Assembly (NCBI GenBank): GCA_963700155.1
Contig: OY969472.1
Location: forward strand, 744,690 to 808,689
Source of the DNA: an uncultured bacterium
GTDB lineage: Bacteria; Patescibacteriota; Dojkabacteria; J137
Reading direction: 5' to 3'
Length of the DNA: 64,000 nt
Shown: piece after piece, positions 1 to 64,000 of the stretch
How the letters are laid out: every line of letters starts with the position of its first letter
Position numbering within the stretch: the stretch's first letter is position 1
Notes under the pieces: model-generated
Seen by the model: only the letters and a program-made list of their open reading frames with translations
Databases searched by the model: none
What the model was told of the DNA's origin: nothing
Program-made: the position numbers and the translations under genes

Positions 1-1
1 T

Positions 2-895
2 GATTCTCTGTCTAAAGAAGTTAATAAATTAATAAAGAATAATAATATAACTACCAAAAACTTTGTACTCTCCGTACCGGAAACTCTTGTTTTTTCTAGA
101 TTGATAAAGCTTCCTAAGGTAAGTGATGAAGAGGCAAATGAAGCTATTCAATATGCTCTAAAACCTCTAGTCCCAGTGCCTTTAGAAAATGTAAATATTT
201 CCTTTTTAGAAATTGATGAAACAAAAGTTGATGATATTGTATATACTAACTGGTATGCAGTAGCGGCTCCGAAACAACTTATTGCTAAATTTCAGACTTT
301 AGCAGAACGTGCTGGATTAAACTTATTTGCAATAGAAACAGAATCTCTAGCAATAACTAGGATGGTACACTATACTGCTTCAGATGATATTAAAAGTGAC
401 GATATGATTATTGATATTGGTGCTGAAAGCTCAAATGTAATTCTTTCCCGTAATGGTGTAGTAATTTTTTCACAAAATATTGGAACTGGATCTGATGCTT
501 TAACAAAGGTTATTGCAGCTGATTTTGGACTTGAACAATCTCAAGCAGATAAATATAAATTGGCTTATGGTTTAGATTTTCAAGAACATGAAGGTAAGAT
601 TGCTAAATCTATCGAACCATTAGTTCAGATAATGATGAGTGAAGTTAGCAAAACGGTAGCTTATTATAATGAAAAGATTGGTGGTAAAGGAATAACTAAT
701 CTTTATCTAACTGGAGGAGGAGGAGCTCTAAAGGGATTGGATCAATATATGCAAAATAAGCTAAATATACCTACTAAACTAGCTAATCCGTTAAATCACA
801 TTGAGGTTGACAATTCTATACAAGACTTTGTTCAAAAAACGAATATAAATAGTTTTAATGTTGCAATTGGTTTAGCTTTAAAAGGAATCGTCTAA
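2..895 (+). CDS. pilM: Type IV pilus assembly ATPase-like protein PilM (5'-partial; reading frame is open to the window edge)
   Basis: The frame is open from nt 2. It has actin/FtsA-like motifs (IGAESSNVIL, LYLTGGGG) and is followed by pilN and pilO-like genes. Confidence 0.7.
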   Translation, partial: DSLSKEVNKLIKNNNITTKNFVLSVPETLVFSRLIKLPKVSDEEANEAIQYALKPLVPVPLENVNISFLEIDETKVDDIVYTNWYAVAAPKQLIAKFQTLAERAGLNLFAIETESLAITRMVHYTASDDIKSDDMIIDIGAESSNVILSRNGVVIFSQNIGTGSDALTKVIAADFGLEQSQADKYKLAYGLDFQEHEGKIAKSIEPLVQIMMSEVSKTVAYYNEKIGGKGITNLYLTGGGGALKGLDQYMQNKLNIPTKLANPLNHIEVDNSIQDFVQKTNINSFNVAIGLALKGIV

Positions 896-904
896 ATATT
901 TACT

Positions 905-1489
905 ATGGCTTCTTCATTTAATTCTAGAAAATTCAACTTGGTTCCTCCTAAGACTAAAGAGGAGCAAGAACAATTCGAAGAAAGAAATAATTCCTTCTTC
1001 TACTCTTTCATATTGATATTTTGTGCTGTAGTGGTTTTTTTTATACTTACACTTGCTCAAACATTAATCATTAATCCTAGGATATCTTCAATTCAAATGA
1101 GTGTTGATAATCTTAATAGTCAAATTGGTAGCTTTAATGGTTTAAAATCAATACATGGTGAATTGTATATAAAGTCTCAAGCACTAGATTCTTTATTAAC
1201 CAAAGATATTAAGATCACAGAGCTATTAGATATTTCATCACAGTTAAAAGCTAATATAAAAGACTCTCAAATTATTGCCTATCATCGAGAAACTACAGGT
1301 GGTTTTCTTATTGATCTTAAATTAGACAATTTTGTAGATATCAATCAGGTTTACACTAACTCTGAATCTATTAAAGAGGTTGAAAACTTAACTCTTAAAA
1401 GTATTGCTAAACAAACAAATGCCGGGACGGGATATGTTGTTGCAACAATTGCGTTTAATATAAATAATATTGACCAGAATGTACAATAA
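905..1489 (+). CDS. pilN: Type IV pilus biogenesis protein PilN-like (N-terminal FNLVPP motif, single TM)
   Basis: It is 194 aa with the conserved N-terminal FNLVPP motif (cf. INLLP) followed by a TM helix. It sits directly after pilM. Confidence 0.55.
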   Translation: MASSFNSRKFNLVPPKTKEEQEQFEERNNSFFYSFILIFCAVVVFFILTLAQTLIINPRISSIQMSVDNLNSQIGSFNGLKSIHGELYIKSQALDSLLTKDIKITELLDISSQLKANIKDSQIIAYHRETTGGFLIDLKLDNFVDINQVYTNSESIKEVENLTLKSIAKQTNAGTGYVVATIAFNINNIDQNVQ

Positions 1490-2213
1490 TAAGAAAACTT
1501 TACAAAAAGAAAAAAAAGGAATAGATATTCGAGCACTAGAAAAGGTGCTAAAAATATATATCCTTCCTCTTGTAAGTATGGCTTTATTTTTTTTAGTAAT
1601 AATATTTTTAGTCATACCAAAAATAAGTGAAATATTTAGTTCTTTAGACATAATTTCTAAAGAAAATATGAGTTATGAGCAGGCAAAAGTAAACTTAGAT
1701 GAGTTACAATCTGCTTCTCAAAATACTAATACTATGCTCTCTCAGTTAGATGTTGTTAATCAAACAACACCAACAGGAAAGACTGAAGTAGTTAAATTCA
1801 GAGACAAAATTACAAACCTTACAACAAAAAATAACCTTGTAATTTTGTCTCAACAATTGAGCGAAAATAATCTTCCGACTGGAGAAAATCAACAATCTAC
1901 AGACGGGAGCCTGTCTTTACAAGAAGTCCCATTTACTTTTGAAATACAAGGTCAATATAGTTCTTTAATAAATTTTTTAAAAGATTTAAGCTCTATAGAT
2001 GATTTTATAATAGTAAGAGAAATGGAGCTTAATTCAAATGCAATATCTACAAGTGTTTCAGGTTCTGATTTATGGGTATTGAAACTTACAATAAATAAAT
2101 ATCAGTTTAGTCAGATCTCTCAGGAGTCACAAGATAATATATATCAGAATATTCCAATTAGTGCACAACCAAGCCAGAAAGTTCTAGATTATGTAAATTC
2201 TAAAATTCAGTAG
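1470..2213 (+). CDS. pilO: PilO-like single-TM pilus assembly protein
   Basis: It is 247 aa with one N-terminal TM helix. Its start overlaps the end of pilN, in the position expected in a pilMNO operon. Confidence 0.4.
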   Translation: MTRMYNNKKTLQKEKKGIDIRALEKVLKIYILPLVSMALFFLVIIFLVIPKISEIFSSLDIISKENMSYEQAKVNLDELQSASQNTNTMLSQLDVVNQTTPTGKTEVVKFRDKITNLTTKNNLVILSQQLSENNLPTGENQQSTDGSLSLQEVPFTFEIQGQYSSLINFLKDLSSIDDFIIVREMELNSNAISTSVSGSDLWVLKLTINKYQFSQISQESQDNIYQNIPISAQPSQKVLDYVNSKIQ

Positions 2214-2264
2214 AATTAAATATAATGTTCCAGTATAGTATTTCGAAAACGATAGGTTATGAGG

Positions 2265-2627
2265 TTATTTTGTTGACTCTTCTCTAGCTTCTGCCTTTAC
2301 TTCCTTTTTTGTTTCAGCTTCAGTTTGTTTTAGTTTTCTTTCTGTAGACTTTTTGCCAGCTTTCTTTGAGAAAGTTCTCTTAAATTTTGAAGGTTTTAAT
2401 AAATTCTTTTTAATTAAGAAAGATCTTACTGTCTCGCTTGGTTGTGCACCAACAGAAAGCCAGTATTTTGCTCTATCTTCATTGATTTGAAGTTCTTTTG
2501 TATGTGGAAGATAATATCCTAATATTTCAATAGCATCTGATTCTCTCTTCTCACGTAGATTTGTAACAACAATTCTATATGATGCTAAATTTTTTCTTCC
2601 TGTTCTGCTTAATCTTATTCGAACCAC
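2265..2627 (-). CDS. rpsP: 30S ribosomal protein S16 with Lys/Glu-rich C-terminal extension
   Basis: It begins MVRIRLSRTGRK...YRIVV, the S16 signature. The tail is rich in K and E. Confidence 0.9.
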   Translation of the reverse strand: MVRIRLSRTGRKNLASYRIVVTNLREKRESDAIEILGYYLPHTKELQINEDRAKYWLSVGAQPSETVRSFLIKKNLLKPSKFKRTFSKKAGKKSTERKLKQTEAETKKEVKAEAREESTK

Positions 2628-2750
2628 TTTTATTTATTTAATAATTACTTAATTTCTAATTAATAGGATCTGTTTAGCTGTTCTATTAATCAAATGCTTG
2701 ATATATTAACAAAATTCTCTAAAAAAGTCTATGGAAAAGATGATTATAAA

Positions 2751-3464
2751 CTAGAAATATTTGTTAACAAGTGACTCCCAATTGTTTAATGCATCTTCAG
2801 CAGCTTTTTGCTCTGCCTCCTGTTTACTTCTTCCTTTTCCTCTACCGAATTCATTCTCACCAATTTTTACAGCCATTATGAATGTTTTATCATGATCTGG
2901 ACCTTCTGAACTTATGAATTCATAAATGGGTGTTAACTTTACTGATTCCTGTGCAACTTCCTGAAGTTTTGATTTGGAATCAATGTCTAGTCTAGAATTA
3001 ACGATATCCTCAGTTTTATGAGCAATATTATCAATAATGAATTTCTTTGCAGTTTCATATCCTTGATCTAGATAGATTGCTCCAATAATTGCCTCAACAG
3101 TATTTGCAAGAATATATGGTCTTTGTCTTCCTCCTGTTGACTCTTCTCCTTTACTCATAAATATAAATTCTCCAAACCCTAATCTTTCAGCTTCTTCTGC
3201 AAGACTTTCTGTCTTAACAAGAGCTGCTCTAAAACTTGTCAAATCACCTTCTGGGTGATCTTCATACTTTTTGAATAGAAATTCAGTGATCACTAATTCT
3301 AATACTGCATCACCTAGAAACTCTAATCTTTCATTATGTTGGAGCCCTTCTCCTCTGTTCTCATTTACATATGATCTATGTGTTAAAGCTTCAGATAGAA
3401 GTTTAGAGTTAATAAATTTAACTCCTAGTTTATTTTCAAGACTGTTAAGATCGGTATTATTCAT
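2751..3464 (-). CDS. rnc: Ribonuclease III
   Basis: It carries the ERLEFLGDAVLELV RNase III signature and a C-terminal dsRBD. It is 237 aa. Confidence 0.9.
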   Translation of the reverse strand: MNNTDLNSLENKLGVKFINSKLLSEALTHRSYVNENRGEGLQHNERLEFLGDAVLELVITEFLFKKYEDHPEGDLTSFRAALVKTESLAEEAERLGFGEFIFMSKGEESTGGRQRPYILANTVEAIIGAIYLDQGYETAKKFIIDNIAHKTEDIVNSRLDIDSKSKLQEVAQESVKLTPIYEFISSEGPDHDKTFIMAVKIGENEFGRGKGRSKQEAEQKAAEDALNNWESLVNKYF

Positions 3465-3936
3465 TATTTCCTGTTAATTTAGATAATTTATCTTGTAAAC
3501 TTTGATTATTGTATATATTTCCAAGCACACCATTTATAAATGAACTGTTTGATTTCGATGAAAGTTCTTTATCAAGTTGTATAGCTTCATTAATCACTAC
3601 CTTAGGAGGAGTAATTCGACCAATAAAAGCTTCCCAAATTGACATTCTCAATATTATTAAATTTACCGGATTTATTTGATCAATTGGCCATGCTGGTGCA
3701 ACCTCTTGAATAATATTGTCCAACTTTAACTTAAATTCTTCAACTCCGCCAACGATTTTTTGATATAGATCTGAATTAAACTTTGTTTCATCTATTATCT
3801 GTAAAAGAGTTTGGGGTTCGAACACTTGAAAATCTAAATTATTTTTTTCAGCAAAAAACTTTGTGAAGAGATATTGAACTGCTAATAAACGGCTAAGATG
3901 TCTCTTGTCTGTAGGATTAGTATCCAATTCGTTCAT
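3457..3936 (-). CDS. nusB: Transcription antitermination factor NusB
   Basis: It is 159 aa with an N-terminal RHLSRLLAVQYLF NusB-like motif. Its end overlaps rnc. Confidence 0.7.
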   Translation of the reverse strand: MNELDTNPTDKRHLSRLLAVQYLFTKFFAEKNNLDFQVFEPQTLLQIIDETKFNSDLYQKIVGGVEEFKLKLDNIIQEVAPAWPIDQINPVNLIILRMSIWEAFIGRITPPKVVINEAIQLDKELSSKSNSSFINGVLGNIYNNQSLQDKLSKLTGNNE

Positions 3937-3947
3937 AATTTTACTAA

Positions 3948-4166
3948 TTATTTAGTCTTGACTACTTTTAATCCTTTGTATTCAGGATTTTCCTTTGTAG
4001 CCATATGTGAAGGTTTGTATTTATTTGTACTTTTATCAAATGAAACTAATTTTCCACCATTCTTTTTGGTCTTTCTGAACTTGTTCAAAACAACGTCATA
4101 TCTATTAGATGCTCTTGTTGTTCTTCTTTTTTGACTTGATCTTCTGTGTTTAGGTGTTGCTGCCAT
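3948..4166 (-). CDS. rpmF: 50S ribosomal protein L32
   Basis: It begins MAATPKHRRSSQKRRTTRAS, which is L32-like. It is 72 aa. Confidence 0.65.
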   Translation of the reverse strand: MAATPKHRRSSQKRRTTRASNRYDVVLNKFRKTKKNGGKLVSFDKSTNKYKPSHMATKENPEYKGLKVVKTK

Positions 4167-4222
4167 ATTATTAAATTAACTGAGTTATTTATTAACACGC
4201 TATTTTAGCATAAATTAAGGCT

Positions 4223-4756
4223 TTAAGCATTATTTGGAATAAGAAAATAAACATAACTAATTCCAATTTTCTTATTTTCAACTATATTCCATTTTTTAGC
4301 TAAAAAATCATCTAGTGGTTCATTACTCCTCAAAACTATAATACCGTTCTTTCTGAGGACCGTAGCGATTAATTTAAGGGCAATTTTTTTAGTGATAGCA
4401 AATGGAGGGTCAAGAAATATTATGTCGAAATTTTTATCAGTATTTTTTATAAAGATTTTATAATCTTTTCTAAAAATTTCGACAGGCTCCTCAACAAAAC
4501 TTAGGTTATCTTCTAAAAATTGCCCAGCTTCAATATCTTGTTCAACGAAAGTGCCGGAGTCAGCACCACGACTCAAAGCTTCAATACCAAGACTTCCAGA
4601 GCCAGCGAATAAATCAAGTATAGATTTTCCCTCGACGTTTGAACCTAAAGTATCAAAAATAACTGTTTTAATTCTGTCAGTTACCGGACGTGCTGACTCC
4701 GGCACTCTTAATGTTCTTCCTTTATATTTACCTGTGATTATTCTTGGTTTATCCAT
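4223..4756 (-). CDS. rsmD: 16S rRNA (guanine966-N2)-methyltransferase RsmD
   Basis: It has the SAM-binding motif DLFAGSGSLGIEALSRGA and the DPPF motif. Confidence 0.8.
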   Translation of the reverse strand: MDKPRIITGKYKGRTLRVPESARPVTDRIKTVIFDTLGSNVEGKSILDLFAGSGSLGIEALSRGADSGTFVEQDIEAGQFLEDNLSFVEEPVEIFRKDYKIFIKNTDKNFDIIFLDPPFAITKKIALKLIATVLRKNGIIVLRSNEPLDDFLAKKWNIVENKKIGISYVYFLIPNNA

Positions 4757-4769
4757 ATTATTATCTGTA

Positions 4770-5225
4770 TTACTTTTGACTTATTATATGATACAAAATT
4801 ATACCTACGGTTGTTGAAACATTTAATGAATTTTTTTTACCAAGCATCGGTAATTCTACAATTTTGTCGCTAATATTTAACAACTCAATATCCACACCAC
4901 TTATTTCGTTGCCAAAAATTAGACACACTTTATTGTTATATACAATATTAGAATAATCTTCGGAATTGCTTGCCTGTTCTACTGAAATAATACTAAAACC
5001 TTCTTTTTTTAAGTATTCAACAACTTCTAAAGCTGATTTTTTGTGCTCTGTTTTAACATAGTTCTCTGCTCCAAGAGCTGTCTTAGAGATTTTTTTATGA
5101 GTAATATCTGGAGTTATCCCACATAGATATAATTTTTTAACTCCAGCACCGTCGCAAGTCCTTAAAATCGCTCCAACATTCAACACAGAGCGTACATTGT
5201 CTAAAACAACTACTATTTCTTTCAT
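4770..5225 (-). CDS. SpoU/TrmH-family RNA 2'-O-methyltransferase (TrmL-like)
   Basis: It is 151 aa with SPOUT-fold motifs (NVGAILRTCDGAG, FGNEISG). Confidence 0.65.
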   Translation of the reverse strand: MKEIVVVLDNVRSVLNVGAILRTCDGAGVKKLYLCGITPDITHKKISKTALGAENYVKTEHKKSALEVVEYLKKEGFSIISVEQASNSEDYSNIVYNNKVCLIFGNEISGVDIELLNISDKIVELPMLGKKNSLNVSTTVGIILYHIISQK

Positions 5226-5246
5226 AAAGTGAATTTTGAATATTAT

Positions 5247-5987
5247 TTAACCTTCTAGATCAAGTCTTGAAGTTTCTTCACTTAATAATGCTTCTATACC
5301 TTGATCTGCTAGTTCTTTTGGTGTAAGGATTTTATCACCAATTTCATTCTTAGGTTTTAAAAATTCATTTTTTTGCTTTTCTTTCTTAGGAGACATTATA
5401 CTTAAAATAAAGTAAGTAAACATTAATAGTATATTAATTATAGATAGAGTTTTAATCGTCTCATCACTTGCATAAACATCATTTGAGAATCGAGTTTCTA
5501 TTTGATGTAAAGATAAATCAAGAGATTTAAAAGTTAGATTCATATAGCCAAAGTATTGATCTAGTAGTTGTTTATCGGATTCTTTTAATTGGTTATAAGT
5601 ATTGGTAATTATTTTATTTTGGATTTCACTTTTTATTATCGCCAATTGATTTGAGAGTAAATTAATAGACGTAAGTAAATCTATATTTTGAGATCTTGCG
5701 TATGTATTGTTTTCTTGATTAGTTAAACTTAATCCGTAGTCTAAAGTTTGTAAATACGTACTAAGCATGTCTGTGCTAGGAACTTCATGATTATTAAAAG
5801 ATTGGTTCATTTCATTGATATAATTCTTTAGTTCTTGAAATCTTTTTTGTGTTTCATTATATTTATCCAAGTTAATTCTTGACCCTAAATCTATAGATCC
5901 TATAAATGCTTCAATAATTATCATTATTACAGCTGAATAAAGAGTAACATTTTTTATACTTTGTTTTATGCTTTCGAATCTATTCAT
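5247..5987 (-). CDS. Hypothetical two-TM membrane protein, tandem paralog 1 of 4
   Basis: It is 246 aa. It has an N-terminal TM, a ~150 aa helical extracytoplasmic domain carrying a TLDY motif, a C-terminal TM, and a charged tail. Confidence 0.5.
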   Translation of the reverse strand: MNRFESIKQSIKNVTLYSAVIMIIIEAFIGSIDLGSRINLDKYNETQKRFQELKNYINEMNQSFNNHEVPSTDMLSTYLQTLDYGLSLTNQENNTYARSQNIDLLTSINLLSNQLAIIKSEIQNKIITNTYNQLKESDKQLLDQYFGYMNLTFKSLDLSLHQIETRFSNDVYASDETIKTLSIINILLMFTYFILSIMSPKKEKQKNEFLKPKNEIGDKILTPKELADQGIEALLSEETSRLDLEG

Positions 5988-5992
5988 GATTT

Positions 5993-6763
5993 TTAATTTT
6001 CTTGCTGATTTTGGTTTAATAAATCTTCTAGACTTGGTAAAGAGGACTCGTCAGTGATTTCTTCATCTTCATAATACATTGGAGGCATAAATTCGATTAT
6101 GTCTTCGATTTTCAATTTATCATTTCCATCTTCGGTTATATTTGCTCTTTTTTTTATTATAACTATTAGCCATAAAACAATATTAGCTGCGATAAGAGAA
6201 AGTCCAATTACAGTATATCTGTCAGAATAGTTTTGCTCTATATATTTCTGATTTGCTCTTGCAATAGCTTCATCACTAACAAAAGGAATTTTATTCAGTG
6301 TATTTCTTAAATCAGTAAAGAGTTTATTTATCTGAACTATTTCATCAGAATTAAAATTATTATTTGGCTGGTTAATTAAATCTTTTAGATTGTTTAAATA
6401 TTGATTGAGTAAGGTAAGTTGATGCATTATTTGCTCATCAAAGCTGTAGGAAAGGCTTAAGTTATAAACATCTTGCAGGCTATCATCTATAATTCTTTGA
6501 TAAGCTGTAACACCTTCTTCAGTATTATTTGAACCTTCGGAGACTTGATTCATAAAGTCATCAAGGATTCTTATGTGATCAGATAATTCAGTAGTTAATC
6601 TATGGTTATTTTCTAAGAAAGCAAGTCCTCTTTGCTTAGAACCCATATCACCTACAAAATAGAAATAAGTAATGATAGAAATTATTATAAATAAACTTTG
6701 TACTGGAGTAAGAAAACTACCTTTGTCAGATTCATATGTATTTTTCTTTAATTTTTCTGGCAT
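5993..6763 (-). CDS. Hypothetical two-TM membrane protein, tandem paralog 2 of 4 (acidic C-terminal tail)
   Basis: It is 256 aa with the same architecture as paralog 1. The tail is ...TEDGNDKLKIEDIIEF...EDEEITDESS. Confidence 0.5.
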   Translation of the reverse strand: MPEKLKKNTYESDKGSFLTPVQSLFIIISIITYFYFVGDMGSKQRGLAFLENNHRLTTELSDHIRILDDFMNQVSEGSNNTEEGVTAYQRIIDDSLQDVYNLSLSYSFDEQIMHQLTLLNQYLNNLKDLINQPNNNFNSDEIVQINKLFTDLRNTLNKIPFVSDEAIARANQKYIEQNYSDRYTVIGLSLIAANIVLWLIVIIKKRANITEDGNDKLKIEDIIEFMPPMYYEDEEITDESSLPSLEDLLNQNQQEN

Positions 6764-6780
6764 ATTATATTTAAATTTAA

Positions 6781-7533
6781 CTATAATTCTGCTTCAGTTT
6801 TATTATTCTTTAATAGTTCATCTAAACTTTCAAAAGTCTTGATGTCCTTTTCTTCGATTTCTCCATCATTATCTTGATCTATTTTTGCAATTGGTTCTTT
6901 AGTATTGTTTTTAAGTTTGGGAGGTTTAATAATACTTAGAATTATCCATAATATAGCGCATATGCTTGTAATAACTTCTCCAATCCTAAATAATATTGCA
7001 GCATTATCCATATCGTTATCATAATTTGCAATCGTTTTCTCTATAATTGCATTTAATTCTCCAAAATATTTATCAATATTAGTAAAGTTAATTTTTATCA
7101 ATTCTATTTGTTCAGAAGTTAAATTTGTTGATGTCTTTTCTAAGTTTACTGTGTATATTTGCTGAATTAAGGTTTGAACGTAGTCTAAACTGTTCAAAAT
7201 CTCATTTAAAGTTGCTGTGGGGTATATTGATTCAGAATTAGTATAAACACTTATTTTTGTAATATTATCATTAATTGCGCTTAAGTATATATTAAGTCTA
7301 CTCTGGCTAATTGTTCCGTTTTGGTCAAGAATATCAGATTCAATAGTATCTATATTTGAGTTTAGTGGAATAACTGTGCTCATTAAACTGTTAAGAGATT
7401 GTTTCTTTGTGTATTGCATTCCAGAGAAGATGGCCACTATAGCATCTAACACTGCAAGTAGTATTGTAATATAACCTAAGTATTTTCTTCTGAATATTTC
7501 AACCTTATATCTTGTAGAATCAAGTTGATCCAT
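6781..7533 (-). CDS. Hypothetical two-TM membrane protein, tandem paralog 3 of 4 (EF-hand-like loop DQDNDGEIEEKD in tail)
   Basis: It is 250 aa with the same architecture. The C-terminal loop DxDxDGxIxxxD is a near-canonical EF-hand loop. Confidence 0.5.
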   Translation of the reverse strand: MDQLDSTRYKVEIFRRKYLGYITILLAVLDAIVAIFSGMQYTKKQSLNSLMSTVIPLNSNIDTIESDILDQNGTISQSRLNIYLSAINDNITKISVYTNSESIYPTATLNEILNSLDYVQTLIQQIYTVNLEKTSTNLTSEQIELIKINFTNIDKYFGELNAIIEKTIANYDNDMDNAAILFRIGEVITSICAILWIILSIIKPPKLKNNTKEPIAKIDQDNDGEIEEKDIKTFESLDELLKNNKTEAEL

Positions 7534-7616
7534 AATTTAAATGATTAAATTTATGTCATGATTATACAATTATTCTGGAAATTATTAGAAAATAAATAAA
7601 AAGTTTAAGAGTAATC

Positions 7617-8342
7617 TTAACATTCGTTCCTACTTAGTAATTTTGCTTCTTCGATTGATAATTCACCGTCATCATCCAATTCTAAACTTTTTAATTGGTT
7701 TAATTCGATTTCATCATTCTTTCTTTTTCTTCTATTCCCTGCAGCCAAGCCAATTACATTGGTTATACTTAAGATCAGTCCGATAATAGATAGTACAAGA
7801 GTTGTTAGTCCAGCAATATAATCAATATTTTTCATGTCTATTTGGATACCATTTTCTTTTTGTTCCAATACTTGATAAATATCATTAAAAAGCTTGTCTA
7901 GATAATTGAAATAAGTCCTTGCAGCATCTAAGTCATCTTGAGTTAAACTAGACAGTTCTGAAGAAGAAAGTTTTGATAATTCTTCTAAATTATCCCTAAT
8001 ATTGGGAATATTATTTTTAATAGTTTCTAAACTTTGAGATATGTCATCATTACTAACTTGTTTGAATAAAGAATCAAGTGAATCTAAGGTGCTTTGGTAA
8101 AGTGAAAAAGTTGATGGTTGAAGATTTCCTCTATCTAAAAGATCTATCCTAAGAGCATTTACAGTTTCTTGAATTGGTTGCACACTCTTTTTTTGTTTTA
8201 AGGTGGATTCTAAGTTTTGATGTTCTACAAATTGTGAGGTTCCAGCAACTCCATCTATAATTCCTGTTAAAAGTATTAGTATCCATAAGAAACTCTCAAT
8301 ATTTTGTATAAGTTTTGGTTTCTCAATATTATTTTCTGGCAT
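7617..8342 (-). CDS. Hypothetical two-TM membrane protein, tandem paralog 4 of 4 (EF-hand-like loop ELDDDGELSIEE in tail)
   Basis: It is 241 aa with the same architecture. The C-terminal ExDxDGxLxxxE loop is EF-hand-like. Confidence 0.5.
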   Translation of the reverse strand: MPENNIEKPKLIQNIESFLWILILLTGIIDGVAGTSQFVEHQNLESTLKQKKSVQPIQETVNALRIDLLDRGNLQPSTFSLYQSTLDSLDSLFKQVSNDDISQSLETIKNNIPNIRDNLEELSKLSSSELSSLTQDDLDAARTYFNYLDKLFNDIYQVLEQKENGIQIDMKNIDYIAGLTTLVLSIIGLILSITNVIGLAAGNRRKRKNDEIELNQLKSLELDDDGELSIEEAKLLSRNEC

Positions 8343-8361
8343 TTTGTTTATCTAAAATATA

Positions 8362-10371
8362 TTACTCAAAGAGTTCAATTTTTTTAATGCCATGATTATA
8401 CAACCTTTCTGCAAATTTTTTACTTTTTTTTATAAGTTCAAGATTATCAAGTTTTGCAACTTTTAGTTTTGGAATTCCACTTTGCTTTGTGCCATAAATT
8501 TCACCTGGGCCGCGAAGCTGAAGGTCGTACTCTGCAATTTTGAGACCATCATTGCTTGAAGATAAATATTTTAGTCGTTCTAAAGCTGAGCGGCTGACAT
8601 CATCTGAATAGAATAAGAAGCACCAGCTTTGTATGTCGCTTCTTCCTACTCTCCCTCGAATTTGGTGAAGCTGTGCAAGTCCAAATCTTTCTGAACTTTC
8701 TATTACCATTACAGTTGCATTTGGAACGTCAATACCAACTTCTATAACCGAAGTTGATACGAGTATATCGTATTTATGTTCAAGAAATTCCTTCATTATT
8801 GCTGACTTTTCTTGTTCTTTCATCTTTCCGTGAAGAAGAGCGATTTTTCGCTTGCGAAAAATCGCTTGTAAGTGTTTAAAAGTCTCTTCAGCAGACTTGG
8901 CTTCTAGAATTTCTGACTCACTAATCAATGGACATATCCAATAGACTTGCTCACCATCTTTTATTTTTTGATCAATCCATTTATAAGAATCTTCTCTTTT
9001 TTCAGGAGGAACTAGATGTGTATTTATTGGAAGCCTTCCTTTTGGCTTAGTATTTATAAAACTTATTGAAACATCTCCAAAAAAAGCTTGCGCTATTGTC
9101 CTTGGAATTGGCGTTGCAGTCATATTAATAAAATGAGGATAGTATTTATCTTTAAAAATGGCTTCAAAAGGCTCTAAAAGCTCTTCTCTTTGCTGAACTC
9201 CAAACTTATGCTGCTCATCTACAATAACCATTCCCAAATCTTCTATAAGGTCTTTTTTGCGAGCTAAAACTGCTGAAGTTCCTATCAAGATATCATTAGA
9301 TTCGGCTTTTTTATTATCTGAAGTTACTAATTCAATTCCAATATCAAAATCTTTAAGTAAATTTGAAAATGTCAAAAAATGCTGCTTTGCCAGGATAGTT
9401 GTTGGAGCAAGAACTACACTTTGCATATTATTCATTGCCATTATCATTGTAGCTACAACTGCAACTATAGTTTTACCACTTCCAACATCACCTTGAATTA
9501 ATTCATTTAATAAATCACCTTTTGAAATTATGTTTTCGATATTTTCAATTACTTTATTCTGATCTTCTGTAAGTTTAAAAGGCAGAGAGCGGAAAAATTT
9601 ATTCAATTGAACCTGCATCGTTGGTACAGAAATATCAAACTTTGGAGCATCGAGTTTTCCGCTCTCTGCCCTTCTTTTCATTAACTTAATTTGAATAGCT
9701 ATTAATTCATAAAGTGATAAAAGTTCATTATATTTTTTTAGATCTTCAAAATTTTCTGGGAAATGTAGAAAATATATAGCTTTTCTTAAATTATCAGCTT
9801 TGACTCCTATCTCTTCTAACTCATTAGGAATTTCTAGTTGATTCATATTATCAACAAGATATTTAATTCTGTTTCGGAACCATTTTTTTGAAACACCTTG
9901 AGTTAAAGCATATTCAGGTGTAATTCTTGCTAGATGTACTAATTCTCTTGTACTCAAAACTTCTTCAAAAAGTACAGGAAAGAATTGAAATTTACCAACT
10001 TTGCTTTTTCGAAGTTTCCCAGAAAATATAAATTCTTTTTCTGGCTTTATTACATCCTTTAAATATGTCTGGTTGAACCAAGTTATGCTGATTTCACCTG
10101 TATTATCATGTACTTTAGCTTCTTGTAATGTTTTATGAGACCTTAAATATCCATTTTTAAAAGTATCTATCTTGACTCGAATTTGAAATGTATTTTCAAA
10201 ATCATGGTTATAAATTAAATCCTTTATTAAGGTAATAATTGATGTGTCAACGTATTTAGTGGGGAAATAAGTCAATAAATCTTTGACAGTGTAGATTTCA
10301 AGCTTTTCTAAATGTTTTGCATAAGCACCTTTGATTTGTGGCAGTACTGTTACTGAATCTTCAAGTTTCAT
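8362..10371 (-). CDS. recG: ATP-dependent DNA helicase RecG
   Basis: It is 669 aa with Walker A GDVGSGKT, a DEQHKFGV DEAH box, and an N-terminal wedge domain. Confidence 0.9.
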   Translation of the reverse strand: MKLEDSVTVLPQIKGAYAKHLEKLEIYTVKDLLTYFPTKYVDTSIITLIKDLIYNHDFENTFQIRVKIDTFKNGYLRSHKTLQEAKVHDNTGEISITWFNQTYLKDVIKPEKEFIFSGKLRKSKVGKFQFFPVLFEEVLSTRELVHLARITPEYALTQGVSKKWFRNRIKYLVDNMNQLEIPNELEEIGVKADNLRKAIYFLHFPENFEDLKKYNELLSLYELIAIQIKLMKRRAESGKLDAPKFDISVPTMQVQLNKFFRSLPFKLTEDQNKVIENIENIISKGDLLNELIQGDVGSGKTIVAVVATMIMAMNNMQSVVLAPTTILAKQHFLTFSNLLKDFDIGIELVTSDNKKAESNDILIGTSAVLARKKDLIEDLGMVIVDEQHKFGVQQREELLEPFEAIFKDKYYPHFINMTATPIPRTIAQAFFGDVSISFINTKPKGRLPINTHLVPPEKREDSYKWIDQKIKDGEQVYWICPLISESEILEAKSAEETFKHLQAIFRKRKIALLHGKMKEQEKSAIMKEFLEHKYDILVSTSVIEVGIDVPNATVMVIESSERFGLAQLHQIRGRVGRSDIQSWCFLFYSDDVSRSALERLKYLSSSNDGLKIAEYDLQLRGPGEIYGTKQSGIPKLKVAKLDNLELIKKSKKFAERLYNHGIKKIELFE

Positions 10372-10400
10372 AAGTCAATTATAACCCAAGTATACTTGTT

Positions 10401-10529
10401 TTATTTTCCAGTAGTAGCGATCTGAAACAGGAGAAGTAATGGAGGTGCAACAAGACTTGCAATGATTGCTATAGTTAAAATCCACCATAGTATTGTTTTG
10501 TGACTTTCTTTAAGTTTGATTTTTGCCAT
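10401..10529 (-). CDS. Possible small membrane protein (42 aa; MAKIKLKESHKTILWWILTIAIIASLVAPPLLLLFQIATTGK)
   Basis: It is too short to appear in the ORF track. It has one clear TM helix, but nothing else supports it. Confidence 0.2.
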   Translation of the reverse strand: MAKIKLKESHKTILWWILTIAIIASLVAPPLLLLFQIATTGK

Positions 10530-10570
10530 GTAGCAATATTACTACAATTTTTTTCTATTGTTAAATAAAC

Positions 10571-10873
10571 TTAAATAACCTGTTCATTTCTTAGTCTTTC
10601 AAAAAGCTCATCTAGTTTTTGTTCATCAACATATGGGTAATTATGGGGAGTAAGTTTATATTTTAAGAGTATTTTCCTTGCAAAATCTTCAGATGTACTT
10701 TTTTGACTAACAGTATTGAGTGCTTTCTCAGTAAGAATATAATTTATTCATTGGTTTAACTTAAATCCATAAGTTTGAGCTTCCTCTTTTAATATCTCAA
10801 TTATTTCTTCAGGAAGTCTTACTCTTGTTTGAACATTTTTATTTCTTTTATTATGATGTGTATTTTTACTCAT
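10571..10873 (-). pseudogene. Ribbon-helix-helix-like small ORF interrupted by an in-frame TGA (41 aa + TGA + 58 aa in one frame)
   Basis: MSKNT...RVRLPEEIIEILKEEAQTYGFKLNQ is followed by TGA, and INYILTEKAL...LRNEQVI then continues in the same frame. The rest of the window clearly uses TGA as a stop. Confidence 0.3.
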
Positions 10874-10926
10874 TGCAGAATTTTAACACAGGTGAAAGGA
10901 GGTGCTTTTAAAAATGCAACTTTTCG

Positions 10927-10979
10927 TGTGGCACAGAACCGTCACATTTCATGTCTTCTTTTGAGCCAATTCTGTGCCA
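10927..10979. repeat. Perfect 11-bp inverted repeat GTGGCACAGAA / TTCTGTGCCAC with 31-nt spacer in a 470-nt intergenic region
   Basis: I read this directly from the sequence. It could be a hairpin, an operator or a small RNA. Confidence 0.3.
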
Positions 10980-11344
10980 CTAGATTTTGTAACAAAAAAA
11001 GGATAGATAGCAGATCAATAAAAATTCAGTAAAGTTGCTTTCAGTGATTCTTAGTCAATAATTTATTCTACTGATGGAATACCAGTAAGTATTTTGGAAT
11101 TATCAGAAATTTTTCAAATTTATTTGGGAAATCATTTCTGAAATATTTAAACCTGAAACTTCCATAATAATATTTGCTATAGTTCTTTTCAACTTATTTT
11201 TATCAATCGTAATACCATTGATCCTATCTTCGATCAGTTTTGTCACTACTCTAGCCAATCTTATTTGTAGTAAATTAAACTACTGTTTAGTTAACCCAGA
11301 ATCTTCTAACTGTTCTTCAAGTAAATATTTCATATTTAATATTA

Positions 11345-11863
11345 TTATGCTTCAATTGCTTCTGCCCCAGCTTCCTTTAATAGTTCCAAGATTTCATTCA
11401 TAGTAGTAGTTTCTGTTAAAAATTCTCTTCTTGTATGTATTAGCTCATTTAATTTCATCTCCTGCTCTTTGGTAAGAAATGCTGTAAATTTTATTGGAGA
11501 AATATCATCACTGTGTCTAATAATTGTTACTCTTACTGAATAGCCTTCTGGAATAGAAGCATTTTCATAACTTTTAATTTCTTCATCGGAATCAAAATAA
11601 AGAAAACCTCCATAAAAATTTATTGATTTTCGTATTGTTTGATAGTTTCTTTCTACAAGTTCTGGGTTTCGAAAATTAAGTAGATCTGAACTTACCTTGT
11701 AACTATATAAAAAGCTTTTAATTTTTTCATCTGAAAAATCTAAGTTGGGATGCTCATTTGCAAAAAGCATTAAAGAATATTTGTTTTTTATTCTCATAGC
11801 TGAAGTTAGAATATTCATGTCTAAATCGGGAAATGAATCTGCCATAAGTTTTTTAATTAACAA
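11345..11863 (-). CDS. Hypothetical protein (172 aa) abutting the NrnA-like gene
   Basis: The ORF has a native AT-rich composition and no recognisable motif. Confidence 0.45.
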   Translation of the reverse strand: MLIKKLMADSFPDLDMNILTSAMRIKNKYSLMLFANEHPNLDFSDEKIKSFLYSYKVSSDLLNFRNPELVERNYQTIRKSINFYGGFLYFDSDEEIKSYENASIPEGYSVRVTIIRHSDDISPIKFTAFLTKEQEMKLNELIHTRREFLTETTTMNEILELLKEAGAEAIEA

Positions 11864-12898
11864 TTAAAAGCTTTCGGTCATTTCTAAATCATTGTTTTTT
11901 ATATATTCAACCAGTAACTTGCATAGATCTTCACTGTCTTTGACTTTATCATTAACTTGATAGTTTCCACCGGCGGCCATGAAATGGCCGCCGCCATTAA
12001 AAGCTTCAGCCAGTTTTCTGACATTTGGACCACCTGGAGTTGATCTGAATGAAATTCCAAGTGTATCTTCATAATCAGGTGTTACGACAAATCCCCAATT
12101 GTGATTCTTTACTTGTCGAAGAATAATATTTTTATACTTAGCGTTAGCGCTTTTAATCAATTCACTATCGAATTTATTTCTAACTTCAAGTGGTAAGTAT
12201 GAATATGTAAAAGGCGGCTTTCCCTGTAGTTCTACATTAGTTGTTTTAGCGATCATCAATTTTAGCAATTCAAACTCATCAGGTTCCATTTGGGAAAGCC
12301 GCAATTCTAAAGTTTGAACATCAAATTTACCAAAGTCTATCAATTCTTTCCCTATCGTAAATGTCTCTGAACTTTTGTAACTTAAATACCTGAATGTCCC
12401 AGTATCTCCTAGAATTCCAGTTAATATTACTTCTGCTACTTCTCTATCTAATAATTCCTTTCTATTTCTAAAAAAGTACTTATATATCAATTGTGAACAT
12501 GAAGCTGCTCCTACTTCACTAAAATCTAGAGTAAAATTATCAGCTTGATTTGGATGGTGGTCAATGCAAATTGATTTGAATTTAGATAAGTCTATTTTTT
12601 CTTCTTCATGTGCAAATCTATCTATTGTGTTTCCATCTAGGAATATTAAAGTATCATAATCATTAATAATATCGACAATATCCTTAACCCATTGAATCTT
12701 TTCATAATTTTTTAGGAAACTAAATGATTGGTATGGATTTTCTTCTGCAAAATATAATCCGTATTCTTTATCTGAATATGCTTTAGAAAGATAATCGTAC
12801 ATTGAAAGCATTGAGCATACAGCGTCCCAGTCTGGGAATTTATGCGAACAAAGAAATATTTTTTTTGAGTTTTTAATAATTTCTTCAAATTTATCCAT
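11864..12898 (-). CDS. nrnA: DHH/DHHA1 phosphoesterase (NrnA-like nanoRNase / pAp phosphatase)
   Basis: It has the DHH motif ICIDHHPN and the DHHA1 GGGH motif (NGGGHFMAAGG). It is 344 aa. Confidence 0.7.
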   Translation of the reverse strand: MDKFEEIIKNSKKIFLCSHKFPDWDAVCSMLSMYDYLSKAYSDKEYGLYFAEENPYQSFSFLKNYEKIQWVKDIVDIINDYDTLIFLDGNTIDRFAHEEEKIDLSKFKSICIDHHPNQADNFTLDFSEVGAASCSQLIYKYFFRNRKELLDREVAEVILTGILGDTGTFRYLSYKSSETFTIGKELIDFGKFDVQTLELRLSQMEPDEFELLKLMIAKTTNVELQGKPPFTYSYLPLEVRNKFDSELIKSANAKYKNIILRQVKNHNWGFVVTPDYEDTLGISFRSTPGGPNVRKLAEAFNGGGHFMAAGGNYQVNDKVKDSEDLCKLLVEYIKNNDLEMTESF

Positions 12899-12901
12899 AT
12901 T

Positions 12902-13567
12902 TTAAGCTTTTCCCTCCCATTCTTTCGCGAAGCGTTTTAAATAATCTTCCATGTATTTATGTCGGCTTTGGGCCATCTTTTTACCAGTTTTAGTATTCAT
13001 TAAATCTTTTAATTTTAACAACTTTTCATGAAAATGATTTATTGCAGTTCTTTTTGTTGTTCCAACCGCTTTAATATATTCATCAGTACTTTTATATGAA
13101 GGCACTGGAATTTCAGGATCATAAAAAACTTCTTTGTAAACCGCAGCTCCGGCAAATACTCTGGCGATTCCAATAGCACCTAAAGCATCTAACCTATCAG
13201 CGTCTTGAACAATCAATCCTTCAACACCTTTCATCTTATTCTTGCCTATCCCACCTTTAAAAGAGATATTATCAACGATGAAACATACTTGATCAATCAT
13301 TTTTGCATCAATACCTATTGATTCAAGAAATTCCTTTGATATTCTTGAACCTGCATGTAAGTCATCTTTATAAATCTTCCAGTCCCCAACATCATGAAGC
13401 AATGCTCCAAGTTCAATAAGAAAAAGATCTCCACCTTCCCTCTTTTGCAAATATTTAGCATTATTCCAAACCCTTTTTATATGCCACCAATCATGACTCG
13501 GTTCTGTATCTTCAAATTTTGATTTAACAAAATCTGCTGTTTTTTGAATAATATCTTTTTTATTCAT
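12902..13567 (-). CDS. HD-domain phosphohydrolase
   Basis: The H...HD motif reads WHIKRV...ALLHDVGDWK. It is 221 aa. Confidence 0.7.
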   Translation of the reverse strand: MNKKDIIQKTADFVKSKFEDTEPSHDWWHIKRVWNNAKYLQKREGGDLFLIELGALLHDVGDWKIYKDDLHAGSRISKEFLESIGIDAKMIDQVCFIVDNISFKGGIGKNKMKGVEGLIVQDADRLDALGAIGIARVFAGAAVYKEVFYDPEIPVPSYKSTDEYIKAVGTTKRTAINHFHEKLLKLKDLMNTKTGKKMAQSRHKYMEDYLKRFAKEWEGKA

Positions 13568-14076
13568 TTCCTTCTCTCTTTAAATAAGAGTTCTTGTCTA
13601 TGATCGTCAATATTAATAAAATCATCCGCTAAATCTATAAGCTCACTATTTGCTGTTCTTTCAAAAGCAATAACTTCAACAAGACAACCTGCAGATTGTA
13701 GATAATTTACTACTGGTTTAAAATCTCCATCTCCAGAAATCAGTACAATAGAATCAACCTTAGGAGCTAATCTTACAGCATCAATCGCAATTCCAACATC
13801 CCAGTCACCTTTTTTTGCTCCACCAAAGAAAGTTTGAAGTGGTTTTTCCTTAGTTTCAAACCCAGCATTATTAACTGCTTCAAAGAACTCATTATCTTCT
13901 CCGGGTTGTGCATTTATAACATATGCTAAAGCTCGAGTTAAAATCCTATCTTTTACTGCAAGCTGAAGAAGGTTTTTGAAGTTTATTTTAGCTTTATGAA
14001 GATTCTTGGCTGAATAATATAGATTTTGGACATCAACTAATACTGCTACTCTCTGGTCTTTATTTCGAACAATCAT
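13564..14076 (-). CDS. NYN/LabA-like (PIN-fold) domain protein
   Basis: It has VAVLVDVQNLYY...ISGDGDF, typical of the LabA/NYN family. It is 170 aa. Confidence 0.65.
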   Translation of the reverse strand: MIVRNKDQRVAVLVDVQNLYYSAKNLHKAKINFKNLLQLAVKDRILTRALAYVINAQPGEDNEFFEAVNNAGFETKEKPLQTFFGGAKKGDWDVGIAIDAVRLAPKVDSIVLISGDGDFKPVVNYLQSAGCLVEVIAFERTANSELIDLADDFINIDDHRQELLFKERRK

Positions 14077-14098
14077 AATTATTTATATATAAAAAATA

Positions 14099-14413
14099 TT
14101 AATTTTCAAGATTTTGTTTTATAAATCTAACAAGGATCTGATAAGAATTCATAAATTCAATAAATGTATTTAATATTGGATCATCAATCTTATGTTCTCG
14201 AGATCGATCTATACGAATATTATGTAAGAGTGTATTAGCATTATATTGGAATTCTTCTAGTTCATGGATTAACTGTTGTAAAGAAATTGTTCCTGATTTA
14301 GAAATGATTTCATCAAGTTCATAAGTTAGACTATTAATAATTTCACTATCGGTGCCAACAATACCCTCAAGTTTCTCTTGATTATCTAATGTAGGAAATC
14401 GTAATTGAGTCAT
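14099..14413 (-). CDS. Hypothetical protein (104 aa)
   Basis: This is an ORF with no recognisable motif. Confidence 0.4.
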   Translation of the reverse strand: MTQLRFPTLDNQEKLEGIVGTDSEIINSLTYELDEIISKSGTISLQQLIHELEEFQYNANTLLHNIRIDRSREHKIDDPILNTFIEFMNSYQILVRFIKQNLEN

Positions 14414-14582
14414 TAGAATTTATATAAAAATTCATTTAATAAGTTTAGCATTTATATTGTTTTAGGACTATTATCAGAGTTTATAACTTTGTAGTAGCTC
14501 TTATTTAACGAAATGGATAAATATTTAAGTCGATAATAAAAATTACTAATATTGAAATTAAAACCTATACATATTAAACTGA

Positions 14583-14602
14583 TTGATAATGTAAATTATC
14601 AA
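14583..14602. promoter_or_regulatory. Perfect palindrome TTGATAAT-gtaa-ATTATCAA immediately upstream of the receiver-domain gene start
   Basis: It ends 10 nt upstream of the ATG at 14612, inside the divergent intergenic region. It is a candidate operator. Confidence 0.3.
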
Positions 14603-14611
14603 TTTTAATCT

Positions 14612-15034
14612 ATGAAAAAAATTAAACTAAAGACTGATTTTCCTGTTGATACAGGAAAAAAAGAAGAAAATAATAAAAAAATTTTAATTGTAGAAGATGA
14701 AGAAGCTTTATCCTCTACTTTATCATTAAAGCTTGAATCAGCTGGGTTTAAGACTTTTGTTGCAGTAAATGGAATAGATGCTTTAGAAATGATTAAAAAT
14801 AATAAGTATGATCTTGTTTTACTTGATTTGATGCTCCCAGGTAAAGATGGCTTTGAAGTATTACAAGATTTACATAATGATAATTATGGTGGATTGGTTA
14901 TTGTATTGTCAAATTTGAGTCAGGAAGAAGATATTGACAGAGTTTTATATTTAGGTGCGAAAAAGTTCTTAGTGAAGTCTAAGGTTCAATTGTCTGAAAT
15001 AGTAGATAATATTAAAGAACTACTGCATTTATGA
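14612..15034 (+). CDS. Standalone response-regulator receiver (CheY-like) protein
   Basis: It has the acidic pocket ILIVEDEE, the phospho-acceptor Asp context LVLLDLMLPG, and a conserved Lys (KKFLVK). It is 140 aa with no output domain. Confidence 0.8.
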   Translation: MKKIKLKTDFPVDTGKKEENNKKILIVEDEEALSSTLSLKLESAGFKTFVAVNGIDALEMIKNNKYDLVLLDLMLPGKDGFEVLQDLHNDNYGGLVIVLSNLSQEEDIDRVLYLGAKKFLVKSKVQLSEIVDNIKELLHL

Positions 15035-15294
15035 ATAATTTAGATGGAAAAAATTTATTAAAGATTCTTACTGAAATTTTGATTTAGCAAATCTTCTTAT
15101 AGATAAATATATGACATCTATACCAGCAGATCTAATAACTGGAAGCAGTAAAAATACTGGTTATGAAATCTGTAAGAATTCAAATAATAGAATCACAGTT
15201 ACTGCAAGAGATAGTGAAAATGGGAAATTAATATCAGTTAATATTTAGTTAGTAACAATTTGGATTAATAAAAGTTAGATTTTATCCAGAATTT

Positions 15295-16497
15295 ATGGCT
15301 AAAAATACAGTATCTCCCGTTCTTTTTGATATCTCTGCTGATATTGCTGGAGAAATCCCTATAGATTTAGTACAGGAATGGGCCAACAGCAACCTTACAA
15401 AAAAAACACATAATGAGCTGTTGGCCCCTTTTATAATTGAAGGAACGGTAGTCTCTTCTGATTCTGCAGGACTTAGTAAGTTAAGTGAGGAAAAAGGATT
15501 AATTGAAGTTATGAAACTTGTGAATGATCCTAAGGAAGTAATATTTAAACATGGTGTAAGTATTGGGGGAAGAGCAATCGGAACATGGTTTGCTGATAAC
15601 ACAGAAATGATTTATAGTAATGATATAGATTTGAATGAACTTCTAAAATATTTAGCTTCAGCTCAGAGGGAAATTTCTAAACTACCAGTTCAGGTCGGAT
15701 TATGTGTCCATAAAGGCAAATTCATTGAGATAGGTAATGGTTTATATGGTGATGATGCAGATTATGTTGAAAGTATTGCTGAAGATTATACTTCTGGTGG
15801 TGAAATTGTTGTTTCTAATAAAGTTAAGAATCTTGCTAGAAAACATAAAACTCTGTTTGATTTAAGACAAGATCTTGTAAATGAATTCGGTCAAATTTTC
15901 AAATTAAATTATGAACCCTTAGAAGTAAAATCATTTCCTTTTATAGATGAGCTCTATCCAATTCCTTTCAGTGAGGAATTTTATAATGATATGAAGAGCG
16001 GAAATTTTGATGAAACTGAAAAGAAATACACTCAAAAACAAATCGTAGTATTAGTTAAAGTTGACCACCCAAATGATACTCTACTTTTAACGCACCTTAG
16101 TAATCTCGCACTTTCAAATTATTACTCAAGAAAAATTTCCGCTCAGTTTCCAATTTCAGAGATAAAATCAAATGGTCAGTTAGCAATTTATGTTACAAAT
16201 AATGTAATCGCTTCAATTGAATTTGCTTTAGAATTGAGGAAGACTTTGAAAGATAATGATTTTCTTTGTAAAATTGGTATTTCAAGTGGTGAGGTTTTGG
16301 TATTCGATATGCGTTCCGGAGGGAAAGAAATTGCTGGTGAGCCTGTTAATATTGCTTCAAAATTGGCTGAAGATTATGGTAAATTCGGATATATTTATAT
16401 TCATGATTCTATTTCTTTACCAGGAAAATATACAAAAAAAGCAGATGATGTTATCGCAAAAGTTTCCCATGTAGAACTAAAAGGATGGAAAATGTAA
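15295..16497 (+). CDS. Putative tandem class III nucleotidyl cyclase-homology-domain (CHD) protein
   Basis: There are two halves, each with cyclase-like motifs. Half 1 has VLFDISADIAG and VGLCVHKGKFIEIGNGLYGDDADYVESIAEDYTSGGEIVVS. Half 2 has KIGISSGEVLVFD...GEPVNIASKLAEDYGKFGYIYIHDS (cf. IGIHxGxVvxG..G....Y.v.GdxVNxAsRle..g..g.I.vS). This is motif-level evidence only. Confidence 0.4.
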   Translation: MAKNTVSPVLFDISADIAGEIPIDLVQEWANSNLTKKTHNELLAPFIIEGTVVSSDSAGLSKLSEEKGLIEVMKLVNDPKEVIFKHGVSIGGRAIGTWFADNTEMIYSNDIDLNELLKYLASAQREISKLPVQVGLCVHKGKFIEIGNGLYGDDADYVESIAEDYTSGGEIVVSNKVKNLARKHKTLFDLRQDLVNEFGQIFKLNYEPLEVKSFPFIDELYPIPFSEEFYNDMKSGNFDETEKKYTQKQIVVLVKVDHPNDTLLLTHLSNLALSNYYSRKISAQFPISEIKSNGQLAIYVTNNVIASIEFALELRKTLKDNDFLCKIGISSGEVLVFDMRSGGKEIAGEPVNIASKLAEDYGKFGYIYIHDSISLPGKYTKKADDVIAKVSHVELKGWKM

Positions 16498-16512
16498 ATA
16501 TTTATCTCTAAA

Positions 16513-16902
16513 TTAAGCTACATTTGACGTAGGCATAGCTTTAAAAAGTTCAGATAAATTATTTTCAGAGTCTAAAAAGAAAGCACTCCAGCCAAAATTT
16601 TCAATTGTTATTGTTGGACCTAATGATTTCCCTCCATTTGCCTCAATCTCTTTCATTTTTTCATCAATATCATCCACATAAATAACAACTACTGTACTTT
16701 TGACATGTTTCCTGTCAACGATATCTCCATTGATTGCTCCAGGTGTTTTCGGTCTCATTGTACTCTTATCAACTTCAGTTGTATTAGCCATGGCAACGTC
16801 TTGTTGATACGGTACAATTTTCCAACCGAAGACTGTTTGGTAAAATTTCTTTGCTCTCTCCATATCGTCAGCAGGAATTTCAAAGTGTACTACGCTGTTC
16901 AT
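16513..16902 (-). CDS. VOC (glyoxalase/bleomycin-resistance) family protein
   Basis: It is 129 aa with a betaalphabetabetabeta pattern. The N-terminus reads VVHFEIPADDMERAKKFYQTVFGW. Confidence 0.65.
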   Translation of the reverse strand: MNSVVHFEIPADDMERAKKFYQTVFGWKIVPYQQDVAMANTTEVDKSTMRPKTPGAINGDIVDRKHVKSTVVVIYVDDIDEKMKEIEANGGKSLGPTITIENFGWSAFFLDSENNLSELFKAMPTSNVA

Positions 16903-16967
16903 AGTTTAGAATCTTAAGAAGTATTATTTATATTTTACCAGAAGATTCTTAATTAAATTGAAGTTTA

Positions 16968-17669
16968 TTAACGATAATCATCTAAGTTTTTTGGAATCAT
17001 TGTTCCCATTCCTTTCCACTCTTCTGCTATGGATAAACCAGTATTGAATACCTCTTTCAGTATTTTTTCTGCAATAATTTGATTCCCGATCTCATTACAG
17101 TGTAGATAATCCCGATCACCAGGTTTCATGTCCCATTCGCTGTTACCCCATGGACAAATATAAGTAAAAAGTTTATTTAAATCATATTTTTTAAATTCAT
17201 TGTAAATATCTATGAAGATAGTATTAAATTCCTCAGATAATTCTTTATAAGTATTATTAAAATTTTCCAAGGTGCTGCTCCATTTTGGATTTGGAGTTTC
17301 GTACTGAGACCAGATAACTATATCTGAATTTATTTCCTGAATTTTTTCTAAAAGTTTTGAGGCCCTGGATTTCAAATTTGAGAATTCTTTAATATTATTA
17401 AACCCGAGAGACATTATAGTTATATCTGGCTTGTACATTGCTATAGAAGTCTCGAAATTTTCTAAGAAGTACTCAATATCTGATCCATCAATTCCTTGAT
17501 TAATAATTTTTCTATTCAATCCTTTTGGCCATTCAGGTTCTTGCTTTAAAACAAATGTTATCCAATCAACCCAGTTTGGATGGCACCACTCTTGTGAGGT
17601 TGTACTGTCACCAATACAAAGTACTACTAAAGGTTCAAAATTATTAAGTTTTTTCTGGAAGTTTTTCAT
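16968..17669 (-). CDS. SGNH/GDSL-family hydrolase
   Basis: The N-terminal GDS motif reads VVLCIGDSTT. It is 233 aa. Confidence 0.6.
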   Translation of the reverse strand: MKNFQKKLNNFEPLVVLCIGDSTTSQEWCHPNWVDWITFVLKQEPEWPKGLNRKIINQGIDGSDIEYFLENFETSIAMYKPDITIMSLGFNNIKEFSNLKSRASKLLEKIQEINSDIVIWSQYETPNPKWSSTLENFNNTYKELSEEFNTIFIDIYNEFKKYDLNKLFTYICPWGNSEWDMKPGDRDYLHCNEIGNQIIAEKILKEVFNTGLSIAEEWKGMGTMIPKNLDDYR

Positions 17670-17673
17670 TGAT

Positions 17674-18003
17674 TTAAGGTTCTAATACATCCTCATCTTT
17701 ATATGGAGGAATATTTATACATAATAATTTCATTTTACCAAAATCTGCATACATATCACCTTTCTGTATATAAACAAGATCTCCTTCTTTAACTTGATAT
17801 AATAGATCATTTATTATAAATCGACCATTCCCATTGGCTACATAGTACCAAGAATCACTTTCAAGATGAGTTACAAGTCTATTCTCTCCATCTAACAAAA
17901 TTTCGGCAATGCTTATTTGATCATCTTTATATAAATCTCGAATTGTAATCACATCCTTATCAATAGAATCAATATTATCTGGTTTTATAATTCTTGAAGG
18001 CAT
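17674..18003 (-). CDS. Cupin-domain protein
   Basis: It is 109 aa with a small beta-barrel pattern (GDLVYIQKGDMY). Confidence 0.45.
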   Translation of the reverse strand: MPSRIIKPDNIDSIDKDVITIRDLYKDDQISIAEILLDGENRLVTHLESDSWYYVANGNGRFIINDLLYQVKEGDLVYIQKGDMYADFGKMKLLCINIPPYKDEDVLEP

Positions 18004-18540
18004 TTAATTTATATATTGATATATTTGTTCTAAATTATCAGTAGTAGTGTTATCTGGAATAATTAGATGAATACTATGATAGTAAGGATGGCTTTCATCA
18101 TAAATATCACTTACTGCATAGAGCGGCTTACCAGCTTCATTAACTGAAATTTTATATAATTTACAACCCGCATTTGTAATTTGTTTATTATATTCAATAT
18201 TAAGTTTACCTTCGTAATATCTCTGAACGAATATACTCCAGCTGTATTCATCTATAAGCTCAAGCATTGATACAATATCATCAGAATAATGATTAGCTGA
18301 TATTCCATATTCTGTAATATATTCAGTTCCTTCAATTCTAATATTCATAAATGGGACTGGGACTTCAATTTTTTCGATTTTTAAATTTGAGTATTTATCT
18401 AAGTTTTTATTAAAAACATCATAGAAGTATAGTTTAATTAATTCTATATCACTTTCATAAACAGGATCAGTAGGTTCCTGAGTATGTGAATTCATAATAT
18501 CAATTTTTAACTTAATAAATTTAAAATCATATCTATACAC
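18004..18540 (-). CDS. Hypothetical protein (178 aa)
   Basis: This is an ORF with no recognisable motif. Confidence 0.4.
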   Translation of the reverse strand: MYRYDFKFIKLKIDIMNSHTQEPTDPVYESDIELIKLYFYDVFNKNLDKYSNLKIEKIEVPVPFMNIRIEGTEYITEYGISANHYSDDIVSMLELIDEYSWSIFVQRYYEGKLNIEYNKQITNAGCKLYKISVNEAGKPLYAVSDIYDESHPYYHSIHLIIPDNTTTDNLEQIYQYIN

Positions 18541-19106
18541 TCCTTACCCTCATCATTTTTATACTTGCCTATTTCTTTAAAATCGTTACGCATGTAAAAT
18601 TTAATAGCGTTATAATTATCACTAAATACTCCACCCCATAAGATAATCCTTTGTTGCCCTAACTTTTTAGCAATCTCTTTTATATTTGGGAAAATCATAC
18701 TAGCAAGACCTGTTCCTTGAAATTTATCAGCAACACAAGGTCCAAACCTACAATCTTCTCCATGATGTAATTCAATTCCATAATCTTTGAATCTTTCTAA
18801 ATCGTTTTTAGGAATATCCATGCTGAACTCAAATAACCCAATTACTTCTTCCTTAAAATCAGCAATAAATCTTATCTTGTCATACTTTGCTATATCGTCG
18901 CACATTTGTTGTGCAGTTTTCTGATCAAAAGAGTCGAGTTTGTAAAATTCTCTAGTTGAAGTTGAAAGATTAGTTAGAAACTGAGTAAGTATGTTTACAT
19001 CTTTACTTTCTAAAGGTCGAAGAACAGCATTTTGCCCATCACTTAAAGTTATAGAGAATTGTAAAATATTTGGATTTTGAGATATGTCCTTTATTGAATA
19101 GGCCAT
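18507..19106 (-). CDS. GNAT-family N-acetyltransferase
   Basis: It has motif A FQGTGLASMIF and the C-terminal AIKFYMRNDF. It is 199 aa. Confidence 0.6.
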   Translation of the reverse strand: MAYSIKDISQNPNILQFSITLSDGQNAVLRPLESKDVNILTQFLTNLSTSTREFYKLDSFDQKTAQQMCDDIAKYDKIRFIADFKEEVIGLFEFSMDIPKNDLERFKDYGIELHHGEDCRFGPCVADKFQGTGLASMIFPNIKEIAKKLGQQRIILWGGVFSDNYNAIKFYMRNDFKEIGKYKNDEGKECIDMILNLLS

Positions 19107-19122
19107 TTTTAGAATTTTAAAA

Positions 19123-19207
19123 CGGAGGGAGTGAGATTCGAACTCACGGACCCTTGCGGGTCACTCGTTTTCAAGACGAGCACGATCGGCCACTCTGTCA
19201 TCCCTCC
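19123..19207 (-). tRNA. tRNA-Ser (anticodon TGA), type II with long variable arm; no encoded CCA
   Basis: I folded the cloverleaf by hand. The acceptor is GGAGGGA/TCCCTCC, the anticodon loop is CTTGAAA, the variable arm is TGACCCGCAAGGGTCCG, and the T-loop is TTCGAAT. Confidence 0.8.
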
Positions 19208-19257
19208 TTTGTGCTTATGTATTATACTAAGAAATCGTTGTATCGACTAGATTTTTT

Positions 19258-19686
19258 GTGTTAGAAATAACTATACGTTTAATTTATTATATTTTTATGG
19301 ATAAAATACCTGATAGTTCTGAAGATATCTTAAATGCTCTTCCAATTGAAATTAAAGAAATGATAATGAGTTCAAAAAAACTTAAAAGAATGTTTGTCAA
19401 ACTAAAAGGATTGGAACAAGAAAGAAAAAATCGAGAACAAAACTTGAAATTAATTGAGAAAGAATTTATAAATTTCATTACTAAAAAATTTGATATTGAT
19501 CTGATGCCTAATAAAAGAAGAATAGATTATGAATTTACTATTAAGAGACTTAAAGATATAAACGCTGAAATACAACAACTAATTAATAAAATTAATGTAA
19601 AAATTAATAAATTAAATAAATTAATCTCTACAAAAATAGAAAATAATCGAAATGTTATTGATTTTATAAATACCCTCGAAATCTAG
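19258..19686 (+). CDS. Hypothetical coiled-coil protein (start uncertain, possibly ATG at 19296)
   Basis: It is about 130-142 aa and rich in Lys and Glu. Confidence 0.35.
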   Translation: MLEITIRLIYYIFMDKIPDSSEDILNALPIEIKEMIMSSKKLKRMFVKLKGLEQERKNREQNLKLIEKEFINFITKKFDIDLMPNKRRIDYEFTIKRLKDINAEIQQLINKINVKINKLNKLISTKIENNRNVIDFINTLEI

Positions 19687-19762
19687 CTATATATCCAACG
19701 AACTAAATAAAAATGATATACTAATAAGAAATTAATTTTAAATAGGTTCAATAAGAGCTGAT

Positions 19763-22700
19763 ATGAAAGACTTCAGTACAGACTTAAATAATAGAAAAAG
19801 AACTAAAAGTAGGCTGGATATTGCTAAAGAAAATAGATTAAGAAGAGGCTCAAAATCTTACAAAATAAAGGGCAAAAAGGGTTTGTTTAGAGGAAGAAAA
19901 CTTGGCAAAAGAGTAAAAAAAATATTACTTGTACTACTTCTAGTAATTGTTATAGCTTCAGTTATTGGCGGAGTAAGAGTTCTTGCTTACCTACAGGATT
20001 TAAATGATAACTTACCGACTCCTGATAAAGTTTTCCCTGATCTTCCTGTTGCTAGTGAAATTTATGACAGAAAAGCATTAGAAAGTGATGGTACTGGTAC
20101 TACTCTATATAGAATATTCAATCAATATAACAGCGATCCAGTTGATATTAAACAAGTTCCGGATATTGTAAAATGGTCATTTCTTGCAGCTGAAGATAGT
20201 GATTTTTACACACATGGTGGTTTTGACTTAGTAGCTTTGGTAAGATGTGGATTTGCATATGTTAAAGCTGGAGGAACAGTATCTTGTGGAGGAAGTACAA
20301 TCACACAGCAGTTAGTAAAAATCACTGCTTTAACTAGTGATCCTACTCTTCAAAGGAAAATTGAAGAGCTATTACTCGCTACCAAGGTAGAACAGTTGTA
20401 TGATAAAGACACGATTTTAGAAATGTATTTAAGAGTAGCTCCATTTGGATCAAATATTTATGGAGTAAAGACTGCAGCCAATTTTTACTTTGGAAAAGAA
20501 CCTAAAGATCTTGATTTAGCACAAGCTACTTTATTAGCAGCCATAATACAGGATCCCATAAGGCTTTCTCCTACTCTTTCTCCCGATAAGACTCAAATTT
20601 TTTGTCGATTATCGGATGGTTTAATTATTGATTCAAATAATGTTAATAAAGGAGATGATGGAAAATTTTATGATAGTGGCAATGAAGTAATACAAGCTCC
20701 TAGAGTTAAGTGTAGACAACTCTATATCCTTAACCAAATGGAAGTGAAAATGGATCAGATAAATAATCAGACAAGAATAAATCATAACGATCCTAATCTT
20801 GAGGATGTACTTACTAAAGATGAGATTGATGCTGCTAGGACTGAAAAATTAAAGTACAAAGATCCAGTTTTTGACAAGAAGGCTGGCCATTTTGTAGATT
20901 ATGTCCTTGACGCTCTAACAACTCGAAACTACAATAATGGCCAGCCCTTCACAACTGAAGATCTCCAAAAAGGAGGTTACAAAATCTATACGACATTAGA
21001 CTATGGAATACAACAAGTAGCCGAAAGCTATGCTGCAAAAGCTGTAGATGAGAATAAACAGTTTAATATGAATAATGCAGCTGTAATGACAGTAACTCCA
21101 AGTAATGGTGAAATTATTGCAATGGCTGGTTCAAGGGATTTTTATGGCAAGAGTGAAGGATGTGATAAAGATGGACAGAATTGTAAATTTGATCCTCAGA
21201 CTAATATTTTTAGGACATTACAATCTCCAGGATCTTCGAACAAGCCACTTGGCTTTGAAGTAGCTTATGAGGAAGGCAAATTATTTACAGGAAGTTTACT
21301 TCCAGATATCCCTGTTACAGTAACTGATACAAGTGGTGTTGAATATTCTCCAAAGGATTGGAATGGTGGATTTCTAGGATTAGGCTCAGCAGAATATATG
21401 TTAAGAGAATCAAGAAATTTACCGGCTATAAATGTAATTCAAATGATTGGGGTGAGTAAATATCTTGATACTGCAAGAAAATGGGGATACACAACTTACA
21501 CTGATGATAGTCAATATGGGCTTTCAGTAATACTTGGAGGAGCTGATGTATATCCAGATGAACATGTTCAGGCTTACAGTGTATTTGCCAATAATGGTGA
21601 TCTTGTAAAACTCAATCCTATTTTGAAAATTGTTGATAAAGATGGCAATACTGTTTATGAGGCTAAGCCTGAAAGAGAAAATGTAGCAAAGCCCCAAGGT
21701 GTTTATTTAGTGAATGAATCATTATTGAACTTACATGATTTATCTTGGGATGGAAGAGATGTTGCAGCAAAGACTGGAACTTCAGAAGATAGCAAAGATG
21801 CGTGGACTGTAGAATGGTCACCAGATTTTATCACATTAGCATGGGGTGGAAATAATAATAATGATCCTATGGATCAATATTATGGATATCCTCCTTATGT
21901 AATTATTCCCTGGCTTAAACAATATATGACCGATATTGGTGGAGCCTCTTACTTCTCTGCTAAGACTCAATTTACAAGACCTGGATTTGTTTATCAAGGT
22001 GGAGGTGACTGTAATTCTGATGGTGAATGTTTAGGAATAGAAAAAGGATGGTTAATTCAAGATGTTAACCCACCAAGAGACATAATTAAGAAGAAGTTTT
22101 TAGTATGTAGTGACCAACTTGATAGATTGGCTAGACCAATTGATATTGCAATGGGTAAATCGGTCAAGATGAAATTTACGTATTATAAAATGCCAGTAGC
22201 TGAATGGCAGCACTTTCTAGACGATTATTTGAAAAGCAAAGGAATTTCAAATGTATTCCCTACAGAACCATGTAATATTGACAGAAGCGGTGGTGTAAGT
22301 GGACCATTTTTTAGTTTTACTTCGGTAAGTGGCTCTTCAACTAGTTCAATAAATATAAAAGGTGGAATTTATACTTCTAATTCAGGTGCAAGTATAAGCA
22401 GTTCTACTTTTGTTCTAGATGGTAAAAATATACCTAGTTGTACTCCATCCAATTATGATTCATTTGATATAACGTGTGATATTTCATCTTTAGGGATTCC
22501 GGATAATGGTAAGTATCAATTTTATGCTAATGCTACTGATTCAAAAGGTGTAAATAATAGTTCCTCTACCATATCTGTGGTTATTGGATCTCAAACCACG
22601 GGCAATCTAAGTGTAGATATAGGTTCTCCAATAGGTAATAATTATGCTGTTACTGCACATTTCACAGGATCATATAATTTAGATGGACTGACTTTATATA

Positions 22701-22885
22701 TGATTAAAAATAGTGGCTCAGCAGTGTCCCTGGGCAATATGTCACATGTAGGAAGTAATTATGTTTATGATTGGAATTCTTCAAGTTATGGTTCAGGTAA
22801 ATATAAATTCTACGTTAAGGGAAATATTCAAAGTAGTACAGGTATAGTACAATCAGCAAATAGCTCAGAAATTACAGTACCTTAA
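19763..22885 (+). CDS. ponA: Penicillin-binding protein 1A (bifunctional GT51 transglycosylase / transpeptidase) with ~300-aa C-terminal Ser/Thr-rich extension
   Basis: It has the GT51 motifs EDSDFYTHGG and GGSTITQQL. The transpeptidase SxxK motif reads SPGSSNKPL and the KTG motif reads AAKTGTSED. It is 1040 aa with an N-terminal TM. Confidence 0.85.
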   Translation: MKDFSTDLNNRKRTKSRLDIAKENRLRRGSKSYKIKGKKGLFRGRKLGKRVKKILLVLLLVIVIASVIGGVRVLAYLQDLNDNLPTPDKVFPDLPVASEIYDRKALESDGTGTTLYRIFNQYNSDPVDIKQVPDIVKWSFLAAEDSDFYTHGGFDLVALVRCGFAYVKAGGTVSCGGSTITQQLVKITALTSDPTLQRKIEELLLATKVEQLYDKDTILEMYLRVAPFGSNIYGVKTAANFYFGKEPKDLDLAQATLLAAIIQDPIRLSPTLSPDKTQIFCRLSDGLIIDSNNVNKGDDGKFYDSGNEVIQAPRVKCRQLYILNQMEVKMDQINNQTRINHNDPNLEDVLTKDEIDAARTEKLKYKDPVFDKKAGHFVDYVLDALTTRNYNNGQPFTTEDLQKGGYKIYTTLDYGIQQVAESYAAKAVDENKQFNMNNAAVMTVTPSNGEIIAMAGSRDFYGKSEGCDKDGQNCKFDPQTNIFRTLQSPGSSNKPLGFEVAYEEGKLFTGSLLPDIPVTVTDTSGVEYSPKDWNGGFLGLGSAEYMLRESRNLPAINVIQMIGVSKYLDTARKWGYTTYTDDSQYGLSVILGGADVYPDEHVQAYSVFANNGDLVKLNPILKIVDKDGNTVYEAKPERENVAKPQGVYLVNESLLNLHDLSWDGRDVAAKTGTSEDSKDAWTVEWSPDFITLAWGGNNNNDPMDQYYGYPPYVIIPWLKQYMTDIGGASYFSAKTQFTRPGFVYQGGGDCNSDGECLGIEKGWLIQDVNPPRDIIKKKFLVCSDQLDRLARPIDIAMGKSVKMKFTYYKMPVAEWQHFLDDYLKSKGISNVFPTEPCNIDRSGGVSGPFFSFTSVSGSSTSSINIKGGIYTSNSGASISSSTFVLDGKNIPSCTPSNYDSFDITCDISSLGIPDNGKYQFYANATDSKGVNNSSSTISVVIGSQTTGNLSVDIGSPIGNNYAVTAHFTGSYNLDGLTLYMIKNSGSAVSLGNMSHVGSNYVYDWNSSSYGSGKYKFYVKGNIQSSTGIVQSANSSEITVP

Positions 22886-22931
22886 TTGCGTTTTAATTTT
22901 CACTTAGTGAGTGAATATATTATTGGAAACT

Positions 22932-23273
22932 TTATTTTACCTGTGTTACTAATTGTTTGAAGTGTTCTGGTTGAGATAACGCCATTTCTGCAAGATTTTT
23001 TCTATCGATCCCAATGTTCTTAGCTTTTAAACCACTAATAAATTTGCTGTAACTTAAATCTTCTGTAGAAAGTGCTGCCGATATGGTTTTTATCCATTCA
23101 GTTCTAATCTGGCTTTTTCTATGTTTTCTATGAGCATAGCTGTATTGTCCCGCATGTAAAACTGCTTCTTTTGCTTTTCTATAAAGCTTATGATATGTCA
23201 TTCTATAACCTGAAGCAAGTTTTAGAATTTTTTTATGTCTTCGTGTTTTAGTTGTTCCTCTTTTAATTCTCAT
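22932..23273 (-). CDS. rplT: 50S ribosomal protein L20
   Basis: It begins MRIKRGTTKTRRHKKILKLASGY. Confidence 0.9.
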   Translation of the reverse strand: MRIKRGTTKTRRHKKILKLASGYRMTYHKLYRKAKEAVLHAGQYSYAHRKHRKSQIRTEWIKTISAALSTEDLSYSKFISGLKAKNIGIDRKNLAEMALSQPEHFKQLVTQVK

Positions 23274-23276
23274 TTT

Positions 23277-23489
23277 TTATATTACTAATAATCTTTTAAT
23301 TTTTTTAACTGTACCTTTCGATGTTATCACAAAGTTATCTGGTACAAGCTTTCTTTGTGATTTTCTTTTGCTTTTCAAATGGGCGTTATTCCTATTCTGC
23401 ATATGTTTTCTAATTATTTTACCAGTACCTGTAACTCTAAACCTTTTAGCAGTTCCTTTATGTGTTTTTAATTTATATTTTTTTGCCAT
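23277..23489 (-). CDS. rpmI: 50S ribosomal protein L35
   Basis: It begins MAKKYKLKTHKGTAKRFRVTGTGKI. Confidence 0.9.
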   Translation of the reverse strand: MAKKYKLKTHKGTAKRFRVTGTGKIIRKHMQNRNNAHLKSKRKSQRKLVPDNFVITSKGTVKKIKRLLVI

Positions 23490-23491
23490 TT

Positions 23492-23968
23492 TTATTTATT
23501 TTTTAAAACTACTGATAAATCTCTTCCTTGATTACTTACTTCCCCAACTTCGGAAGAAAATTCTAAATATTTATTTCTTAATTTTTCAAAATTGTCTTGC
23601 ATTTGTTCTTTCGTTGTTTTTCTTTCATGTCTCATCACTATTTTTGCGACTCCTCCCTTCTCAATATGCTTCCTAATTTTCTCAAGTTTAATATTCATTT
23701 CAAAATCTTGAGTGGCTCCTGTAAATCTCCACTCTTTTGTTTCTACAGTTTTGCTTTTATTCTTTCTTAATTTCTTACTTTTTTCGTATTTGAACTTGGA
23801 CCAATCAACAATTCTTGCAACAGGGTTTTCACTATTAGGTGAGACTAAAACCAAATCAAGTTCTTTGTTTCTGGCTACATTAAGAGCTTCATCTCTTGTC
23901 AATTTACCTAAGTTTACTCCCTCTTCGTCGATTACTATTAAATTTGGCAGCCTGATTCTCTCGTTCAC
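23492..23968 (-). CDS. infC: Translation initiation factor IF-3
   Basis: It has IRLPNLIVIDEEGVNLGKLTRDEALNVA...LDLVLVSPNSENPVARIVDW. It sits in the thrS-infC-rpmI-rplT block. Confidence 0.85.
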   Translation of the reverse strand: MNERIRLPNLIVIDEEGVNLGKLTRDEALNVARNKELDLVLVSPNSENPVARIVDWSKFKYEKSKKLRKNKSKTVETKEWRFTGATQDFEMNIKLEKIRKHIEKGGVAKIVMRHERKTTKEQMQDNFEKLRNKYLEFSSEVGEVSNQGRDLSVVLKNK

Positions 23969-24108
23969 ATCATAAATAGGAATTTGAGGCGCTACTTTTT
24001 TTATTTTCCTAATTTTTTTTATAGTTAGACAAACAAATTAATATTTAAAAAATCTTACAATGATAGCAAAAGTATTGATATATCGCAAGATATAAACGCC
24101 AAGATAGG

Positions 24109-25647
24109 TTAAATTTTCATCAAAGATTCTATACTTTTTATTAACTCATTCATGCTAATTAAACCTTGATCAATGTTTTTATGTCTGACAGATACTGAAT
24201 TATTTGCCTGTTCTTTTTCGCCAACAATAATCTGGATTGAAGATTTATTTTGCTCCGCTAAATAAATCTTCCTTTTTAGGCTAATAGACCTAAAATCAAC
24301 ATCTGAAATAATACCATTTTCTTTGAGAGTTTCCTGAACTTTATAAGCATATTCCATATAATTTTTGTTGATTGGGATAATTACTACTTGCTTAGGTGAT
24401 ATCGACTGAGGGATTTCGCCCTTATTATGCTCGAGTATATAAGCAAAGATAGCAAATGAATTCAAAAGATATTCTATTGAGACTGCAATTTTTTTATCAC
24501 TTGTTTGAATATCTTTTTCGAATTTTACCTCAGCTATATTCCATTCCCGATTAAAAATATCAATTGCTTTAAAACTTATAATAGTATCATTAGGATTTTT
24601 AGTTAATACCTTTGAGTGCGAAATCCCTTCTTTTTGTAACAGATTAGATATAACTGAAACTAAAGATGCTTCAGGATCTACATTATAAATATTAGCTTTA
24701 ACATCTATTTTTAATTCTTTTATAATGTCAGTTATATTTTCTATTTCTGAAGTGTGTGATAATTCATCACCTTCAATAAAATATTTCTTAATGAAAACAA
24801 CTCTATGAGTTTCTTTCTCATTCTTATATAGATTTACAGGTAAACTAACTTCGGTTTTATAAGTAATTGGAAACTCTTTTGGACTTCTTAATTTCGACGC
24901 AAAAATCTGATTTATAAATTCTGATAGGTCTTTGGAACTTTCTGAAGAATTAATATAAATTTCTTTCGAGTTAAATGGAAGTAGATATTTAAATATTATT
25001 TTATTAATTGAATTTAGTATTACTGTGCCATTTGTATTCAAGACAACTTTATCTTCTTCAAGTGCTAATCCTAATCCTTGGGTCTTAAGTATTTTTTTAT
25101 AGTTTCTTTCTCCTTCTTCTTCTTTTATTTTAAAGTAATCAGAAAGTTCATTTTTATTATTAAATACAATTCCATATATTCTTTGCATCTTTGGTCTAGA
25201 TGGGTCTTCATTCCAGTGAATATCCTCTATCCTGGTGATTTTTATTGCCCCTACTTCTCCTGTTGAATATGCATGTGGCCCTCGGCAAAGATCAATAAAT
25301 CCATCACCTGTTTTATAAAAACTTATTTCTTGGTCAGGAATGCTCTTTATAAGTTCTGCTTTATAAGTTTGACCTCTTTGAAGCAGGAGATTCATTGCCT
25401 CTTCTCTATTTAGAATAATTTGCTGCATTGGAAGATTCTCTTTAATAATTTTATCTGCCTCCTTCTCTATTCTAGGGAAATCTTTCTCAGTTAATGGTTT
25501 TGTTAAATCTACATCATAGTAGAATCCATCTTTTGTAACTGGCCCAATTCCGAGTTTTACACTTGGTTTAAGGCGTGTTAAAGCAGCAGCAAGTATATGT
25601 GCTCCTGTATGTTTCACTTTGTCAGGTACCGGTGTTATTGTATACAT
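24109..25647 (-). CDS. thrS: Threonyl-tRNA synthetase-like protein (short form; class II catalytic motifs appear degenerate)
   Basis: It holds the canonical thrS position. The N2 domain HTGAHILAAAL and CRGPH...MQRIYG region is conserved, as is the C-terminal class II anticodon-binding domain (QVVIIPI...IIVGEKE...VSVR). The motif 2, motif 3 and Zn-ligand region could not be recognised. Confidence 0.6.
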   Translation of the reverse strand: MYTITPVPDKVKHTGAHILAAALTRLKPSVKLGIGPVTKDGFYYDVDLTKPLTEKDFPRIEKEADKIIKENLPMQQIILNREEAMNLLLQRGQTYKAELIKSIPDQEISFYKTGDGFIDLCRGPHAYSTGEVGAIKITRIEDIHWNEDPSRPKMQRIYGIVFNNKNELSDYFKIKEEEGERNYKKILKTQGLGLALEEDKVVLNTNGTVILNSINKIIFKYLLPFNSKEIYINSSESSKDLSEFINQIFASKLRSPKEFPITYKTEVSLPVNLYKNEKETHRVVFIKKYFIEGDELSHTSEIENITDIIKELKIDVKANIYNVDPEASLVSVISNLLQKEGISHSKVLTKNPNDTIISFKAIDIFNREWNIAEVKFEKDIQTSDKKIAVSIEYLLNSFAIFAYILEHNKGEIPQSISPKQVVIIPINKNYMEYAYKVQETLKENGIISDVDFRSISLKRKIYLAEQNKSSIQIIVGEKEQANNSVSVRHKNIDQGLISMNELIKSIESLMKI

Positions 25648-26063
25648 TTTTCAAGATTGATATAAAGGTAAAATTAATATGTCACTCTAGATTATAAATT
25701 GAATATGGTTTTTATTAAAGTCTTAAGATTTGATAAGTAATATCCTTTTAAAATTGTTCATTTTCTTAATCAGTAAAATAGTTCTATATACTCAAAGTGA
25801 TTATTGGTATGTTATGTTTATGTATCCAAGGAGTATTAAGTTGTTTATCGTAAATGCTATTAAAAATCAATATAGAACATTAAAAATTGATTTTTTAGAT
25901 GTTATTAGTTACAATCATAATAGAGCCTACGCTATCCTCAAAGTTTGGCGACATAGCTAACTCAGGCTCATGTAGGCTTCATGTGAGGTAAAATTCTTGG
26001 GTTTTCTCACTTCCAAGATTGAACTCGCTCTTTAACATATCATTCGTAATTAAATATTGTTTT

Positions 26064-26108
26064 GGTCTCCTCTATTTGTATTTTTTTAAGTATACATAGA
26101 GGAGATCA
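26064..26108 (+). promoter_or_regulatory. 12-bp-stem hairpin (GGTCTCCTCTAT...ATAGAGGAGATC, one G-U) 22 nt upstream of the acquired GT2 gene; RBS GGGAGGG follows
   Basis: I read the inverted repeat directly. It lies at the AT-rich to GC-rich transition. Confidence 0.3.
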
Positions 26109-26129
26109 AAACATTAGGGAGGGAATCCA

Positions 26130-27329
26130 ATGGCAGTAAGACTGATGGAACCCCAAATTCCTTCTCTGAGGGAGTTTGAGGAAGATGAACTTTGGGACTT
26201 GCTCTTCTATGGGCAAGCTCCAAAAAAACCTATAACACCTATCGTAGACTGTATGCTTCCTGCTCATGACGAGGAAGCAAACATCGAGGCAACCGTAGAG
26301 AGTTTGTTTTCACAAACTCTACAACCAAACCGTGTAATTGTTGCTGCAGATAACTGCAGCGACAATACTATCCCGATCCTTGAAAGATTGGTAGATAAAT
26401 ATCGTGGGCGGCTCATTTATTTTGAGACCGTTGATAATTCTGCCAAAAAAGCTGGAGCGCTGAATCAAGCGCTCCAGTACCTTTCACATGAGGCGCAGTA
26501 TGTGCTTCAGATGGATGCAGACACAAAGTTAAGCCCAAACTTGATAGAAGAAGCTATTAAAGAGCTTCGAGCTAATCACAAGTTGGGTGGTGTTTGTTCC
26601 AGGTTCGGAGTATTCCCCTACAAGGGGAAGAATCCATGGCATTGGTTTCTCTGGAAGTTACAGGAAATGGAGTACGCTACAAGCGACTCTAGCCGAGTTG
26701 AAGGCCTTGGGGGTACGAAAGTCCTCTCAGGGGCCGTCGTAGTATTCTGGAGATTTGCTCTTGAGCAAGTGTCGTGGGAACATGGCCTTAGTGAACCAGA
26801 ACAGAAAGATAAGGGAAATGTGTGGTCTGAGAGCACAATTGTCGAAGACTATTCATTGACCCTTGACCTGAAGGAACTTGGATGGAAAGTCCAAGCCGGG
26901 ATGGGCATGATGTCGTGGACCGATACCATGCTGACGTTGTGGGATCTCTGGGATCAGAGGTTCCGCTGGCATTACGGGACTTGGCTCGAGTTGGAGCGAC
27001 GCGGGTGGAATAAGACCACCCGTCACGATATTCTCGAGCTTTGTTTGCATTACTTCATATTGGTGTGCCTTGTGATTTTCTTAGGCACTTTGGTCGCGAT
27101 GGTGATAATTGGGATCCCGATTCAGTTCAACGCGATTGGGCTTTCGGTATTGCTCGTCGCGTGGGCAAATAGGTTGTACCGGTTCTCATATATGAGAGAG
27201 CCAAAATGGTACGATCTATTGATCGCGATCATTTTAATTCCTGAAGAAGTGTATTCTATCTACAGGAATATCAACCTGACCGTGGCTCTTATCCGGAGCT
27301 TGAGGACGAAGTCTCCGCAGAAGTGGTAA
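26130..27329 (+). CDS. Processive family-2 glycosyltransferase (PgaC/NodC/cellulose-synthase-like polysaccharide synthase) in a high-GC acquired segment
   Basis: It has DxD (QMDADTK), the Q(R/Q)xRW motif (DQRFRWHYG), and C-terminal TM helices. It is 399 aa. Local GC is about 50%, against a background of about 30%. Confidence 0.7.
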   Translation: MAVRLMEPQIPSLREFEEDELWDLLFYGQAPKKPITPIVDCMLPAHDEEANIEATVESLFSQTLQPNRVIVAADNCSDNTIPILERLVDKYRGRLIYFETVDNSAKKAGALNQALQYLSHEAQYVLQMDADTKLSPNLIEEAIKELRANHKLGGVCSRFGVFPYKGKNPWHWFLWKLQEMEYATSDSSRVEGLGGTKVLSGAVVVFWRFALEQVSWEHGLSEPEQKDKGNVWSESTIVEDYSLTLDLKELGWKVQAGMGMMSWTDTMLTLWDLWDQRFRWHYGTWLELERRGWNKTTRHDILELCLHYFILVCLVIFLGTLVAMVIIGIPIQFNAIGLSVLLVAWANRLYRFSYMREPKWYDLLIAIILIPEEVYSIYRNINLTVALIRSLRTKSPQKW

Positions 27330-27358
27330 ATGTTCGATAACAGGGAGGTATAACTACC

Positions 27359-27733
27359 ATGAACTACGATCCACCTTTCTTGCCGGTAACCGGAGCAGCT
27401 TTTGCCACTGGTGCTGGCGCATACTTACAATGGACGTGGCCAGTGATCCTGGCTGCGGCTGTTGTGTCGTTTGTAATTCTCGCATTTGGGATGATGCTCT
27501 TGCGACGGAATGAAAGCCGGCTGCTCAAATCCGGTGTCAAGGTTCGTCGCAGTACCCTCCCATACATGATCGGCGGAGTCATCGGCATTGTCGTGGGTAT
27601 CGTCGGCGCGGCGCTTGAATTACCCGCACTTTTCGTGATCCCAGCTATCCTGGTCTCGGTGATCCTCGTCGCGGCGCTGCTTGGGGGCTTTCGCAGCAAT
27701 TTCCCTAAACAGCAGCTCGCCCAAGTCGAATGA
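27359..27733 (+). CDS. Small polytopic membrane protein (124 aa) co-transferred with the GT2 synthase
   Basis: It has several hydrophobic helices and is rich in Gly and Ala. It is GC-rich and is followed by a strong terminator. Confidence 0.5.
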   Translation: MNYDPPFLPVTGAAFATGAGAYLQWTWPVILAAAVVSFVILAFGMMLLRRNESRLLKSGVKVRRSTLPYMIGGVIGIVVGIVGAALELPALFVIPAILVSVILVAALLGGFRSNFPKQQLAQVE

Positions 27734-27743
27734 TGTGTTAGAA

Positions 27744-27773
27744 GGGGGCGGTCCGACGTGTCGGACCGCCCCC
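27744..27773 (+). terminator. GC-rich rho-independent terminator-like hairpin GGGGGCGGTCCGAC..GTCGGACCGCCCCC
   Basis: This is a perfect 14-bp arm (at most 12 bp paired with a real loop). It lies downstream of the 124-aa gene at the GC-to-AT boundary. Confidence 0.6.
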
Positions 27774-27843
27774 TAAAACTTTCTTTTATAAATTCAAAAA
27801 TTTCTACTCTACTATAATCTTGAAATAGGTCGAATATTTTTAT

Positions 27844-29481
27844 TTAATTCTCTTGAGTTGCTTCTGGAGTGCTGAGTATTGCTTGATTATTCCCAATATC
27901 AAATTCAAAAATTGGAACCATTCTAGCTTGAAGTAATGGTGCAATATTTGGATCTACAGGTTCGTCTGCATAAGGCTCAGCACAGTAAAATCCAAGCAAA
28001 TCTCTTACAGGGTCAAGTGGCGGCCCATCATAATCTGAAAACTCGAGGATATCAACCGGCCCTCTTAAACCAGCAGCTTCATCTATAAAAGCTTGATTCA
28101 AAGCTTGGGTTTGTTGTGGGCTGATATAAAATAATCCTATTAATTTACCGTGTTCAGTATTCCCATTTTGAGTTATCGTGAATGGTGCATCTTTATAATA
28201 ATCTCGCCTTATCTTTCCTTCTGCTGAAGTAACATTAGTCCAGGCTAATTGGCTTCCAGTTTCTTCTACGTCTGCTCTTAATGGATCTGCAGGAAATTGG
28301 GACCCGTTTGCTAAATATCCTGAGTGAATAGTTTGAACTAAAACTCCATTATATTGCATCCAAACTGGATTGTCTTGTGCAAAAGGATCTCCAGCTAAAA
28401 AATTATCAGTAGGATTCATTTGTCTAGGATAAATTAGTAAATCAAATTCATTTCTGTTCCAAACTTGAGCAGGCTTTTCTATAACTAATTCAGTTAATGG
28501 ACCTTTCTCAATACCAATAGTCCCAAAGTTAATTGAACCTATATGGAAAGGCACAAAATTTTCTACTTCAAATCTTGGTATGATTGATAAAGTTGTTGGT
28601 CTATTCATTCCAAATAGATTCCAGAATTGTATATCTGGAACTGTAAGATTTGGATCTCTTCTACGATATAATCCAATAAATACATCTCTAAAAGCATTAT
28701 TTAATTGGATAATAAACTCAGGGTTCATAAAGTCTTCTGGAGTATATTTAACTTTACCTCCTGTTAGTATATCTGATGCTAAATTACTCAATATTTGGAA
28801 AGCTTGATCAACTGTAAGGTTAGTTCCAACTCCCTGGATATAATAATCATACGAATTTCCATTAATTCCATGTTCTTCTTTATATGCTTGTTGAATAATT
28901 TCTAAAAAGGCTCTAAAGTTACCGTAAGTGATTTCAGAATATAATTGTTCAGGAGTTTGTATACCTGCAACTTCATTTAAATAGCCATTATTATATAACC
29001 CTGCAGCAACAGCATTATATTGCAACGATTGCAGAAATTCTTCTGCAACTAAACTTTGAGTTACATTACTTAAATGATCCTTCCCAAAAGATATACTGCT
29101 AAACTGAACAGTACCATCTCCGCTCACCTCCATCATCGTAGATCCCCAGCTTCCTCCTCTATTGTGCTCAATATCATAAGTAATTTCATCACTTGTAATA
29201 ATGGGTATTTGGTCAATAAATGCTTCAATTTGAGCATCGCTCATTTCAGGGTGAAATAGCTTGACACTATTATGTATAAAGCTTCTAATTTCAGGATTAT
29301 TAAATGCGTAATTGATTGAGGGATATTGATTATGTGGAATGATAATTGCATCTGGTGATAAAACAATATTTATAGGTGTTGGATCAGCTGGTAAATTTGA
29401 TTGTGCATCAATAGATTGTTGTGAACCAATCCCAAGCATTGATGCTGTTATTGCCAGTGCCGCTAAACTCTTTCTATTCAT
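27844..29481 (-). CDS. Secreted hypothetical protein (545 aa, signal peptide)
   Basis: It has an N-terminal signal peptide (MNRKSLAALAITASMLGIG) and no recognisable catalytic motif. Confidence 0.5.
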   Translation of the reverse strand: MNRKSLAALAITASMLGIGSQQSIDAQSNLPADPTPINIVLSPDAIIIPHNQYPSINYAFNNPEIRSFIHNSVKLFHPEMSDAQIEAFIDQIPIITSDEITYDIEHNRGGSWGSTMMEVSGDGTVQFSSISFGKDHLSNVTQSLVAEEFLQSLQYNAVAAGLYNNGYLNEVAGIQTPEQLYSEITYGNFRAFLEIIQQAYKEEHGINGNSYDYYIQGVGTNLTVDQAFQILSNLASDILTGGKVKYTPEDFMNPEFIIQLNNAFRDVFIGLYRRRDPNLTVPDIQFWNLFGMNRPTTLSIIPRFEVENFVPFHIGSINFGTIGIEKGPLTELVIEKPAQVWNRNEFDLLIYPRQMNPTDNFLAGDPFAQDNPVWMQYNGVLVQTIHSGYLANGSQFPADPLRADVEETGSQLAWTNVTSAEGKIRRDYYKDAPFTITQNGNTEHGKLIGLFYISPQQTQALNQAFIDEAAGLRGPVDILEFSDYDGPPLDPVRDLLGFYCAEPYADEPVDPNIAPLLQARMVPIFEFDIGNNQAILSTPEATQEN

Positions 29482-29574
29482 AGATGTAATAATAACTTAT
29501 AAATATGAATTTGAAAAGAAGAATTGCTATTTGTACGGTGTATCAAGCTTTAAGAGAATATACCCAGTGAATAA

Positions 29575-29647
29575 TGAGCGGTAGAGGGTTCGAACCTCTG
29601 ACCTTACCCACGTCAAGGGTGCGCTCTACCAGCTGAGCTAACCGCTC
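29575..29647 (-). tRNA. tRNA-Val (anticodon GAC); no encoded CCA
   Basis: I folded the cloverleaf by hand. The acceptor is GAGCGGT/ACCGCTC, the D-loop is AGCTGGTA, the anticodon loop is TTGACGT, and the T-loop is TTCGAAC. There is one C27-A43 mismatch. Confidence 0.75.
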
Positions 29648-29656
29648 ATCATTTAA

Positions 29657-30256
29657 TTATTTAGTAGCTTCGCTCTCTTTTTTTATTATCTTATCAACCA
29701 ATCCGTATTTTACCGCATCTTGAGCAGTCATGTAAAAGTCTCTATCCATATCTTTCTCAACTTTTTCTTTTGATTGTCCTGATCTTTCAACTATCATATC
29801 TCTAAGTAGATCTTTAAGTCTTAAAATCTCTTTTGCTGTGATAGCTATATCGCTTGCTTGTCCCTCTGCTCCGCCTAAAGGTTGATGCATATGTATCATA
29901 GCATTTTCAAGAGCAAATCTTTTTCCTTTTGCACCATTTGCAAGAATCATTGTTCCCATCGAGGCTGTTGAACCTACTGCAATAGTTATAACATCGGGTT
30001 TAATATAATTCATAGTGTCAATTATTGCTAATCCTGAATAAACTACTCCTCCTGGGCTGTGAATATAAAGTTGAATATCTTTGTTAGGGTCTTCTTTTGT
30101 TAAAAAAAGCATTTGTGCTACAACTGCGTCTGCAACTTGATCATCAATAGCTGTTCCTAAAAATATAATCCTGTCTTTTAGTAATCTTGAATAAATATCG
30201 TATGCTCGCTCTCCTTCTCTAGATTTTTCTATTACAGTAGGAATTAAATAACTCAT
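29657..30256 (-). CDS. clpP: ATP-dependent Clp protease proteolytic subunit
   Basis: It has the catalytic Ser context GSTASMG and the His motif IHMHQP. It is 199 aa. Confidence 0.9.
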
Positions 30257-30405
30257 GATTTTTCTTTAATATTTAAGATTGTTTTTAAGTCTCATTAGCA
30301 AATATTATATCATACTGCTAATTTATTAAAAGATTTAATTAAAATATTGTTACTAGATAAGAAGATATTGAACAAGAAGAATTTTTAAAATATTTAAAAC
30401 TGAAA

Positions 30406-30425
30406 AGTCCCTTTTTCAAGGGACT
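30406..30425 (-). terminator. Hairpin AGTCCCTT-tttc-AAGGGACT followed (minus strand) by T-rich run
   Basis: It lies about 240 nt downstream of the DUF192 gene stop on the minus strand. The assignment is tentative. Confidence 0.3.
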
Positions 30426-30666
30426 CCTCAGTTGCACTTTTAACTATTTTTACTGCTTTTGTTTAACTTTTCTAATCAAATTATATGCTTGAGAATAACT
30501 TATGTCAACTAATTTATTGAGAAAAATTTTATTGTGCAATAAATAAAATTGTAATCCTAGGAAACCTTACCACACAATAATAATAAGGCTGTATAAAATT
30601 TTTCTCTACTTAGCTAAATTGTACAAATAATTACTATATGTTCAATAGTTTTGTACAAGTATTTTA

Positions 30667-31134
30667 TTAATTTAATGTAAATTTATCTCCAATTTTTAAA
30701 TTATGATTTTCACTCCATCCAGAGTTAACTTCGATTGTAAATTGAGAAGGAATTTTAGAAGAATAAGTCTCTAAAGTTTGATTTGGTCTTGTGGACTTAT
30801 ATAATTGCACTACTTTCAGATTTTTATCTAAATAAATTATATCTAGTGAAATTAATGTATTTTTCATCCAGAAATTTCTCTGAGTTTCATCGTCAAAAAT
30901 GAAAAGCATTCCTGAATTTACTGAAATATTAGTTCTATTCATTAAACCATATTCTTGCTTTTGTGAGGATCTAGCTACTTCAAGATTAAGAATAGTATTA
31001 TCAAACTTGAAGTAAACATTATCTGAATCTGATAAATTTAGTAAATTTGTTGATTGTGCTCTTATTGAGAAGAACAGAAAAATAACGATTAATGTTAATA
31101 GGATTATTAATATTGTTACTATAAATTTTTTCAT
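30667..31134 (-). CDS. DUF192-family secreted/anchored protein
   Basis: It has an N-terminal TM followed by YGLMNRT...GMLFIFDDETQRNFWMKNTLISLDIIYLD, the DUF192 pattern. Confidence 0.5.
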   Translation of the reverse strand: MKKFIVTILIILLTLIVIFLFFSIRAQSTNLLNLSDSDNVYFKFDNTILNLEVARSSQKQEYGLMNRTNISVNSGMLFIFDDETQRNFWMKNTLISLDIIYLDKNLKVVQLYKSTRPNQTLETYSSKIPSQFTIEVNSGWSENHNLKIGDKFTLN

Positions 31135-31143
31135 TATTTTGCT

Positions 31144-33057
31144 TTAAAATCTTCTTTTAAAGTTTTTTTCTATTTCTGATCTTTCAAGCTGCCAGATTGT
31201 TGGCCTGCCATGGGGGCAATTATAAGGATTTTTTAAAGTTAATAAGTTTTTGATAATACTTACCATTTCTTCTCTCTCAAGCTTTTGTCCTGCTCTTATG
31301 CTCCCATGGCAGGCTGTGGTCGCTAAAAGCATATATACTTCTTTATTTAATTTAGGATAAATATCTTTTTCACTTTCATAAGTTTTTTCAAGATCAGTGT
31401 TCATATTCAAGACCTCATCTATGTAATCCTGAATATCTATATTCTCTACAGCTTCAGGAATTTCGAGAATCTGAATAGAATCTTGACCAAAGTCTTCTAA
31501 GATTATTCCGATATTTTTTAGCTCTTCTTTCTTTTCCAGGAGTAATTCTTTATCATGTCGTTTTAACTCTAGAATCTCTGGTATTAGTAGTGGCTTTGTT
31601 TTCAGCTCACCAAGATTTAAGTACAATCTTTCAAATAAGATTTTTTCAGCTGAAGCATGTTGATCAAGCATTATTAATTTGTTGTCTTTTTCAAAAAGAA
31701 TATATGTATTAAAAAGCTGAAATACTTTATCATATTTCATTTCTTGCTGAGTAATTTGTGAATCTGAGCCTTGAATTATTGCCTCATTTTTATCATTATA
31801 AAGCGCTTTCTTTTCTTCAGAATCTGAATTTAAAAATTCTTGGAAATTTTGTGATTTTGAACTATCAATCAAGTTCTTGGTAAAAGAAAGCGCCTCCTGA
31901 ACTTTCCCTTTGGGAGCTTTTTGCTTAAATGAATAATTTGAAGTTTTATCGTTAGCTAAAAAACTTGGTTTTTGTGTTGTGTGTCCAAAGAAATCATTTG
32001 ATGCTGAATCTTGTCTATTCTCAGAATCAAAATTATCCTGCAGAGTATCTGTAATAATTGATTTTGTTGAAGTTTCTAAGGTCTTTCTACATAATGAATA
32101 AACATATCTGAAAATTTCTTGAGAATTTAAAAATCTGATTTCCGTTTTTCTTGGATGAATATTTACATCTATTTGAGATGGATCTATTTCAATAAATAAA
32201 AAGTATGCTGGTTTTAGATCTTTATGAATAAAACCTTTGTAAGCCTCTAATACTGCTGTTGCTACAATTTTATTAATAACAAATCTTCTATTTACATAGG
32301 TATATTGAAAGTTATAACTTTTCTTCCCTATTTCCGGCTTTCCAAAATAGCCTGTTATCTTTATCTGTCCGTTATCAAAAGTTTTCATTTCGAAAAGATT
32401 GGATGCAGTTTGTTTCCCAAAAGCCTCAAATACTCTATTCTTAAAACTTTCTGCTTTAGTTAACCTATAAACTAATCTGTCGTTATGATAAAGTTCAAAA
32501 TGAATATTCAAATGTGGTAAAGCAATATTTAGAAATGTTTCAGTAAGATGTTTTAGCTCTACAGCATTTGATTTCAGGAATTTTTTTCTTGCAGGTATAT
32601 TTTTAAAAATATTATAAATTGATATTTTAGTTCCTTTTTCTGTTTGTGTAGATTTTGCAAAATCTTCTTTAGTATTTTCAATCGTAAGTTTAACAGCTTC
32701 GCCGTTTTCTATTTTGCTTTGTAGTTCAACTCTTTCCGCAACTGATGAAATACTTGCTAAAGCTTCACCTCTAAAACCAAATGAAAGTATCTTATGTAAA
32801 TCTTCTTCATTATTAATTTTCGATGTAGCATGCTGTTTAAAGGCCATTTTTGCATTTTCTTGATCCATTCCTACTCCATTATCTTTAACTTCAATTAATT
32901 CGTTTCCATAGTCTTTTATATTTACGATAATTTTTGAACTCTCAGCATCGATTGAATTCTCTAAAAGTTCTTTTAGAACAGATGATGGACGCTCCACTAC
33001 CTCGCCAGCAGCAATAAGGTTTATTAAATTTTGAGGTAAAATTCTAATTTTATTCAT
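31144..33057 (-). CDS. mutL: DNA mismatch repair protein MutL
   Basis: It has the GHKL ATPase motifs ELLENSIDA, DNGVGM and GFRGEALASI. It is 637 aa. Confidence 0.85.
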   Translation of the reverse strand: MNKIRILPQNLINLIAAGEVVERPSSVLKELLENSIDAESSKIIVNIKDYGNELIEVKDNGVGMDQENAKMAFKQHATSKINNEEDLHKILSFGFRGEALASISSVAERVELQSKIENGEAVKLTIENTKEDFAKSTQTEKGTKISIYNIFKNIPARKKFLKSNAVELKHLTETFLNIALPHLNIHFELYHNDRLVYRLTKAESFKNRVFEAFGKQTASNLFEMKTFDNGQIKITGYFGKPEIGKKSYNFQYTYVNRRFVINKIVATAVLEAYKGFIHKDLKPAYFLFIEIDPSQIDVNIHPRKTEIRFLNSQEIFRYVYSLCRKTLETSTKSIITDTLQDNFDSENRQDSASNDFFGHTTQKPSFLANDKTSNYSFKQKAPKGKVQEALSFTKNLIDSSKSQNFQEFLNSDSEEKKALYNDKNEAIIQGSDSQITQQEMKYDKVFQLFNTYILFEKDNKLIMLDQHASAEKILFERLYLNLGELKTKPLLIPEILELKRHDKELLLEKKEELKNIGIILEDFGQDSIQILEIPEAVENIDIQDYIDEVLNMNTDLEKTYESEKDIYPKLNKEVYMLLATTACHGSIRAGQKLEREEMVSIIKNLLTLKNPYNCPHGRPTIWQLERSEIEKNFKRRF

Positions 33058-33324
33058 AGGTATTTTATTTTACACTAAAGTCTCTAATTTTGAAGCTTAT
33101 CTACAAAATAATAGTGTTTTGTTACGTATTATTACTAAAAAATAGATGCAAAATGTTATACATATTAACGAAATTCAAGCTTTCCAAGGCATTGTATAAA
33201 TTCTAAGTCTATTCTTAGTAGATATTTAAATTTAATACTGTTAAAAATATTTCTTAATCTACTTTAAATAGATATATTTTAATATAATCTCTAAAAACAA
33301 CTAATTATTTTGGAAATATATTTC

Positions 33325-33699
33325 TTAGGGTTCAGCCTCTACCCCGTCTGGATTAATGTATAAAAATCCGGAAAGTAGATAGCATTCGAAAATCGAAAGA
33401 TTAAGAATAATTGCTAAAGATCTAACAATATTAAAAGAAGGTACTACTTCATTATTTATAATTCTGGATATATATGAAGAATTAACATGGAAATGATTAG
33501 CACTAATAACTCTTGCACTCTCATTGAGACCAAATTTTAATACTAGTGGCCGTATCATTTCAGCAAATGGCTTCGATTGTTCAAGTGTAGTATGTGATCT
33601 GAATCCTAATCTATTTGAATCAAAAAGAAATTGAGCGATTTCAATTAGTTTTTCAGTGTCTTTAGATAAAGTATCTACAACAAATGAGTTTATATCCAT
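33325..33699 (-). CDS. Putative XRE-family helix-turn-helix protein
   Basis: The C-terminal HTH-like segment reads ARVISANHFHVNSSYISRIINNE. Confidence 0.4.
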   Translation of the reverse strand: MDINSFVVDTLSKDTEKLIEIAQFLFDSNRLGFRSHTTLEQSKPFAEMIRPLVLKFGLNESARVISANHFHVNSSYISRIINNEVVPSFNIVRSLAIILNLSIFECYLLSGFLYINPDGVEAEP

Positions 33700-33737
33700 A
33701 TTTAGGATATTATCATAATTTTACAAAACTGAAGATT

Positions 33738-35024
33738 TTATCTGCCCTTCTCTATCTTTGCACCAAGTCGTCTTAAGACCTGAATTATTTCAGGGAATCT
33801 TCTATAAAGTATATCTGCATTGTCAATTACAGTTGTACCTGATGCAGATAAAGCTGCAAGAACAAGAGCATGTGTACATTGCAGAATTGTTGAAGAATTG
33901 ATTTGTGTCCCTTTAAAACTACTTTCTCCAAGTGTAATAATTTGATTAGGGTTGGTCATTGTAAACTTTGCTTGCATCTTGAATAACTCCGTATATAGCT
34001 CGATAAGCTGTACTTCATACATATTTGAGTAAACTCTTATCGAACCACCGGCTTTTAATGCTAAAACTAAGGCTTGTGGAATTAAATCCACTGGAAATCC
34101 AGGCCATGGTTCATCTTTAATCTTATCCATATCGCCCTTTAAATTAGGTTTAGCGATTAATTTTTGCTTTCCCGGTACAAAGATATCCTCATCTCTTATT
34201 TCGACCTTTAAATTGAGTTTAGCGAAGTTATTAATAATTTGGGTCATATGTTGAGGAATTGCATTCTTAATTGTAATTTCTCCACCTGTAACTGCAGCAG
34301 CTACAATTAAACCTCCAATATCAATATGATCAGGTGGAACAGTCCATTCCCCTCCACTTAAACTCTCAACACCATCAATAATTAGTCGATTTGTTCCAAT
34401 TCCTTGAATTTGTGCCCCTAAATAATTTAAGAAATTGCATAAATCTTGAGTATGAGGTTCACAAGCAGCATTATAAATTATAGTTCTTCCCTTAGCTTTT
34501 ACAGCTGCTAAAATTAGGTTTTCTGTTCCTGTTACAGAAGCTTCTAATAGCCAAACATTTTCATTCCCTTTTAATCCTGGAGTTGATAGTTTATATCCAT
34601 CATTTTTATCTAAGTGTACATTTAATTCTTGAAGACCTTGAAACATTGCATCAAGTGGGCGATTCCCGAGCTTGCATCCCCCTCCATCTTTAATGGAAGC
34701 TCTTCCAAACCTCTCCAAAAGAGGACCTAAAAATATAAAAGTTGCTCTTTCTTTTGAAGCTAAAACCTCGTCAATATCTGGAGTTTTTATTGTTGTTCCA
34801 TCTAATCTTATACTGTTTCCTTCTAAGTATGATACTTTACCTCCAAGTTGTTTAAAAACATGGAGCATTACCCTAACAGAACTACTTTTAGGGACATTGT
34901 GAATAGTCACAGGTTCATCCGCTAAAACACATGCAGGAATTAACTTTACAATAGAATTCTTGTTTGGCATCGGTTCAACTTCGCCATGCAAATCATAACC
35001 TCCTGTTATTTTTAATGAAGACAT
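33738..35024 (-). CDS. murA: UDP-N-acetylglucosamine 1-carboxyvinyltransferase MurA
   Basis: It has the EPSP-synthase fold with a Cys-containing catalytic loop GGGCKLGNRPLD. It is 428 aa. Confidence 0.85.
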   Translation of the reverse strand: MSSLKITGGYDLHGEVEPMPNKNSIVKLIPACVLADEPVTIHNVPKSSSVRVMLHVFKQLGGKVSYLEGNSIRLDGTTIKTPDIDEVLASKERATFIFLGPLLERFGRASIKDGGGCKLGNRPLDAMFQGLQELNVHLDKNDGYKLSTPGLKGNENVWLLEASVTGTENLILAAVKAKGRTIIYNAACEPHTQDLCNFLNYLGAQIQGIGTNRLIIDGVESLSGGEWTVPPDHIDIGGLIVAAAVTGGEITIKNAIPQHMTQIINNFAKLNLKVEIRDEDIFVPGKQKLIAKPNLKGDMDKIKDEPWPGFPVDLIPQALVLALKAGGSIRVYSNMYEVQLIELYTELFKMQAKFTMTNPNQIITLGESSFKGTQINSSTILQCTHALVLAALSASGTTVIDNADILYRRFPEIIQVLRRLGAKIEKGR

Positions 35025-35076
35025 ATTTATTAATTAATGTTGATTAAGATTATTTCAAATTATAGGCTGAATATCT

Positions 35077-35319
35077 TTAACCTTCAAGATCTATGTCACC
35101 TAATAAGGTTGTTACATCAAAACCTTTTCCAGTGCCATATTCAACCAGTTTGATTTCATCATCATCATCAGGTGTAGATTCGATCTGGGGAAGATAACCC
35201 TCTCGGATCAATTCTAGAAATTCAGATTGCTCTTCATCAGTAATTTTTCGTGAAGATATCCTTTGATTTAGAAAGTTAATTCGTGCTTGTTTTGTTGTAG
35301 GATCACTATCTAAGCTCAT
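35077..35319 (-). CDS. Hypothetical acidic protein (80 aa)
   Basis: This is an ORF with no recognisable motif. Confidence 0.4.
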   Translation of the reverse strand: MSLDSDPTTKQARINFLNQRISSRKITDEEQSEFLELIREGYLPQIESTPDDDDEIKLVEYGTGKGFDVTTLLGDIDLEG

Positions 35320-35336
35320 TATATTGGTAGTAATAA

Positions 35337-35413
35337 TGGTGAGCGCTGAGGGATTCGAACCCCCGACCCTCTCGGTGTAAACGAGATGCTCTAGCCAGCT
35401 GAGCTAAGCGCTC
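35337..35413 (-). tRNA. tRNA-Val (anticodon TAC) with encoded CCA
   Basis: I folded the cloverleaf by hand. The acceptor is GAGCGCT/AGCGCTC, the anticodon stem is TCTCG/CGAGA with loop TTTACAC, and the T-loop is TTCGAAT. The 3' end carries CCA. Confidence 0.8.
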
Positions 35414-35542
35414 GATAACAAATACTACAGATTTTTAAAGCTTTAACTCTAGCTCCCATAAAGGGACTAATATCTTCTTTTATTCGACTACACTTCGCTT
35501 GTCTCACAAAGAATCTCTTGAGCAGCTGAGCTAAGCGCTCGA
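35414..35542 (-). repeat. tRNA-linked conserved element, copy A (~128 nt) immediately upstream of tRNA-Val(TAC); its distal end duplicates tRNA-Val nt 1-19
   Basis: It is homologous to 54935..55063, sharing long identical runs such as TTTTTAAAGCT, GGGACTAA and ACAAAGAATCTCT. The segment AGCTGAGCTAAGCGCTCG duplicates the tRNA 5' end. Confidence 0.55.
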
Positions 35543-35574
35543 AAAACGAGCACTGTATTATATCTTATTTTCTT

Positions 35575-35617
35575 ATAATGGTGAATAGTAATTATTTGTA
35601 ATCCCTCAGCGCTCACC
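35575..35617. repeat. Two short fragments of the tRNA-Val(TAC) 3' end: direct copy ATAATGGTGA (35575-35584) and 18-nt inverted copy AATCCCTCAGCGCTCACC (35600-35617)
   Basis: The inverted copy is the exact reverse complement of 35338-35355. Read as a scar, this would be an att-site-like remnant of past integration. Confidence 0.4.
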
Positions 35618-35621
35618 AAAA

Positions 35622-36311
35622 CTATTTAATTTCAAAAGTATTTGCAATATTAAACAATACTTCTTTATTAACACTGTCTGTAGAATTAGTAATTGTTAAA
35701 ATATAAGTTTGGTCCCTTTTTGTATCTGGAAAATAATATTGATCCTGTTCGATATTTATATTTCCTTTTGATGCATTCCATAAAACATGGCAAGCATCAT
35801 TACTTCCATATGTCCCTAATGAATAATTTAACGAGGTTTTATCAACAATATAACCTTCATCTGTTAAAGTTGAAGTAGCATTTTGGCCAAGACTTAAACA
35901 ATTAGTATAACTTAGATCGAATGAGCTGTTTGTTATTATAATACTAGCGTTATCATTCCCATTATTTGTATTTTTTTCTTTAAGTGATAAAAGAACAGAT
36001 GAATAATTATTTGAAGTTACAGAATCTTTTAAATTTAGTTTAGAATTATCATATTTGAAAGTAAAATCTATTGAATAATCACCAGTATAATTTACCTCAT
36101 TTGTATTTGTATCTGTAGAATTATTTAAATCTTGTTGAGTTGATTCATTTGAATTTTGTGAACAAACTCCACTCGTTGGATTTGCTGAAGGGCCTTTATA
36201 GAAACATGTACCATCTATTTCAAAATACCCAAAAAAGAATAAGATTCCACCTAAAATTATCATAAAACATAGGAGCAATAAACAACCTCCAACAAGAATC
36301 TTTTTCTTCAT
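35622..36311 (-). CDS. Secreted/anchored Asn/Ser/Thr-rich low-complexity protein (229 aa)
   Basis: It has an N-terminal TM followed by polar low-complexity sequence. Confidence 0.45.
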   Translation of the reverse strand: MKKKILVGGCLLLLCFMIILGGILFFFGYFEIDGTCFYKGPSANPTSGVCSQNSNESTQQDLNNSTDTNTNEVNYTGDYSIDFTFKYDNSKLNLKDSVTSNNYSSVLLSLKEKNTNNGNDNASIIITNSSFDLSYTNCLSLGQNATSTLTDEGYIVDKTSLNYSLGTYGSNDACHVLWNASKGNINIEQDQYYFPDTKRDQTYILTITNSTDSVNKEVLFNIANTFEIK

Positions 36312-36378
36312 TTTCTAGTTATATAAAAGTTTAATAATTTAGTATATACAAGATATAATTTTATTTATATAAAGAATC

Positions 36379-36822
36379 TTATTTATCTGCTAATTTCTCA
36401 AGCAATTTTTCTTGATATTCCAAATGTTGGAAGACTGCTTCTAGCTCTCTCTCAGTTCTTATGTTTATTTCAAAATCAGCAGATGCACGTTCATGAGCTA
36501 CTTTATCCTGAAGGTTTTCTGCAATTAATAATAGTGGTAATAATATAAGTTGAATTACATTTGAAACAAATAGCCAGAGTACGAAAGCAGGATATGGATC
36601 AAACCTTAAATGTTCAGGAGCAAAAGTATTCCATAGCAGCCAAACTGCAGTCCATAAAAACAATATTATGAAAAATCCAAATGTCCCGACTTTATCCGAA
36701 ATTGCCATCGAGATTCTCTCAGCTTTTGATAATTTAGAAAGTCTTGCTTTATAATAATTTTGTAAAGGTACTCTTTTTTTCTTTATTTCTTCAAGGGATA
36801 TTGGTTTTTCTTGTTCTGTCAT
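36379..36822 (-). CDS. DUF1003-like membrane protein
   Basis: It has two TM helices and the FDPYPAFVLW...NLQDKVAHERASADFEIN pattern typical of DUF1003. Confidence 0.45.
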   Translation of the reverse strand: MTEQEKPISLEEIKKKRVPLQNYYKARLSKLSKAERISMAISDKVGTFGFFIILFLWTAVWLLWNTFAPEHLRFDPYPAFVLWLFVSNVIQLILLPLLLIAENLQDKVAHERASADFEINIRTERELEAVFQHLEYQEKLLEKLADK

Positions 36823-37077
36823 AATTTGATTTAATAATTAATAAAAGTAATTGTATTTTAATAAAAAGTTCAATAAAGAGCAAAGTTGTATATCCTATAG
36901 TAGTTTTTTGTTTTGTTCATTAAATTTACTCTAACTTTATATCTCTTGTTCAGATATGAATTTCTATGTAAATATATACTAAACATTTATACTTTGTCAC
37001 TTTTGTATATAGAAAACTATTGTTCAGTTATATACCTAGTGATATACTAAGAATAAGAATATTAATAACAATCGCTT

Positions 37078-37248
37078 ATGACAACTTCAAATAATGCTCA
37101 AGTTTTGGGTGTAGGAATTGCTGGTGGATCCGGTTTAACATTATTAGGTGTACCTGTTGAAACTTCAGTAGCAATAGGTATCGGGGTCCTTTTTATTTTG
37201 CTTTGTGCATATTTAGTTTATAAATTCCGAAATAGAAAATTTAGATGA
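37078..37248 (+). CDS. Small membrane protein (56 aa) translationally coupled (ATGA overlap) to the downstream GT2 synthase; IcaD/PgaD-like accessory candidate
   Basis: The product is MTTSNNAQVLGVGIAGGSGLTLLGVPVETSVAIGIGVLFILLCAYLVYKFRNRKFR. Its stop overlaps the start of the 37245 gene. Confidence 0.4.
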   Translation: MTTSNNAQVLGVGIAGGSGLTLLGVPVETSVAIGIGVLFILLCAYLVYKFRNRKFR

Positions 37249-38453
37249 TAATAAATCAGATTTTAGGTTTATACCTACTACTGGCTTTAGTAAGAGCTGT
37301 ATATGCCCTCTGTATTGGCTTTTTTTATTTGCATAAATATCCAAAGCCAGATGCATCATATAATCCATTCATCAGCATAGTTATTCCAGCATGGAATGAA
37401 GAGATGGGAATAAAAAAGACATTAGATTCAGTTTTAAAAAGTACATACAAAAATTATGAAATTATAGTTGTTAATGATGGTTCTTCTGATTCTACAAAAT
37501 ACATTGTAGAAAGTTATCATAAAAAATATCCCAAAAAAGTTATACTATTTAATCAGAAGAACCAAGGAAAATATACCGCTTTAAACAAAGGTATCAAAAA
37601 TTCTAAAGGAGAAATTATTGTAACTATCGATGCAGATTCTTATGTATATCCTAATGCAATTCAACTATTAGTCGAAGCTTTGAGTGATAAATCATTTGAT
37701 GCAACTGTTGGTAAAATAATTGTAGGAAGCCCTGGCTCAAAGATTGGGGTTTCTAGACCTAAAAATTTAATAGGAGTGGTTCAGTTCTTTGAGTATATGT
37801 TTGGTTATCATATAAAAAAGACCCAACATCAGAATAATTCAATCTATATTTTACCTGGAGCATTTGCTGCTATGCGGAAAAGTGTTATTGAAGAGATAGG
37901 ATACTATGAGGGATATTCTAAGACTGAAGATTTTGACTTGTCTATGAAATTAAGAATGAATGGTAGTAGAATTTCATATATAGATGATGCATTATGTGTT
38001 ACGGAAGGGGCTTCTGATTTGAAAGGGTTAATTAACCAACGAACAAGATGGAGACATGGATTTTTAGTATGCTTACTTCATAGAAAAGATTACATTTTAA
38101 GTACTAAAAAAGGTATATATTTAACTTTCGTTGATTTCCCCTTGGTATTGTGGGGATTATTAGATATTTTAATTTACCCATTATTATTTGTTGTCCTCTC
38201 AATTCAAATTATAATATCAAGAGATATTTTATTATTTTTTGTTTTTTATATAATAATCCCATATTCATATTTAATGCTTTTGGATAAAGATGTTCTTGCT
38301 CATAAAGATCTTCTAAAATATCTACCTATTTTGCCATTTTTATTTTCTATAATAAACATAGTTGAGCATATAGCCTTATTAAAAGCTTCATACAGGATAA
38401 TAAAAAGAAAAGATACTGCGTGGACTCATTGGGTCAGAGTTGGAGTTCAATGA
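37245..38453 (+). CDS. Processive family-2 glycosyltransferase (PgaC/IcaA-like polysaccharide synthase), native composition
   Basis: It has the GT2 N-terminus SIVIPAWNEE...VVNDGSSD, DxD (TIDADS), QRTRWRHG (QxxRW), and C-terminal TM helices. It is 402 aa. Confidence 0.75.
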   Translation: MIINQILGLYLLLALVRAVYALCIGFFYLHKYPKPDASYNPFISIVIPAWNEEMGIKKTLDSVLKSTYKNYEIIVVNDGSSDSTKYIVESYHKKYPKKVILFNQKNQGKYTALNKGIKNSKGEIIVTIDADSYVYPNAIQLLVEALSDKSFDATVGKIIVGSPGSKIGVSRPKNLIGVVQFFEYMFGYHIKKTQHQNNSIYILPGAFAAMRKSVIEEIGYYEGYSKTEDFDLSMKLRMNGSRISYIDDALCVTEGASDLKGLINQRTRWRHGFLVCLLHRKDYILSTKKGIYLTFVDFPLVLWGLLDILIYPLLFVVLSIQIIISRDILLFFVFYIIIPYSYLMLLDKDVLAHKDLLKYLPILPFLFSIINIVEHIALLKASYRIIKRKDTAWTHWVRVGVQ

Positions 38454-39581
38454 TTAATTTAAAGGATAGTGAGCAATACTTTTTATTTGAAAGATCCAAT
38501 TATTCTGCTGAGAATTATCTATACCATTTGGATAATGTTTCCCTTGTTGAGAAAGTAAGATATCATTCCACTCTCCTCCCATCGCTAAATTTATAATAAA
38601 GTAGAAAGGTTTTGTGAATGGCCAATCTCTGAAATTGGTAGAGGATTTATTAACTGTGTGTACAACTGTGCCATCTACCGTATATTGAATTGAGTTAGTT
38701 TTCCACTCTATTCCATAAGTATGAAATTGAGTTGATAAATTTGAAACTTTAGTTCCTTTCGAATATGGATCATTATCTGCGACTAAAGAATTAAAGGTAT
38801 GAGCATCATGATAAACATAACTTGGCTCTACACCTAAAAATTCAATAATATCTATTTCTCCATCACCTTGGTAAGATAATTCATTTTGTTTTTCTTGTTG
38901 TGTTGCAATATTATCATGAAAATATGAACCATCTGTTGGTAATAGCCAAATAGCTGGGAACGTTCCGATTCCAGATGGAAGTTTAGCAACAATTTCAAAT
39001 TTTCCATAAGTTGCGTCAAAAAATCCTTTTGTATCAACTTTTCCTGATGTTATTGTACCATCAGACTCTACTTTAGCTTGTATTGTTAACAATCCATTTT
39101 CAATTTTTACATTTCCGGTTTTGTACATTTGTTTCTCATCGTTCCAAGCAGGATCCCAATCATCATTTATTCCATTTTGGATTCTAAACATTGAACTTAC
39201 AGAAGTCCCATTTGCCATACTAGAGAAATCCAGAAAATAATCTGACTTAGATGGTGATTGTTTAGGGGTCTGTGTATTATTAGTCTGACTTCCACTATCA
39301 GTAGGATTAGTTGAATTTTTAGGGGTAGGATTCGAATCTTTAGATAGTTTTGTTTTTTCACTAATTGAGTTTAAGCCTGCAACAATACCTTCTGAACCGC
39401 TATCTAATATATTTGACTCCCCAATTTCACTATTAGTTGGAATATCAGTTGATATAGGATTATAGCTTGTAACAAGGTAATGATTAAGTCTTGTTTGACT
39501 ATATTCATTTAACAATAGAACTTCAGCAAAAAGGATTGGAATTATTAACGTCGCAAGAAGTAATATACGGCGATTTTTCAT
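38454..39581 (-). CDS. Secreted glycoside hydrolase family 16 (laminarinase/beta-glucanase-like) with Ser/Thr-rich linker
   Basis: It has the GH16 catalytic motif ExDxxE (GEIDIIEFLG), an N-terminal TM/signal, and an STN-rich linker. It is 375 aa. Confidence 0.65.
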   Translation of the reverse strand: MKNRRILLLATLIIPILFAEVLLLNEYSQTRLNHYLVTSYNPISTDIPTNSEIGESNILDSGSEGIVAGLNSISEKTKLSKDSNPTPKNSTNPTDSGSQTNNTQTPKQSPSKSDYFLDFSSMANGTSVSSMFRIQNGINDDWDPAWNDEKQMYKTGNVKIENGLLTIQAKVESDGTITSGKVDTKGFFDATYGKFEIVAKLPSGIGTFPAIWLLPTDGSYFHDNIATQQEKQNELSYQGDGEIDIIEFLGVEPSYVYHDAHTFNSLVADNDPYSKGTKVSNLSTQFHTYGIEWKTNSIQYTVDGTVVHTVNKSSTNFRDWPFTKPFYFIINLAMGGEWNDILLSQQGKHYPNGIDNSQQNNWIFQIKSIAHYPLN

Positions 39582-39671
39582 CTAAATTACTAAAAATTCT
39601 TAACATACCAGTATACTATACTTCGTTTAGCTAAATTCTTCAAGAAAGAAGCGCAGGATGATTGTGTGAAT

Positions 39672-39702
39672 AAAGGGCGGCATTCGAAGAATGCCGCCCT
39701 TT
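39672..39702 (-). terminator. GC-rich hairpin AAAGGGCGGCATTC-gaa-GAATGCCGCCCTTT downstream of the 1343-aa gene
   Basis: It is a perfect 14-bp stem flanked by A/T, and it sits 17 nt after the stop. Confidence 0.6.
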
Positions 39703-39718
39703 GAATAATCTAACTAAT

Positions 39719-42700
39719 TTATAACTGTGGCTCCAATTCTGCCAATGCTTGGCTAATTGTTACAACAGGAATGCCACTATCTCTCATTGCATTAAGGTGA
39801 TCTGTGAATAATGTTGGTGTTGTATCATAAGGATCAGGATCAGTAGCTACTCTATGATATACCAATATTAACCACGTTCCTTCTCTTTGTGCTTGTGCAA
39901 TCCAACTTGCAACTTCTTCTCCTGTGGTATTATCCAAAATATTCTGAACTTTCAATCTACTTACATCAAAATTATCTTTACTATTAAACCCAGCATCAAC
40001 AGTTCTATGAACTGTGTAGTGCTGCATAATCTGATCTTTTACTGCTTGATTATATGCCCCAAAAGGTGTTGCAAAATAGTTTATAGGGCCATTAAGGAAG
40101 CTTCTAAGATAAGTTTGTGAATCAACAAGTTCTGTTTCAACTTCAGCCGGAGTTAATGTTCTCAAATCCGGATGAGTTATTGAATGAGATCCTATCTCAT
40201 AACCATCATCTTCGAATGACTTAATAATATCTTTAGCTTCCTGCTCTGTATAATCAGGGTTGCTCTGAATAAAGGTCGTTGCTTCGAATAAATCAGCTTT
40301 GAATCCATAAGAATCCATCATTGGTATTGCAGTATCTACATTATCTTCCCAGCTATCATCAAAGGTTAACGTTAATAATGCCCTGTTAAATGGTACTGGA
40401 GTGTATGGTGTAATATCATAATTATCTGTTGTTAATGTACCATTTTGAGAAAGCAGATGATAAATTACAACTGATACTGCATTAGCTGGCATTGTGAACG
40501 ATTCAGCGTAATGTGCCCAATCTGCAGCAGGTGGAGCTTCTGGAAGTTCCTGATAAAAGATTGAGTTGTCTTGCATATTCATTTCTAAAACTATTCTGCT
40601 GTCAACATCTGATTTGTAATAATCAGTAACAAGGTAATCTTCTCCAGGAGTTAATACTACTGGGTCATGAATCCATTTAGCATCTCCATCAACGTAGTTA
40701 GATACTGTAAGTCTCACACTGTGAGTTCCACTCTGTCCTTGATTCTTTAAGTATTCAAACTGTGCACTATTATTTCCCCAGGAGCTTGGTGCCCATGATA
40801 AAGGTCTTTTGCTTGTAGCTTCTGTTTCAAGGTCACCGTTTGGAACTGTTGAGCTTCCAGTTGGTGGTGCTATTTCAAATAAGTCATAGTTGTCTGTCCA
40901 AAGTTCTCCATTTTGTCCTATAAACTGAAGAACTGTTACATTGTTTACATCTGAAGGAACTAAAAATGCATATTCTGATTTTATCCAGTCAGAACTAGCT
41001 GGATTAGTTCCCATCCATTGATAAGTAATCGAGCCGTCAGTATGTCCTAATTGAACTGTAGTGTCTGTTGGTACTGTTGATTTATAGTAGTTAGAGTAAG
41101 AGTAATATGAACCTGATTTTACAGTTACTGGATCGAAGAACCATTTCGCATCTCCACTTACATAATTAGTCATATTTATGTAAATACTTCTGGTTCCATC
41201 CTGACCTTCGTTTAAATACTGAAAATCTGGTGTATTGTTTCCATAAGAACTTGACTGCCAGAATGCAGGAACATTTCCATTTGGTGTCTCTACCGAAGGA
41301 TTAGGAACAATATTATCTCCAGTATCTGGTGGTGTCACTGTTTTATGTAAAATTGAGTAATCGTCAGTCCAAAGGTCTCCTACTCCATTAAGAATGTGTA
41401 ATACAGTAACTTTCGATACATTTTCTGGTACTATGTAGTCAAAATTTGATTCTATCCAATCAGCACTCGGTGAAAGCGAGTCAATTTCAATAAATTGATT
41501 GGAGTTATCAGTCATTAAATATTGCAAGTATATTAATGTACTTGTATTTGACTTGTAATAATTACTAAAACTATAAGTCTCGCCAGGAGTTACACTAACC
41601 GCATCATGTAACCATTTTGCATCTCCATCTGTATAACTTGACATAGATATATGCAGACTCTTATTACCCGAGTGTGCATCATTTGAGTAATCAAAAATAG
41701 CTGAATTTGTACCCCAGCTACTGGATGTCCAATGAGCAGGTGAAATTCCATTCTGGTTTTCTACTGAAGGATTTAATATTTGATTATCTTCTGGTCCTGG
41801 AGGTGGTTCAGGTGTGATATGCAATAGTGAATAATCATCGGTCCATAAATCACCTAATCCTGGCAATATATGCAAAGCTCTAATTGTAGAAGCATTGTTT
41901 ATTGCTGTAAAATCATAGCTTGTCATTGTCCAGTCTGTACTAGGTGTAAGCATTCCAAGAGAAGTATATTGATAGCTCCCGTCATTCATATGAAACTCGA
42001 TATATACATAGGTATTGGTTGTTGCTCTATAGTAATCACTAAATCTATATGTTTCTCCTGGTGTTACAGGTGCTGGTGAGTGATACCATTTCGCATCTCC
42101 ATCAGTGTAACTTGTCATAGAAACATGAAGACTTTTACTTCCTGTATGCGGTGAATTTGAGTATTCAAATACTGGAGTATTTGTACCCCATGTATTAGTT
42201 TGCCAATCAATAGGATTCCCACTTGAATCTTGTGCTTCTGCTGAAGGATTCAAAATCTGATTTTCATCTGGAGCTGGTGCTGCAATATGTAATATAGAAT
42301 AATCATCTGTCCAAAGATCACCTACACCGGCTAATATATGTAAGACTCGAACAGTTGAAACATTTTCTGGAACTAAGAAATTAAAGTTAGTCTGGCTCCA
42401 ATCAGCACTAGCCTGAGGGTTACTCAGGTATACATATTGGAATGATCCATCGTTCATTGCATATTCTAAAAATAAAAGAGTCTCTCTAGATGCTTTATAA
42501 AAGTCATTAAATTTATAAATTTGACCAGGTGTAACATTTACAGGTTGGTGCATCCATTTCGCATCTCCATCAGTATAACTTGAGATTGAAACGTGTATAC
42601 TTTTAGTGCCTGTGTGAGCATCGTTAGAGTAGTCAAAAGAATGAGTATTTGTTCCCCAAGTATTAGTCTGCCAATTTGCAGGATTAATTCCATTTGGAAC

Positions 42701-43750
42701 CTCCACAGAAGGGTTTAATACTTGATTTTCATCAGCAGTTGGTAATGTAACATGCAAAATTGAAAAATCATCAGTCCATAAATCTCCTACTCCATTTAAT
42801 ATATGTAATATAGTAACCTGATTAACATTATTAGGGACTGTAAAGTTATAGTTTACTTCTAACCAATCTGGATTTGCTGGTAGTGATTCAAGATATACAT
42901 ATTGGTGTGAGTTGTCATTTAACTGGTAATCTAAAAACAAAATTGTACTAGTTGTTGACTTATAAAAATCACTAAAATTATAAGTCTCACCTGGTGTAAC
43001 ATTAACTGGATCGTGATACCATTTTCCATCTCCATCAGTATAGCTTGTAGTTGAGACATGAAGACTTTTACTTCCAGTATGAGCATCATTTGAATACTCA
43101 AAAGTTGTACTATTGTTTCCCCAGTTACTTGTATGCCAGAATGCTGGATTTGTACCATTAGAAGTTTCTACCGATGGATTTAAAATTTGATTATCATTTG
43201 GACCAGGCAAAGTGGCTTGTACAATAGAGTAATCATCAGTCCAAAGATCCCCTACCCCAGCAATTAAATGCATCATAGTTACCTGTGTAGTATTTGAAGG
43301 TGCTGTAAAATTATAATTAGTACTTACCCAATCTGCACTTGCAGGTATATTAGCAATGAACTGGTACTGTTTTTCTCCATTAACAAGATAATATAAGTAC
43401 AATATAGTGTCAGTACTAGATTTGTAAAAATCAGAAAAAGTATATGTTTCACCTGGTGTAACAGTTACAAAATCATGTAACCATTCAGAATCACCACTTG
43501 TATAACTTGTTGTTGAAACATGTAAGCTTTTACTGCCAGTATGAGCATCATTAGAATACTCAAATGTTGAGGTATTTGTTCCCCAAGTATAGGTCTGCCA
43601 ATTTACTGGATCTCCGTTAACATCTTGAGTTTCAGCGGATGGGTTTTGAACAAGATTTTCACCTGCTGCATTAACTTTAATAGAGTTAGTCGAAGAAAAT
43701 AAAAGGAGAGTGAACGCTGCAACGATCAAAGTAAGTATTAATCGCTTCAT
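39719..43750 (-). CDS. Giant secreted protein: seven repeated CBM4/9/22-like beta-sandwich modules fused to a C-terminal CE4 (NodB) polysaccharide deacetylase domain
   Basis: It has a signal peptide and ~150-aa repeats of the form NPSVE..NG.NPA.W.T..WGTN...F.YSNDAHTG.KSLHVS.TSYTDGDAKW.HDPVNVTPGETY.F.DFYKS. The CE4 motifs are TFDDS, GSHSITHPDL and ATPFG. It is 1343 aa. Confidence 0.7.
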   Translation of the reverse strand: MKRLILTLIVAAFTLLLFSSTNSIKVNAAGENLVQNPSAETQDVNGDPVNWQTYTWGTNTSTFEYSNDAHTGSKSLHVSTTSYTSGDSEWLHDFVTVTPGETYTFSDFYKSSTDTILYLYYLVNGEKQYQFIANIPASADWVSTNYNFTAPSNTTQVTMMHLIAGVGDLWTDDYSIVQATLPGPNDNQILNPSVETSNGTNPAFWHTSNWGNNSTTFEYSNDAHTGSKSLHVSTTSYTDGDGKWYHDPVNVTPGETYNFSDFYKSTTSTILFLDYQLNDNSHQYVYLESLPANPDWLEVNYNFTVPNNVNQVTILHILNGVGDLWTDDFSILHVTLPTADENQVLNPSVEVPNGINPANWQTNTWGTNTHSFDYSNDAHTGTKSIHVSISSYTDGDAKWMHQPVNVTPGQIYKFNDFYKASRETLLFLEYAMNDGSFQYVYLSNPQASADWSQTNFNFLVPENVSTVRVLHILAGVGDLWTDDYSILHIAAPAPDENQILNPSAEAQDSSGNPIDWQTNTWGTNTPVFEYSNSPHTGSKSLHVSMTSYTDGDAKWYHSPAPVTPGETYRFSDYYRATTNTYVYIEFHMNDGSYQYTSLGMLTPSTDWTMTSYDFTAINNASTIRALHILPGLGDLWTDDYSLLHITPEPPPGPEDNQILNPSVENQNGISPAHWTSSSWGTNSAIFDYSNDAHSGNKSLHISMSSYTDGDAKWLHDAVSVTPGETYSFSNYYKSNTSTLIYLQYLMTDNSNQFIEIDSLSPSADWIESNFDYIVPENVSKVTVLHILNGVGDLWTDDYSILHKTVTPPDTGDNIVPNPSVETPNGNVPAFWQSSSYGNNTPDFQYLNEGQDGTRSIYINMTNYVSGDAKWFFDPVTVKSGSYYSYSNYYKSTVPTDTTVQLGHTDGSITYQWMGTNPASSDWIKSEYAFLVPSDVNNVTVLQFIGQNGELWTDNYDLFEIAPPTGSSTVPNGDLETEATSKRPLSWAPSSWGNNSAQFEYLKNQGQSGTHSVRLTVSNYVDGDAKWIHDPVVLTPGEDYLVTDYYKSDVDSRIVLEMNMQDNSIFYQELPEAPPAADWAHYAESFTMPANAVSVVIYHLLSQNGTLTTDNYDITPYTPVPFNRALLTLTFDDSWEDNVDTAIPMMDSYGFKADLFEATTFIQSNPDYTEQEAKDIIKSFEDDGYEIGSHSITHPDLRTLTPAEVETELVDSQTYLRSFLNGPINYFATPFGAYNQAVKDQIMQHYTVHRTVDAGFNSKDNFDVSRLKVQNILDNTTGEEVASWIAQAQREGTWLILVYHRVATDPDPYDTTPTLFTDHLNAMRDSGIPVVTISQALAELEPQL

Positions 43751-43897
43751 AAATATATGAGATTAATATTTTAAATATTTATTTCAGTATATCATTAATA
43801 TTTAGACATTGTTACATTTATATTGTAAATATAGGGCATTGGAGGCCTAAAAGTTCCTTCAGATTTAGGGATTTTGTATTTTAGAAAATTTAAATAA

Positions 43898-43930
43898 AAA
43901 AAGCGGCGACTTTTCAAGTCGCCGCTTTAA
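43898..43930 (-). terminator. Rho-independent terminator AAAGCGGCGAC..GTCGCCGCTTT followed by T7 run on minus strand
   Basis: It is a perfect 11-bp GC-rich stem followed by TTTTTTTATTT, and it sits 17 nt after the stop of the 904-aa gene. Confidence 0.7.
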
Positions 43931-43946
43931 AAAACTTTCATAAGTT

Positions 43947-46661
43947 TTAAAGTTGAGGTTCTAACTCTGCTAAAGCTTGGCTAATTGTTACAACTTTAAT
44001 CCCACTATTATTTACAGCTGCCATTTGGTCTGCAAATTCAACTGGTGTTGTATCATAAGTTCCAGGATCAGTAGCTACTCTATGATAAACTAGTATTAAC
44101 CATGTGCCTTCTTGTTGAGCCTGGTTAATCCAGGCTGTTATATCTTCAGCCGTAGTATCACTAAATACGTTCTGAACTTTTAATTGACTTACATCAAAAT
44201 TATCTTTGCTATTAAATCCTACATTTACCGTTCTATGAACTGTATAAGTATGCATTATCTGATCTAATACTGATTGATTATATGATCCATATGGTGTTGC
44301 AAAATAATTTACTGATGTTCCAAGAATACTTTCAAGATAACTTTGAGAATCTACAAGTTCTGTTGTGACTTGTGCAGGTGTAAGTGTGGTTAAATCAGCA
44401 TGATCAACTGTGTGAGATCCAATTTCTTGCCCATCTGCAGCCATGTTCTGAACTCTTGTTACAGCATCAGGAAGATCTGAGTTTTGAATATTTGAAGTTA
44501 TAAAGAACCAGTTGCCTTTATATCCATATTGATCTAATACTGGAAATGCTGTGTCATAATTATCAAGCCATCCATCATCATCAAATGTTAAAGTTACTAA
44601 AGGTTCATTGAATGGCGTTGGAACATATTCTTCAACTTTATAATTATCAGTGATTAAGAATCCTGAACTTTGAAGAATATGAAGAATATTGATACTCATA
44701 GCATTTGCAGGCATTGTAAAAGTTCCAGTGAAAAGTACCCAATCTGTGCTTGGCGCTGCATTTCCTATATCAATGTAATTTACACTCCCATCTTGCATAT
44801 TTACAGCGATAGTAACTTTAGTTTCAACATCTGATTGGTAGTAATCCGAGATTTTATAGCTTACTCCTGGGGTCAAATTTATTGAGTCGTTAAACCATTT
44901 AGCGTCTCCATCGGTGTAGTTAGTAATTGTTGTTTTAACGCTATGAGTTCCATCATATCCTGTATTCAAATATTGAAATTTTGCATTGTTTGTTCCCCAA
45001 GAATTTGTATTCCAGAATTGTGGTTGATTTGGATTTGATGCTAATGTGTCTTCTAATGAAGCATTTGGTAAAAGTGACCCATCAGGTAGAATTTCTTTCA
45101 GGCTGTAATTATCAGTCCAAAGCTCTCCATTTTGTGCCATAACATGGAAAACAGTTAATTTTGTAGCACCTACAGGAGGCAAGAAACTATATTCAGATTT
45201 TGCCCAGTTTGCATTAATTGGATTTGTTCCTAACCAAAGGTAAGATAAAGAACCGTCTCCCATTTGAAATTGAACTACAGTTTCGCTTGGTGCAGTTGAT
45301 TTATAATAGTCAGAGAATAAATAATGTGAGTCATCTGAGATTGAAACAGGATCAAAATACCATTTAGCATCTCCATCAGTATAGTTAGTAACATTTACAT
45401 AAACGCTTTTTGATCCTTCTTGACCTTCGTTTAGATATTGAAATTGTGCTTTATTTGTTCCCCAAGAATTTGACTGCCAGAAAGCAGGGTCACTTCCATT
45501 TGGAGTTTCAACTGATGGATTAGCAACAGCATTTTCTCCAGGATCTGGAATAGGTGGCGGTTCTGGCGTTGTTACGAGTATGATTGAATAATCATCAGTC
45601 CAAAGATCTCCAACGCCAGCAATTAAATGGAATACAGTTACTTGTTTAGCATTTGTTGGTGCAGTAAAGTTATAATCTACTTGAGCCCAATCCGCACTTG
45701 ATCCTGGGCCTCCTAAATAAACATATTGATTAGAACCATCATTCATTAAGTACTGTAAAACTACCTCTGTATTTTCAGTTGATTTATAGTAATCAGTAAA
45801 ATTATATGTTTCGCCTGGAGTAACATTTACAGGATCGTGATACCATTTGGCATCCCCATCTGTATAACTAGTAGTTGTAACATGAACGCTTTTATTGCCT
45901 GTATGTGCTGAATTTGAATATTCAAATGTTGAAGTATTCGTCCCCCAAGCATTATTTTGCCAGTACGCTGGATTCCCATTAGAATCTGGGGTTTCTACTG
46001 ACGGATTTAAAATTTGATTTTCATCAACTGCTGGCGGAGTAACTGGTGGATCTACTACAGGCGGATCTACTACAGGTGGATCTACCACTGGTGGATCTAC
46101 TACAGGTGGTTCGGTAGGTGTTGTTGATGTAGTTTCAGTAAGTGAAAAGTTATCAGTCCAAAGCTGTCCAACTGAAGAGATTACATGAAAAATTGTTACT
46201 TGTGTAGAATTATCTGGAACTGTGAAGTTTGCAGTTATATTAGTCCAAGCTGAATTTGCTCCAACTGATGTTAAATATTCATATTGATATGAATTTGATC
46301 CAACTGTATATTGAGCAATAATGTCTGTACCTACATTTGATTTATATGAATCACTGAATTCATATGTTGTCCCTGCAGTTACATTTACTGGATCTGGATA
46401 CCATTTTGCATCTCCGTTTCCTTGTGCAGTAACTGTTACTCCTAATGCTTTTCCAATACTTCCATCTGTAGTAGAATAAGTGAAATCCGCAACTGTCCCT
46501 CCCCAAGACCCTGTATTAAAGTTTGCAGGTTGAGTATCCCCGGTTTCAACATCGGGATTAGGAATTAAGTTGTCTGCAGCACTTACTTTTAATGGACCTG
46601 ATAAAGTAAATAATATAATGCTTGAAGCTAATGAGACTAACAGAAGGTTTAATCGTTTCAT
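43947..46661 (-). CDS. Giant secreted paralog: CBM-like repeat modules, Pro-rich PPVVD linker, C-terminal CE4 (NodB) deacetylase
   Basis: It has a signal peptide, a (PPVVD)x4 linker, and the same repeat consensus as the 39719 gene. The CE4 motifs are TFDDD, GSHTVDHADL and ATPYG. It is 904 aa. Confidence 0.7.
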   Translation of the reverse strand: MKRLNLLLVSLASSIILFTLSGPLKVSAADNLIPNPDVETGDTQPANFNTGSWGGTVADFTYSTTDGSIGKALGVTVTAQGNGDAKWYPDPVNVTAGTTYEFSDSYKSNVGTDIIAQYTVGSNSYQYEYLTSVGANSAWTNITANFTVPDNSTQVTIFHVISSVGQLWTDNFSLTETTSTTPTEPPVVDPPVVDPPVVDPPVVDPPVTPPAVDENQILNPSVETPDSNGNPAYWQNNAWGTNTSTFEYSNSAHTGNKSVHVTTTSYTDGDAKWYHDPVNVTPGETYNFTDYYKSTENTEVVLQYLMNDGSNQYVYLGGPGSSADWAQVDYNFTAPTNAKQVTVFHLIAGVGDLWTDDYSIILVTTPEPPPIPDPGENAVANPSVETPNGSDPAFWQSNSWGTNKAQFQYLNEGQEGSKSVYVNVTNYTDGDAKWYFDPVSISDDSHYLFSDYYKSTAPSETVVQFQMGDGSLSYLWLGTNPINANWAKSEYSFLPPVGATKLTVFHVMAQNGELWTDNYSLKEILPDGSLLPNASLEDTLASNPNQPQFWNTNSWGTNNAKFQYLNTGYDGTHSVKTTITNYTDGDAKWFNDSINLTPGVSYKISDYYQSDVETKVTIAVNMQDGSVNYIDIGNAAPSTDWVLFTGTFTMPANAMSINILHILQSSGFLITDNYKVEEYVPTPFNEPLVTLTFDDDGWLDNYDTAFPVLDQYGYKGNWFFITSNIQNSDLPDAVTRVQNMAADGQEIGSHTVDHADLTTLTPAQVTTELVDSQSYLESILGTSVNYFATPYGSYNQSVLDQIMHTYTVHRTVNVGFNSKDNFDVSQLKVQNVFSDTTAEDITAWINQAQQEGTWLILVYHRVATDPGTYDTTPVEFADQMAAVNNSGIKVVTISQALAELEPQL

Positions 46662-46831
46662 AGGGTTATATAATATTAATAGTTATCTATTAATACCAGT
46701 ATATCATTAATGTTTACTAATTGTGAAGAATTTTATTTTTTATTTCCTGTATCGAATTAACTACTAATAAGATTTTAGTTTGAATAAACATAGATCTTTT
46801 ATTTCACAAACATTTTGTTAAGATAGACAAC

Positions 46832-46862
46832 AGAGGTGCAGGGAATTCTTCCCTGCACCTCT
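46832..46862 (-). terminator. Perfect 14-bp GC-rich hairpin AGAGGTGCAGGGAA-ttc-TTCCCTGCACCTCT downstream of the GC-elevated membrane-protein gene
   Basis: I read this directly. It contains a GAATTC site, and no T-tract follows. Confidence 0.4.
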
Positions 46863-46922
46863 TAGAAAACTGAAAAAGCAAAATTCTTATTGTACTGGTT
46901 AGGGCTTTTATTCTCGGAGTTC

Positions 46923-47909
46923 TTATGTTGGCTTAGGATCTAGCTTTAGTGCAAGTGCAACTATGATACTTCCGTATAACCAGAGCCAGTTTTGAGGCTC
47001 AAGAAGAAAAGGAAGTATTGGGGAGAAAGCACTAGCTTTTGCTAGAAAAGTGTTAGGGAACCAAAGATCGGGTATTAATCCGAAAAATATAGAGAAGCAG
47101 ATTCCCCAAATTGCCCCCCATTTGATTACCTTCCACCACTCTTTTGTTACAAGGATAACTAGTGGTAGAACGAAAATTACACTCGGTTTCATCACTGCTA
47201 GTACACCTAGTAAAGCAGCTAACGTAAAATGTCTACGTTTTGCTGCAATTAGATATCCAGCAACGAGGGCAAAAATCAGCGGTGTCGGCTGCCCAAGCCA
47301 GAATGCTGCTGAGAGTGAATTCCCATGAATTCCAGTCCCAATATCTTCCACAAGCATCCATTGAAACCGAAAATTTGGTTGATCCCAGGGATAACCTCCG
47401 ATTATAGGCAAGATAATCCCAAAGGTTAAAATCACGGCGGCCCAGGTATGTTTGTGGTTGACATTTAATGCAAGCACTAGAGCAATAAAAAGCATTGCCC
47501 CCATATTGATTATACCTGAAACCTCGAACGCATCCTTGAATTCCATAGCTCCCAACGGTGCCATTAGGAGAGCGTGCCATGGTGTATGACCGTAGAAATA
47601 AGTCCCCCAGCCTCCATCATTTTGGATGTATTCACTCCAGAGTTCTGATAAATTTTGTTTTGTTTCAGGAGGTCCAATATAACGATAGACCTCCTCCCAT
47701 TCTCCAGCTCCGGCAAGTTTTCCGGCTTGCCAGAACATTGCAAAATCCGAATCCCAAGGGGGTTTAGGCTGGTTTAACCGATCGAACAAGATCTTGTTCG
47801 CAGTAAATAGAAAAAATAACACTGCGAAGAATAAAACAAGCCAGCGTACGGCTTCCTTTGTTTCTGTCCATATTGAAGCGATCAGTCTGCTAGCTTCTAT
47901 GTTTGCCAT
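46923..47909 (-). CDS. Polytopic integral membrane protein (328 aa), GC-elevated; possibly a GT-C/DUF2029-like glycosyltransferase
   Basis: It has about 8-9 TM helices and a Trp-rich sequence. Local GC is about 45%. The family assignment is speculative. Confidence 0.4.
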   Translation of the reverse strand: MANIEASRLIASIWTETKEAVRWLVLFFAVLFFLFTANKILFDRLNQPKPPWDSDFAMFWQAGKLAGAGEWEEVYRYIGPPETKQNLSELWSEYIQNDGGWGTYFYGHTPWHALLMAPLGAMEFKDAFEVSGIINMGAMLFIALVLALNVNHKHTWAAVILTFGIILPIIGGYPWDQPNFRFQWMLVEDIGTGIHGNSLSAAFWLGQPTPLIFALVAGYLIAAKRRHFTLAALLGVLAVMKPSVIFVLPLVILVTKEWWKVIKWGAIWGICFSIFFGLIPDLWFPNTFLAKASAFSPILPFLLEPQNWLWLYGSIIVALALKLDPKPT

Positions 47910-48140
47910 TTTTATTCTCTCCTGTTAGTTTATGATTGTGAGATGTGAGATTGGTTATCTAATAAGAATTTTAACTTAGTTCAATTTTCAAGGTACTACA
48001 AACTAATACAATAAATTTTTATATCCACAACTTATAAAGATAGTGAAATTAAATTCGTAACAGAACATGCAATTAGTTTGCTATATTAGGATTATATCAT
48101 GGAGATTTAAGTACATTTTTTAATTGGGGTTTAGGTGTTG

Positions 48141-48163
48141 CGGCGGGGAAGAATTCCCCGCCG
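48141..48163 (-). terminator. GC-rich hairpin CGGCGGGG-aagaatt-CCCCGCCG downstream of the 48172 gene
   Basis: I read this directly. It contains GAATTC. Confidence 0.35.
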
Positions 48164-48171
48164 TGTGTAGA

Positions 48172-48477
48172 TTAATTAGCGAGGCGGCGGTATTTTGACC
48201 GACACTGGACTATCTGAATCTTGTGTGTTCTCTGATACTCGTTCAGATTTTCCCACAAGATTTTGAAGTCATCGCTATTTACCGAAAAAACTCTTCCCCT
48301 CCTGAACCGAAAAATTGCAACGGCATCTGGTGGGTAGCTCTTCTTAGGATCATACTTACCTAAATCAGTAAGTGATCCATCCGGAGCTTTAAGAAACCGC
48401 TTCGCCCAAGCCGCATGGGCGTTTTGACGTGCTCTTGCACCTTGTATCGAAGGGTTTCTTGATCTAGTTTTCTTCAT
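48172..48477 (-). CDS. Hypothetical basic protein (101 aa), GC-elevated
   Basis: This is an ORF with the foreign composition typical of this segment. Confidence 0.35.
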   Translation of the reverse strand: MKKTRSRNPSIQGARARQNAHAAWAKRFLKAPDGSLTDLGKYDPKKSYPPDAVAIFRFRRGRVFSVNSDDFKILWENLNEYQRTHKIQIVQCRSKYRRLAN

Positions 48478-48587
48478 TTCTAGATAGCCTTTTGTAAATC
48501 TGCACTATACTAAATATATCATCACTATATATATTTTGTCATTTTAATATTATCATCTAAATTTTGAGAATTGTTATTGTAGCGTTC

Positions 48588-48612
48588 GCGGCTCGGGTTT
48601 CACCCGAGCCGC
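48588..48612 (-). terminator. GC-rich hairpin GCGGCTCGGG-tttca-CCCGAGCCGC
   Basis: I read this directly. It lies 15 nt downstream of the 48627 gene stop. Confidence 0.4.
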
Positions 48613-48626
48613 TTTCCGCTCTTTAA

Positions 48627-49208
48627 CTACCTGATAGGTTCTATCTTTGTGACCCAGCCAGTGCTGTTGTTGATATACAACGAGTACTGGAAATTCGGGT
48701 TCAAGCTTATCCATTGATCATAGCTTGTCCCAAATGAATAGATTTTCTCGTCTTGATCGATGAACTGAACTGTATATTGACCTGATCTTCCAGACTCTCT
48801 TTCTTCTGGGTCTACAGAGAGGACGACCTCACCATAGTAAGGCGACCTTCCAAATCCATTGCTGGATACTGTTCTGGTATGATGCCAGCCCAATATCTCG
48901 AAATGGTAGTTTGTTTCGATCCCTGGGCGAAAATGCCCGAAATAGGTAATATCGAATGTAGTTTTAGGCGTATATGTCTTACTTTGATTTCGACTTCCTT
49001 GGGGGAATCCTGTCGTATTTGAGTCAGGATACCAGCTGTACTCCTCTATCTCAACTTTTTGAGTCCAGAGGAACTTATAGATGTTTGCCTTAATCTGTTG
49101 GTCTGAGGTACTCCAGACTGTGAATACAATCACCCCAATTAACATGGCGATTATTATTAGACAGCCTACGGCATCAGATATAGTACTCGCACTCTTTTTA
49201 TCATTCAT
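48627..49208 (-). CDS. Hypothetical N-terminally anchored protein (193 aa), GC-elevated
   Basis: It has an N-terminal TM and no recognisable motif. Confidence 0.4.
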   Translation of the reverse strand: MNDKKSASTISDAVGCLIIIAMLIGVIVFTVWSTSDQQIKANIYKFLWTQKVEIEEYSWYPDSNTTGFPQGSRNQSKTYTPKTTFDITYFGHFRPGIETNYHFEILGWHHTRTVSSNGFGRSPYYGEVVLSVDPEERESGRSGQYTVQFIDQDEKIYSFGTSYDQWISLNPNFQYSLYINNSTGWVTKIEPIR

Positions 49209-49369
49209 GGTTTTCTCCTATTTGGATAGATTATCGAGGTAGTTTTTTAAAGAACGGATGATTTCGTAGATAAAGAATTTGTCATTTATACTACTAAAAT
49301 ATTATATCATTAGTATATATATAATGTCATCATGTGTTAATGACATAGTGGAAAGATTTACTTTTTTAT

Positions 49370-50026
49370 TTATTCTTTTTCTATGAGTGTTTTTTTGTTT
49401 TCTTTAGAACTGTTCACTTCTTTACTTACCTTGTAAGAAACCATTTCTTTGGAAGGGTAAGGTTTGAGCATACTTTTTAAAGTGTCGAGATCTTTAATTT
49501 CTGAATTCAGCCAGACTTCTTCGAACTTTTTAGGTAAAATAACAGGCATTCGATCATGAACTTGCTTTACTAAACTATTTGCCGCACAAGTAATGATTGT
49601 AAAAGTTCTTATGTTTGCTCCTTTTTCATTCTTCCAATCATCATAAATACCTGCAAAAGAGAAAATATCTCTGTCCTTCAATCTAAATAAGTAAGGTTGT
49701 CTACTCTTTCCTTCTTTTGCCCATTCATAAAAGAAACTTGCAGGAATCAAACATCTTTTATTAAATAAACTGAGTCTATAAGAAGGTTTTGTTTCTATTT
49801 CCTCTGCTCTAGCATTTATCATTTTAAAACCAATCTTTGAATCCTTTGCCCAATGCGGAATAAATCCCCACTGCATAAATTCAAGATCAATTTTATCTTT
49901 CATAATTACAACAGGAACTTTCTTTGAAGGCGCAATGTTATAGTCATCTTGAACAAGTAAATCTATTGGCAGATTATAATATTTACTTAAACCATTTTCT
50001 GTTACTAATCCGAATCGTCCGCACAT
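49370..50026 (-). CDS. yedK: SOS response-associated peptidase (SRAP/YedK family, abasic-site DNA-protein crosslink protein)
   Basis: It starts with the invariant MCGRF. It is 218 aa. Confidence 0.8.
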   Translation of the reverse strand: MCGRFGLVTENGLSKYYNLPIDLLVQDDYNIAPSKKVPVVIMKDKIDLEFMQWGFIPHWAKDSKIGFKMINARAEEIETKPSYRLSLFNKRCLIPASFFYEWAKEGKSRQPYLFRLKDRDIFSFAGIYDDWKNEKGANIRTFTIITCAANSLVKQVHDRMPVILPKKFEEVWLNSEIKDLDTLKSMLKPYPSKEMVSYKVSKEVNSSKENKKTLIEKE

Positions 50027-50063
50027 ATTAAAAATTTTTATATAATTTATTTTAACATTTCAT

Positions 50064-51371
50064 TTAGATCTTTATTTTTAACAATTCCTGCCAGCTTGTT
50101 GTAAATCTCTGAGATTTTCTTTCTTGTTTCATCATCCAATTTTTTCTCATCCCCTGACTACCCATCTTTATAGTATTACTTCCCCACTTTAAATTAATCT
50201 TATCAAAAACATTCATTATTTTAGTTTCCCGCTTATCTATTGCTTCTTCTAAAATTGGACTAGTAAATAAATGTAATTGTTTGTGACTCTGTGGCTCTAT
50301 TCCAGATAACATTACTCCTGCCCTTTTAAACTTATATCCATCTTTAAAAATAGTTTTTAAACCATGCAAAGCAGCTTTAGTTAGTGTCGGTAAATATGAG
50401 CTTGGCGGATCAAGTTCAAGTGTTATTGAATTATAATATTGAGGATCTTTTTGATTAAAAAGACTTGTATGAATAAATATTGTTACTAATTTTGCTAAGG
50501 AGTTTTGTTCTCTGAGTTTTTCACTTGCGATTGATACATAAAGTGAAATAGCTTCAATTAAGTCTGCTATTTTGGTGACGGGGATTCCGAATGATCTTGT
50601 ACTTGCAATAATTTTTTTAGGTTCTGGTGCATTATCTATTGGAATACAGGAAATACCATGTAATTCCAAGTATGTTCTTTCTCCTTGAACTGTCATTTTT
50701 TTTCTTACGACATATCTATTAAAATACTTAAAATCTTTTGCAGTATATATTCCATTCATTCTTAAAAATTTAGTGTATTGACGTCCAACACCCCAAATAT
50801 CTTCAACATCTACTTTCTTAAGATAATCATCAATATTATTAATTTCAAATTCATTCAGTACACCATTGAATTCAGGAGTTTTTTTTACAATTTTATTCAA
50901 AGCCTTTGCTAAAGTTTTTGTTGATGCAATTCCGATTGAAATTGGAATACCTGTGCTCTGAAATACTTTCTCTCTTATTTTTCTACAATATTCTGTAAGA
51001 TTATTTATCTTAAGGTTTGTGAAGTTTAGGAAGGCTTCATCTATAGAATAAAGTTCTATATCGGGTGTGAACTCGTTTAAAATTCCCATTACACGCATTG
51101 AGAGATCTGCATACAAAGTGAAGTTAGATGAATAAACAAATACCATTCCGCTATTGATAAGATTTTTGAGTTCGAAAAAAGGCTGACCCATTTTGATTCC
51201 TAATTTTTTAGCTTCGTTTGATCTTGCAATTACACATCCGTCATTATTTGAAAGAACAATAACAGGTTTCCCATTGAGTTTGGGGTTAAAAAGCCTTTCA
51301 CATGAGGCGTAAAAATTGTTGCAGTCAACAATAGCGAATATTTTTTTCTTTGAATAATTTGAGAGGTCCAT
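50064..51371 (-). CDS. Y-family translesion DNA polymerase (DinB/UmuC-like)
   Basis: The N-terminus reads IFAIVDCNNFYASCERLFNPKLNGKPVIVLSNNDGCVIARSNEAKKLGIKMGQP. It is 435 aa. Confidence 0.8.
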   Translation of the reverse strand: MDLSNYSKKKIFAIVDCNNFYASCERLFNPKLNGKPVIVLSNNDGCVIARSNEAKKLGIKMGQPFFELKNLINSGMVFVYSSNFTLYADLSMRVMGILNEFTPDIELYSIDEAFLNFTNLKINNLTEYCRKIREKVFQSTGIPISIGIASTKTLAKALNKIVKKTPEFNGVLNEFEINNIDDYLKKVDVEDIWGVGRQYTKFLRMNGIYTAKDFKYFNRYVVRKKMTVQGERTYLELHGISCIPIDNAPEPKKIIASTRSFGIPVTKIADLIEAISLYVSIASEKLREQNSLAKLVTIFIHTSLFNQKDPQYYNSITLELDPPSSYLPTLTKAALHGLKTIFKDGYKFKRAGVMLSGIEPQSHKQLHLFTSPILEEAIDKRETKIMNVFDKINLKWGSNTIKMGSQGMRKNWMMKQERKSQRFTTSWQELLKIKI

Positions 51372-51436
51372 TAATTAAAGGATAGTCGAAGGGTTACTGG
51401 TTTAGTCAAGTTATAAATGAAGGAATATGGTGATAA

Positions 51437-51535
51437 ATGTCAAAGTATCCAGAATCGAAGAATTTTATTTTAGTATTGAATGAATTGGATAAGAGAGTAA
51501 GAAGATTACCTAATTGTAAAATCCCATCTAACTAA
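51437..51535 (+). CDS. Small ORF (32 aa, MSKYPESKNFILVLNELDKRVRRLPNCKIPSN) inside repeat copy R1
   Basis: It is one of three homologous ~120-bp copies. I cannot distinguish a small protein from an RNA or DNA repeat on sequence alone. Confidence 0.3.
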   Translation: MSKYPESKNFILVLNELDKRVRRLPNCKIPSN

Positions 51536-51850
51536 TAACCTCAGATCCATGGGGACCTTTGATGGCTAACTTTATATGGATCCCCCCTTTTGGACACTCC
51601 GTCAGGATGATGTCGTAGTACGTATCGTACCTTTCAGCAAAGAAGTTCATAACTCTCTGTGACACTGATGAGATCACTTCAAAAGCGTCTTTCAGTTGCA
51701 TTTTTCACCCCTACATTATGCATTCGCGTTAACGATAGAGGATTATACTAGATTTGAGGGGGATTGTTAGTTTTAATAGGTTAGGATCTCCCTATGTATA
51801 CTTGTTAATAACTATATACCAGTGATATAATATATTGTGAAGCATATTCC

Positions 51851-52252
51851 ATGGAGGAAGTTAAAATGTTGAACTGGCTGATTAAGTATTTTGCGGTAAA
51901 GACAAAGTCTTTTGACAAGTTCATGAGCTTTGTCGGAACAGATCGCCCTAAGGAAATCAAGGCGATTCCGGTTGAGTATGTAGATAAACCCCTGCCCTTA
52001 AACGGCGCAGGTTTGATCGGCGATGGGGGACACGGGTTGATGATGCAATTCGTGAACTCCGATGGGCGAAAGGTACAGTTCTGGGAGCGATTCAAAGGGA
52101 GAGAGGTGATTTCACACCGAGGACTCGTCACTCCGTCGTCTGCGGCAAGGTGGGAGTCTTTTACTGAGACGGAAATCGAAGAGAAGTTTGATCTCCTCCG
52201 ACAGAAGTTTCCGCGGTTGGTCACTCGAATGGTGACTACCGACGAACTCTGA
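51851..52252 (+). CDS. Hypothetical protein (133 aa) in a GC-elevated segment
   Basis: The ORF has protein-like composition and is followed by two hairpins (52265-52291 and 52350-52370). The overlapping antisense ORF is judged spurious. Confidence 0.4.
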   Translation: MEEVKMLNWLIKYFAVKTKSFDKFMSFVGTDRPKEIKAIPVEYVDKPLPLNGAGLIGDGGHGLMMQFVNSDGRKVQFWERFKGREVISHRGLVTPSSAARWESFTETEIEEKFDLLRQKFPRLVTRMVTTDEL

Positions 52253-52264
52253 AGAATATGCTGA

Positions 52265-52291
52265 GCAGAGGGCAGTTATACTGCCCTCTGC
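52265..52291 (+). terminator. Perfect 11-bp hairpin GCAGAGGGCAG-ttata-CTGCCCTCTGC 13 nt after the stop of the 51851 gene
   Basis: I read this directly. Confidence 0.45.
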
Positions 52292-52349
52292 AAAGCGAAA
52301 CTTCAATAATGAAATTTAAATTTTGTGTTGAATAATATCATTTAGGGTC

Positions 52350-52370
52350 AGAACAGGTCTGTTCTTTTTA
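52350..52370 (+). terminator. Hairpin AGAACAG-gt-CTGTTCT followed by TTTTTA
   Basis: I read this directly. It has the classic intrinsic terminator shape. Confidence 0.45.
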
Positions 52371-52654
52371 ATAATCACCTCTTAAATTATGAGTAATAAT
52401 AAAGATTTATCTGGTGTGTCTGTAGATATAGGTGAAGGATTGCTTACTATTTCTGAATTAGTCTCTTCAGATAAACTGGCAAATTCCATGGTATTGTAGA
52501 TCTTCAAGAATTTAATTCTATTGCATTTAAATATGATGATTGAGGTATTGAAATTAGAAACATTAATGGAATTAATTATGTTTTTTACTCTAGTTCTAGT
52601 TCATGATTTACGTGATTTGTAATATTTTTAGATAAGAGAATTAGAAGAATTCCT

Positions 52655-53179
52655 TTAAAGAATCTTAAGGGTTGAAAATTCTTTTTCTATAATCCATTTA
52701 TGATCATCTTCGTTTTCAAGTTTTTTGAGAATAGTAATGTTGTCAAATGGTAATGTGAATTTTTCTTTTTCGAATTGGTTTAAATAATTTTCAATATCTT
52801 CAATTTGCTCAGGTTTTGCACGTATGGTTATTGTTAAATGAAAATTTCTATCTGGTAAATCAAATTCATCCCATTGAAGCCAATCTATTTCCTTTAATAT
52901 TTTGAAAAATTTGAGATAGATTGTTTTAGTTCTATCATTTAATTTGACATCAAGGAAAAAAACTCGTTGTCTAAAGTTGCCAATTCCACCAATTTCTACC
53001 TCTGCTCCTTCGAAATTAGTTTCTTTTACAAACTTTTCAATGAGTGCTTCAATCGGTTTGATGTTATCAGTGTAAATATTATCTTTTAAAGTTATATGGC
53101 TTGGTGTTTGAATTGCGAAGATACTAAACTTTTCTGAAACTTTACCTTTAACTCGAAACCCGATTATGAATCGTTCCAT
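52655..53179 (-). CDS. 2H phosphoesterase superfamily protein (LigT/ThpR-like)
   Basis: It has two H-x-T-x motifs (SHITL and FHLTITI) about 90 aa apart. It is 174 aa. Confidence 0.45.
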   Translation of the reverse strand: MERFIIGFRVKGKVSEKFSIFAIQTPSHITLKDNIYTDNIKPIEALIEKFVKETNFEGAEVEIGGIGNFRQRVFFLDVKLNDRTKTIYLKFFKILKEIDWLQWDEFDLPDRNFHLTITIRAKPEQIEDIENYLNQFEKEKFTLPFDNITILKKLENEDDHKWIIEKEFSTLKIL

Positions 53180-53190
53180 AATTATTATAT

Positions 53191-53688
53191 TTAAACACTA
53201 GAAATATTCTTTAACATGGTTATTTCATAATCATTAAACCCTATATCTTTATACAGTTTGGTTGCAGTATTGTTTGAAAGGACGGTTAATTTTAAGTATT
53301 TGATATTATGTTGTCTTGCAAATTCTTGAGCTTTGGTTAATAGTAGTTTTCCGATTCCTTTATTTCTAAAATCTTTAGTGACGATTATATCTGAAATAAA
53401 AACAACAGGAATCTTATTGAACATCTGGATATAGTTTTTGATATCAATATTAAATGCTATGAAGCCTATTATCTGATTATCCAATTCTGCTACATAAATT
53501 TCTCCTCTATCCTCATTTAAAGGGGTAATAATTTCTTTGAAGGTAGCTTCTTGAGCTTCGTGATTGGTTTTTAGATCATTGTCTAATTTATTCTCGTGTT
53601 CTTTTAATTCTTGAATCAGTTTTCTTACTGAGTTTTCATCTAGATCTTGATAAGGTCGTATTAAAATATTCATGGAATAATTATACAT
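53191..53688 (-). CDS. GNAT-family N-acetyltransferase
   Basis: It has motif A RNKGIGKLLL and is 165 aa. Confidence 0.65.
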   Translation of the reverse strand: MYNYSMNILIRPYQDLDENSVRKLIQELKEHENKLDNDLKTNHEAQEATFKEIITPLNEDRGEIYVAELDNQIIGFIAFNIDIKNYIQMFNKIPVVFISDIIVTKDFRNKGIGKLLLTKAQEFARQHNIKYLKLTVLSNNTATKLYKDIGFNDYEITMLKNISSV

Positions 53689-53720
53689 CGACTTGTTGAA
53701 ATGGGTAATAATGGTACGAG

Positions 53721-53816
53721 ATGTCGAAGTATCCGGAACCGAGAAATTTGGTTTTAGTATTAAAAGATTTAAATAAGGAAATTAGAAGAGTTCCAATTTC
53801 AAATTTTGCACAATAA
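53721..53816 (+). CDS. Small ORF (31 aa, MSKYPEPRNLVLVLKDLNKEIRRVPISNFAQ) inside repeat copy R2
   Basis: It is homologous to 51437-51535, and the homology extends about 40 nt upstream of the ATG. Confidence 0.3.
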   Translation: MSKYPEPRNLVLVLKDLNKEIRRVPISNFAQ

Positions 53817-53818
53817 GT

Positions 53819-54259
53819 TTAAGCAGCAGTCATTTCTCTGATATATTCAACAAATTCTAAGTTACGATAGAACCTTGTATCAGAATGTGTTGCATTCAAC
53901 TGAGTTGCTAGTTCCAGGGCATTTTGAAAATCATCTGAAAGACCAGTTAAAGTATATTTATCTGGATATTTAGCAGCTAGAGCAATTATTACATGCGCTA
54001 GTAAATATATATCTTGATATGCTGTAATTAAACCTTCCTGTCCTGTTGATTCCATTATACTGTTTTGTCCAAATATAGTAGCTATAATTACTGATATATC
54101 TTCTTTATGTAGAATCTTCGCTAAGTATGGATCTAAAGATAAAATTTCAATTACAGAAGTAACAAGTTTATTAATTAATATTTTTTTCTCAGGATTTCTT
54201 ATAAGGGTTCTTATAGCTGCCATAAGATCTTGATCTGAAAAATCTGCAAATTCGTTCAT
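53819..54259 (-). CDS. Hypothetical protein (146 aa)
   Basis: This is an ORF with no recognisable motif. Confidence 0.4.
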   Translation of the reverse strand: MNEFADFSDQDLMAAIRTLIRNPEKKILINKLVTSVIEILSLDPYLAKILHKEDISVIIATIFGQNSIMESTGQEGLITAYQDIYLLAHVIIALAAKYPDKYTLTGLSDDFQNALELATQLNATHSDTRFYRNLEFVEYIREMTAA

Positions 54260-54333
54260 AATAAATAGTAAAAATATTTAGATTTTGTGGATTATACTAT
54301 TGGGGGAATTTATTAGCAAGTTTCATATGGTGA

Positions 54334-54450
54334 GACGGGGTTCTTTACCCAGAAGCCTACTTTAACTTCTAGAAACGAATTTAATCTCGTTTTTGTAATT
54401 CCTGATATTGACAAGCAAATTAGGAGGGTTCCGATGAGGAAAATATTTTA
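54334..54450 (+). repeat. Degenerate third copy (R3) of the small-ORF repeat; no start codon in frame
   Basis: It encodes ...YPEAYLTSRNEFNLVFVIPDIDKQIRRVPMRKIF*, homologous to R1/R2 but with indels. Confidence 0.3.
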
Positions 54451-54520
54451 AGTGTTGCAGGGCTCCTCCATTTTCCCGCAACAACTATAAGATTAATGCG
54501 GTGGGCGGAGCCCTTTGCAG

Positions 54521-54763
54521 TCAAGACTTCAAGAGCTTTTTGAGTTCTTCATGTGCTTGCTTGCGCTCGGTTTCAGTATCCCCGTGCTCTGATAGAAAAA
54601 CGAGGATACGGATACGATTGTTCCAATAGAGATTTTTGCTAAGATTCTGGATATTGCCAGCTATCCCCAGCACTATCCATAGAATAATGACGAGAGCTAT
54701 AGCTATTGTTGCAGCATCAGCTGGGTGCTGAACTGCAAATTGTAACAGTATCATTGCAACCAC
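54521..54763 (-). CDS. Small membrane protein (80 aa), GC-elevated
   Basis: It has one TM helix and is GC-elevated. Confidence 0.35.
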   Translation of the reverse strand: MVAMILLQFAVQHPADAATIAIALVIILWIVLGIAGNIQNLSKNLYWNNRIRILVFLSEHGDTETERKQAHEELKKLLKS

Positions 54764-54861
54764 CTCTCATTTTTAACCGATTGATATTATTATATCATGA
54801 ATATATAAGGTATAGCTACACTCCAATCGAGGGTTGTAATTATTCTCGGTACTAATAAAAG

Positions 54862-54934
54862 TGCCAGGGGGCAGACTCGGACTGCCGACACCTCGCTCTT
54901 CAGGCGAGTGCTCTACCAGCTGAGCTACCCTAGC
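54862..54934 (-). tRNA. tRNA-Phe (anticodon GAA) with atypical T-loop (T54-C55-C56)
   Basis: I folded the cloverleaf by hand. The acceptor is GCTAGGG/CCCTGGC (one G-U), the anticodon loop is CTGAAGA, and the T-arm is GGCAG-TCCGAGT-CTGCC. No CCA is encoded. Confidence 0.65.
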
Positions 54935-55063
54935 ACAATGAAAGTTACTGGTACTTTAAGTTTTTAAAGCTCTACTCCCACAACGGGACTAAGATCTTCT
55001 TTTGCTCGACTTCACTTGGTTTGTCTTGCAAAGAATCTCTCGAGCAGCTTCGCTACCCTAGCA
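54935..55063 (-). repeat. tRNA-linked conserved element, copy B (~128 nt) immediately upstream of tRNA-Phe(GAA); distal end duplicates tRNA-Phe nt 1-19 (2 mismatches)
   Basis: It is homologous to 35414..35542. The segment GCTACCCTAGCA duplicates the tRNA 5' end. Confidence 0.55.
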
Positions 55064-55118
55064 TAAAAGTGAGCAGGATAATTATAAATGATGAAGCACT
55101 AAACAGCAAGGCTTTATC

Positions 55119-55379
55119 TTACCCTTCATAAGGATTATCTCCATACATAAAATGTAACATAGTATCATCTTCACTTGGGGGATTCTGTAGCAATTCTTCA
55201 ATAAGTTTTTTCCCTTCTTGTGGTTTTAGATCAGTAGGTAATTCATTTGGTGCTCTTTCAGATATTATGTAATCTAAAAGCTCTTGCTCTTCTCTATCAG
55301 TTAAAGGGTCTCCTCTTTCAGCTTTATCCAATAATTTTTGAATTCTATTTTCCGGTATAAGATCTATCTGATCACTCAT
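55119..55379 (-). CDS. Hypothetical acidic protein (86 aa)
   Basis: This is an ORF with no recognisable motif. Confidence 0.4.
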   Translation of the reverse strand: MSDQIDLIPENRIQKLLDKAERGDPLTDREEQELLDYIISERAPNELPTDLKPQEGKKLIEELLQNPPSEDDTMLHFMYGDNPYEG

Positions 55380-55468
55380 AAGAATTTTTTAAAAACTATA
55401 ACTCTTGAGTATAACATGAAGAAAATTTCTATTTAAAGTTTAATAATAAAAGGTTTACTCGTGATAAT

Positions 55469-56191
55469 ATGTTCTTTATGATTTCTGCTGAAAAACTGAA
55501 CGAAATACAAAAATTATTAAAACGCGACTATCCTATAGTACAAACTCCTTTGTATCATACAACAGTTTTTCAGCTTCTTGTAGCTACAATGTTATCAGCT
55601 CAAACTCTTGATGCAACTGTAAATACAGTAACTCCAACTCTTTTTGAAAATTTTCCAACAGCAAAAATAATGTCTAAAGCAGATGTTAAAGACGTTGATA
55701 AAATTATTAACAAATTGAATTATCATAATACAAAAGCTAAAAATATTGTTGCGATGTCAAATGGAATACTTAAAGATTTTAAAGGAGTTATTCCATATAC
55801 AATTGAAGATTTAACAAAACTTCCAGGTGTGGGAAGGAAAACTGCAAATGTAGTTATCGCTGAATGGTATGCTAGGAGATTGAAAGACAGGGGCCACCCG
55901 TGGCCGGGTGGCCCCAAAACCAAATTCTTTATGAATGGTGATGAAAGATTAACGATGGCTGAAGGATTTGTAGTTGATACACATGTTATTCGAGTCTCAA
56001 ATAGATTAGGACTAACAAAGAATAAGGATCCTAAAAAGATAGAGCAAGATTTAATGAAGATTTTTCCTCAAGAAGAATGGACCGATATAAGTTTAAGAAT
56101 GATTTTCCATGGCAGAAACAGATGTAAAGCTAGGCAAAATTTATGTTGTGAAGATAAAGATTGGAAAAAACTATGTTTAGAATGTAAATAA
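55469..56191 (+). CDS. nth: Endonuclease III (Nth, HhH-GPD glycosylase with 4Fe-4S Cys cluster) carrying a ~25-aa GC-rich insertion
   Basis: It has the HhH motif LPGVGRKTANVV, VDTHVIRVSNR, and the C-terminal CxxxxxxCCxxxxxxxxCxxC cluster. The insertion KDRGHPWPGGPKTKFF is encoded by the palindrome GGGGCCACC..GGTGGCCCC. Confidence 0.8.
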   Translation: MFFMISAEKLNEIQKLLKRDYPIVQTPLYHTTVFQLLVATMLSAQTLDATVNTVTPTLFENFPTAKIMSKADVKDVDKIINKLNYHNTKAKNIVAMSNGILKDFKGVIPYTIEDLTKLPGVGRKTANVVIAEWYARRLKDRGHPWPGGPKTKFFMNGDERLTMAEGFVVDTHVIRVSNRLGLTKNKDPKKIEQDLMKIFPQEEWTDISLRMIFHGRNRCKARQNLCCEDKDWKKLCLECK

Positions 56192-56197
56192 TACTAG

Positions 56198-57364
56198 TTA
56201 CTGTTGTAATTCTTCAATTATCATATTGAGATAATCAAAAGATTCTTCTTTCAATTTCAAGTGCTCTTTATCGAATATATCCATTTCTTCAATTATCTTT
56301 CTGAATTCTACTATGGTATGCAATGCTTGTTGGATGTCTTCAGATGAAATAAATTCATTACCCCTGAATTTTCTTATTTCTTTAATCCTTTTAATAATTA
56401 AAACACATAATTTTTGAATTTCTTGATAAACCATAGACATAAAATCACTCGTTTCAGATTTTGTAATTATTTTATTTATATTAAGATGAATTACAATTTT
56501 CTTTTTACCATTTACTATTATTTCTTTGTAGCCGAAGTCATTTAAAGAAAGATTTTCATACACGAAATTTCTGTGGAGTAACGCAATATCTCTGAGTAAC
56601 ACAGTAAACACACTCTCATTTTCGCCATTATTTGTATTGAATAGATTATTGTCAATTGAAAGTAGTTTTATATTCCTTTCAAGTACTGAAAATATATATA
56701 CTTTATCGCGGCTATCGACTGCATGAGTTGTTAATCTAGAAAGTGTGTTTAATCCAATTTTATTTAAGCTCTCGGTTATTGAAATTTCGCGAGCTGCAGC
56801 TTGTTCATTTGTATAAGTCTTGTAATAAATTACTACATAAAAAGGGACCTTATTTTCTCGAATGTTTTCTATATCATAGTATGTAACTTCTGGACTATCA
56901 AAAATATAGTCTATCTCAGCTGGTGATATCATCTTCTCGGAAAATCCTCGAACACTTTGAAGAAGTTTTAAAAATTGTTCCTTTGTAAATCTAAGTTTAA
57001 AATGAGGATCTTCTTCCCTGTATATAATATCTAAAATAACCTTTAATCTGTCTGCAATTTTTTTTCTTTTTGCATTTAGAATCTCTAATGCGAGTCTTTG
57101 AGAATTAGAGATTCTTAAAAGATTTGTTTGAATTTGTTCTGAATTATTCGAATTATAATATCCGGACACTCTAAGTAACCCTACTTCTTTGGCAAAATTT
57201 ATCTGCGAAGTAAGTCTATTCTCTATTGGAGCTATACTAATAGAAAGAGTTGTATTCCCAAGTACTGAAGCAAGTTGTGTTTTTAAAAAATCTATTGAAA
57301 CTTCAGTTGGATTATCACCTTCAATATGTACCTGACTCGAATCAGGAAGATTAGGTTGATTCAT
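56198..57364 (-). CDS. Hypothetical protein (388 aa)
   Basis: This is an ORF with no recognisable motif. It is the first of six consecutive unknowns. Confidence 0.5.
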   Translation of the reverse strand: MNQPNLPDSSQVHIEGDNPTEVSIDFLKTQLASVLGNTTLSISIAPIENRLTSQINFAKEVGLLRVSGYYNSNNSEQIQTNLLRISNSQRLALEILNAKRKKIADRLKVILDIIYREEDPHFKLRFTKEQFLKLLQSVRGFSEKMISPAEIDYIFDSPEVTYYDIENIRENKVPFYVVIYYKTYTNEQAAAREISITESLNKIGLNTLSRLTTHAVDSRDKVYIFSVLERNIKLLSIDNNLFNTNNGENESVFTVLLRDIALLHRNFVYENLSLNDFGYKEIIVNGKKKIVIHLNINKIITKSETSDFMSMVYQEIQKLCVLIIKRIKEIRKFRGNEFISSEDIQQALHTIVEFRKIIEEMDIFDKEHLKLKEESFDYLNMIIEELQQ

Positions 57365-57379
57365 ACTCTAATTCTATGT

Positions 57380-57739
57380 TTACTCTATTATTAAAAATCT
57401 TTGATTATCATAACTAGTATTTCTTGAAACTGCAATTCTGTTGGCTAATTCTTTATTAGTTTTTAATAATTGAGCAAGAGCATCAGGTATTACAACTTCA
57501 GATGCTATAAGAGCTTCTTCGTTTGTCATTTTCTTTTGTTCTGCTTGAAATTCACTTTCAGATAAATATCCTTCTTCAAGGCAAGTATAGTGACCTAATG
57601 CCATATACTCATCAAAATCCTCAGGACTTACGGATGTAAAATGATCTGCTCCTATAATTCCTAAAATATTTTCTTTTAATTCTTGGTCCAATTCATTTAC
57701 TTCACTTACATTTTCTTGGAAAGTTGGCATTGCTACCAT
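57380..57739 (-). CDS. Hypothetical acidic protein (119 aa)
   Basis: The ORF lies 15 nt from its neighbour. Confidence 0.45.
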   Translation of the reverse strand: MVAMPTFQENVSEVNELDQELKENILGIIGADHFTSVSPEDFDEYMALGHYTCLEEGYLSESEFQAEQKKMTNEEALIASEVVIPDALAQLLKTNKELANRIAVSRNTSYDNQRFLIIE

Positions 57740-57908
57740 AATTGTTATTTTAATAATTTATATAACTCTATTTATAGTATAGAGATATATAATTTTAGCT
57801 CAAAAATAACAAATTTTCCAGTCAGTTTTTATTGACAGCCTACATTAACTTTTAATATGTGTAATGAAATTCGATGTCTATATCTTTTGTCAAATACTTT
57901 GGCGCAAC

Positions 57909-59228
57909 TTAAAGTTCCGTTTCTAAGGTAGTTAAATTCCTATCAAAAATCGATCTTAATTCTTTTAAAAGTTCTCCATAAGTTTTATTTCCTTTTACAA
58001 ATCTTCTATAAGGACTAACTTCGATCGAAATATCTGGATCAACTTTAAGATTTCTAACTAAGTTTTCTAGTGTATTACAATACCAGTTGACTATAATTTT
58101 ACAATTTATTCTTTCTTCTGTAGTAAATAAGTTAACATCATAAATAGATTTTATAATCTCTATGATATCGCTGATATCTCTCATTAAATTTTTAAAATAT
58201 CTTGCAATCTCGTTATTATCCTCTTCATTAAATTCAGCTAATTTGTCAGCATTAACAAATCTTATTCTTGCATTCTCTGGTTCTTGATCATCGTAACTTT
58301 CAAAACTTAAGGTTGAATAATCAAATATTGTTCCGAGGGAAATCCTTTCTTGCAATAATTTCTCAGCATAAATCATGAATTTGGCAAAAAGACTATTATT
58401 AAATGGATAATTCCATATTGCAGGATTTTCTTCGGCAATCTGATAAAAATTTCGCTTAATATTAAAGTACTTGTAAATCAGTTCACTTGGTCTTGGTGGT
58501 ATTCTGACTGATAAATTACCAGAATCTGAATCTTGTGGATTTATGACACTTAAAGTATCAAATCCTTTAGATTCAAGATATTGAGCTTTTGTATAAACAT
58601 CAACAGCATCTTCTTGACTATCATGCGATTCAAATAAAAGTTCTACTGGAATGATCATACTACCACTAAGAAGTACAGCAATTTTTTCTTTAAAATCATT
58701 TAAAGAAATTGATTCATCAAACATTGCTGCAACATCACTAGAAGGTATTTTTATATTTCTCCCCTCAGGTAATTTTGATAGATATTCAGTTAATCTTGTA
58801 TAGATTTCTATCCAATCAGGTTTTCCTTCGACTTTGTCATAAAAGGCGCCCATGGTTTCAGCAGTAATATTATTTTTTATTAAGAATCTTCTCAAATATA
58901 ACTGAAGCATCATTTTTTTTCTAAAATGAGTCAGTATTTCAACTTTAGAACTAGTTAGATGAACTCCAAACTTTGATTCAAGATAATCAATATAAATATC
59001 AATATCTTCAATATCATTTATATTATTTATTATGACTGAAAAATTCTCTTGAAAAACTTCAGGAATTCCTGATTGATTATATTTGAAAGCTCTTTCAACA
59101 GATTGCCCCCTAAATACTTCTAGTCCAATCAAATCCATTATTTTATATGCTGTTTCTCTAATTCTATCTAATCTTCTCTTCCCTGTTTCGTGTTGAAAAG
59201 GATCACCAGATGGTAAGTATAAACTCAT
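57909..59228 (-). CDS. Hypothetical protein (439 aa)
   Basis: This is an ORF with no recognisable motif. Confidence 0.5.
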   Translation of the reverse strand: MSLYLPSGDPFQHETGKRRLDRIRETAYKIMDLIGLEVFRGQSVERAFKYNQSGIPEVFQENFSVIINNINDIEDIDIYIDYLESKFGVHLTSSKVEILTHFRKKMMLQLYLRRFLIKNNITAETMGAFYDKVEGKPDWIEIYTRLTEYLSKLPEGRNIKIPSSDVAAMFDESISLNDFKEKIAVLLSGSMIIPVELLFESHDSQEDAVDVYTKAQYLESKGFDTLSVINPQDSDSGNLSVRIPPRPSELIYKYFNIKRNFYQIAEENPAIWNYPFNNSLFAKFMIYAEKLLQERISLGTIFDYSTLSFESYDDQEPENARIRFVNADKLAEFNEEDNNEIARYFKNLMRDISDIIEIIKSIYDVNLFTTEERINCKIIVNWYCNTLENLVRNLKVDPDISIEVSPYRRFVKGNKTYGELLKELRSIFDRNLTTLETEL

Positions 59229-59250
59229 AAATGTAGTTTAATGAATAATT

Positions 59251-59706
59251 CTATGCAGCTTGTTGTTCAGGCTTGGAAGCCGGTTCATTAGCTAACGGAG
59301 AAGAATATACCATAATTTGAATGGAGTTGTCACTTTGAGCAAAATATATTCCTTCTATAAAATGCAATCCTTCTGAAGTAGCAAGGAAATTCTTCACTTC
59401 TTCAAAGGCTTCTAGGATTGTATCTTCAGTTATTTCTTTTGTAGCTAAAATTAAGCATATTAATGAAATTAAATTTGCATCTAATTGAGGATCTAAAACC
59501 TCTTTTGCTCTAAATTGAGTTGCAGGAAGATAAATATCTTCATTCGGAGGAACTTGAGATTCTCTAATTCTAGAGATTTCAAATGCATTACCATACCCTA
59601 ATTTATTTACAATTTGGGAATATTTATCCAAATCTACTTTGGTTAAATTATCTGATAATTTATAACTACTAGTATCTATTTGTTCAAAAGTGTTTGGTAT
59701 TTGCAT
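59251..59706 (-). CDS. Hypothetical protein (151 aa)
   Basis: The ORF lies 22 nt from the upstream gene. Confidence 0.45.
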   Translation of the reverse strand: MQIPNTFEQIDTSSYKLSDNLTKVDLDKYSQIVNKLGYGNAFEISRIRESQVPPNEDIYLPATQFRAKEVLDPQLDANLISLICLILATKEITEDTILEAFEEVKNFLATSEGLHFIEGIYFAQSDNSIQIMVYSSPLANEPASKPEQQAA

Positions 59707-59859
59707 ATGGATTATAGTAAGAATTAAATATCTACTATTAATAGATATACTTAATTTTAACTTGAATTAATAAAATTGCCAACCAAAAAATTCTGACATA
59801 TATTTTAATCTGATTTGTAGGTAAAGTTAGAAGCTTTCGGTTGGATTGACAAGTAAAAT

Positions 59860-60291
59860 TTATACTCGCTGATCACCTATCATGTTTTTTCGAAGCTCTA
59901 CATAGAAGTCTTTTGGCTTAGCTGCTCCTTTATATAAGTAGTCAAAATATACTTCTTTTAAAATTTGTATGTGCCAATCAACTATTTCCATACTGAAAAA
60001 ATCTTCCGGCTGCATTTCAAGCAATTGATGAAATATGTACTCAAGATTAAAAATAGGATTTATCGGATTAAAACCATTCAAATTAAGCCATAACATAAAT
60101 TCAATATCATCAATAAAATTAAGCGTTGAAGGAAAATTATTTTTAATCCACAATATAACCCGATCTTTAAAATATTTATCTGAAGAGTACCATAAATAGT
60201 CTTCCGGATTTAAAGATTCTGGAATTGCTGACCGCAAAACAGCATCAAGAAGTTCTGTTTGTCTCAAATCATTCATGTGGTTATATGACAA
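59860..60291 (-). CDS. Hypothetical protein (143 aa), paralog of the next gene (shared NGFNPINPIFNL motif)
   Basis: WL.LNGFNPINPIFNLEYIF here matches WLIDNEFHPGNPTFNLLDIY in the 60337 gene. Confidence 0.45.
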   Translation of the reverse strand: MSYNHMNDLRQTELLDAVLRSAIPESLNPEDYLWYSSDKYFKDRVILWIKNNFPSTLNFIDDIEFMLWLNLNGFNPINPIFNLEYIFHQLLEMQPEDFFSMEIVDWHIQILKEVYFDYLYKGAAKPKDFYVELRKNMIGDQRV

Positions 60292-60336
60292 TTTTAGATT
60301 TCTTAGTTAACAAAGAATTTCTAATCTTTTCAGATA

Positions 60337-60633
60337 TTAATATTCCACAAGATTAGAATCTAAGTTGTATATATCTAAAAGATTAAAGGTTGGATTCCCT
60401 GGATGAAATTCATTGTCTATGAGCCAGTCTATCAGCGCTCCGCCCCATTCTTCCCATTCTCGCCAGTTTTTATTACTATAGTCTCCCTCATATTCGAATC
60501 CGTTAGCTATCCATTTGAACACAAACAACTTAAATTCCGGATCTGGTTCTGACCATTTGTAGTCGGATGGATCAAATGAGTTTGGAATCCAAAAGTACTT
60601 TTTAAAATTCTCTGTTAACTTTGCTTCAGTCAT
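60337..60633 (-). CDS. Hypothetical Trp-rich protein (98 aa), paralog of previous gene
   Basis: It shares the motif noted for the 59860 gene. Confidence 0.45.
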   Translation of the reverse strand: MTEAKLTENFKKYFWIPNSFDPSDYKWSEPDPEFKLFVFKWIANGFEYEGDYSNKNWREWEEWGGALIDWLIDNEFHPGNPTFNLLDIYNLDSNLVEY

Positions 60634-60668
60634 ACTTTTGTAAAAACAGGTATATCTGATGATATAAT

Positions 60669-61928
60669 ATGAAATTAAGATTTAGCAATATGGAATTTAA
60701 ACTAAATTCAAAATTTAAACCATCTGGAGACCAGCCTCAAGCAATTGAATACCTTACCGCTGGGCTTGAGGCTGGTCTCAGACATCAAACATTAATCGGA
60801 GCTACAGGAACGGGAAAAACTTTTACAATGGCTAATATTATTCAGAATACAGGAAGGCCTGCTCTCGTTTTGTCCCACAACAAAACGCTCGCAGCTCAAT
60901 TGTACGCAGAGTTCAAAGAGTTTTTCCCGGAAAATGCAGTTGAATATTTTGTAAGTTACTACGATTATTATCAGCCTGAAGCTTATGTTCCTCAAAGAGA
61001 CTTATATATTGAGAAAGATTCAGATATTAACGAAGTTGTTGAAAAGTTTAGAAATAGCGCAACTCAGGAGTTGCTTTCAAGAAGAGATGTTGTAATTGTG
61101 GCAACTGTAAGTTGTATTTATGGACTTGGCGATCCTGAAGACTACTCAGCTCTTAGTCTACAGCTTAAGGTTGGTAAAGAATATAGCCGAGAAAAAATTA
61201 TGGTCAGATTAAGAGATATGCAATACGATAGAAATGATTCAGATTTTGCAAATGGAACTTTTAGGTTTAGAGGTGAATATATTGATATTAATCTAACAAC
61301 AGCTGATGATAGAGCTGTTAGGCTTTCATTTTTTGGAGATGAACTTGAATCAATAAGAATTTTGAATCCAATAAGTGGAGAAATTATTGGTGAACAAGAT
61401 GAAATTCAGATCTTTCCTGCAAAGCATTATGTAAGTTCTCAGGAAAAAATTAACAATGCCTTGAAAGTTATTCGTGAAGATCTAGAAGTTGAAGTTAAGG
61501 ATTTTATGGATAAAGGAAAAATGATTGAAGGTACAAGATTAAAGCAGCGTGTAAATTATGATTTAGAAATGCTTCAGGAAACAGGCTTTTGTAAAGGAAT
61601 TGAGAATTATTCAAGATATATTGATAATCGGGGAGTTGGTACAGCTCCTTCTACTCTTTTAGATTATTTCCCTGATGATTACCTAATGTTTATTGATGAA
61701 TCACACATTACTGTTCCCCAAATTGGAGGAATGTATCTTGGTGATTTATCTAGGAAACAAAACTTGGTTGACTATGGATTCAGAATGAAATCAGCTTTAG
61801 ATAATAGACCTCTAAAATTTGATGAGTTCCAGAAAAGAACGAATCAGATTATCTATACTACTGCGACACCAAGAGAATACGAAATTGAAAACTCAAAAAA
61901 ATCTGCAAAAGAAGTTTTAGGAAAATAA
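60669..61928 (+). CDS. uvrB: UvrB N-terminal portion (419 aa; ends exactly where helicase domain 3 should begin) - truncated gene / probable pseudogene
   Basis: It has Walker A GATGTGKT, YDYYQPEAY and the beta-hairpin region, ending ...IIYTTATPREYEIENSKK*. No domain-3 sequence appears in any downstream frame. Confidence 0.6.
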   Translation: MKLRFSNMEFKLNSKFKPSGDQPQAIEYLTAGLEAGLRHQTLIGATGTGKTFTMANIIQNTGRPALVLSHNKTLAAQLYAEFKEFFPENAVEYFVSYYDYYQPEAYVPQRDLYIEKDSDINEVVEKFRNSATQELLSRRDVVIVATVSCIYGLGDPEDYSALSLQLKVGKEYSREKIMVRLRDMQYDRNDSDFANGTFRFRGEYIDINLTTADDRAVRLSFFGDELESIRILNPISGEIIGEQDEIQIFPAKHYVSSQEKINNALKVIREDLEVEVKDFMDKGKMIEGTRLKQRVNYDLEMLQETGFCKGIENYSRYIDNRGVGTAPSTLLDYFPDDYLMFIDESHITVPQIGGMYLGDLSRKQNLVDYGFRMKSALDNRPLKFDEFQKRTNQIIYTTATPREYEIENSKKSAKEVLGK

Positions 61929-61929
61929 T

Positions 61930-62256
61930 TTATAACTCATCTATTCGAATCATATCTTCAGGAAGATCAACGCTAGCTTGGAAATACCTCATTTGATTAT
62001 GATCTAATGTAATCGAATCGGTATCTATTAATATTACAATTGAAGTAAATAGATTATTTGTTCCAGAATTATTTTTTAGGATGAGCATTACAGAATTAGA
62101 ATTTAGAAACGAGTAACCATATGGAGAATGCCTTGTTAATTTTAATCGCTCCAAGACTAAATTAAATAACTTTTTTACAGAAACATTAGATTCCTCAGTG
62201 ATTTCTAAAAGAGGTTCATTAATAGGTTCGTTAAATTGTTTAGGGAAATTAAACAT
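61930..62256 (-). CDS. Hypothetical protein (108 aa) at the uvrB/pilD breakpoint
   Basis: This is an ORF only. Confidence 0.3.
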   Translation of the reverse strand: MFNFPKQFNEPINEPLLEITEESNVSVKKLFNLVLERLKLTRHSPYGYSFLNSNSVMLILKNNSGTNNLFTSIVILIDTDSITLDHNQMRYFQASVDLPEDMIRIDEL

Positions 62257-62281
62257 ATTGAAGTATAACGCAACCTTTTAT

Positions 62282-62590
62282 TTAAATCAGCTTCTGAATA
62301 ATTATTGTGTAGATAATCAGGGCGAAAATTCCAAAAGTAGCTTCAATCAGCCAATATTTCAAGGGAATTTTCGCCCTGCAGTTAGAGCATTTTCCACCTA
62401 AAATTATAAAACTAACAACTGGAATGTTTTCATACCATTTCAAAACATGACTACAATGGGTGCAGTGTGAAGATGGCTTTAATATTGATTCACCTTTTGG
62501 AATTCTGTCGATAAGTACTCCAAAAAAGCTTCCAAATGAAGCCCCTAGAAAAAAAGATAATAATCCTAAAAATATTAATCCTAATGTCAT
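62282..62590 (-). CDS. pilD: Type IV prepilin peptidase N-terminal fragment (TM1, Zn-binding CxxC..CxxC domain, TM2) lacking the A24 catalytic domain
   Basis: It has HCTHCSHVLKWYENIPVVSFIILGGKCSNCRAKIPLKYWLIE, typical of the PilD N-domain. It stops at 102 aa, before the catalytic Asp motifs. Confidence 0.5.
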   Translation of the reverse strand: MTLGLIFLGLLSFFLGASFGSFFGVLIDRIPKGESILKPSSHCTHCSHVLKWYENIPVVSFIILGGKCSNCRAKIPLKYWLIEATFGIFALIIYTIIIQKLI

Positions 62591-62591
62591 T

Positions 62592-64000
62592 TTATCGATT
62601 TAAAATAATCATATATTCTTCTCCTGAAGGTACTGGATTTAAATAAGTTTCATTAAATCCATCTTTATTGACTTCATAAGTATATACCATCCCAATTTGT
62701 AATGATGGATGATATTCTCTTATTCTGAAGAATACTCTATTGTCGTTAGTAAAAATCACTGAAATTGTATTTATATATTCTGAAAGTTGTTCCGGTGTTG
62801 GGTTTAGAATTGCCAAGTTCCCATTTACTAAATGTGTGAGCCACTGCCTGAATTTATCGATTTGGAATGGTATATAATCTTTACCTGCTAACTGATACAT
62901 GTCTTGAGAATTCAATAAAAATATACCACGCATATCATTAATATTTTCTAAAGCTGCTTCGAGGCTTGTAGTATCGGTACTTAAATCAAAGATACTTAAG
63001 ATTTGAAAAATTGGTAAAGAACTTTCAAAGTCTTTATCAGATGTTATTATCTTTAACATATTAAGAAGCTTATCTTGATTATAGTTATTTATTTCATAAA
63101 CAAATCTACTTGTAGGTGTTTGAATTAATGGTAATGCCGATGTAAAGAATTCATCCTGTCCACTTTCGGCAAGGAATAGTGATTGTCTTCTTGTTATTAA
63201 GAATCTGAGTTCATCTGTCATTGGAAAAAGATTCGTTAATCTCCCATAGAATTGGCCTGGTGTTAAAGTTTTAAAGTTTCCTGAGGCGATTTCTTCTCTA
63301 ACATTGTTTGGATTTCCTCTAAAATAAACATCAATCCCTCCAGTCTGAGTTGAAGAAATCGCTAATATGTCTCTTGGGAAATCACTACGCTTGCCATTTA
63401 TTAAATCACTTAAGTACTGAAAGATAGGGTCATCAGGAAATAAAGTATTATAGTTAGGAAGATAACTGTATTCTGGTTGAGTCTTGAGTTCTTGGTCAAT
63501 AAAAGTTCTTTGATCATTTGTTATAGTCATCTCGTTTAATAAATTTTCGATTTGTGTTGAATAATCTGGAGTATGTCCAAATGTATTAAATACTGGTATT
63601 TCGGTCTGTTCTAATCTACTTACATTTGTGTAAGATAAGGGTATAAGAACGACTAAAAGTCTCCCAACAGCAGTAAGTTCTCCATTTCTATAAATATTAG
63701 GATCATTAGCATATTTTGTTAAAACTTGTTTTTTACCTTCCTCAAATAATCTTTGAACTAAAAGCACTTGAAGGTTTGAGAAATAATATTGGTTTTCAGT
63801 CATAGGTATTATTACTATTTTCCCTTCCTGATTAAAAAACCCTAGTGAATTAAATGATCTGTCAAAATCAAATTTTAAAATTGAAGCTGCGACAAATGCA
63901 TCAACATCTTCAACGTTTTGGAAAGGGATATTATTACGAAGTTGCTGGAATCTGTCTGATGTTAATACATCTCTTAGAAATAAAAATGCAGCAATCGTTG
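62592..64000 (-). CDS. Hypothetical protein, 5'-partial (reading frame stays open from the first Met at 63803 to the window end; at least 469 aa)
   Basis: The frame continues upstream of the MTENQYYF start without a stop, through nt 64000. Confidence 0.45.
   Translation of the reverse strand, partial: TIAAFLFLRDVLTSDRFQQLRNNIPFQNVEDVDAFVAASILKFDFDRSFNSLGFFNQEGKIVIIPMTENQYYFSNLQVLLVQRLFEEGKKQVLTKYANDPNIYRNGELTAVGRLLVVLIPLSYTNVSRLEQTEIPVFNTFGHTPDYSTQIENLLNEMTITNDQRTFIDQELKTQPEYSYLPNYNTLFPDDPIFQYLSDLINGKRSDFPRDILAISSTQTGGIDVYFRGNPNNVREEIASGNFKTLTPGQFYGRLTNLFPMTDELRFLITRRQSLFLAESGQDEFFTSALPLIQTPTSRFVYEINNYNQDKLLNMLKIITSDKDFESSLPIFQILSIFDLSTDTTSLEAALENINDMRGIFLLNSQDMYQLAGKDYIPFQIDKFRQWLTHLVNGNLAILNPTPEQLSEYINTISVIFTNDNRVFFRIREYHPSLQIGMVYTYEVNKDGFNETYLNPVPSGEEYMIILNR

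Follow-up and report, generated by a model that had tools for sequence, protein, structure and literature searches.

IcaB of staphylococci and PgaB of E. coli deacetylate PNAG, which makes the polymer cationic and adhesive. In Streptomyces, MatB joins an extracellular CE4 domain, a TM helix and an intracellular GT2 domain in one protein that makes PNAG (10.1101/089920), and its CE4 domain deacetylates this polymer.

We analysed a locus that encodes a small TM protein, a GT2 synthase, a GH16 enzyme and two secreted paralogs, referred to here as A and B, within a window of 64,000 nucleotides (the whole stretch of DNA that was analysed) from a bacterium with a small genome. An ORF check of the window confirmed the positions of all five ORFs (Table 1). 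Our best explanation of the locus, to which we give about an even chance on the strength of sequence comparisons, is that it encodes a synthase-dependent cell-surface polysaccharide module.

Table 1. Features of the locus, with positions numbered from the first letter of the window.
Feature	Position	Strand	Details
MurA-like gene	33738..35024	-	EPSP_synthase fold; PF00275, 193 bits
Small membrane protein, 56 aa	37078..37248	+	ORF, translation, hydropathy
GT2 synthase, 402 aa	37245..38453	+	Membrane-embedded, processive, PgaC/NodC/chitin-synthase-like; Pfam, NCBIfam, motifs
GH16, 375 aa	38454..39581	-	PF00722 E=2e-20, 73 bits
A, 1343 aa	39719..43750	-	Signal peptide, 7 CBM4/9-like repeats, C-terminal CE4
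CE4 (NodB) domain of A	39722..40393	-	TFDDS, HSITHP, ATPFG, LILVYH; PF01522, 83 bits
Repeat array of A (A1-A7)	40394..43663	-	
A7	40394-40858	-	
A6	40862-41320	-	
A5	41333-41791	-	
A4	41807-42268	-	
A3	42275-42733	-	
A2	42740-43198	-	
A1	43205-43663	-	
Terminator-like hairpin	43900..43928	-	13-bp stem + T run; between B stop and A start
B, 904 aa	43947..46661	-	Signal peptide, B1, (PPVVD)n linker, B2-B4, C-terminal CE4
CE4 (NodB) domain of B	43950..44615	-	TFDDD, HTVDHA, ATPYG, LILVYH; PF01522, 98 bits
Repeat array of B (B1-B4)	44616..46577	-	
B4	44616-45083	-	
B3	45081-45539	-	
B2	45564-46025	-	
B linker (PPVVD)n	46045-46109	-	15-nt tandem repeat
B1	46122-46577	-	
Terminator-like hairpin	46832..46862	-	14-bp stem; upstream of B, sets B apart from preceding gene

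The synthase matched PF00535 (E=2e-41, 142 bits) and PF13632 and exceeded the GA threshold of PF03142 (Chitin_synth_2; 33.8 bits, GA 27). Its best NCBIfam match was PgaC_IcaA and NodC was also among its best family matches, while the CelA cellulose synthase model scored lower (52 bits). Assignment as a PgaC/IcaA equivalog was rejected at 181 bits against a cut-off of 422. The protein carries D78, DAD129-131, TED227-229 and QRTRW265-269, and its one N-terminal and three C-terminal hydrophobic segments fit a processive synthase. The donor sugar cannot be fixed from sequence.

The TGA stop of the small ORF overlaps the ATG start of the synthase by 4 nt (ATGA), in keeping with the coupling of a PgaC-like synthase to a 56-aa membrane protein proposed in the first-pass annotation. 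In the hydropathy profile of the small protein one strong TM helix shows up along with a Gly-rich segment of weak hydrophobicity; the tail (KFRNRKFR) is basic. Its homologs lie directly upstream of a GT2 of about 396 aa in all nine contexts examined, which makes it a conserved companion of this synthase. Only 13 clusters, none of them named, were retrieved for it; in Pfam and NCBIfam it matched no model and bore no detectable resemblance to IcaD or PgaD. The likeness to IcaA/IcaD that had been drawn for the pair extends to a coupled small TM protein and a QRTRW synthase, but not to equivalog-level similarity of the synthase or to any resemblance of the partner to IcaD or PgaD.

Proteins A and B proved to be tandem paralogs with four to seven modules and a C-terminal CE4 domain, as the first-pass annotation had described them. 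The module is about 155 aa long, and the seven copies in A and four in B are 33-67% identical, with 16 invariant columns. Two of the 11 repeats, B1 (32.2 bits) and B4 (38.0 bits), passed the PF02018 threshold (GA = 25.9 bits), with A7 (21.9 bits) and A6 (15.8 bits) below it. A profile search of the PDB with the repeats retrieved CBM4-2 of 1k42 (E=1.7e-7) and also 1gui, the CBM4 of Thermotoga Lam16A, and an AF2 model of B4 (pLDDT 83) matched CBM4-2, CBM22 and CBM16 in Foldseek (TM 0.6-0.76). From the Pfam, PDB profile and AlphaFold plus Foldseek comparisons, the repeats belong to the CBM4/9/16/22 superfamily, in agreement with their earlier description as CBM4/9/22-like. Xylan or beta-glucans are the ligands of those CBMs of known structure that come nearest.

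Repeats A1-A5 are 52-63% identical among themselves and 57-67% identical to B2; A6 pairs with B3 (59% identity) and A7 with B4 (47%). We propose that A derives from a B-like ancestor with four repeats, the second repeat type of which was long ago amplified internally to five copies. The CBM-CE4 architecture was found at 487 loci in the genome collection and gave 851 strong matches in a representative library. Most members have 2-4 repeats and some 6-7, so only the seven copies of A are at the upper extreme, and a CBM array on a deacetylase is not unusual, although its repeat count had been called so in the first-pass annotation.

The CE4 domains of A and B are 64% identical and retain the TFDD, H[ST]xxH and LxH motifs, with the metal-binding Asp-His-His triad intact in both. 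The motifs had been given as TFDD[SD] and HSxxHP; the former is present in both proteins and the latter in A, but B has HTVDHA. We aligned the B domain residue by residue to structures 6dq3, 7ax7 and 8hfa, and D695, D696, H750, H754 and H860 of B were invariant across 23 homologs. In the homolog and structure alignments neither A nor B has the Arg that is canonical for motif 3 of CE4 enzymes. HfsH was the best NCBIfam model (68-74 bits, far below the equivalog cut-off of 400), with the CE4 of A covering model positions 31-245 of 249, and 6dq3 (PplD) was the best PDB match.

The GH16 domain call was upheld by Pfam and by a catalytic motif, EIDIIE, at aa 242-247. The protein consists of an N-terminal TM anchor (aa 6-24), a linker rich in S, T, N and P, and a catalytic domain of laminarinase type. 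In the PDB it matches laminarinases best (5wut, E=3.6e-30; 3iln; 3azx), and it is closest to beta-1,3-glucanases. We know of no GH16 that cleaves PNAG or chitin. Judged from these matches, a GH16 that resembles laminarinases is out of place in a PNAG system.

In the window these five genes do not form one operon. The small protein and GT2 pair lies on the plus strand and GH16, A and B on the minus strand, and the stop codons of GT2 and GH16 abut convergently at 38453/38454; the GH16 gene had been said to follow the synthase, and it does not do so within one operon. Given this convergent layout and the terminator-like hairpins that part B from A, co-transcription is excluded. The MurA-like gene, whose homologs recur beside the GT2/CBM-CE4 set in Saccharibacteria, is context for the locus and not a proven component of it, and a class A PBP is encoded in the same window.

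Across related loci the association of synthase and deacetylase is frequent. At 58 of 80 loci, among them loci of Saccharibacteria, Dactylosporangium and Ktedonobacter, the CBM-CE4 gene has a PgaC-like GT2 no more than 10 kb away; of the 22 loci that have no GT2, about 11 have incomplete flanks. At 40 loci the GT2 precedes the CBM-CE4 gene on its strand (median gap 410 bp), and QxxRW is kept in 58/63 of the GT2 ORFs beside CBM-CE4. No neighbour family other than GT2 is conserved beyond 17 loci. GH16 recurs in 15/80 loci and a MurA homolog, typically directly upstream of the GT2, in 14/80; MurB is likewise a recurrent neighbour. MurA uses UDP-GlcNAc. On the most closely related contig (L084), CBM-CE4, two GH16 genes, the small ORF and the GT2 are all on one strand.

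Because a PgaC-like GT2 adjoins CBM-CE4 at so many loci across phyla, coupling of synthase and deacetylase is plausible. The synthase plus CE4 logic of the first-pass annotation gains support in this general form, but in the window the pair is convergent and its orthologs are usually far from CE4 or GH16 genes: they occur in seven other contexts with neither nearby, three of which adjoin T4SS and restriction-modification genes.

One alternative, possible but on the unlikely side, is that GH16, A and B are foraging or host-directed enzymes, secreted or on the surface, that attack exogenous glycans and that the neighbouring GT2 pair is functionally unrelated here. Candidate targets would be a fungal wall (beta-1,3-glucan and chitin) or, in an actinobacterial host, the peptidoglycan or the wall polysaccharide. 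The laminarinase-type GH16 is consistent with this, as are the presence of CBM4-family relatives on laminarinases and xylanases, the opposite strand of the GT2 pair and its occurrence elsewhere apart from CE4 and GH16 genes, and the frequency of the CBM-CE4 family in probable epibionts. Such a role would also suit the closest solved CE4 relatives, among them a deacetylase of cell-wall linkage units (6dq3) and the esterase domains of xylanase-type enzymes (7ax7, 2c71). However, the very strong GT2/CBM-CE4 adjacency is not expected of a purely catabolic enzyme and holds in free-living Dactylosporangium and Ktedonobacter too, and the related neighbourhoods show no conserved genes for sugar transport or downstream catabolism.

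The same xylanase-type relatives of the CE4 domains, together with the laminarinase affinity of GH16, the match to the Lam16A module and the latitude in donor sugar, would agree with a GT2 that makes a beta-1,3- or beta-1,3/1,4-glucan (curdlan-like or mixed-linkage), bound by the CBM4-like arrays and remodelled by GH16. The CE4s would then be O-acetyl esterases rather than N-deacetylases; acetylxylan-esterase-type CE4s act in this way. We consider this improbable, since the best matches of the GT2 are GlcNAc-polymer synthases, the recurrent MurA and MurB neighbours point to UDP-GlcNAc chemistry, and Pfam found no acyltransferase for O-acetylation among the neighbouring genes examined. It is very improbable that A and B are CBM-tethered deacetylases of the cell's own peptidoglycan GlcNAc or MurNAc (of the PgdA/PdaC kind), serving lysozyme resistance or autolysis control. 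The CE4 domains do match PgdA, PdaA and PdaC structures and models, and a MurA and a class A PBP are encoded in the window, but peptidoglycan deacetylase equivalog models scored 26-44 bits against cut-offs of 400-800 and the conserved synthase-type partner would be left unexplained. To our knowledge, CBM4/9 modules are not peptidoglycan binders, which also counts against this role.

The case for a synthase-dependent surface polysaccharide module builds on what was shown above: the domain identities, the intact catalytic motifs, the signals for secretion and anchoring, a small partner that is conserved, and a GT2/CBM-CE4 adjacency that recurs across phyla. In such a module the 56-aa protein and GT2 would form a membrane synthase for a beta-linked polymer, probably with GlcNAc, which it both polymerises and extrudes. 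Sec-secreted A and B would grip the glycan by their arrays of CBM4/9-type beta-sandwich modules, and their metal-dependent CE4 domains would strip acetyl groups, leaving the glycan cationic and adhesive. The membrane-anchored GH16 may trim or remodel a beta-glucan-type linkage of the same matrix. We infer the polymer chemistry, the role in adhesion and the use of the window's GT2 product as CE4 substrate; the affinities of GH16 and CBM4, for their part, lean towards beta-glucan.

Among described systems, MatAB shares with this locus a PgaC-like GT2, an extracellular CE4, a Gram-positive-type envelope and a small or unannotated gene beside the synthase, and at one related locus (L078) the same CE4-GT2 fusion adjoins the CBM-CE4 gene. 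In the window, however, CE4 resides on separate secreted proteins with four and seven CBM4/9-like modules, a GH16 is present and the synthase gene runs convergently to those for CE4. The icaADBC and pgaABCD sets likewise include a processive GT2 (D, DxD, TED, QxxRW), a small membrane protein gene and a secreted CE4 deacetylase, but here the GT2 is below the equivalog cut-off, the small protein has one clear TM helix and no IcaD/PgaD match, there is no IcaC, PgaA or GH153 domain, the hydrolase is a GH16 and no single operon unites the genes. The CBM4, CBM9, CBM16 and CBM22 modules of xylanases and laminarinases (such as Rhodothermus marinus Xyn10A CBM4-2) have the beta-jelly-roll fold of the repeats at only 14-19% identity, whereas the predicted binding modules here form arrays of 4-7 joined to CE4 and not to a glycoside hydrolase. 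Caulobacter HfsH and Streptococcus PplD are CE4 enzymes that act on surface polysaccharides, and PplD, like A and B, is without the canonical Arg of motif 3; we know of no CBM arrays on either. The same architecture (CBM_4_9 x3-4 + CE4) and conserved residues are found in the "Polysaccharide deacetylase family protein" of Saccharibacteria, Dactylosporangium and Ktedonobacter, of which B is a typical four-repeat member (37-55% identical to others). The window differs from those loci in its two tandem paralogs, in the repeat number of A and in a GT2 that has its own small partner and belongs to a different subtype, with only 23-30% identity to the GT2s that accompany CBM-CE4 in most Saccharibacteria. 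By these comparisons the locus appears to be a fairly ordinary cell-surface polysaccharide gene set, widespread in Saccharibacteria and some actinomycetes.

The ORF list of the window contains all five genes that the first-pass annotation had proposed for this cell-surface locus: a small membrane protein, a PgaC-like GT2 synthase, a GH16 protein and two tandem secreted paralogs, here called A and B, in which CBM-like repeats are joined to a C-terminal CE4 domain. The TGA stop codon of the small ORF overlaps the ATG of the GT2 gene (AGATGATAA). A strand split had not been noted previously: the small ORF and the GT2 gene are on the plus strand and the GH16 gene, A and B are on the minus strand, so that the convergent stop codons of the GT2 and GH16 genes abut at 38453/38454. 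Because of the opposite strands, the convergent stops and the terminator-like hairpins that flank B, we regard the locus as a neighbourhood and not as an operon. The locus is therefore unlike a co-directional ica/pga-type operon of synthase, deacetylase and export or acylation parts, and the window neighbours scanned included no family resembling IcaC or PgaA.

Genes and terminator-like hairpins of the locus (positions in the window)
Feature	Position	Strand	Product	Source
Small ORF	37078-37248	+	56 aa	ORF list
GT2 gene	37245-38453	+	402 aa	ORF list
GH16 gene	38454-39581	-	375 aa	ORF list
A	39719-43750	-	1343 aa	ORF list
B	43947-46661	-	904 aa	ORF list
Hairpin upstream of B	46862-46832
Hairpin between B and A	43928-43900

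Directly upstream of B is a gene for a 328-aa polytopic membrane protein (46923-47909, minus strand) with a sub-threshold GT87/DUF2029-like match, which may be a GT-C-type glycosyltransferase. We considered this protein as a part of the system and rejected it, since it scored 22 bits against a GA of 25 and was not conserved in related loci. Just beyond the locus, an SRAP (SOS-response-associated peptidase) gene lies beside a Y-family polymerase gene (IMS, IMS_C and DUF4113; 49370-51371, minus strand); these two genes are unrelated to the finding.

In Pfam, the GT2 protein matched PF00535 (142 bits), PF13632 and Chitin_synth_2 (33.8 bits, threshold 27). It carries the motifs D78, DAD129-131, TED227-229 and QRTRW265-269, with one N-terminal hydrophobic segment (aa 1-19) and three C-terminal ones (aa 291-309, 320-338 and 355-373). 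The D, DxD, TED and QxxRW motifs and the hydrophobic segments flanking the GT-A domain together form the signature of a membrane-embedded processive synthase. The best NCBIfam model was PgaC_IcaA (TIGR03937), aligned over model positions 34-401 of 407; because the score of 180.9 bits is far under the cut-off of 422.3, we treat the protein as a relative of PgaC/IcaA and not as an equivalog. Solved structures were also tried as a guide to the product of the synthase and were set aside, as they returned only generic GT-A and BcsA matches.

The first-pass annotation had likened the small ORF and the synthase to IcaA/IcaD. The positional part of this likeness stands: in nine of nine contexts (the window; L084, the contig of the closest relative; and the further contexts L082 and L086-L091), the ORF immediately preceding the GT2 gene encodes a homolog of the small protein. 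The two reading frames share 4 nt in the window, L082 and L084 and are separated by 11-27 nt in L086-L091. No resemblance to IcaD or PgaD emerged, with no Pfam match at E≤0.01 and no NCBIfam match at E≤0.001. IcaD and PgaD are about 100-140 aa long with two TM segments, whereas the 56-aa protein of the window has one strong TM segment. Its family comprises 13 clusters, all unnamed, in 5.8 billion proteins, and shares an N-terminal M-[YT]-x-x-N-x-x-[QA]-[ILV]-L-G motif, a TM helix and a basic tail.

CBM-CE4 genes (those joining CBM4/9-like repeats to a deacetylase domain) and GH16 genes accompany this pair in two of the nine contexts, the window and L084; in L084 the order is CBM-CE4, GH16, GH16, small ORF, GT2, all co-directional. 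The other seven contexts contain neither gene, which argues that the small ORF and the GT2 gene form an autonomous two-gene module; in three of the seven, the pair lies beside T4SS and restriction-modification genes. In L088, L089 and L091 it directly adjoins a T4SS set (TrbC, TrbL, TraG-like and TraC-like), with a DNA methylase and a restriction enzyme nearby and, in L088, also a relaxase. This gene content suggests that the pair is carried there on an integrative or conjugative element. In L084, which has two GH16 genes to the window's one, the CBM-CE4 gene (4674-7383) falls into two overlapping ORFs (588 and 318 aa) and the GT2 N-terminus (9910-10008) is broken by a frameshift or duplication; these broken genes reflect either pseudogenisation or assembly errors.

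Orthologs of the GT2 protein are 40-72% identical to it. The GT2 proteins found beside CBM-CE4 genes in related loci are 23-30% identical (33-34% for those of Ktedonobacter and of locus L078). The window retains the usual set of MurA, GT2, GH16 and CBM-CE4 genes in a rearranged order, and in this lineage the small ORF and GT2 gene hold the place of a different PgaC-like GT2 gene in other Saccharibacteria. The window also encodes a second synthase-type GT2 (26130-27329, plus strand; 399 aa; PF00535, PF13632 and PF13641), followed by a 124-aa ORF with no Pfam match (the two spanning 26130-27733). Both fall in a patch at about 26000-27800 with 44-57% GC, compared with about 30% for the genome, which looks like a horizontally acquired insert. 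The Dactylosporangium GT2 beside a CBM-CE4 gene in locus L021 shares 31.5% identity (151 bits) with this second GT2.

With PF01522 (GA 23.1), the CE4 domain scored 83.0 bits in A and 97.9 bits in B, and the two domains share 64% identity. Motif 1 (TFDD, with the catalytic base Asp and a metal Asp) reads TFDDS in A and TFDDD in B, and motif 2 (H[ST]xxH, with two metal His) reads HSITH and HTVDH; both align with the corresponding motifs in structures 6dq3, 7ax7 and 8hfa. The residues D695, D696, H750, H754 and H860 are invariant across 23 homologs, and the Asp and His residues expected of a CE4 metal site are thus present on alignment. Motif 5 (LxH, catalytic acid His) is WLILVYH in both proteins. 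Motif 3 (RxPY, in which the Arg supports the catalytic base) is ATPFG in A and ATPYG in B, without an Arg at the canonical position; this residue is likewise missing from the closest relative of known structure, PplD (6dq3; AYPSG). An Arg that is invariant in the 23 homologs (R810, in HRTV) lies 18 residues downstream of that position. Both proteins are predicted to start with Sec-type signal peptides, with putative cleavage sites VNA|A in A and VSA|A in B by the -3/-1 rule.

The CBM-like module of about 155 aa (bounds NPSVE...LWTDD) occurs in seven copies in A (A1-A7, from the N-terminus) and four in B (B1-B4), and the 11 repeats share 16 invariant columns, including G-D-x-K-W and several aromatic residues. 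Full-length A and B gave no CBM match in Pfam, and the relationship surfaced only through single repeats and a repeat profile. When six representative repeats were scanned singly, B1 (32.2 bits) and B4 (38.0 bits) passed the GA of 25.9 for PF02018 (CBM_4_9), A7 (21.9 bits) and A6 (15.8 bits) fell below it, and A1 and B2 had no PF02018 match; a PF02018 match is precomputed for most homologs. The 11-repeat profile matched the Rhodothermus CBM4-2 structure (1k42, E=1.7e-7), the CBM4 of Thermotoga Lam16A (1gui, E=4e-3) and, more weakly, CBM16. An AF2 model of B4 (pLDDT 82.9) is an all-beta sandwich of 10 strands with a beta-jelly-roll fold, and Foldseek matched it at probability 1.0 to CBM4-2, CBM22, CBM16 and CBM11 (TM 0.55-0.76) and, at the same probability, to phage tailspike sugar-binding domains. 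The profile, the fold search and the Pfam matches of B1 and B4 thus agree with the first-pass annotation in relating the repeats to CBM families.

Pairing of the repeats by identity (A6 with B3, 59%; A7 with B4, 47%; A1-A5 with B2, 57-67%; B1 divergent) leads us to infer that A derives from a B-like protein through amplification of the second repeat type to five copies. This expansion is old, because Tandem Repeats Finder detected no tandem repeat at the DNA level except a linker repeat in B. The latter (46045-46109) is a 15-nt unit in 4.3 copies that encodes a (PPVVD)n linker between B1 and B2, and is a possible site of length variation among strains.

The GH16 protein has an N-terminal TM anchor followed by a linker rich in S, T, N and P. 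It scored 73.3 bits with PF00722 (GA 22) and retains the catalytic E-x-D-x-x-E motif as EIDIIE (aa 242-247). Its closest solved relatives are laminarinases (5wut, E=3.6e-30; 3iln; 3azx; range to 1e-21).

The first-pass annotation considered a repeat array on a deacetylase unusual. A search with B returned at least 701 proteins, mostly combining PF01522 and PF02018, with lengths of 720, 880 or 1050-1200 aa and the source annotation 'polysaccharide deacetylase family protein'. Among the top 120 proteins, 83 have three repeats, 34 have four, and one each has five and two; only A of the window has seven. When 1.84 billion representatives were searched exhaustively with a profile, 2808 proteins matched at E≤1e-3, of which 851 reached E≤1e-30; most have 2-4 repeats and a handful have 5-7, such as P0260 (1846 aa; seven repeats, CE4, Ig- and cadherin-like domains) and P0259 (1907 aa; six repeats, CE4, PKD and bacterial Ig-like domains). 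A CBM array on CE4 is therefore the rule in a large family, and only the repeat count of A is extreme, at the upper end. The 851 strong matches among representative proteins define a large CE4 subfamily that is biochemically untouched. The module is not confined to deacetylases, as P0264 (1504 aa) has five copies of this repeat type with glucose/sorbosone dehydrogenase, PKD and Big_7 domains and no CE4 match at E≤1e-5.

In a collection of species-representative genomes we found 487 related loci, the best 80 of which come mostly from Saccharibacteria/Saccharimonadia MAGs and also from Dactylosporangium, Ktedonobacter and a few other lineages (top segment identity 47%). In 58 of these 80 loci the CBM-CE4 gene has a synthase-type GT2 gene no more than 10 kb away, and in 40 of the 58 the GT2 gene is upstream in the same orientation; the gaps have a median of 410 bp, and 52 of them are within 1.5 kb. 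About half of the 22 loci that lack a nearby GT2 gene have truncated flanks. QxxRW is kept in 58 of 63 GT2 ORFs, and PgaC_IcaA was the best NCBIfam model for eight of nine neighbour GT2 proteins (75-186 bits), the ninth, from Dactylosporangium (L021), matching the XrtP-associated glycosyltransferase model best. When all neighbours were clustered, GT2 was the sole family conserved in more than 17 of the best 80 loci; rarer neighbours were sortase (17), GH16 (15), MurA (14) and MurB (12). No homologs of the small protein, the GT87-like protein, DUF1003 or the flanking ORFs were found in the 80 loci, and these are therefore not conserved parts of the neighbourhood.

Six loci (L005, L009, L015, L052, L060 and L077) have short ORFs of 38-74 aa that stop about 50 nt or less from the start of the GT2 gene beside CBM-CE4. 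They encode a core MY.LP.AGPS, a TM helix and a basic tail, a layout like that of a bare LPXTG-type sorting signal, and some of the 38-57-aa peptides upstream of synthases resemble bare LPxxG-type signals.

In locus L078, a CE4-GT2 fusion adjoins the CBM-CE4 gene. The fusion is an ORF of about 1130 aa (6552-9950) with CE4 and PgaC-like GT2 domains and directly precedes the CBM-CE4 gene; the MAG carries the label Gammaproteobacteria, which may reflect misbinning. The same fusion architecture is found in MatB of Streptomyces, which makes PNAG (10.1101/089920).

The model best supported by these data is a synthase-dependent surface polysaccharide module, to which we give an even chance of being correct. 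The small protein and GT2 would synthesise a beta-linked polymer that probably contains GlcNAc, and would extrude it; outside the cell, A and B would use their CBM arrays to hold on to a glycan and would remove acetyl groups from it; and the anchored GH16 would trim the polymer. That the CBM-CE4 enzymes act on the product of the neighbouring synthase is argued mainly by the adjacency of GT2 across phyla. Three other readings must be weighed, because the GH16 is laminarinase-like and the nearest CBMs bind xylan or beta-glucans. In the first, GH16, A and B would attack exogenous or host glycans, which is possible but which we consider rather unlikely. In the second, the polymer would be an O-acetylated beta-glucan, a reading that we find quite improbable. 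Deacetylation of the cell's own peptidoglycan by A and B is more doubtful still.

A broader reading of the polysaccharide module is offered tentatively, as we think it unlikely to hold. Saccharibacteria would possess, across the whole lineage, a surface-polymer system that has yet to be characterised and that their actinobacterial host lineages would share. It would consist of the PgaC-like synthase and the CE4 enzyme with a CBM4/9 array, in many cases close to GH16, sortase, MurA or MurB, and its product would be a GlcNAc polymer, deacetylated in part, that mediates the attachment of epibionts. The membrane peptides of 38-57 aa encoded upstream of the synthases would represent a novel class of synthase subunits. 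Little is known about how ultra-small Saccharibacteria-like bacteria build their envelopes and attach to hosts at the chemical level, and a real coupling would provide a testable candidate for their surface or adhesive polysaccharide. A literature search retrieved no report of this family, or of a synthase and CBM-CE4 pairing, in Saccharibacteria; the family-wide pairing is uncharacterised there and is the part worth experimental follow-up.

For the window alone, the outcome is mainly a correct annotation, which documents a local expansion from four to seven repeats and a tandem duplication in a common family. The locus is not a new kind of system: all of its domains and the logic of a synthase plus CE4 are already known, and the CBM-CE4 architecture is annotated in hundreds of genomes. 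Specific to the window are the tandem duplication, the seven-repeat expansion and a distinct GT2 subtype with an unannotated small partner.

Follow-up and report, generated by a model that had tools for sequence, protein, structure and literature searches.

Four clustered copies of a rare candidate small-protein gene family in the accessory region of an uncultured bacterium

Conserved families of bacterial small open reading frames (smORFs, <50 aa) have been recovered by comparative genomics, both in a human-microbiome survey (bioRxiv 10.1101/494179) and in GMSC, a global smORF catalogue (PMC11364881). The copies described here, found in one 64-kb stretch of DNA (hereafter the window, meaning the whole stretch analysed), are like such families in being unannotated ORFs of 31–45 codons, located in an accessory region, devoid of known domains, conserved across genomes and marked by purifying selection; they are unlike them in the extreme rarity of the family and in the clustering of four paralogues within 3 kb. 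Other known systems share some of these traits. The type I toxins Ibs, Ldr and TisB are short ORFs present in several intergenic copies, some of them beside an SOS-type operon. Here too, short intergenic ORFs occur in several copies, one of which (R1) lies beside UmuC-like and SRAP genes; unlike the toxins, the family has no hydrophobic transmembrane helix (best 15-residue Kyte-Doolittle mean of 0.2–0.5, against 2.6 for TisB, with negative GRAVY), and no antisense RNA gene is evident. A type I toxin was considered and is unsupported. As in integron attC arrays, direct repeats part unrelated accessory genes, each copy being just 3' of a − strand block; in contrast to those arrays, the copies have no imperfect palindrome, an IntI-type integrase is absent from their surroundings, and the divergence between copies is coding-like. 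Rickettsia palindromic elements are peptide-encoding selfish repeats, also of ~100–150 bp and readable as peptide, whereas the present repeats are non-palindromic, do not lie in-frame within host genes, recur nowhere else in the 64 kb, and are conserved at the protein rather than the DNA level. Finally, SpoVM is a small amphipathic-helix protein, to which the family would bear a likeness of physical type only (~30 residues, basic, a single predicted amphipathic helix), without sequence similarity.

The window holds four copies of the family (n = 4), all on the + strand and within ~3 kb of the accessory region; no further copies were detected outside 51.4–54.5 kb of the 64-kb window by tblastn or hmmsearch. 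Two of the four are intact, and neither of these has been recorded by any gene caller. R1 (51437..51535, +) runs from ATG to TAA and encodes 32 aa (MSKYPESKNFILVLNELDKRVRRLPNCKIPSN), its 5' extension being blocked by in-frame TGA and TAA codons directly upstream; R2 (53721..53816, +), also bounded by ATG and TAA, encodes 31 aa (MSKYPEPRNLVLVLKDLNKEIRRVPISNFAQ). The other two copies are broken. R3 (54326..54451, +) is a long-form copy reading YGETGFFTQKPTLTSRNEFNLVFVIPDIDKQIRRVPMRKIF up to its stop, in a frame without any ATG, GTG or TTG after an in-frame TAG at 54311–54313, and is probably a recent pseudogene. R4 (52581..52675, +) is a decayed copy spread over two frames, each closed by a stop (FFTLVLVHDLRDL at 52581–52622 and FVIFLDKRIRRIPLKNLKG at 52616–52675), which retains LDKRIRRIP at 52628–52654; it was detected by hmmsearch (E 1.5e-3) and also by DNA and tblastn comparisons of the window. 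The preliminary description of this DNA had given the coordinates and translations of R1 and R2 exactly as found here, and had rightly taken R3 for a degenerate, start-less relative, remote as it is. Its family of three copies is a real repeat, the number of which rises to four with R4. The homology upstream of the ATG is weaker than the ~40 nt claimed, consisting of 10 contiguous nt and a short AAATG motif ~22 nt upstream, and the blastn alignment of R1 and R2 begins at the ATG itself. The upstream motif of R1 (51415..51436, +; AAATGAAGGAATATGGTGATAA), common to R2, may be promoter-like or start-region-like; its putative counterpart before R2 (53699..53720, +; GAAATGGGTAATAATGGTACGAG) contains an AATAAT hexamer ending 8 nt before the ATG.

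Searched exhaustively with HMMER, 1.84e9 (representative) proteins gave a single relative (P0003, E 2.2e-5); members are extremely scarce in the public data. P0003 is an intact, called ORF of 45 aa on an Antarctic-soil metagenome contig (L002), and R3 is its closest relative (81% nt identity over 106 nt). The flanks of L002 are unrelated to the window, and homology is limited to the ORF interior. The ORF lies on the same strand as both its neighbours, and its start codon and the stop of the preceding glycosyltransferase gene overlap (ATGTTAG), which suggests translational coupling to that gene. The family would thus have two forms: a short one of 31–32 aa, to which R1, R2 and the decayed R4 belong, and a long one of ~45 aa, intact in P0003 and decayed in R3 of the window. 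No family, structure or literature match for the peptide was found. Pfam, searched with the family at E<=10, gave no match, and the best match of a PDB profile search (E 0.21) was spurious, with no RHH, antitoxin or other known domain. A word-indexed protein search with a 46-column alignment gave no match, from an index that also missed P0003 and is evidently poor for such short proteins; peptide pattern scans of metagenome and viral contig collections, and of a genome contig collection lacking the source genome, gave no confirmed match under patterns admitting only observed residues, by which diverged relatives are missable, and the peptides had no tblastn match among phage and plasmid records.

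R1 and R2 share 73% identity over 89 ungapped nt (blastn E 6e-10; tblastn E 2.5e-8). R3, on the other hand, is detectable at the protein level only: against R2 it reaches a non-significant E of 0.3 by blastn but 1.6e-4 by tblastn, and against R1 a tblastn E of 2e-3. The copies are thus more alike as protein than as DNA. Differences at codon positions 1/2/3 amount to 6/2/11 for R1–R2 (dN/dS 0.27), 6/1/9 for R2–R3 (0.25) and 8/2/11 for R1–R3 (0.32), and R3 and P0003 differ by 10 synonymous changes on 22 sites and 10 non-synonymous changes on 83 sites (0.19). The dN/dS comparison proposed in the preliminary description therefore yields 0.19–0.32 in the proposed frame, and its remark that R1–R2 differences are often synonymous or conservative is borne out. 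A permutation test distributed as many changes at random in 20,000 trials and scored the resulting peptides by BLOSUM; an equal or better score was reached with p of 5e-5 (R1–R2), 5e-5 (R2–R3) and 7.5e-4 (R3–L002), and in 0/20,000 trials for R1–R3. A stop codon appeared in 57–82% of the randomly mutated versions of this AT-rich DNA. Chance similarity was ruled out by DNA alignment, tblastn, blastn and this test. The signal is confined to the proposed frame, the other two having stops and a reverse position bias. The conserved alternative frame described earlier (MV...) proves to be a by-product of DNA similarity, selection on it being ruled out by its stops and by R1–R2 differences of 10/6/2 at codon positions 1/2/3. 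As read from these substitution patterns, the comparisons show purifying selection on the peptide frame along the lineages separating R1, R2, R3 and P0003; the sequences being few and short, this selection is not assignable to one lineage, and present copies could be recent relics.

The conserved block reads N-[LF]-[VI]-x-V-x-x-[DE]-[LI]-[DN]-K-x-[IV]-R-R-[VL]-P, and it is followed by a tail of 5–7 residues that is free to vary. The tails are all different (NCKIPSN, ISNFAQ, MRKIF, KTQL), and in our reading of the alignments all five copies stop 4–7 codons past the RRxP position. Those of R1 and R2 are frame-shifted relative to each other by 1 nt, so their difference reflects relaxed constraint, not diversifying selection. 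Broken ORFs in conserved DNA, which had been named beforehand as a sign against a small protein, are seen only weakly: the two copies with disrupted frames, R3 and R4, have also diverged furthest in their DNA, which is what paralogues in decay should show. We consider it likely that the copies are paralogues within a previously unannotated, lineage-restricted small-protein gene family. This reading is supported by the third-position bias, the dN/dS values, the permutation test, the excess of protein over DNA similarity and the independent homologue. A small protein, an RNA and a miniature mobile repeat had all been left open; the first has gained support, and the other two are without it.

The gene setting is as originally reported, with + strand copies lying between, or divergent from, − strand genes. 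The neighbours are different for each copy and include a UmuC-like polymerase, SRAP, a 2H phosphoesterase, a GNAT and orphan genes, for which PHROGs and NCBIfam were uninformative. R1 and the UmuC-like gene (start at 51371) point away from each other across 65 nt, R4 and the 3' end of the 2H-phosphoesterase gene overlap, and R2, which points away from the GNAT gene, has 2 nt between its end and the stop of a convergent 146-aa gene. For this last gene, which separates R2 from R3, no homologue of any kind was found. Synteny extends to the locus of the closest UmuC relative (79% aa), whose contig (L003) ends in what is likely the R1 upstream motif, the reverse complement ending in ...TAAATAATTTAATATGGTAGTA. 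The motif is thus probably also present in this 72%-identical closest relative, and the contig end suggests that R1 is conserved in position next to UmuC. More distant UmuC loci (~50% identity, L004–L007) carry UmuD instead, and no family copy. A link to SOS or UmuD was considered and is unsupported by the neighbour domains. The shared orientation of all four copies at gene-block junctions is left unexplained by the small-protein model.

Among the alternatives, the copies might be remains of the 5' part of a once functional gene, or its dead paralogues, with an inherited coding signature and none active now. The missing start of R3, the frame-shifts in R4 and between the R1 and R2 tails, and the absence of both intact ORFs from gene calls all agree with this, and pairwise dN/dS cannot tell the lineage in which selection acted. 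We nevertheless hold it to be unlikely: at a dS of ~0.8, R1 and R2 have both preserved their ATG and stop codons and open with the same MSKYPE, encoded with two synonymous changes; 57–82% of same-size random mutation sets in this AT-rich DNA bring a stop; ORF length is kept in all copies; and the upstream motif is apparently kept in the 72%-identical relative. Alternatively, the repeats would mark or target recombination that stacks accessory blocks next to tRNA-Phe, much as cassettes are arrayed, with an ORF that is incidental or carried along. In its favour are four direct-orientation copies in 3.1 kb, each at a gene-block boundary, the GC-rich, SD-bearing, foreign-looking DNA that starts right after the stop codons of R1 and R3, the tRNA-Phe 410 nt beyond R3, and, on L002, a copy of the R3 type with unrelated surroundings. 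This is nonetheless very unlikely in our judgement, as the sequences following R1 and R3 share nothing, no terminal inverted repeat, palindromic core or attC-kind hairpin was found within or flanking the copies, an integrase or recombinase domain was present in 0/20 scanned ORFs (most long ORFs of 39.7–59.2 kb and three elsewhere), and the copies, which are old, differ in a way that respects codons, where active sites would have been homogenised. A MITE or attC-like element was likewise rejected for want of inverted repeats; a mobile repeat goes unsupported, with no such repeats at the termini, no other copies in the 64-kb window, and the L002 homology lying within the ORF interior. The 133-aa protein of the GC-rich block had no tblastn match in phage and plasmid records. 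The small genes could also be landmarks of a recombinase-independent or unseen gene capture that stacks foreign blocks beside tRNA-Phe in small-genome bacteria, to which we give little credence; if true, every block captured would come with, or make use of, a single copy, and the uniform orientation, the junction positions, the GC-rich DNA after the R1 and R3 stops and the R3-type copy elsewhere would all be explained.

Similarly little weight is given to an element that acts as RNA or in cis regulation, with the peptide secondary: a small RNA, a promoter or 5' module that is portable, or transcription running convergent into, or antisense to, the 3' ends of neighbouring − strand genes. Such an element is compatible with the upstream motif common to copies, with ORF ends that abut or overlap convergent genes and leave no room for terminators, and with a short AU/GU hairpin recurring in the ORFs, with one apparent compensatory pair. 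In this hairpin region, a 45-nt stretch common to R3 and L002 has 2 differences, its synonymous sites being unusually conserved, which hints at an additional nucleotide-level constraint that the small-protein model leaves unexplained. Against it, Rfam at E<=1 matches the tRNA only, RNAalifold consensus energies are -2.9 and -0.2 kcal/mol, the single-sequence fold z-scores (+1.0 to -1.7) are not significant, the substitution pattern fits the translated frame, and the L002 ORF is co-directional with its neighbours, so that an antisense role cannot be general. A structured RNA was rejected, with no Rfam family match, no consensus fold on either strand and no significant single-sequence fold. Most improbable of all is a set of RiPP precursors, with a conserved leader of 25–40 residues and a hypervariable C-terminal core of 5–7 residues. 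The conserved N-terminal part with its completely different tails, the several paralogues at one locus, the GNAT gene beside R2 and the glycosyltransferase gene beside P0003 would suit them; no radical SAM, YcaO, LanM, ATP-grasp, protease or exporter is present in the neighbourhood, the neighbours differ per copy, and the R1/R2 tail difference is a 1-nt frameshift.

Under the preferred small-protein reading, the copies would derive from an old local duplication, or from co-acquisition with accessory genes (dS 0.6–1.5), with R3 and R4 now decaying. The family is ordinary, albeit previously unannotated and lineage-restricted, and no sign points to a new type of system. If functional, it would extend by one conserved micro-protein the set of small proteins, largely without annotation, of uncultured bacteria with small genomes; two intact genes (R1 and R2) were overlooked by annotation pipelines, and a clear signal of protein-level selection was recoverable from just four or five very short copies. 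A larger question is neither opened nor settled, unless the link to block junctions proves mechanistic. The intact copies would be transcribed singly from a -10-like box 5–9 nt upstream of the ATG. Such hexamers beside start codons are typical of native genes in the window, whose genome is SD-poor; a promoter scan of the region gave no more promoter-like sites than shuffles, with weak consensus matches. The product is predicted to be a soluble, basic peptide (pI ~10) folded as one amphipathic helix, which would bind a partner (a protein, a nucleic acid or a membrane surface) rather than act as an enzyme or pore. An AlphaFold2 model built on 3 sequences has a single helix over residues 6–22 (pLDDT 83 in the core block; mean pLDDT 71, pTM 0.31), and the computed values are a pI of 9.9–10.1, a GRAVY of -0.45 to -0.84, a longest hydrophobic run of 5 residues and a hydrophobic moment of 0.8–0.9.

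The open reading frames (ORFs) of R1 (51437-51535, +; 32 aa) and R2 (53721-53816, +; 31 aa) are exactly as given in the preliminary description, and the two copies are 73% identical over 89 nt in an ungapped alignment (blastn E 6e-10; tblastn E 2.5e-8). R3 (54326-54451, +), correctly reported to lack an in-frame start codon, is a genuine but remote relative: its translated similarity is significant (tblastn E 1.6e-4 and 2e-3), whereas as DNA it does not reach significance alone against R1/R2 (blastn E 0.3). These three copies stand, but a total of three does not, since a fourth exists: R4 (52581-52675, +), split over two frames, one ending in FFTLVLVHDLRDL and a stop, the next in LDKRIRRIPLKNLKG and a stop. 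All four share one orientation, and nhmmer, tblastn and a peptide HMM on six-frame translations found no further copies in the 64-kb window. R1, R2 and R4 are of a short form; R3 and P0003, a 45-aa ORF from outside the window, represent a long form with an extra segment of ~14 residues. The core common to the family is N-[LF]-[VI]-x-V-x-x-[DE]-[LI]-[DN]-K-x-[IV]-R-R-[VL]-P. The tail beyond it is not conserved, those of R1 and R2 being related as DNA with an offset of one base. A stop falls 4-7 codons past the RRxP position in every copy, which makes the shortness of the ORF ancestral rather than a product of truncation. With dS of 0.6-1.5 between them, the copies appear to be old, which argues against a recent duplication burst.

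A small protein, an RNA and a mobile repeat had all been left open; the substitution pattern, permutation analysis and outside homologue support the first, and the other two were not borne out. Protein similarity (tblastn) also exceeds DNA similarity (blastn) in holding the family together. We consider it likely that the copies form a protein-coding small-gene family, now or recently translated. Differences at codon positions 1/2/3 number 6/2/11 for R1-R2, 6/1/9 for R2-R3 and 8/2/11 for R1-R3, and the dN/dS across these copies, a comparison already proposed in the preliminary description, is 0.25-0.32 (Nei-Gojobori). When the same number of changes was placed randomly in 20,000 trials, the resulting peptides rarely matched or exceeded the similarity actually observed (p = 5e-5 for both R1-R2 and R2-R3; 0/20,000 trials for R1-R3), and the majority of randomised versions gained a stop. 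The supposed conserved alternative frame is a by-product of DNA similarity, and the upstream homology, put at ~40 nt, proved shorter and weaker on alignment.

When 1.84 billion representative proteins were searched exhaustively with HMMER, P0003 was the sole match (E 2.2e-5). It lies on a 1.1-kb contig of run SRR22742745, which is cited in work on soil metagenomes from the Antarctic Peninsula (PMC11677454). A GT4 glycosyltransferase gene and a gene without assigned role flank it, one on each side, all three on the same strand, and its ATG overlaps the stop codon of the glycosyltransferase gene. R3 and P0003 are 81% identical as DNA over 106 nt, with unrelated flanks; synonymous changes affect 10 of 22 sites and non-synonymous changes 10 of 83 (dN/dS 0.19; permutation p 7.5e-4). 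A short AU/GU hairpin occurs within the coding part of two copies, in R3 as AGAAACGA-N8-UCGUUUUU (54371-54415; 723-767 of the Antarctic contig) and in R2 as GGAACCGA-N5-UUGGUUUU (53735-53755). Only 2 of 45 nt around it distinguish R3 from P0003, and conservation of synonymous sites here exceeds that in the remainder of the ORF, which leaves room for a nucleotide-level constraint in addition to coding.

The window belongs to a 1,140,724-bp contig of ~30% GC and carries ordinary chromosomal genes (RecG, MutL, MurA, a class-A PBP, a ThrRS-like gene) together with many orphans. All small-ORF copies fall within one accessory stretch, consisting, in order, of genes for SRAP (49370-50026, -) and a UmuC-like polymerase (50064-51371, -), R1, a block of GC-rich DNA (51540-52300) that contains a 57-aa and a 133-aa ORF, R4, 2H phosphoesterase (52655-53179, -) and GNAT (53191-53688, -) genes, R2, a 146-aa gene (53819-54259, -), R3, another GC-rich block, containing an 80-aa ORF, and tRNA-Phe (54861-54934, -). 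The 146-aa gene is a complete orphan: a search of 5.8 billion protein clusters gave no homologue at E<=1e-3. Blocks of 40-53% GC against a background of ~29% occupy 26000-28000, 46900-47900, 48100-49200, 51540-52300 and 54400-54860; the genes at 26130, 46923 and 48627 inside them have strong Shine-Dalgarno (SD) motifs, unlike native genes, and the blocks look like recent acquisitions from SD-using donors. A perfect 12-bp GC-rich hairpin without a U-tract follows the 133-aa gene (52263-52292; MFE -32 kcal/mol, z -7.8), and the GC-rich structured segment that separates the stop codon of R3 from the 3' end of the 80-aa ORF (54455-54520; z -2.8 on +, -3.5 on -) may be a two-way terminator.

This arrangement bears on a reading in which the copies mark junctions between gene blocks: they share orientation and sit where blocks meet, and the stop codons of R1 and R3 are directly followed by foreign-looking, GC-rich, SD-bearing DNA. 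We regard it as improbable, given that recombinase, palindrome and common junction sequence are all lacking. Terminal and internal inverted repeats are likewise absent, which rejects a MITE or attC-like element; an integron-like array is rejected because none of 20 scanned ORFs, from the region and its surroundings, carries an integrase or recombinase domain. A structured RNA was discarded as well: Rfam at E<=1 returned nothing except the tRNA, consensus folds on either strand had energies near zero, and single-sequence z-scores ran from +1.0 to -1.7. The peptides have no transmembrane segment, contrary to a type I toxin, and neither Pfam at E<=10 nor PDB profile searches gave a meaningful domain family. 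The conserved head and variable tail fit the pattern of RiPP precursors, but maturation genes are missing nearby. The family is a member of none of the classes tested (MITE/REP, attC, type I toxin, Rfam RNA, RiPP precursor, Pfam and PDB families). The closest known kind is that of conserved bacterial small-protein families from comparative genomics (bioRxiv 10.1101/494179; PMC11364881), of which it would be a new, very rare member, with one outside match in 1.84 billion proteins and a local paralogue cluster here. R3 and R4 are clearly relics, and all present copies could by now be non-functional.

If translated, the peptide might act as a binding or modulating micro-protein, neither enzyme nor pore. 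This tentative proposal draws on its basic (pI 9.9-10.1), overall hydrophilic character with high hydrophobic moment, a hydrophobic patch of five residues ahead of a charged segment, and the single helix (residues 6-22) of the R1 AlphaFold2 model, predicted with moderate confidence. SD-like motifs (GGAG/GAGG/AGGA) are scarce, preceding 5 of 42 long ORFs of the window, and TATAAT-like hexamers are ~2x as frequent 0-11 nt before their start codons as further upstream, suggesting that the genome is poor in SD motifs and perhaps rich in leaderless mRNAs. Since AATAAT ends 8 nt before the R2 ATG, and GAATAT occupies the same place in R1, expression of both is plausible. For the GNAT gene, the probable start is at 53673, just behind TGTATAAT, rather than at 53688.

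The nearest named homologues of the UmuC-like polymerase (~50% identity) belong to Patescibacteria and other uncultured bacteria. Its operon with SRAP (49370-51371, -) has no UmuD (Peptidase_S24) gene; in three relatives at ~50% identity (L005-L007) UmuD lies directly upstream. The closest operon relative, on contig L003 (79% aa, 72% nt identity), has the UmuC-SRAP pair in common with the window, followed downstream by a type I restriction-modification system and a Fic gene. That contig ends 82 nt upstream of UmuC, where its terminal bases resemble the R1 upstream motif TAAAT-N5-AATATGGT, although automatic alignment places them differently; if real, the match would be suggestive of R1 having kept its place since the two source organisms diverged. 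Elsewhere, the 28 nt at 55039-55066 match the 5' portion of the nearby tRNA-Phe (54911-54938) at 82% identity; neither ARAGORN nor Rfam calls them as tRNA, and they may be a tRNA remnant. A UvrB-like ORF (60669-61928, +; 419 aa) has the N-terminal domains only (ResIII, UvrB_inter) and is followed by ORFs on the opposite strand, and the gene is therefore truncated or split.

Follow-up and report, generated by a model that had tools for sequence, protein, structure and literature searches.

A structured mini-element in the D-loop-coding part of two tRNA genes in Dojkabacteria

Two tRNA genes in the window, the 64-kb stretch of Dojkabacteria DNA analyzed here, are each preceded by a copy of one short element and by a displaced duplicate of their own 5′ end. 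Relatives with empty sites place the insertion between the bases that encode G18 and G19 of the D-loop. The mini-element is real: it is structured, is restricted to this lineage, and makes use of the D-loop of tRNA genes. Our leading interpretation, held with slightly more confidence than doubt, is that it represents a miniature, non-coding, non-autonomous integrative or mobile element in the D-loop sublocation of tRNA genes that is now transcribed as a structured leader.

Two tRNA genes are preceded by copies of the same element

The minus strand of the window carries all four of the tRNA genes detected by ARAGORN. Among them, tRNA-Phe(GAA) is complete and has no encoded CCA (54862-54934, minus strand, by the Rfam tRNA model; 54861-54934 by ARAGORN). 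Upstream of it lies what an earlier note on this DNA had described as a second copy of a tRNA-linked element bearing a duplicate of the tRNA 5′ end, and this description is borne out: copy B (duplicate plus insert, 54935-55063, minus strand) is homologous to copy A (duplicate plus insert, 35414-35542, minus strand), which lies upstream of tRNA-Val(TAC). Read toward the tRNA on the minus strand, copy B opens with a duplicate of tRNA-Phe positions -1 to 18, the displaced native 5′ end of the gene (55045-55063). There follow a 69-nt structured core, CTCGAGAGATTC...GTTGTGGGA (54976-55044), with a long helix and a UCCC/GGGA hairpin; the heptamer GTAGAGC (54969-54975), which is identical to tRNA positions 19-25 and whose GAGC is predicted to pair with G18 plus CUC, closing the core; and an AT-rich tail of 34 nt (54935-54968) with a small hairpin, CTTTAA/TTAAAG. 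The 5′ half of this tail is conserved among copies, and its 3′ half is the immediate leader of the tRNA. Copy A, also on the minus strand, consists of a duplicate of tRNA-Val(TAC) positions -2 to 18 (35523-35542) and 109 nt of core and tail (35414-35522; core 35454-35522, GCTAGAG 35447-35453, tail 35414-35446). It is followed by a complete tRNA-Val(TAC) with a canonical T-loop and encoded CCA (35340-35413, minus strand).

The duplicate in copy A is identical to its tRNA at 20/20 positions. In copy B, the duplicate (55062-55045, minus strand) reads GCTAGGGTAGCGAAGCTG against GCTAGGGTAGCTCAGCTG for tRNA-Phe positions 1-18, a match of 16/18, or 17/19 with the shared T at -1. The two mismatches that the earlier note had counted are exactly as it gave them, GCGA for GCTC (GCGAAGCTG versus GCTCAGCTG). 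The note had taken them to mean that copy B is the older of the two; however, the mismatches are adjacent and may have arisen together in one event, and a duplicate could also be reset by gene conversion with the tRNA.

Beyond the duplicates, the 110-nt insert of copy B aligns to the 109 nt of copy A, with 84% identity in the core (58/69). An nhmmer profile of the element finds only these two sites in the window (E = 1e-49 to 1e-50), and conserved 18-20-mers of the element occur twice where 0.03-0.15 occurrences are expected; this two-copy match is far beyond chance. The element is thus a short one with two copies in 64 kb. One reading frame is open throughout copy A, but copy B has a stop and the differences between the copies fall mainly at first codon positions, so we take the element to be non-coding. 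Terminal inverted repeats are absent, as the left end, CTCRAGAGATTC, is not complementary to the right end, ...TTGTTATC or ...TTCATTGT. A search of Rfam 15 at E up to 10 matched only the tRNAs, which leaves the element without a family and gives no ground for identifying it with a known ribozyme, intron, or sRNA.

Several derivations of its parts were also considered and set aside. The core does not behave as a decayed tRNA, its local alignment to the rest of the tRNA being no better than that of shuffles. The tail as a copy of the native promoter plus leader finds no support in copy A (p 0.79) and is marginal in copy B (p 0.02), the resemblance being clearer only in a tandem array in the relative L156, described below. 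The 7-mer after the core appears to track each tRNA (P ~0.005 per copy in shuffles), yet we treat this as weak because a covariance-model alignment reads the GCTAGAG of copy A as a 7-nt insertion beside a conserved TAAAGC. A likeness to each T-loop of the sequence AGTCGA followed by AT or GC is more simply a vestige of an internal second copy of the tRNA 5′ end, which is seen in the relative L155 (GGGGCGTAGCTGAAC). Judging from that internal copy, two older units may have fused to give the present core. In addition, the native leader of copy A (35537-35551) contains a hairpin, GCUCG-UUUUU-CGAGC, formed with the first bases of the duplicate; a terminator scan flagged the opposite strand.

Empty sites in relatives

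Related Dojkabacteria contigs (labeled L0xx or L1xx) were reached through the neighboring genes nth or murA. In L024, L025, and L026, whose nth genes are 74.6-77% identical to that of the window, the promoter TATAATTA leads directly into GCTAGGGTAGCTCAGCTGGTAGAGC with no element, and tRNA-Phe of L155 is likewise an empty site with the promoter directly before the tRNA. The native -10 box of tRNA-Phe in the window, TATAAT at 55081-55086 (minus strand), has its orthologues in the promoters lying immediately before tRNA-Phe in these four contigs, and it lies upstream of the duplicate rather than of tRNA-Phe. For tRNA-Val(TAC), empty sites are found in L119 (murA 79% identical) and L028. The promoter upstream of the copy A duplicate, GAAAATAAGATATAAT, matches the one directly preceding tRNA-Val(TAC) in L119, and this orthologous native promoter takes the form TTCACC-17-TATAAT in the window (35557-35585, minus strand).

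Compared with the empty sites, the filled ones are longer by 129-131 bp, the extra sequence following tRNA position 18 and separating the conserved G18 from G19. Both sides of the insert carry tRNA nucleotides 1-18 with 1-2 leader bases, and the complete tRNA lies downstream. Because the same native promoter feeds the tRNA at the empty sites, the element is an insertion between G18 and G19 that regenerates an intact tRNA: the original 5′ end stays upstream beside the native promoter, and a complete tRNA is rebuilt downstream. The target is the D-arm-coding part of tRNA genes reading TAGCTCARCTG/G, where the slash marks the point of insertion. Two features by which tRNA-targeting integrative elements are recognized are therefore present, namely direct tRNA-derived repeats with one regenerated complete tRNA and an empty site in related genomes. 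A third, an integrase of the element's own beside the att site, is absent, the 110-nt insert being non-coding.

Distribution in Dojkabacteria

Two further contigs carry the element. Upstream of tRNA-Val(TAC), L155 (nth 63% identical) has GGGCAGTTAGCTCAACTG, then CTCAAAAGATTCTTAG...AAGAAGATCTTAGTCCTCGAAGAGGG, GTAGAGC, a 31-nt tail, and the tRNA. Upstream of tRNA-Phe, L156 (nth 56% identical) has GCTAGGGTAGCTCAGCTG, then CTCAAGAGATTACAAATG...TAAGATCTTAGTCC...GGA, GTAGAGC, a tail, and the tRNA; this unit is preceded by a further degenerate unit in tandem, again starting GCTAGGGTAG. The duplicates in L155 and L156 are both 18/18 identical to the tRNA of the genome in which they lie. With a covariance model made from the four full copies, those copies score 119-137 bits, and nothing else comparable turns up over 236 kb comprising the window and its relatives. 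The element is present at Val and absent at Phe in L155, and it is absent from the tRNAs examined in L025, L119, and L028. In all, five or six units are known, and at least four of them, in three genomes, are collinear over their whole length, the duplicate and the tRNA being separated by 109-122 nt. The cores of the two window copies are 84% identical, as against 60% for the Phe copies (window copy B versus L156) and 73% for the Val copies (window copy A versus L155), so the copies group by genome and not by tRNA.

Exact-pattern scans with AGAGATTCTTTGNNAGACAA, AAAAGAAGATNTTAGTCCC, and AGCTGCTCNAGAGATTC of collections of genome, metagenome, and viral contigs returned only chance matches, as judged with nhmmer and by eye, and a phage BLAST search gave no match. 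The scans missed the units of L155 and L156 because the patterns were too specific; those units differ in these blocks and were found via neighboring genes. So far, the element has been found only in Dojkabacteria.

Two other loci in these contigs deserve mention. Between clpP and tRNA-Val(GAC), L155 has a weak covariance-model match at 1227-1355 (21.8 bits, E 0.015). On the strand opposite the tRNA, this match has a long AT-rich hairpin whose loop is CGAAGTATA, and then TTAGTCCCCC...GGGGGG; it is possibly related, at a distance, to the core. In L156, positions 4317-4404, upstream of tRNA-Val(TAC), hold a partial 5′ tRNA copy (positions 1-16), then a different GC-rich hairpin of 29 nt, then TGGTAGAAG (tRNA positions 17-25), and then a 34-nt tail, an architecture like that of the window with an unrelated insert.

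A predicted fold with compensatory changes

Applied to the four copies, RNAalifold predicts 24 base pairs, 9 of which have changes on both sides. The long helix comprises 16 pairs (GAGAUUCUUUG... with ...CAAAAGAAGAUCU), eight of them compensatory (8/16), and the prediction includes the closing helix between G18 plus CUC and the GAGC of GTAGAGC as well as the UCCC/GGGA hairpin. Across the alignment, 95.7% of cells are paired, values this high are attained by 0/500 shuffles, and in slid controls the compensatory pairs number 0-4 versus the 9 observed; these covariation statistics come from four sequences, and the same alignment served to predict the structure. Inverted repeats that bind a protein and co-evolve would give a similar picture, although a few G-U pairs favor the tRNA-sense strand. 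In folds modeled for the whole predicted precursor, the upstream duplicate and the true 5′ strand can be rivals for the 3′ strand of the acceptor stem. The element is a candidate for an unclassified structured RNA that is searchable genome-wide with a covariance model.

The adjacent tRNA-Phe and its C55

The T-arm of tRNA-Phe reads GGCAG-TCCGAGT-CTGCC, which gives T54 C55 C56 (C55 at window position 54880, U60 at 54875) and agrees with the TCC that the earlier note had read in this T-loop. The T-loops of the remaining three tRNAs in the window all contain TTCGAA (3/3). U55 has been described as universally conserved, converted to pseudouridine, and in contact with G18 (PMC7912444). The note had accordingly raised the possibility of a pseudo-tRNA, to be abandoned if the gene scored as a canonical tRNA with high confidence, and by the Rfam tRNA model this is how it scores. 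tRNA-Phe matches the model over its full length at 61.2 bits (the gathering score is 29), has no pair flagged as non-canonical, and ranks third of the four window tRNAs (the others score 67.9, 62.1, and 47.8 bits). Its four stems are intact, as are G18, G19, C56, A58, and G53-C61. From the orthologue in L025 (nth 77% identical) it differs only by U55C and C60U, both within the 7-nt T-loop. None of the usual marks of a pseudogene, that is, a low model score, broken stems, or scattered substitutions, is present.

In the five complete tRNA-Phe orthologues compared, C55 is found in the window gene only (1/5), and the other four have U55. U60 is shared with L155 and L156 (both TTCAAGT), and L025 and L028 read TTCGAGC. 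C55 is real in the assembly and, because U60 also occurs in L155 and L156, it is the only unusual base of tRNA-Phe. We consider it likely that this is a functional tRNA with a tolerated C55. The gene might instead be a decaying pseudogene, or a specialist outside the ribosome, owing to C55, with a functional tRNA-Phe elsewhere in the genome. Such decay would be in keeping with the reported universality of U55 and its contact with G18, with the U55 of all four other complete orthologues, and with the CCA, which those four encode and the window gene lacks. We find this very improbable nonetheless: the score is 61.2 bits with stems and tertiary partners intact, two other window tRNAs are also without an encoded CCA, and decay would leave a scattered pattern rather than two T-loop changes, one of which (U60) is common to L155 and L156. 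Genomes of about 1.1 Mb, the length of the source contig, usually have one gene per anticodon, which also counts against a pseudogene. It is quite unlikely, too, that C55 reflects a base-calling or polishing error in the assembly rather than biology. The change is unique among the compared orthologues and sits at a near-invariant base, and long-read consensus errors cluster near methylation sites; C60U creates GAGTC, an instance of GANTC and a possible methylation site, with C55 3 nt from its A. However, GANTC is not depleted in the window (213 observed versus ~189 expected), which gives no sign of a GANTC system.

Genomic neighborhood

The window encodes PBP1, RecG, MutL, ThrRS, MurA, UmuC, Nth, and UvrB. 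Two of these, Nth and MurA, show 100% identity to proteins encoded on a contig of 1,140,724 bp, and the homologues with names belong to Candidatus Dojkabacteria/Patescibacteria. The distance from tRNA-Phe to tRNA-Val(TAC) is 48 nt in L028, 228 nt in L156, ~4 kb in L155, and 19.4 kb in the window, where the interval holds envelope-glycan and SOS-type genes. These differences show that the region downstream of tRNA-Phe varies between relatives, in support of the accessory region that the earlier note had placed next to the locus. As for the note's reading of tRNA-Phe as an integration hotspot, the flanks are variable and integration took place on the 5′ (D-loop) side, but neither a 3′ fragment of tRNA-Phe nor an integrase was found in the 64-kb window to support a hotspot in the classical sense.

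Other features of the neighborhood were noted along the way. At 35598-35615 (plus strand), 18 nt repeat the 3′ end of tRNA-Val(TAC) exactly (AATCCCTCAGCGCTCACC), in inverted orientation, ~55 nt upstream of the tRNA-Val(TAC) promoter and where an orphan 229-aa ORF ends; this copy resembles what an older rearrangement, or integration at the 3′ end, would leave behind. In L119, positions 1640-2205, downstream of tRNA-Val(TAC), hold a tandem array of four units of 129-156 nt. These contain tRNA-Val positions ~20-76 with a hairpin inserted before the T-arm, and their break in the D-loop is the mirror image of that of the 5′ units in the window. L119 also has a second tRNA-Val(TAC), with a mutated 5′ strand of the acceptor stem, after a duplicated ORF. 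An acidic 86-aa ORF with no family (55119-55379, minus strand) lies between nth and the tRNA-Phe promoter of the window; in relatives, the spacer from nth to tRNA-Phe itself is only ~100 nt (L024 and L025) to 160 nt (L026). The ORFs neighboring the two elements (86 aa and 229 aa) are mutually unrelated and belong to no families, and the 229-aa protein is without a homologue.

On the other side of nth, between it and a 143-aa ORF followed by uvrB, four orphan ORFs of 388, 119, 439, and 151 aa with no Pfam family occupy 56198-59706. The gap from nth to uvrB is about 0.05-1.2 kb in L024, L026, and L027, and this short distance in relatives indicates that the 3.5-kb block of the window is an insertion or a lineage-specific addition. 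A region of 34-47% G+C at 25650-29570, between thrS and the 3′ end of tRNA-Val(GAC), encodes a family-2 glycosyltransferase, a 124-aa ORF, and a 545-aa orphan. L114 has only a 141-aa ORF at the corresponding thrS/tRNA-Val(GAC) position, and the region is possibly an island at the 3′ side of tRNA-Val(GAC).

Discussion

We infer that the element is or was mobile, and we take it to be non-autonomous because no integrase, transposase, or reverse transcriptase is encoded by the window ORFs or beside the L155 and L156 copies. More broadly, no recombinase, transposase, or reverse transcriptase was found among the ~64 window ORFs of at least 100 aa or beside those copies, and we know of no autonomous partner of the element. 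Domain searches of these window ORFs gave no Phage_integrase, resolvase, or transposase hit. After insertion, the native promoter would transcribe the duplicate, the element, and the tRNA as one precursor, from which RNase P would free mature tRNA-Phe by removing a structured leader of ~150 nt. Repeated insertions at one site would push older units upstream, giving an array such as the tandem one in L156, and tRNA genes with TAGCTCARCTGG D-arms would be the expected class of targets for a mobile element of this kind. The duplication itself may have come about in either of two ways. Site-specific recombination at the D-loop, catalyzed by a recombinase acting in trans, could have left its core in two copies as the repeats, or the repeats could be a long target-site duplication of 19-20 bp, possibly longer. 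The presence of one element at two different acceptor stems is hard to reconcile with attP-like recombination with the D-arm, since with a recombinase using a fixed attP the element would need a different tRNA 5′ end for Val and for Phe. A long target duplication would explain the tRNA-specific repeats naturally, but we know of no enzyme that makes target duplications of such length. Counting against mobility as such are the absence of terminal inverted repeats, a duplication that at 19-20 bp exceeds those typical of transposases, the very small substrate that a 128-bp circle would offer for recombination, and a total of only five or six units.

Comparison with known systems places the element between several of them. 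In Klebsiella pneumoniae, the arg2 islands integrate upstream of arg2, and their repeat is composed of the acceptor stem's 5′ half together with the D-stem and D-loop (bioRxiv 10.1101/2020.11.02.365908). As in those islands, the insertion in the window is on the 5′ side of the tRNA and the intact tRNA is regenerated, and their D-loop sublocation is the closest precedent. The Klebsiella islands are, however, multi-kilobase and carry their own tyrosine integrase, whereas ~110 non-coding bases lie between the repeats here with no integrase nearby; unlike them, moreover, the present element has the same core at two different tRNAs, units in tandem, and a fold supported by covariation. Miniature inverted-repeat-type elements (MITEs) and other small bacterial repeats, such as Correia elements, RUP, and Rickettsia palindromic elements, are likewise short, non-coding, structured, multi-copy, and patchy, and they too duplicate their target. 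The window element is a poor fit to MITEs in other respects: it is without terminal inverted repeats, it duplicates 19-20 bp where those elements duplicate 2-10 bp, and its target is strict, a single position in tRNA D-loops. We know of no transposase related to the element.

Like CIMEs and the partial-tRNA arrays of the tycheposon type (bioRxiv 10.1101/2020.12.28.424599), the units are flanked by att-like repeats without a recombinase of their own. In those systems, successive integrations displace older, degenerating partial-tRNA copies from the gene, as would also happen here. Those systems involve the 3′ part of the tRNA and span kilobases, whereas the window units are ~130 bp and involve the 5′ part. 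A comparison with tRNA introns is also instructive. Bacterial group I introns interrupt tRNA genes in the anticodon loop, and archaeal and red-algal introns are found in the D-loop. The element resembles them in being a structured RNA inside a tRNA-coding sequence at a loop position, but the functional tRNA of the window is uninterrupted and needs no splicing, and compared with group I introns the core is too small and has no intron or ribozyme match in Rfam.

Among other accounts of the element, one would make it useful to the host: a beneficial structured leader or small RNA co-transcribed with tRNA-Val(TAC) and tRNA-Phe, spread by duplication and kept by selection. Its 5′ part would mimic the 5′ strand of the tRNA, for example in controlling precursor folding or RNase P processing. 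Compensatory changes that keep the long helix across three genomes and G-U pairs on the tRNA-sense strand agree with such a role, as do an upstream duplicate of positions 1-18 that stays nearly perfect while the adjacent leader diverges and the predicted competition of this duplicate for the acceptor 3′ strand. A mobile element could make equal use of the structure, however, and the distribution is patchy, with the closest relatives lacking the element at both tRNAs and L155 having it at Val and not at Phe. The tandem degenerate units of L156, the grouping of copies by genome rather than by tRNA, and the lack of an Rfam family also weigh against a host leader, which we regard as unlikely. Alternatively, the units could be scars of larger islands that used a D-loop-specific integrase, with internal deletion leaving two att-proximal arms between attL and attR. 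The direct repeats have the composition reported for D-loop-type islands (bioRxiv 10.1101/2020.11.02.365908), other tRNA fragments occur near tRNA-Val(TAC) (the inverted 3′ fragment at 35598-35615 and the 3′ fragment array of L119), and the flanks of both tRNAs are variable. Yet at least four units in three genomes are collinear, with the same two ends and 109-122 nt, and shared ends at similar size are not expected from random internal deletions; the window copies are 84% identical at different tRNAs, and no integrase remnants were found in the window. We judge this origin improbable.

A more novel possibility, to which we give as little credence as to the deletion of larger islands, is that of a new selfish or functional structured RNA element that homes to the G18/G19 junction of tRNA genes and rebuilds the gene by copying its 5′ end. 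Homing of this sort would proceed by an RNA-mediated mechanism or through a recombinase that reads the D-arm. The RNA-mediated route is possible in view of the duplicated segment's apparent start close to where transcription begins. The conserved fold would then be the active part, as a guide, a ribozyme, or a recombination substrate, and the mirror-image 3′ tRNA-fragment arrays of L119, with the same D-loop break, would belong to the same system.

The miniature mobile element that we favor bears on how small genomes live with insertions. Bacteria of the candidate phyla radiation have tiny genomes and very few recognized mobile elements. In this genome, two essential, probably single-copy tRNA genes received a 110-nt element at the two most conserved bases of the D-loop without being inactivated, a concrete case for how streamlined genomes tolerate tRNA-gene insertions. 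The rarely reported D-loop sublocation is thereby extended to a miniature, integrase-less form. If its C55 is true in the reads, the tRNA-Phe beside copy B would in turn be a natural test of the dispensability of U55, and of pseudouridine-55, in a reduced translation system.

Follow-up and report, generated by a model that had tools for sequence, protein, structure and literature searches.

A fast-evolving, lineage-restricted gene cluster beside nth and a short uvrB encodes a predicted protein-kinase-like family

In the HipBA and HipBST systems, a small gene lies immediately upstream of the gene for a kinase-fold protein of ~400-440 aa. The cluster described here likewise places a small gene directly upstream of a predicted kinase-like protein of ~400-440 aa, but it matches neither HipA_N nor HipA_C and lacks an HTH antitoxin, its chromosomal position is conserved, and the copy in our window (the whole 64,000-nt stretch of DNA that was analyzed) appears to have lost its catalytic residues. 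The Bud32/RIO/Kdo-kinase group (KdkA, WaaP; PF06293, TIGR03724) is matched by the family of one cluster protein, P1, over alphaC through the catalytic loop and over the DFG region. Unlike that group, the P1 family is limited to one lineage, scores far below the curated cut-offs, adds ~170-200 N-terminal residues and a helical C-terminal tail, and is accompanied by neither a Kae1/TsaD partner nor an LPS context, whether in the window or at the relatives' loci. Among the kinase anti-phage proteins in PADLOC, PD-T4-6 shares a generic catalytic-loop likeness (E = 0.028) with the 408-aa P1-like protein of a relative (L083_408); however, this match is non-significant and spans ~34 residues, the window proteins are unmatched, and there are no defense-island neighbors. 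With its predicted kinase-like core and substituted catalytic Asp residues, P1 would also resemble bacterial pseudokinases, a general likeness that implies no specific family relationship.

The six ORFs (Table 1) have the sizes (388, 119, 439, 151, 143 and 98 aa) and the tight spacing of 15-170 nt given in the initial annotation, with measured gaps from P1 to P6 of 15, 169, 22, 153 and 45 nt. All are real coding genes. Scored against 23 Pfam-annotated window genes (0.23-0.50 per codon), their codon log-likelihood is 0.23-0.48 per codon in the annotated frame and negative in the other five, which agrees with the native composition ascribed to them earlier. The GC3 of P6 is unusual (0.37, against 0.21 +/- 0.03 in known genes). 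All six proteins are acidic (pI 4.3-5.9), and their 19-residue hydropathy maximum does not exceed 1.7, so none has a clear membrane helix, again as first described.

Table 1. Positions of the cluster genes, their larger intergenic gaps and the flanking genes in the window
Feature	Position	Strand	Description
nth (endonuclease III)	55469..56191	+	Pfam HhH-GPD 8.5e-25; convergent with P1
P1	56198..57364	-	388 aa
P2	57380..57739	-	119 aa; pI 4.3; 15 nt upstream of P1
Gap P2/P3	57740..57908	-	169 nt intergenic
P3	57909..59228	-	439 aa
P4	59251..59706	-	151 aa; acidic; 22 nt upstream of P3
Gap P4/P5	59707..59859	-	153 nt intergenic
P5	59860..60276	-	138 aa from ATG (143 aa from TTG at 60291); P6 paralog
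P6	60337..60633	-	98 aa; Trp-rich; acidic; P5 paralog
Short UvrB	60669..61928	+	419 aa; divergent from P6

No match that was significant or at a curated cut-off was found for any of P1-P6 in Pfam, NCBIfam, PHROGs or PADLOC, the best being a PADLOC match at E = 0.018. A PDB sequence search gave no significant match for P1, P2, P3, P4 or a P5/P6 profile, and among 5.8 billion protein clusters P1, P3 and the P5/P6 profile matched only themselves. Five of the six proteins are singleton 90% clusters in the public protein collection, from which the 143-aa form of P5 is absent, its 138-aa form being a single-member entry. For P2, P5 and P6, no counterpart could be detected, either at the relatives' loci or anywhere else searched. 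The original statement that the cluster has no recognizable homology stands for direct database matches, but P1 can be placed in the protein-kinase-like superfamily, as described below. Pfam-less ORFs are common in the window (13 of the 40 other ORFs scanned, including four consecutive ones at 5247-8342), so several unannotated genes in succession are nothing exceptional for it. The cluster is confined to a single, sparsely sampled lineage with small genomes and low GC, which appears to be CPR/Patescibacteria-like.

Relatives were found with an exhaustive HMMER (phmmer) search of 1.84 billion representative proteins. P3 retrieved only two remote homologs, P0009 (E = 4.6e-23) and P0010 (E = 1.2e-7), at ~25% identity, giving a family of three members, and a custom nth DNA pattern led to two further relatives. 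In L083, a short uvrB is followed by a P3-like gene, ORFans up to a P1-like gene, and nth, with a cluster of four genes (400, 137, 124 and 408 aa). The L082 cluster has two genes (162 and 432 aa) that directly abut nth, with no adjacent uvrB. In L106, the P1-like gene is accompanied by an ORF of 121 aa and a P-loop NTPase, and in L139 nth directly follows uvrB with no cluster genes between them. Physical linkage of the cluster to nth is seen in four lineages, and to the short uvrB in two. The homologs of P1, P3 and P4 are not scattered but share this locus in independent relatives, adjoining nth, the short uvrB or both, and we therefore regard it as a genuine conserved and undescribed cluster. 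Sequence comparison shows P1, P3 and P4 to be both orthologous and syntenic with their counterparts there. The six genes do not travel as a block, since P2, P5 and P6 are missing elsewhere and gene number varies; what had been proposed as an undescribed multi-gene system is not a single six-gene system.

The flanking genes are far better conserved than the cluster. Between the window and L083, identity is 78% for uvrB and ~60% for nth, but 21-24% for P3 and ~20% for P1; at ~20-25% identity, the P1 and P3 homologs still align over their full length as intact ORFs. The two loci have uvrB, the cluster and nth in common as one block and share nothing in the rest of their flanks, which are rearranged between relatives. 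Two near-identical relatives differ by only two SNPs within the cluster, both non-synonymous. The window nth, which anchors the conserved locus, is 57-61% identical to those of L082, L083, L106 and L139, and all of them, the window copy included, share a lineage-specific insertion. UvrB aligns with the N-terminal part of the NCBIfam UvrB profile (positions 1-405 of 653, E = 2.9e-192). Although it was initially called truncated, the lineage retains UvrB in this short form: the 412-aa L083 gene ends at the same terminal residue, and L139 carries a 415-aa ORF. The divergent start codons of P6 and uvrB are 35 nt apart. At a distance of 5-6 kb from the cluster are genes for SRAP and for a UmuC-like polymerase.

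P1 is predicted to consist of ~170 N-terminal residues, a divergent protein-kinase-like core at ~170-345 and a helical tail. A profile built from L083_408 and the partial L106 protein found P1 among 138 window ORFs (E = 1.6e-5), and the top three matches of P1 among 111 ORFs of relatives were the P1-like and P3-like proteins. Against PDB, the profile gave 57 matches (best E 0.0027), essentially all of them protein kinases, including one named arginine kinase, in register on the catalytic loop. Aligning P1 with CDK2 by hhalign (P = 0.0026) set 'AAREIS' on 'AIREIS', which holds the alphaC Glu, and 'FVYENLSLNDF' on 'VLHRDLKPQNL' of the catalytic loop. In NCBIfam, L083_408 matched Bud32 (8.1e-6), Kae1/Bud32 (1.9e-5) and Kdo kinase (3.7e-5) and the L106 fragment matched Bud32 (7.6e-4), while the relatives' P1-type proteins matched Pfam Kdo at 6.4e-3 and 8.3e-4; all these scores lie far below the curated cut-offs (Bud32, 25 bits versus 125; Kdo, 16-19 versus 21.3). 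Profile comparison places the P1 family among protein-kinase-like domains of the Bud32/Kdo-kinase type, an assignment that is transitive for P1 itself, through relatives at 19-22% identity.

L083_408 keeps the HxD...N residues and the downstream metal-binding Asp ('ILHNDLRALNIG' and 'VILID') of the Bud32/RIO/Kdo-kinase group. In the window P1, the catalytic-loop positions read Y-E-N-L-S-L-N-D: Asn stands in for the catalytic base and Asp for the loop Asn, while the DFG Asp is replaced by His. Because of these three replacements, P1 is probably a pseudokinase. It retains the alphaC 'REIS' Glu and the 'G-(L/V)-N-T' turn; assignment of the beta3-Lys is ambiguous. The low-confidence AlphaFold2 (AF2) model of P1 (pLDDT 37.6) has a helix at 249-266, a loop and a beta hairpin at 277-294, an order that fits entry into a kinase C-lobe. 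The earlier finding of no catalytic motif is correct by direct inspection, but with relatives included P1 appears as a degenerate kinase-like protein.

In the orthology tests against all window ORFs, P3 scored E = 6e-38. The first match of the P3-family profile outside the family is P1 (E = 0.021); hhalign aligns the two families in register over 161 columns (E = 0.0042), and cross matches between P1 and P3 ranked 2-4. The P3 family has no kinase match of its own in Pfam, NCBIfam or PDB, and the P1-family profile did not retrieve P3. AF2 with the three-sequence alignment gave a pLDDT of 57.3, and a Foldseek search of PDB with this model was uninformative. These matches suggest that P1 and P3 are homologous and that P3 is possibly a very degenerate P1 paralog over residues 187-367. 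P2 corresponds in position to an L083 gene of 124 aa, which lies 21 nt upstream of the P1-like one. P4 was the top phmmer match of the 162-aa L082 protein (L082_162) among all window ORFs (E = 0.0015; reciprocal E = 8.6e-4), which makes the gene for that protein, located 22 nt upstream of the P3-like one, its ortholog. The reported paralogy of P5 and P6 was borne out (BLASTP E = 5e-9, 40% identity over 70 aa), as was their common motif, whose form is N-(G/E)-F-(N/H)-P-x-N-P-x-F-N-L because P6 has NEF rather than NGF. The most likely start of P5 is the ATG at 60276, since the public 138-aa form begins there and aligns with Met1 of P6. The pair, found in the window's genome only, would have arisen by a strain-specific tandem duplication at the end nearest uvrB.

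This arrangement suggests three two-gene units, P6-P5, P4-P3 and P2-P1, rather than a fixed six-gene machine. In the latter two, a small acidic protein (119-151 aa) is encoded 15-22 nt upstream of a ~400-aa protein, and this spacing suggests that each small protein pairs with its large neighbor. The 153-nt gap is probably the promoter region of P4-P3, as TTGGCA-17-TAAAAT at 59782-59754 matches the consensus at 10 of 12 positions, a consensus match only. Promoter-like hexamers in the 169-nt gap (57820-57792 and 57803-57776, minus strand) are no more than consistent with a putative promoter of P2-P1, because such sites did not exceed shuffle expectation across the scan.

With middling confidence, we favor a native, vertically inherited and very fast-evolving cluster, restricted to this lineage and built around the kinase-like P1 and probably P3; its conserved position could nevertheless be due to descent alone, with no functional link. 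It is possible, though rather unlikely, that the genes form no functional unit and that a variable spot gathers and decays unrelated, lineage-specific orphans, with synteny reflecting inherited order. About a third of the window's other genes lack a Pfam match, the number of genes at the locus differs in every relative, P2, P5 and P6 stand alone, P1 appears catalytically degenerate, and both SNPs noted above are non-synonymous. Such a spot fits poorly with the block kept in the window and L083 while the other flanks are unshared, and with fully native codon usage; the persistence of P1 and P3 as full-length, intact ORFs argues for selection.

We consider it improbable that the locus is a small defense island of two HipBA-type kinase toxin-antitoxin or abortive-infection modules with P5 and P6 as extra immunity-like genes. 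The twice-repeated order of a small ORF 15-22 nt ahead of a ~400-440 aa protein with a kinase-like fold, the rapid evolution and variable gene content, the P-loop NTPase at the L106 locus and the PD-T4-6 likeness would suit it. Yet no member matches HipA_C, HipA_N or an HTH even at E <= 1, no DNA-binding signature is evident in the small, acidic proteins, and P1 lacks the catalytic Asp required of a toxin kinase. The position beside housekeeping genes, with relatives' nth ~57-61% identical, points to vertical descent. The six window proteins have no PADLOC match at E < 0.01, neither they nor their relatives have a significant one, and PADLOC matches below 1e-3 came solely from the P-loop region of the extra NTPase ORF in L106. 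Viral contigs contained no relatives of the cluster proteins, and the flanks show no repeats, integrase or compositional break. Nothing here supports the defense-cassette context suggested initially.

Less probable still is an accessory DNA-damage module in which the kinase-like proteins serve Nth and the atypical short UvrB as regulators or helpers, a role that would explain the retained linkage to both. The proximity of P6 and uvrB, the nearby SRAP and UmuC-like genes, and a UvrB without helicase domain 3 or the UvrC-binding tail throughout the lineage accord with it. Against it, L139 has uvrB and nth without the cluster, L082 has the cluster without an adjoining uvrB, P1-P6 have no nucleic-acid-binding or repair domain in Pfam, PADLOC, PHROGs or NCBIfam, and canonical LexA-box patterns are not enriched, with none in the divergent promoter. 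That the ORFs are spurious or pseudogene remnants deserves almost no credence despite the homolog-less P2, P5 and P6, given lengths of 388 and 439 codons in a genome of 30% GC, frame-specific native codon usage in all six, and protein-level conservation both within the P5/P6 pair and between P1, P3 and P4 and their relatives.

Under the favored explanation, P1 and probably P3 would carry a Bud32/RIO/Kdo-kinase-type core behind an N-terminal domain that has no assigned fold. Because the L083 protein keeps its catalytic residues, the ancestral P1-type activity was most likely ATP-dependent phosphotransfer, which the window copy seems to have lost. In its present form, P1 is most likely a scaffold that binds nucleotides or a partner, presumably acting with the small acidic protein encoded next to it.

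The six minus-strand ORFs between nth and a short uvrB gene, named P1 to P6 from the nth side, lie at exactly the coordinates at which the initial annotation had placed them, and all six are coding. A log-likelihood score of codon usage, calibrated on the 23 window genes with Pfam annotation, is 0.23-0.48 per codon when they are read in their annotated frame, compared to 0.23-0.50 for known genes, and falls below zero in all five of the other frames. Their products are acidic (pI 4.3-5.9) and have no convincing hydrophobic segment. The intergenic gaps from P1 to P6 measure 15, 169, 22, 153 and 45 nt, a spacing suggestive of three gene pairs, P6-P5, P4-P3 and P2-P1. The ATG at 60276 is the probable start of P5, yielding the 138-residue form found in the public protein collection, where it is a single-member entry and the 143-residue form is absent. 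The adjacent paralog pair proposed at the uvrB end is real, as P5 and P6 match with a BLASTP E-value of 5e-9 and 40% identity across 70 residues. P6 stands out by its GC3 (0.37; annotated window genes, 0.21 ± 0.03) as the sole compositional outlier within the cluster.

Features discussed in the text; positions refer to the window unless the contig of a relative (L083, L106, L139) is named
Feature	Position	Strand	Length (aa)
Run of four consecutive ORFs without Pfam match	5247-8342	-	246, 256, 250, 241
Segment of raised GC content	26000-28000
Family-2 glycosyltransferase	26130-27329
Giant paralog, first	39719-43750	-	1343
Giant paralog, second	43947-46661	-	904
SRAP gene and UmuC-type polymerase gene	49370-51371	-
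tRNA-Phe	54861-54934
nth, cluster flank	55469-56191	+
GC-rich palindrome in nth	55890-55915
P1	56198-57364	-	388
P2	57380-57739	-	119
P3	57909-59228	-	439
P4	59251-59706	-	151
P5	59860-60291	-	143
P6	60337-60633	-	98
Short uvrB, cluster flank	60669-61928	+	419
Inverted repeat in uvrB, two arms	60727-60742 / 60764-60779
ORFan abutting the uvrB 3' end	61930-62256	-	108
Stand-alone A24_N ORF	62282-62590	-	102
Short uvrB, L083	8627-9865	-	412
Short uvrB, L139	2547-3794	-	415
P-loop NTPase, L106	1120-1626	+	168

Direct searches with the cluster proteins returned very little. Pfam, PADLOC, PHROGs and NCBIfam profile searches with all six gave no match that was significant or at a curated cut-off, and PDB sequence searches with P1, P2, P3, P4, a P5/P6 profile and a P3-family profile gave none that was significant. 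Five of the cluster proteins are present in the public collection, each as a singleton 90% cluster and all from a single contig of 1,140,724 bp, and a word-indexed search of 5.8 billion 90% clusters with P3, P1 and the P5/P6 profile recovered self matches only. When P3 was compared exhaustively by phmmer with 1.84 billion representatives, no more than two remote homologs emerged, P0009 (E = 4.6e-23, 432 aa) and P0010 (E = 1.2e-7, 400 aa), which are 21-24% identical to P3; the profile of this family had zero matches in the metagenome and viral collections scanned. A 2.4-kb Logan contig was 100% identical to the window and added zero variation. In a scan of 185,579 species genomes with nth, the source lineage was absent from the species representatives, the closest relatives were 44-46% identical and spread over phyla, and synteny was uninformative.

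Such a lack of homology is not exceptional in the source genome. Annotated window genes include PilM/PilO, PBP1, MurA, RecG, MutL, RNase III and NusB. Among 40 window ORFs outside the cluster, 13 have no Pfam match, and four of these unmatched ORFs lie consecutively on one strand, the last two of them weakly alike (E = 4e-4). Runs of this kind are a feature of the genome. Its annotated genes, its 1.14-Mb contig and its GC content of ~30% would agree with an uncultivated bacterium that has a small genome and is perhaps CPR-like. One segment of the window instead has 45-47% GC and carries a glycosyltransferase gene, for which reasons it may have been horizontally acquired. Elsewhere, two adjacent giant paralogs are 44-50% identical and contain internal repeats; the larger carries a polysaccharide deacetylase domain, with glycosyltransferase and GH16 genes nearby.

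Contigs of relatives proved more telling. L106 and L139 came from JGI metagenomes, in which they were located by a DNA pattern encoding GFVVDTHV, an nth peptide specific to the lineage. The run of one relative belongs to metagenomes of wastewater and rivers in South Africa (PMC11984125). The locus shared by L083, L084 and L085 reads short uvrB, a divergent P3-like gene of 400 aa, genes of 137, 124 and 408 aa, and convergent nth. That of L082 consists of a prepilin peptidase gene, a 162-aa gene, a P3-like gene of 432 aa and convergent nth, while L106 has a partial P1-like ORF, a 121-aa ORF, a P-loop NTPase gene (AAA_18 or nucleotide-kinase-like) and nth. In L139, nth follows directly on uvrB, upstream of which the contig breaks off after 160 nt. 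Because L106 holds an extra NTPase and a 121-aa ORF between its P1-like gene and nth, the locus accepts new genes.

Unbiased searches against all 138 window ORFs confirm the orthology of P1, P3 and P4 with genes of the relatives. A profile built from the 408-residue L083 protein (L083_408) and the L106 fragment retrieved P1 (E = 1.6e-5), the 162-residue L082 protein retrieved P4 (E = 1.5e-3) and the relatives of P3 retrieved P3 (E = 6e-38). Reciprocally, the top three matches to P1 among 111 relative ORFs were L083_408, the P3-like L083_400 and the L106 fragment. We detected no counterparts of P2, P5 or P6 in the relatives' loci, and no hhalign match among the small proteins (P2, P4, the 137- and 124-residue L083 proteins and others) survives correction for 66 comparisons. 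The locus ranges from 0 to 4 genes in the relatives, and the conserved block of six genes envisaged in the initial annotation gives way to three recurring families, those of P3, P1 and P4. Between the window and L083, uvrB is 78% and nth ~60% identical, and P1 is ~20% identical to its positional counterpart. Outside uvrB and nth the flanks of the two have nothing in common, so the retained block is just uvrB, cluster and nth. A dN/dS comparison of two 99.8%-identical relatives had no power, with 2 SNPs within the cluster. In the flanks themselves, the window has a stand-alone prepilin-peptidase N-terminal domain ORF lacking the peptidase A24 domain, followed by an ORFan, whereas a 219-aa Peptidase_A24 gene adjoins the cluster in L082. 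A lineage-specific nth insertion (coding RGHPWPGGPK) contains a 26-nt GC-rich palindrome, unique in the window, with an 11-bp stem of which 10 pairs are G-C in this 30% GC genome.

The relatives also indicate what kind of protein P1 is. Against NCBIfam, L083_408 matched Bud32 (E = 8.1e-6), bifunctional Kae1/Bud32 (1.9e-5) and Kdo kinase (3.7e-5), and the L106 fragment matched Bud32 (7.6e-4); both had sub-threshold Pfam Kdo/WaaP matches over the same profile segment. In the PDB, phmmer with L083_408 found 8 sequences and hmmsearch with the P1-family profile found 57 (best E = 0.0027), essentially all of them protein kinases and aligned in register on the catalytic loop. An hhalign comparison of the family with CDK2 gave P = 0.0026 and placed P1 'AAREIS' on the CDK2 segment with the alphaC Glu ('AIREIS') and 'FVYENLSLNDF' on 'VLHRDLKPQNL'. 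For the beta3 Lys, P1 has a Lys 11 residues upstream ('VVIYYK') whose register is ambiguous in the HMMER alignment. The P1 family carries a core of the protein-kinase-like (PKL) superfamily, its profile similarity to the catalytic core of kinases being statistically supported, an assignment that holds for the family and not for P1 alone; P1 itself matched neither Bud32 nor Kdo profiles, and its single-sequence AF2 model was unusable (pLDDT 37.6). The view that the cluster has no recognisable homology therefore stands for direct searches of all six proteins and fails for the P1 family once relatives are included.

A P1-family relative scored 25.5 bits with Bud32 (TIGR03724), for which the cut-off is 125, and with Kdo kinase (PF06293) the scores reached 16.4 and 19.3 bits, short of the 21.3 required. 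Falling below these curated cut-offs, the P1 and P3 proteins are not members of the Bud32 or Kdo kinase families. They are best described as a putative, unannotated family of extremely narrow distribution that borders on the Bud32/RIO/Kdo-kinase group and lies inside the kinase-like superfamily.

Members of the P1 family differ in their catalytic residues. L083_408 has the full HxD...N and Asp set, with ILHNDLRALNIG as catalytic loop (H-N-D...N) and VILID as DFG-equivalent region, in which the metal-binding Asp is kept ('LIDPT'). The L106 fragment reads VHNELNLKNI (H-N-E...N) and FIGLS, with Gly in place of this Asp. P1 reads VYENLSLNDF (Y-E-N...D) and VIHLN: Asn stands in for the catalytic base, Asp for the catalytic-loop Asn and His for the DFG Asp. 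In kinases, substitutions at these three positions predict loss of conventional phosphotransfer, and we therefore predict this loss for P1, which is probably a pseudokinase. The ancestral P1-type activity was probably phosphotransfer.

A paralogous origin from the same gene as P1, followed by degeneration, is possible for P3. The two families align by hhalign at E = 0.0042 with 161 columns in register, share an '(A/T)xxLxxxG(F/L/V)(N/D)(T/P)' segment and place each other at ranks 2-4 in cross searches. The P3 family (P3, P0009 and P0010) had no kinase signal of its own in Pfam, NCBIfam or the PDB; its three-sequence AF2 model reached pLDDT 57.3, and Foldseek matches of this model in the PDB were meaningless (TM ~0.1).

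The neighboring uvrB, initially called truncated, is indeed short and is not an artefact; two relatives have the same short form. These proteins of 412-419 aa are 68-78% identical. The short UvrB covers profile positions 1-405 of 653, and its end directly follows the TATPREYE motif and coincides with the boundary to helicase domain 3; no C-terminal half occurs within the window. The pattern points to a UvrB that has been split or shortened lineage-wide. We rejected an alternative genetic code as the cause: the stop codon is TAA, table 11 leaves long ORFs intact, and relatives keep the end point. The 5' coding region of the window gene contains a perfect 16-bp inverted repeat (RNA fold -34.3 kcal/mol, z-score -6.3 vs shuffles), whose second arm is not kept in L083 or L139, making it specific to the source genome.

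Nothing but linkage suggests a DNA-repair accessory role for the cluster. L139, where uvrB and nth adjoin without a cluster, and L082, where no uvrB adjoins the cluster, weaken this reading, as does the lack of LexA-box enrichment in a scan for SOS regulation. In the same part of the window, a Y-family polymerase gene of UmuC type with DUF4113 has a gene for SRAP, an abasic-site sensor, directly downstream; with this pair, the stretch from 49 to 62 kb is rich in genes for DNA damage. The initial annotation had also suggested a defence cassette, and the kinase-like P1 family brings to mind a toxin-antitoxin system of HipBA-like architecture. Such a defence or toxin-antitoxin reading keeps a low probability and lacks positive evidence: HipA_C, HipA_N and HTH antitoxin domains had zero Pfam matches at E ≤ 1 among P1-P4 and the relatives, and the best PADLOC-DB 2.0 match of the six proteins was a methyltransferase model on P4 (E = 0.018), with none below 0.007 for the relatives' cluster proteins. 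Among the PADLOC matches listed, those below 1e-3 fell on the P-loop region of the extra L106 NTPase ORF. IMG/VR scans with P3, P1 and P5/P6 profiles found no viral relatives, and we found no mobility marks at the cluster, nor any intrinsic terminator, flanking repeat or compositional break marking the region. A mobile or phage-derived island is rejected on the native GC content and codon usage of the cluster, the missing direct repeats and these viral scans, and integration at a tRNA because tRNA-Phe points in the opposite direction from the cluster, which is not bracketed by repeats.

The region is best supported as a native, vertically inherited, fast-evolving modular cluster, not a fixed six-gene system. 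In each of two modules, a small acidic protein would be the partner of a kinase-like one of ~400 aa, and P5/P6 are a strain-specific tandem duplication. We consider it improbable that short UvrB, kinase-like cluster and Nth, retained as one block, act in DNA-damage signalling or as a repair accessory specific to the lineage, or form a hypervariable effector/immunity locus for an episymbiotic lifestyle. In a damage module, the kinase or pseudokinase and its small acidic partners would control or compensate a UvrB without helicase domain 3 and the UvrC-binding tail. Nothing about the cluster points to a new type of system, and its function is putative throughout.

The modular cluster contains a previously unannotated P1/P3 family, of which three P3-type and three P1-type sequences are detectable in the public collections searched. 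This family is related to the Bud32 and Kdo-type kinases, and catalytic residues are kept in some of its natural variants and lost in others. With ~20% identity in the cluster compared to 78% in the flanking uvrB, it illustrates how fast lineage-specific proteins diverge in uncultivated bacteria with small genomes. Finally, a lineage-wide short UvrB would bear on the mechanism of nucleotide excision repair in the host lineage.
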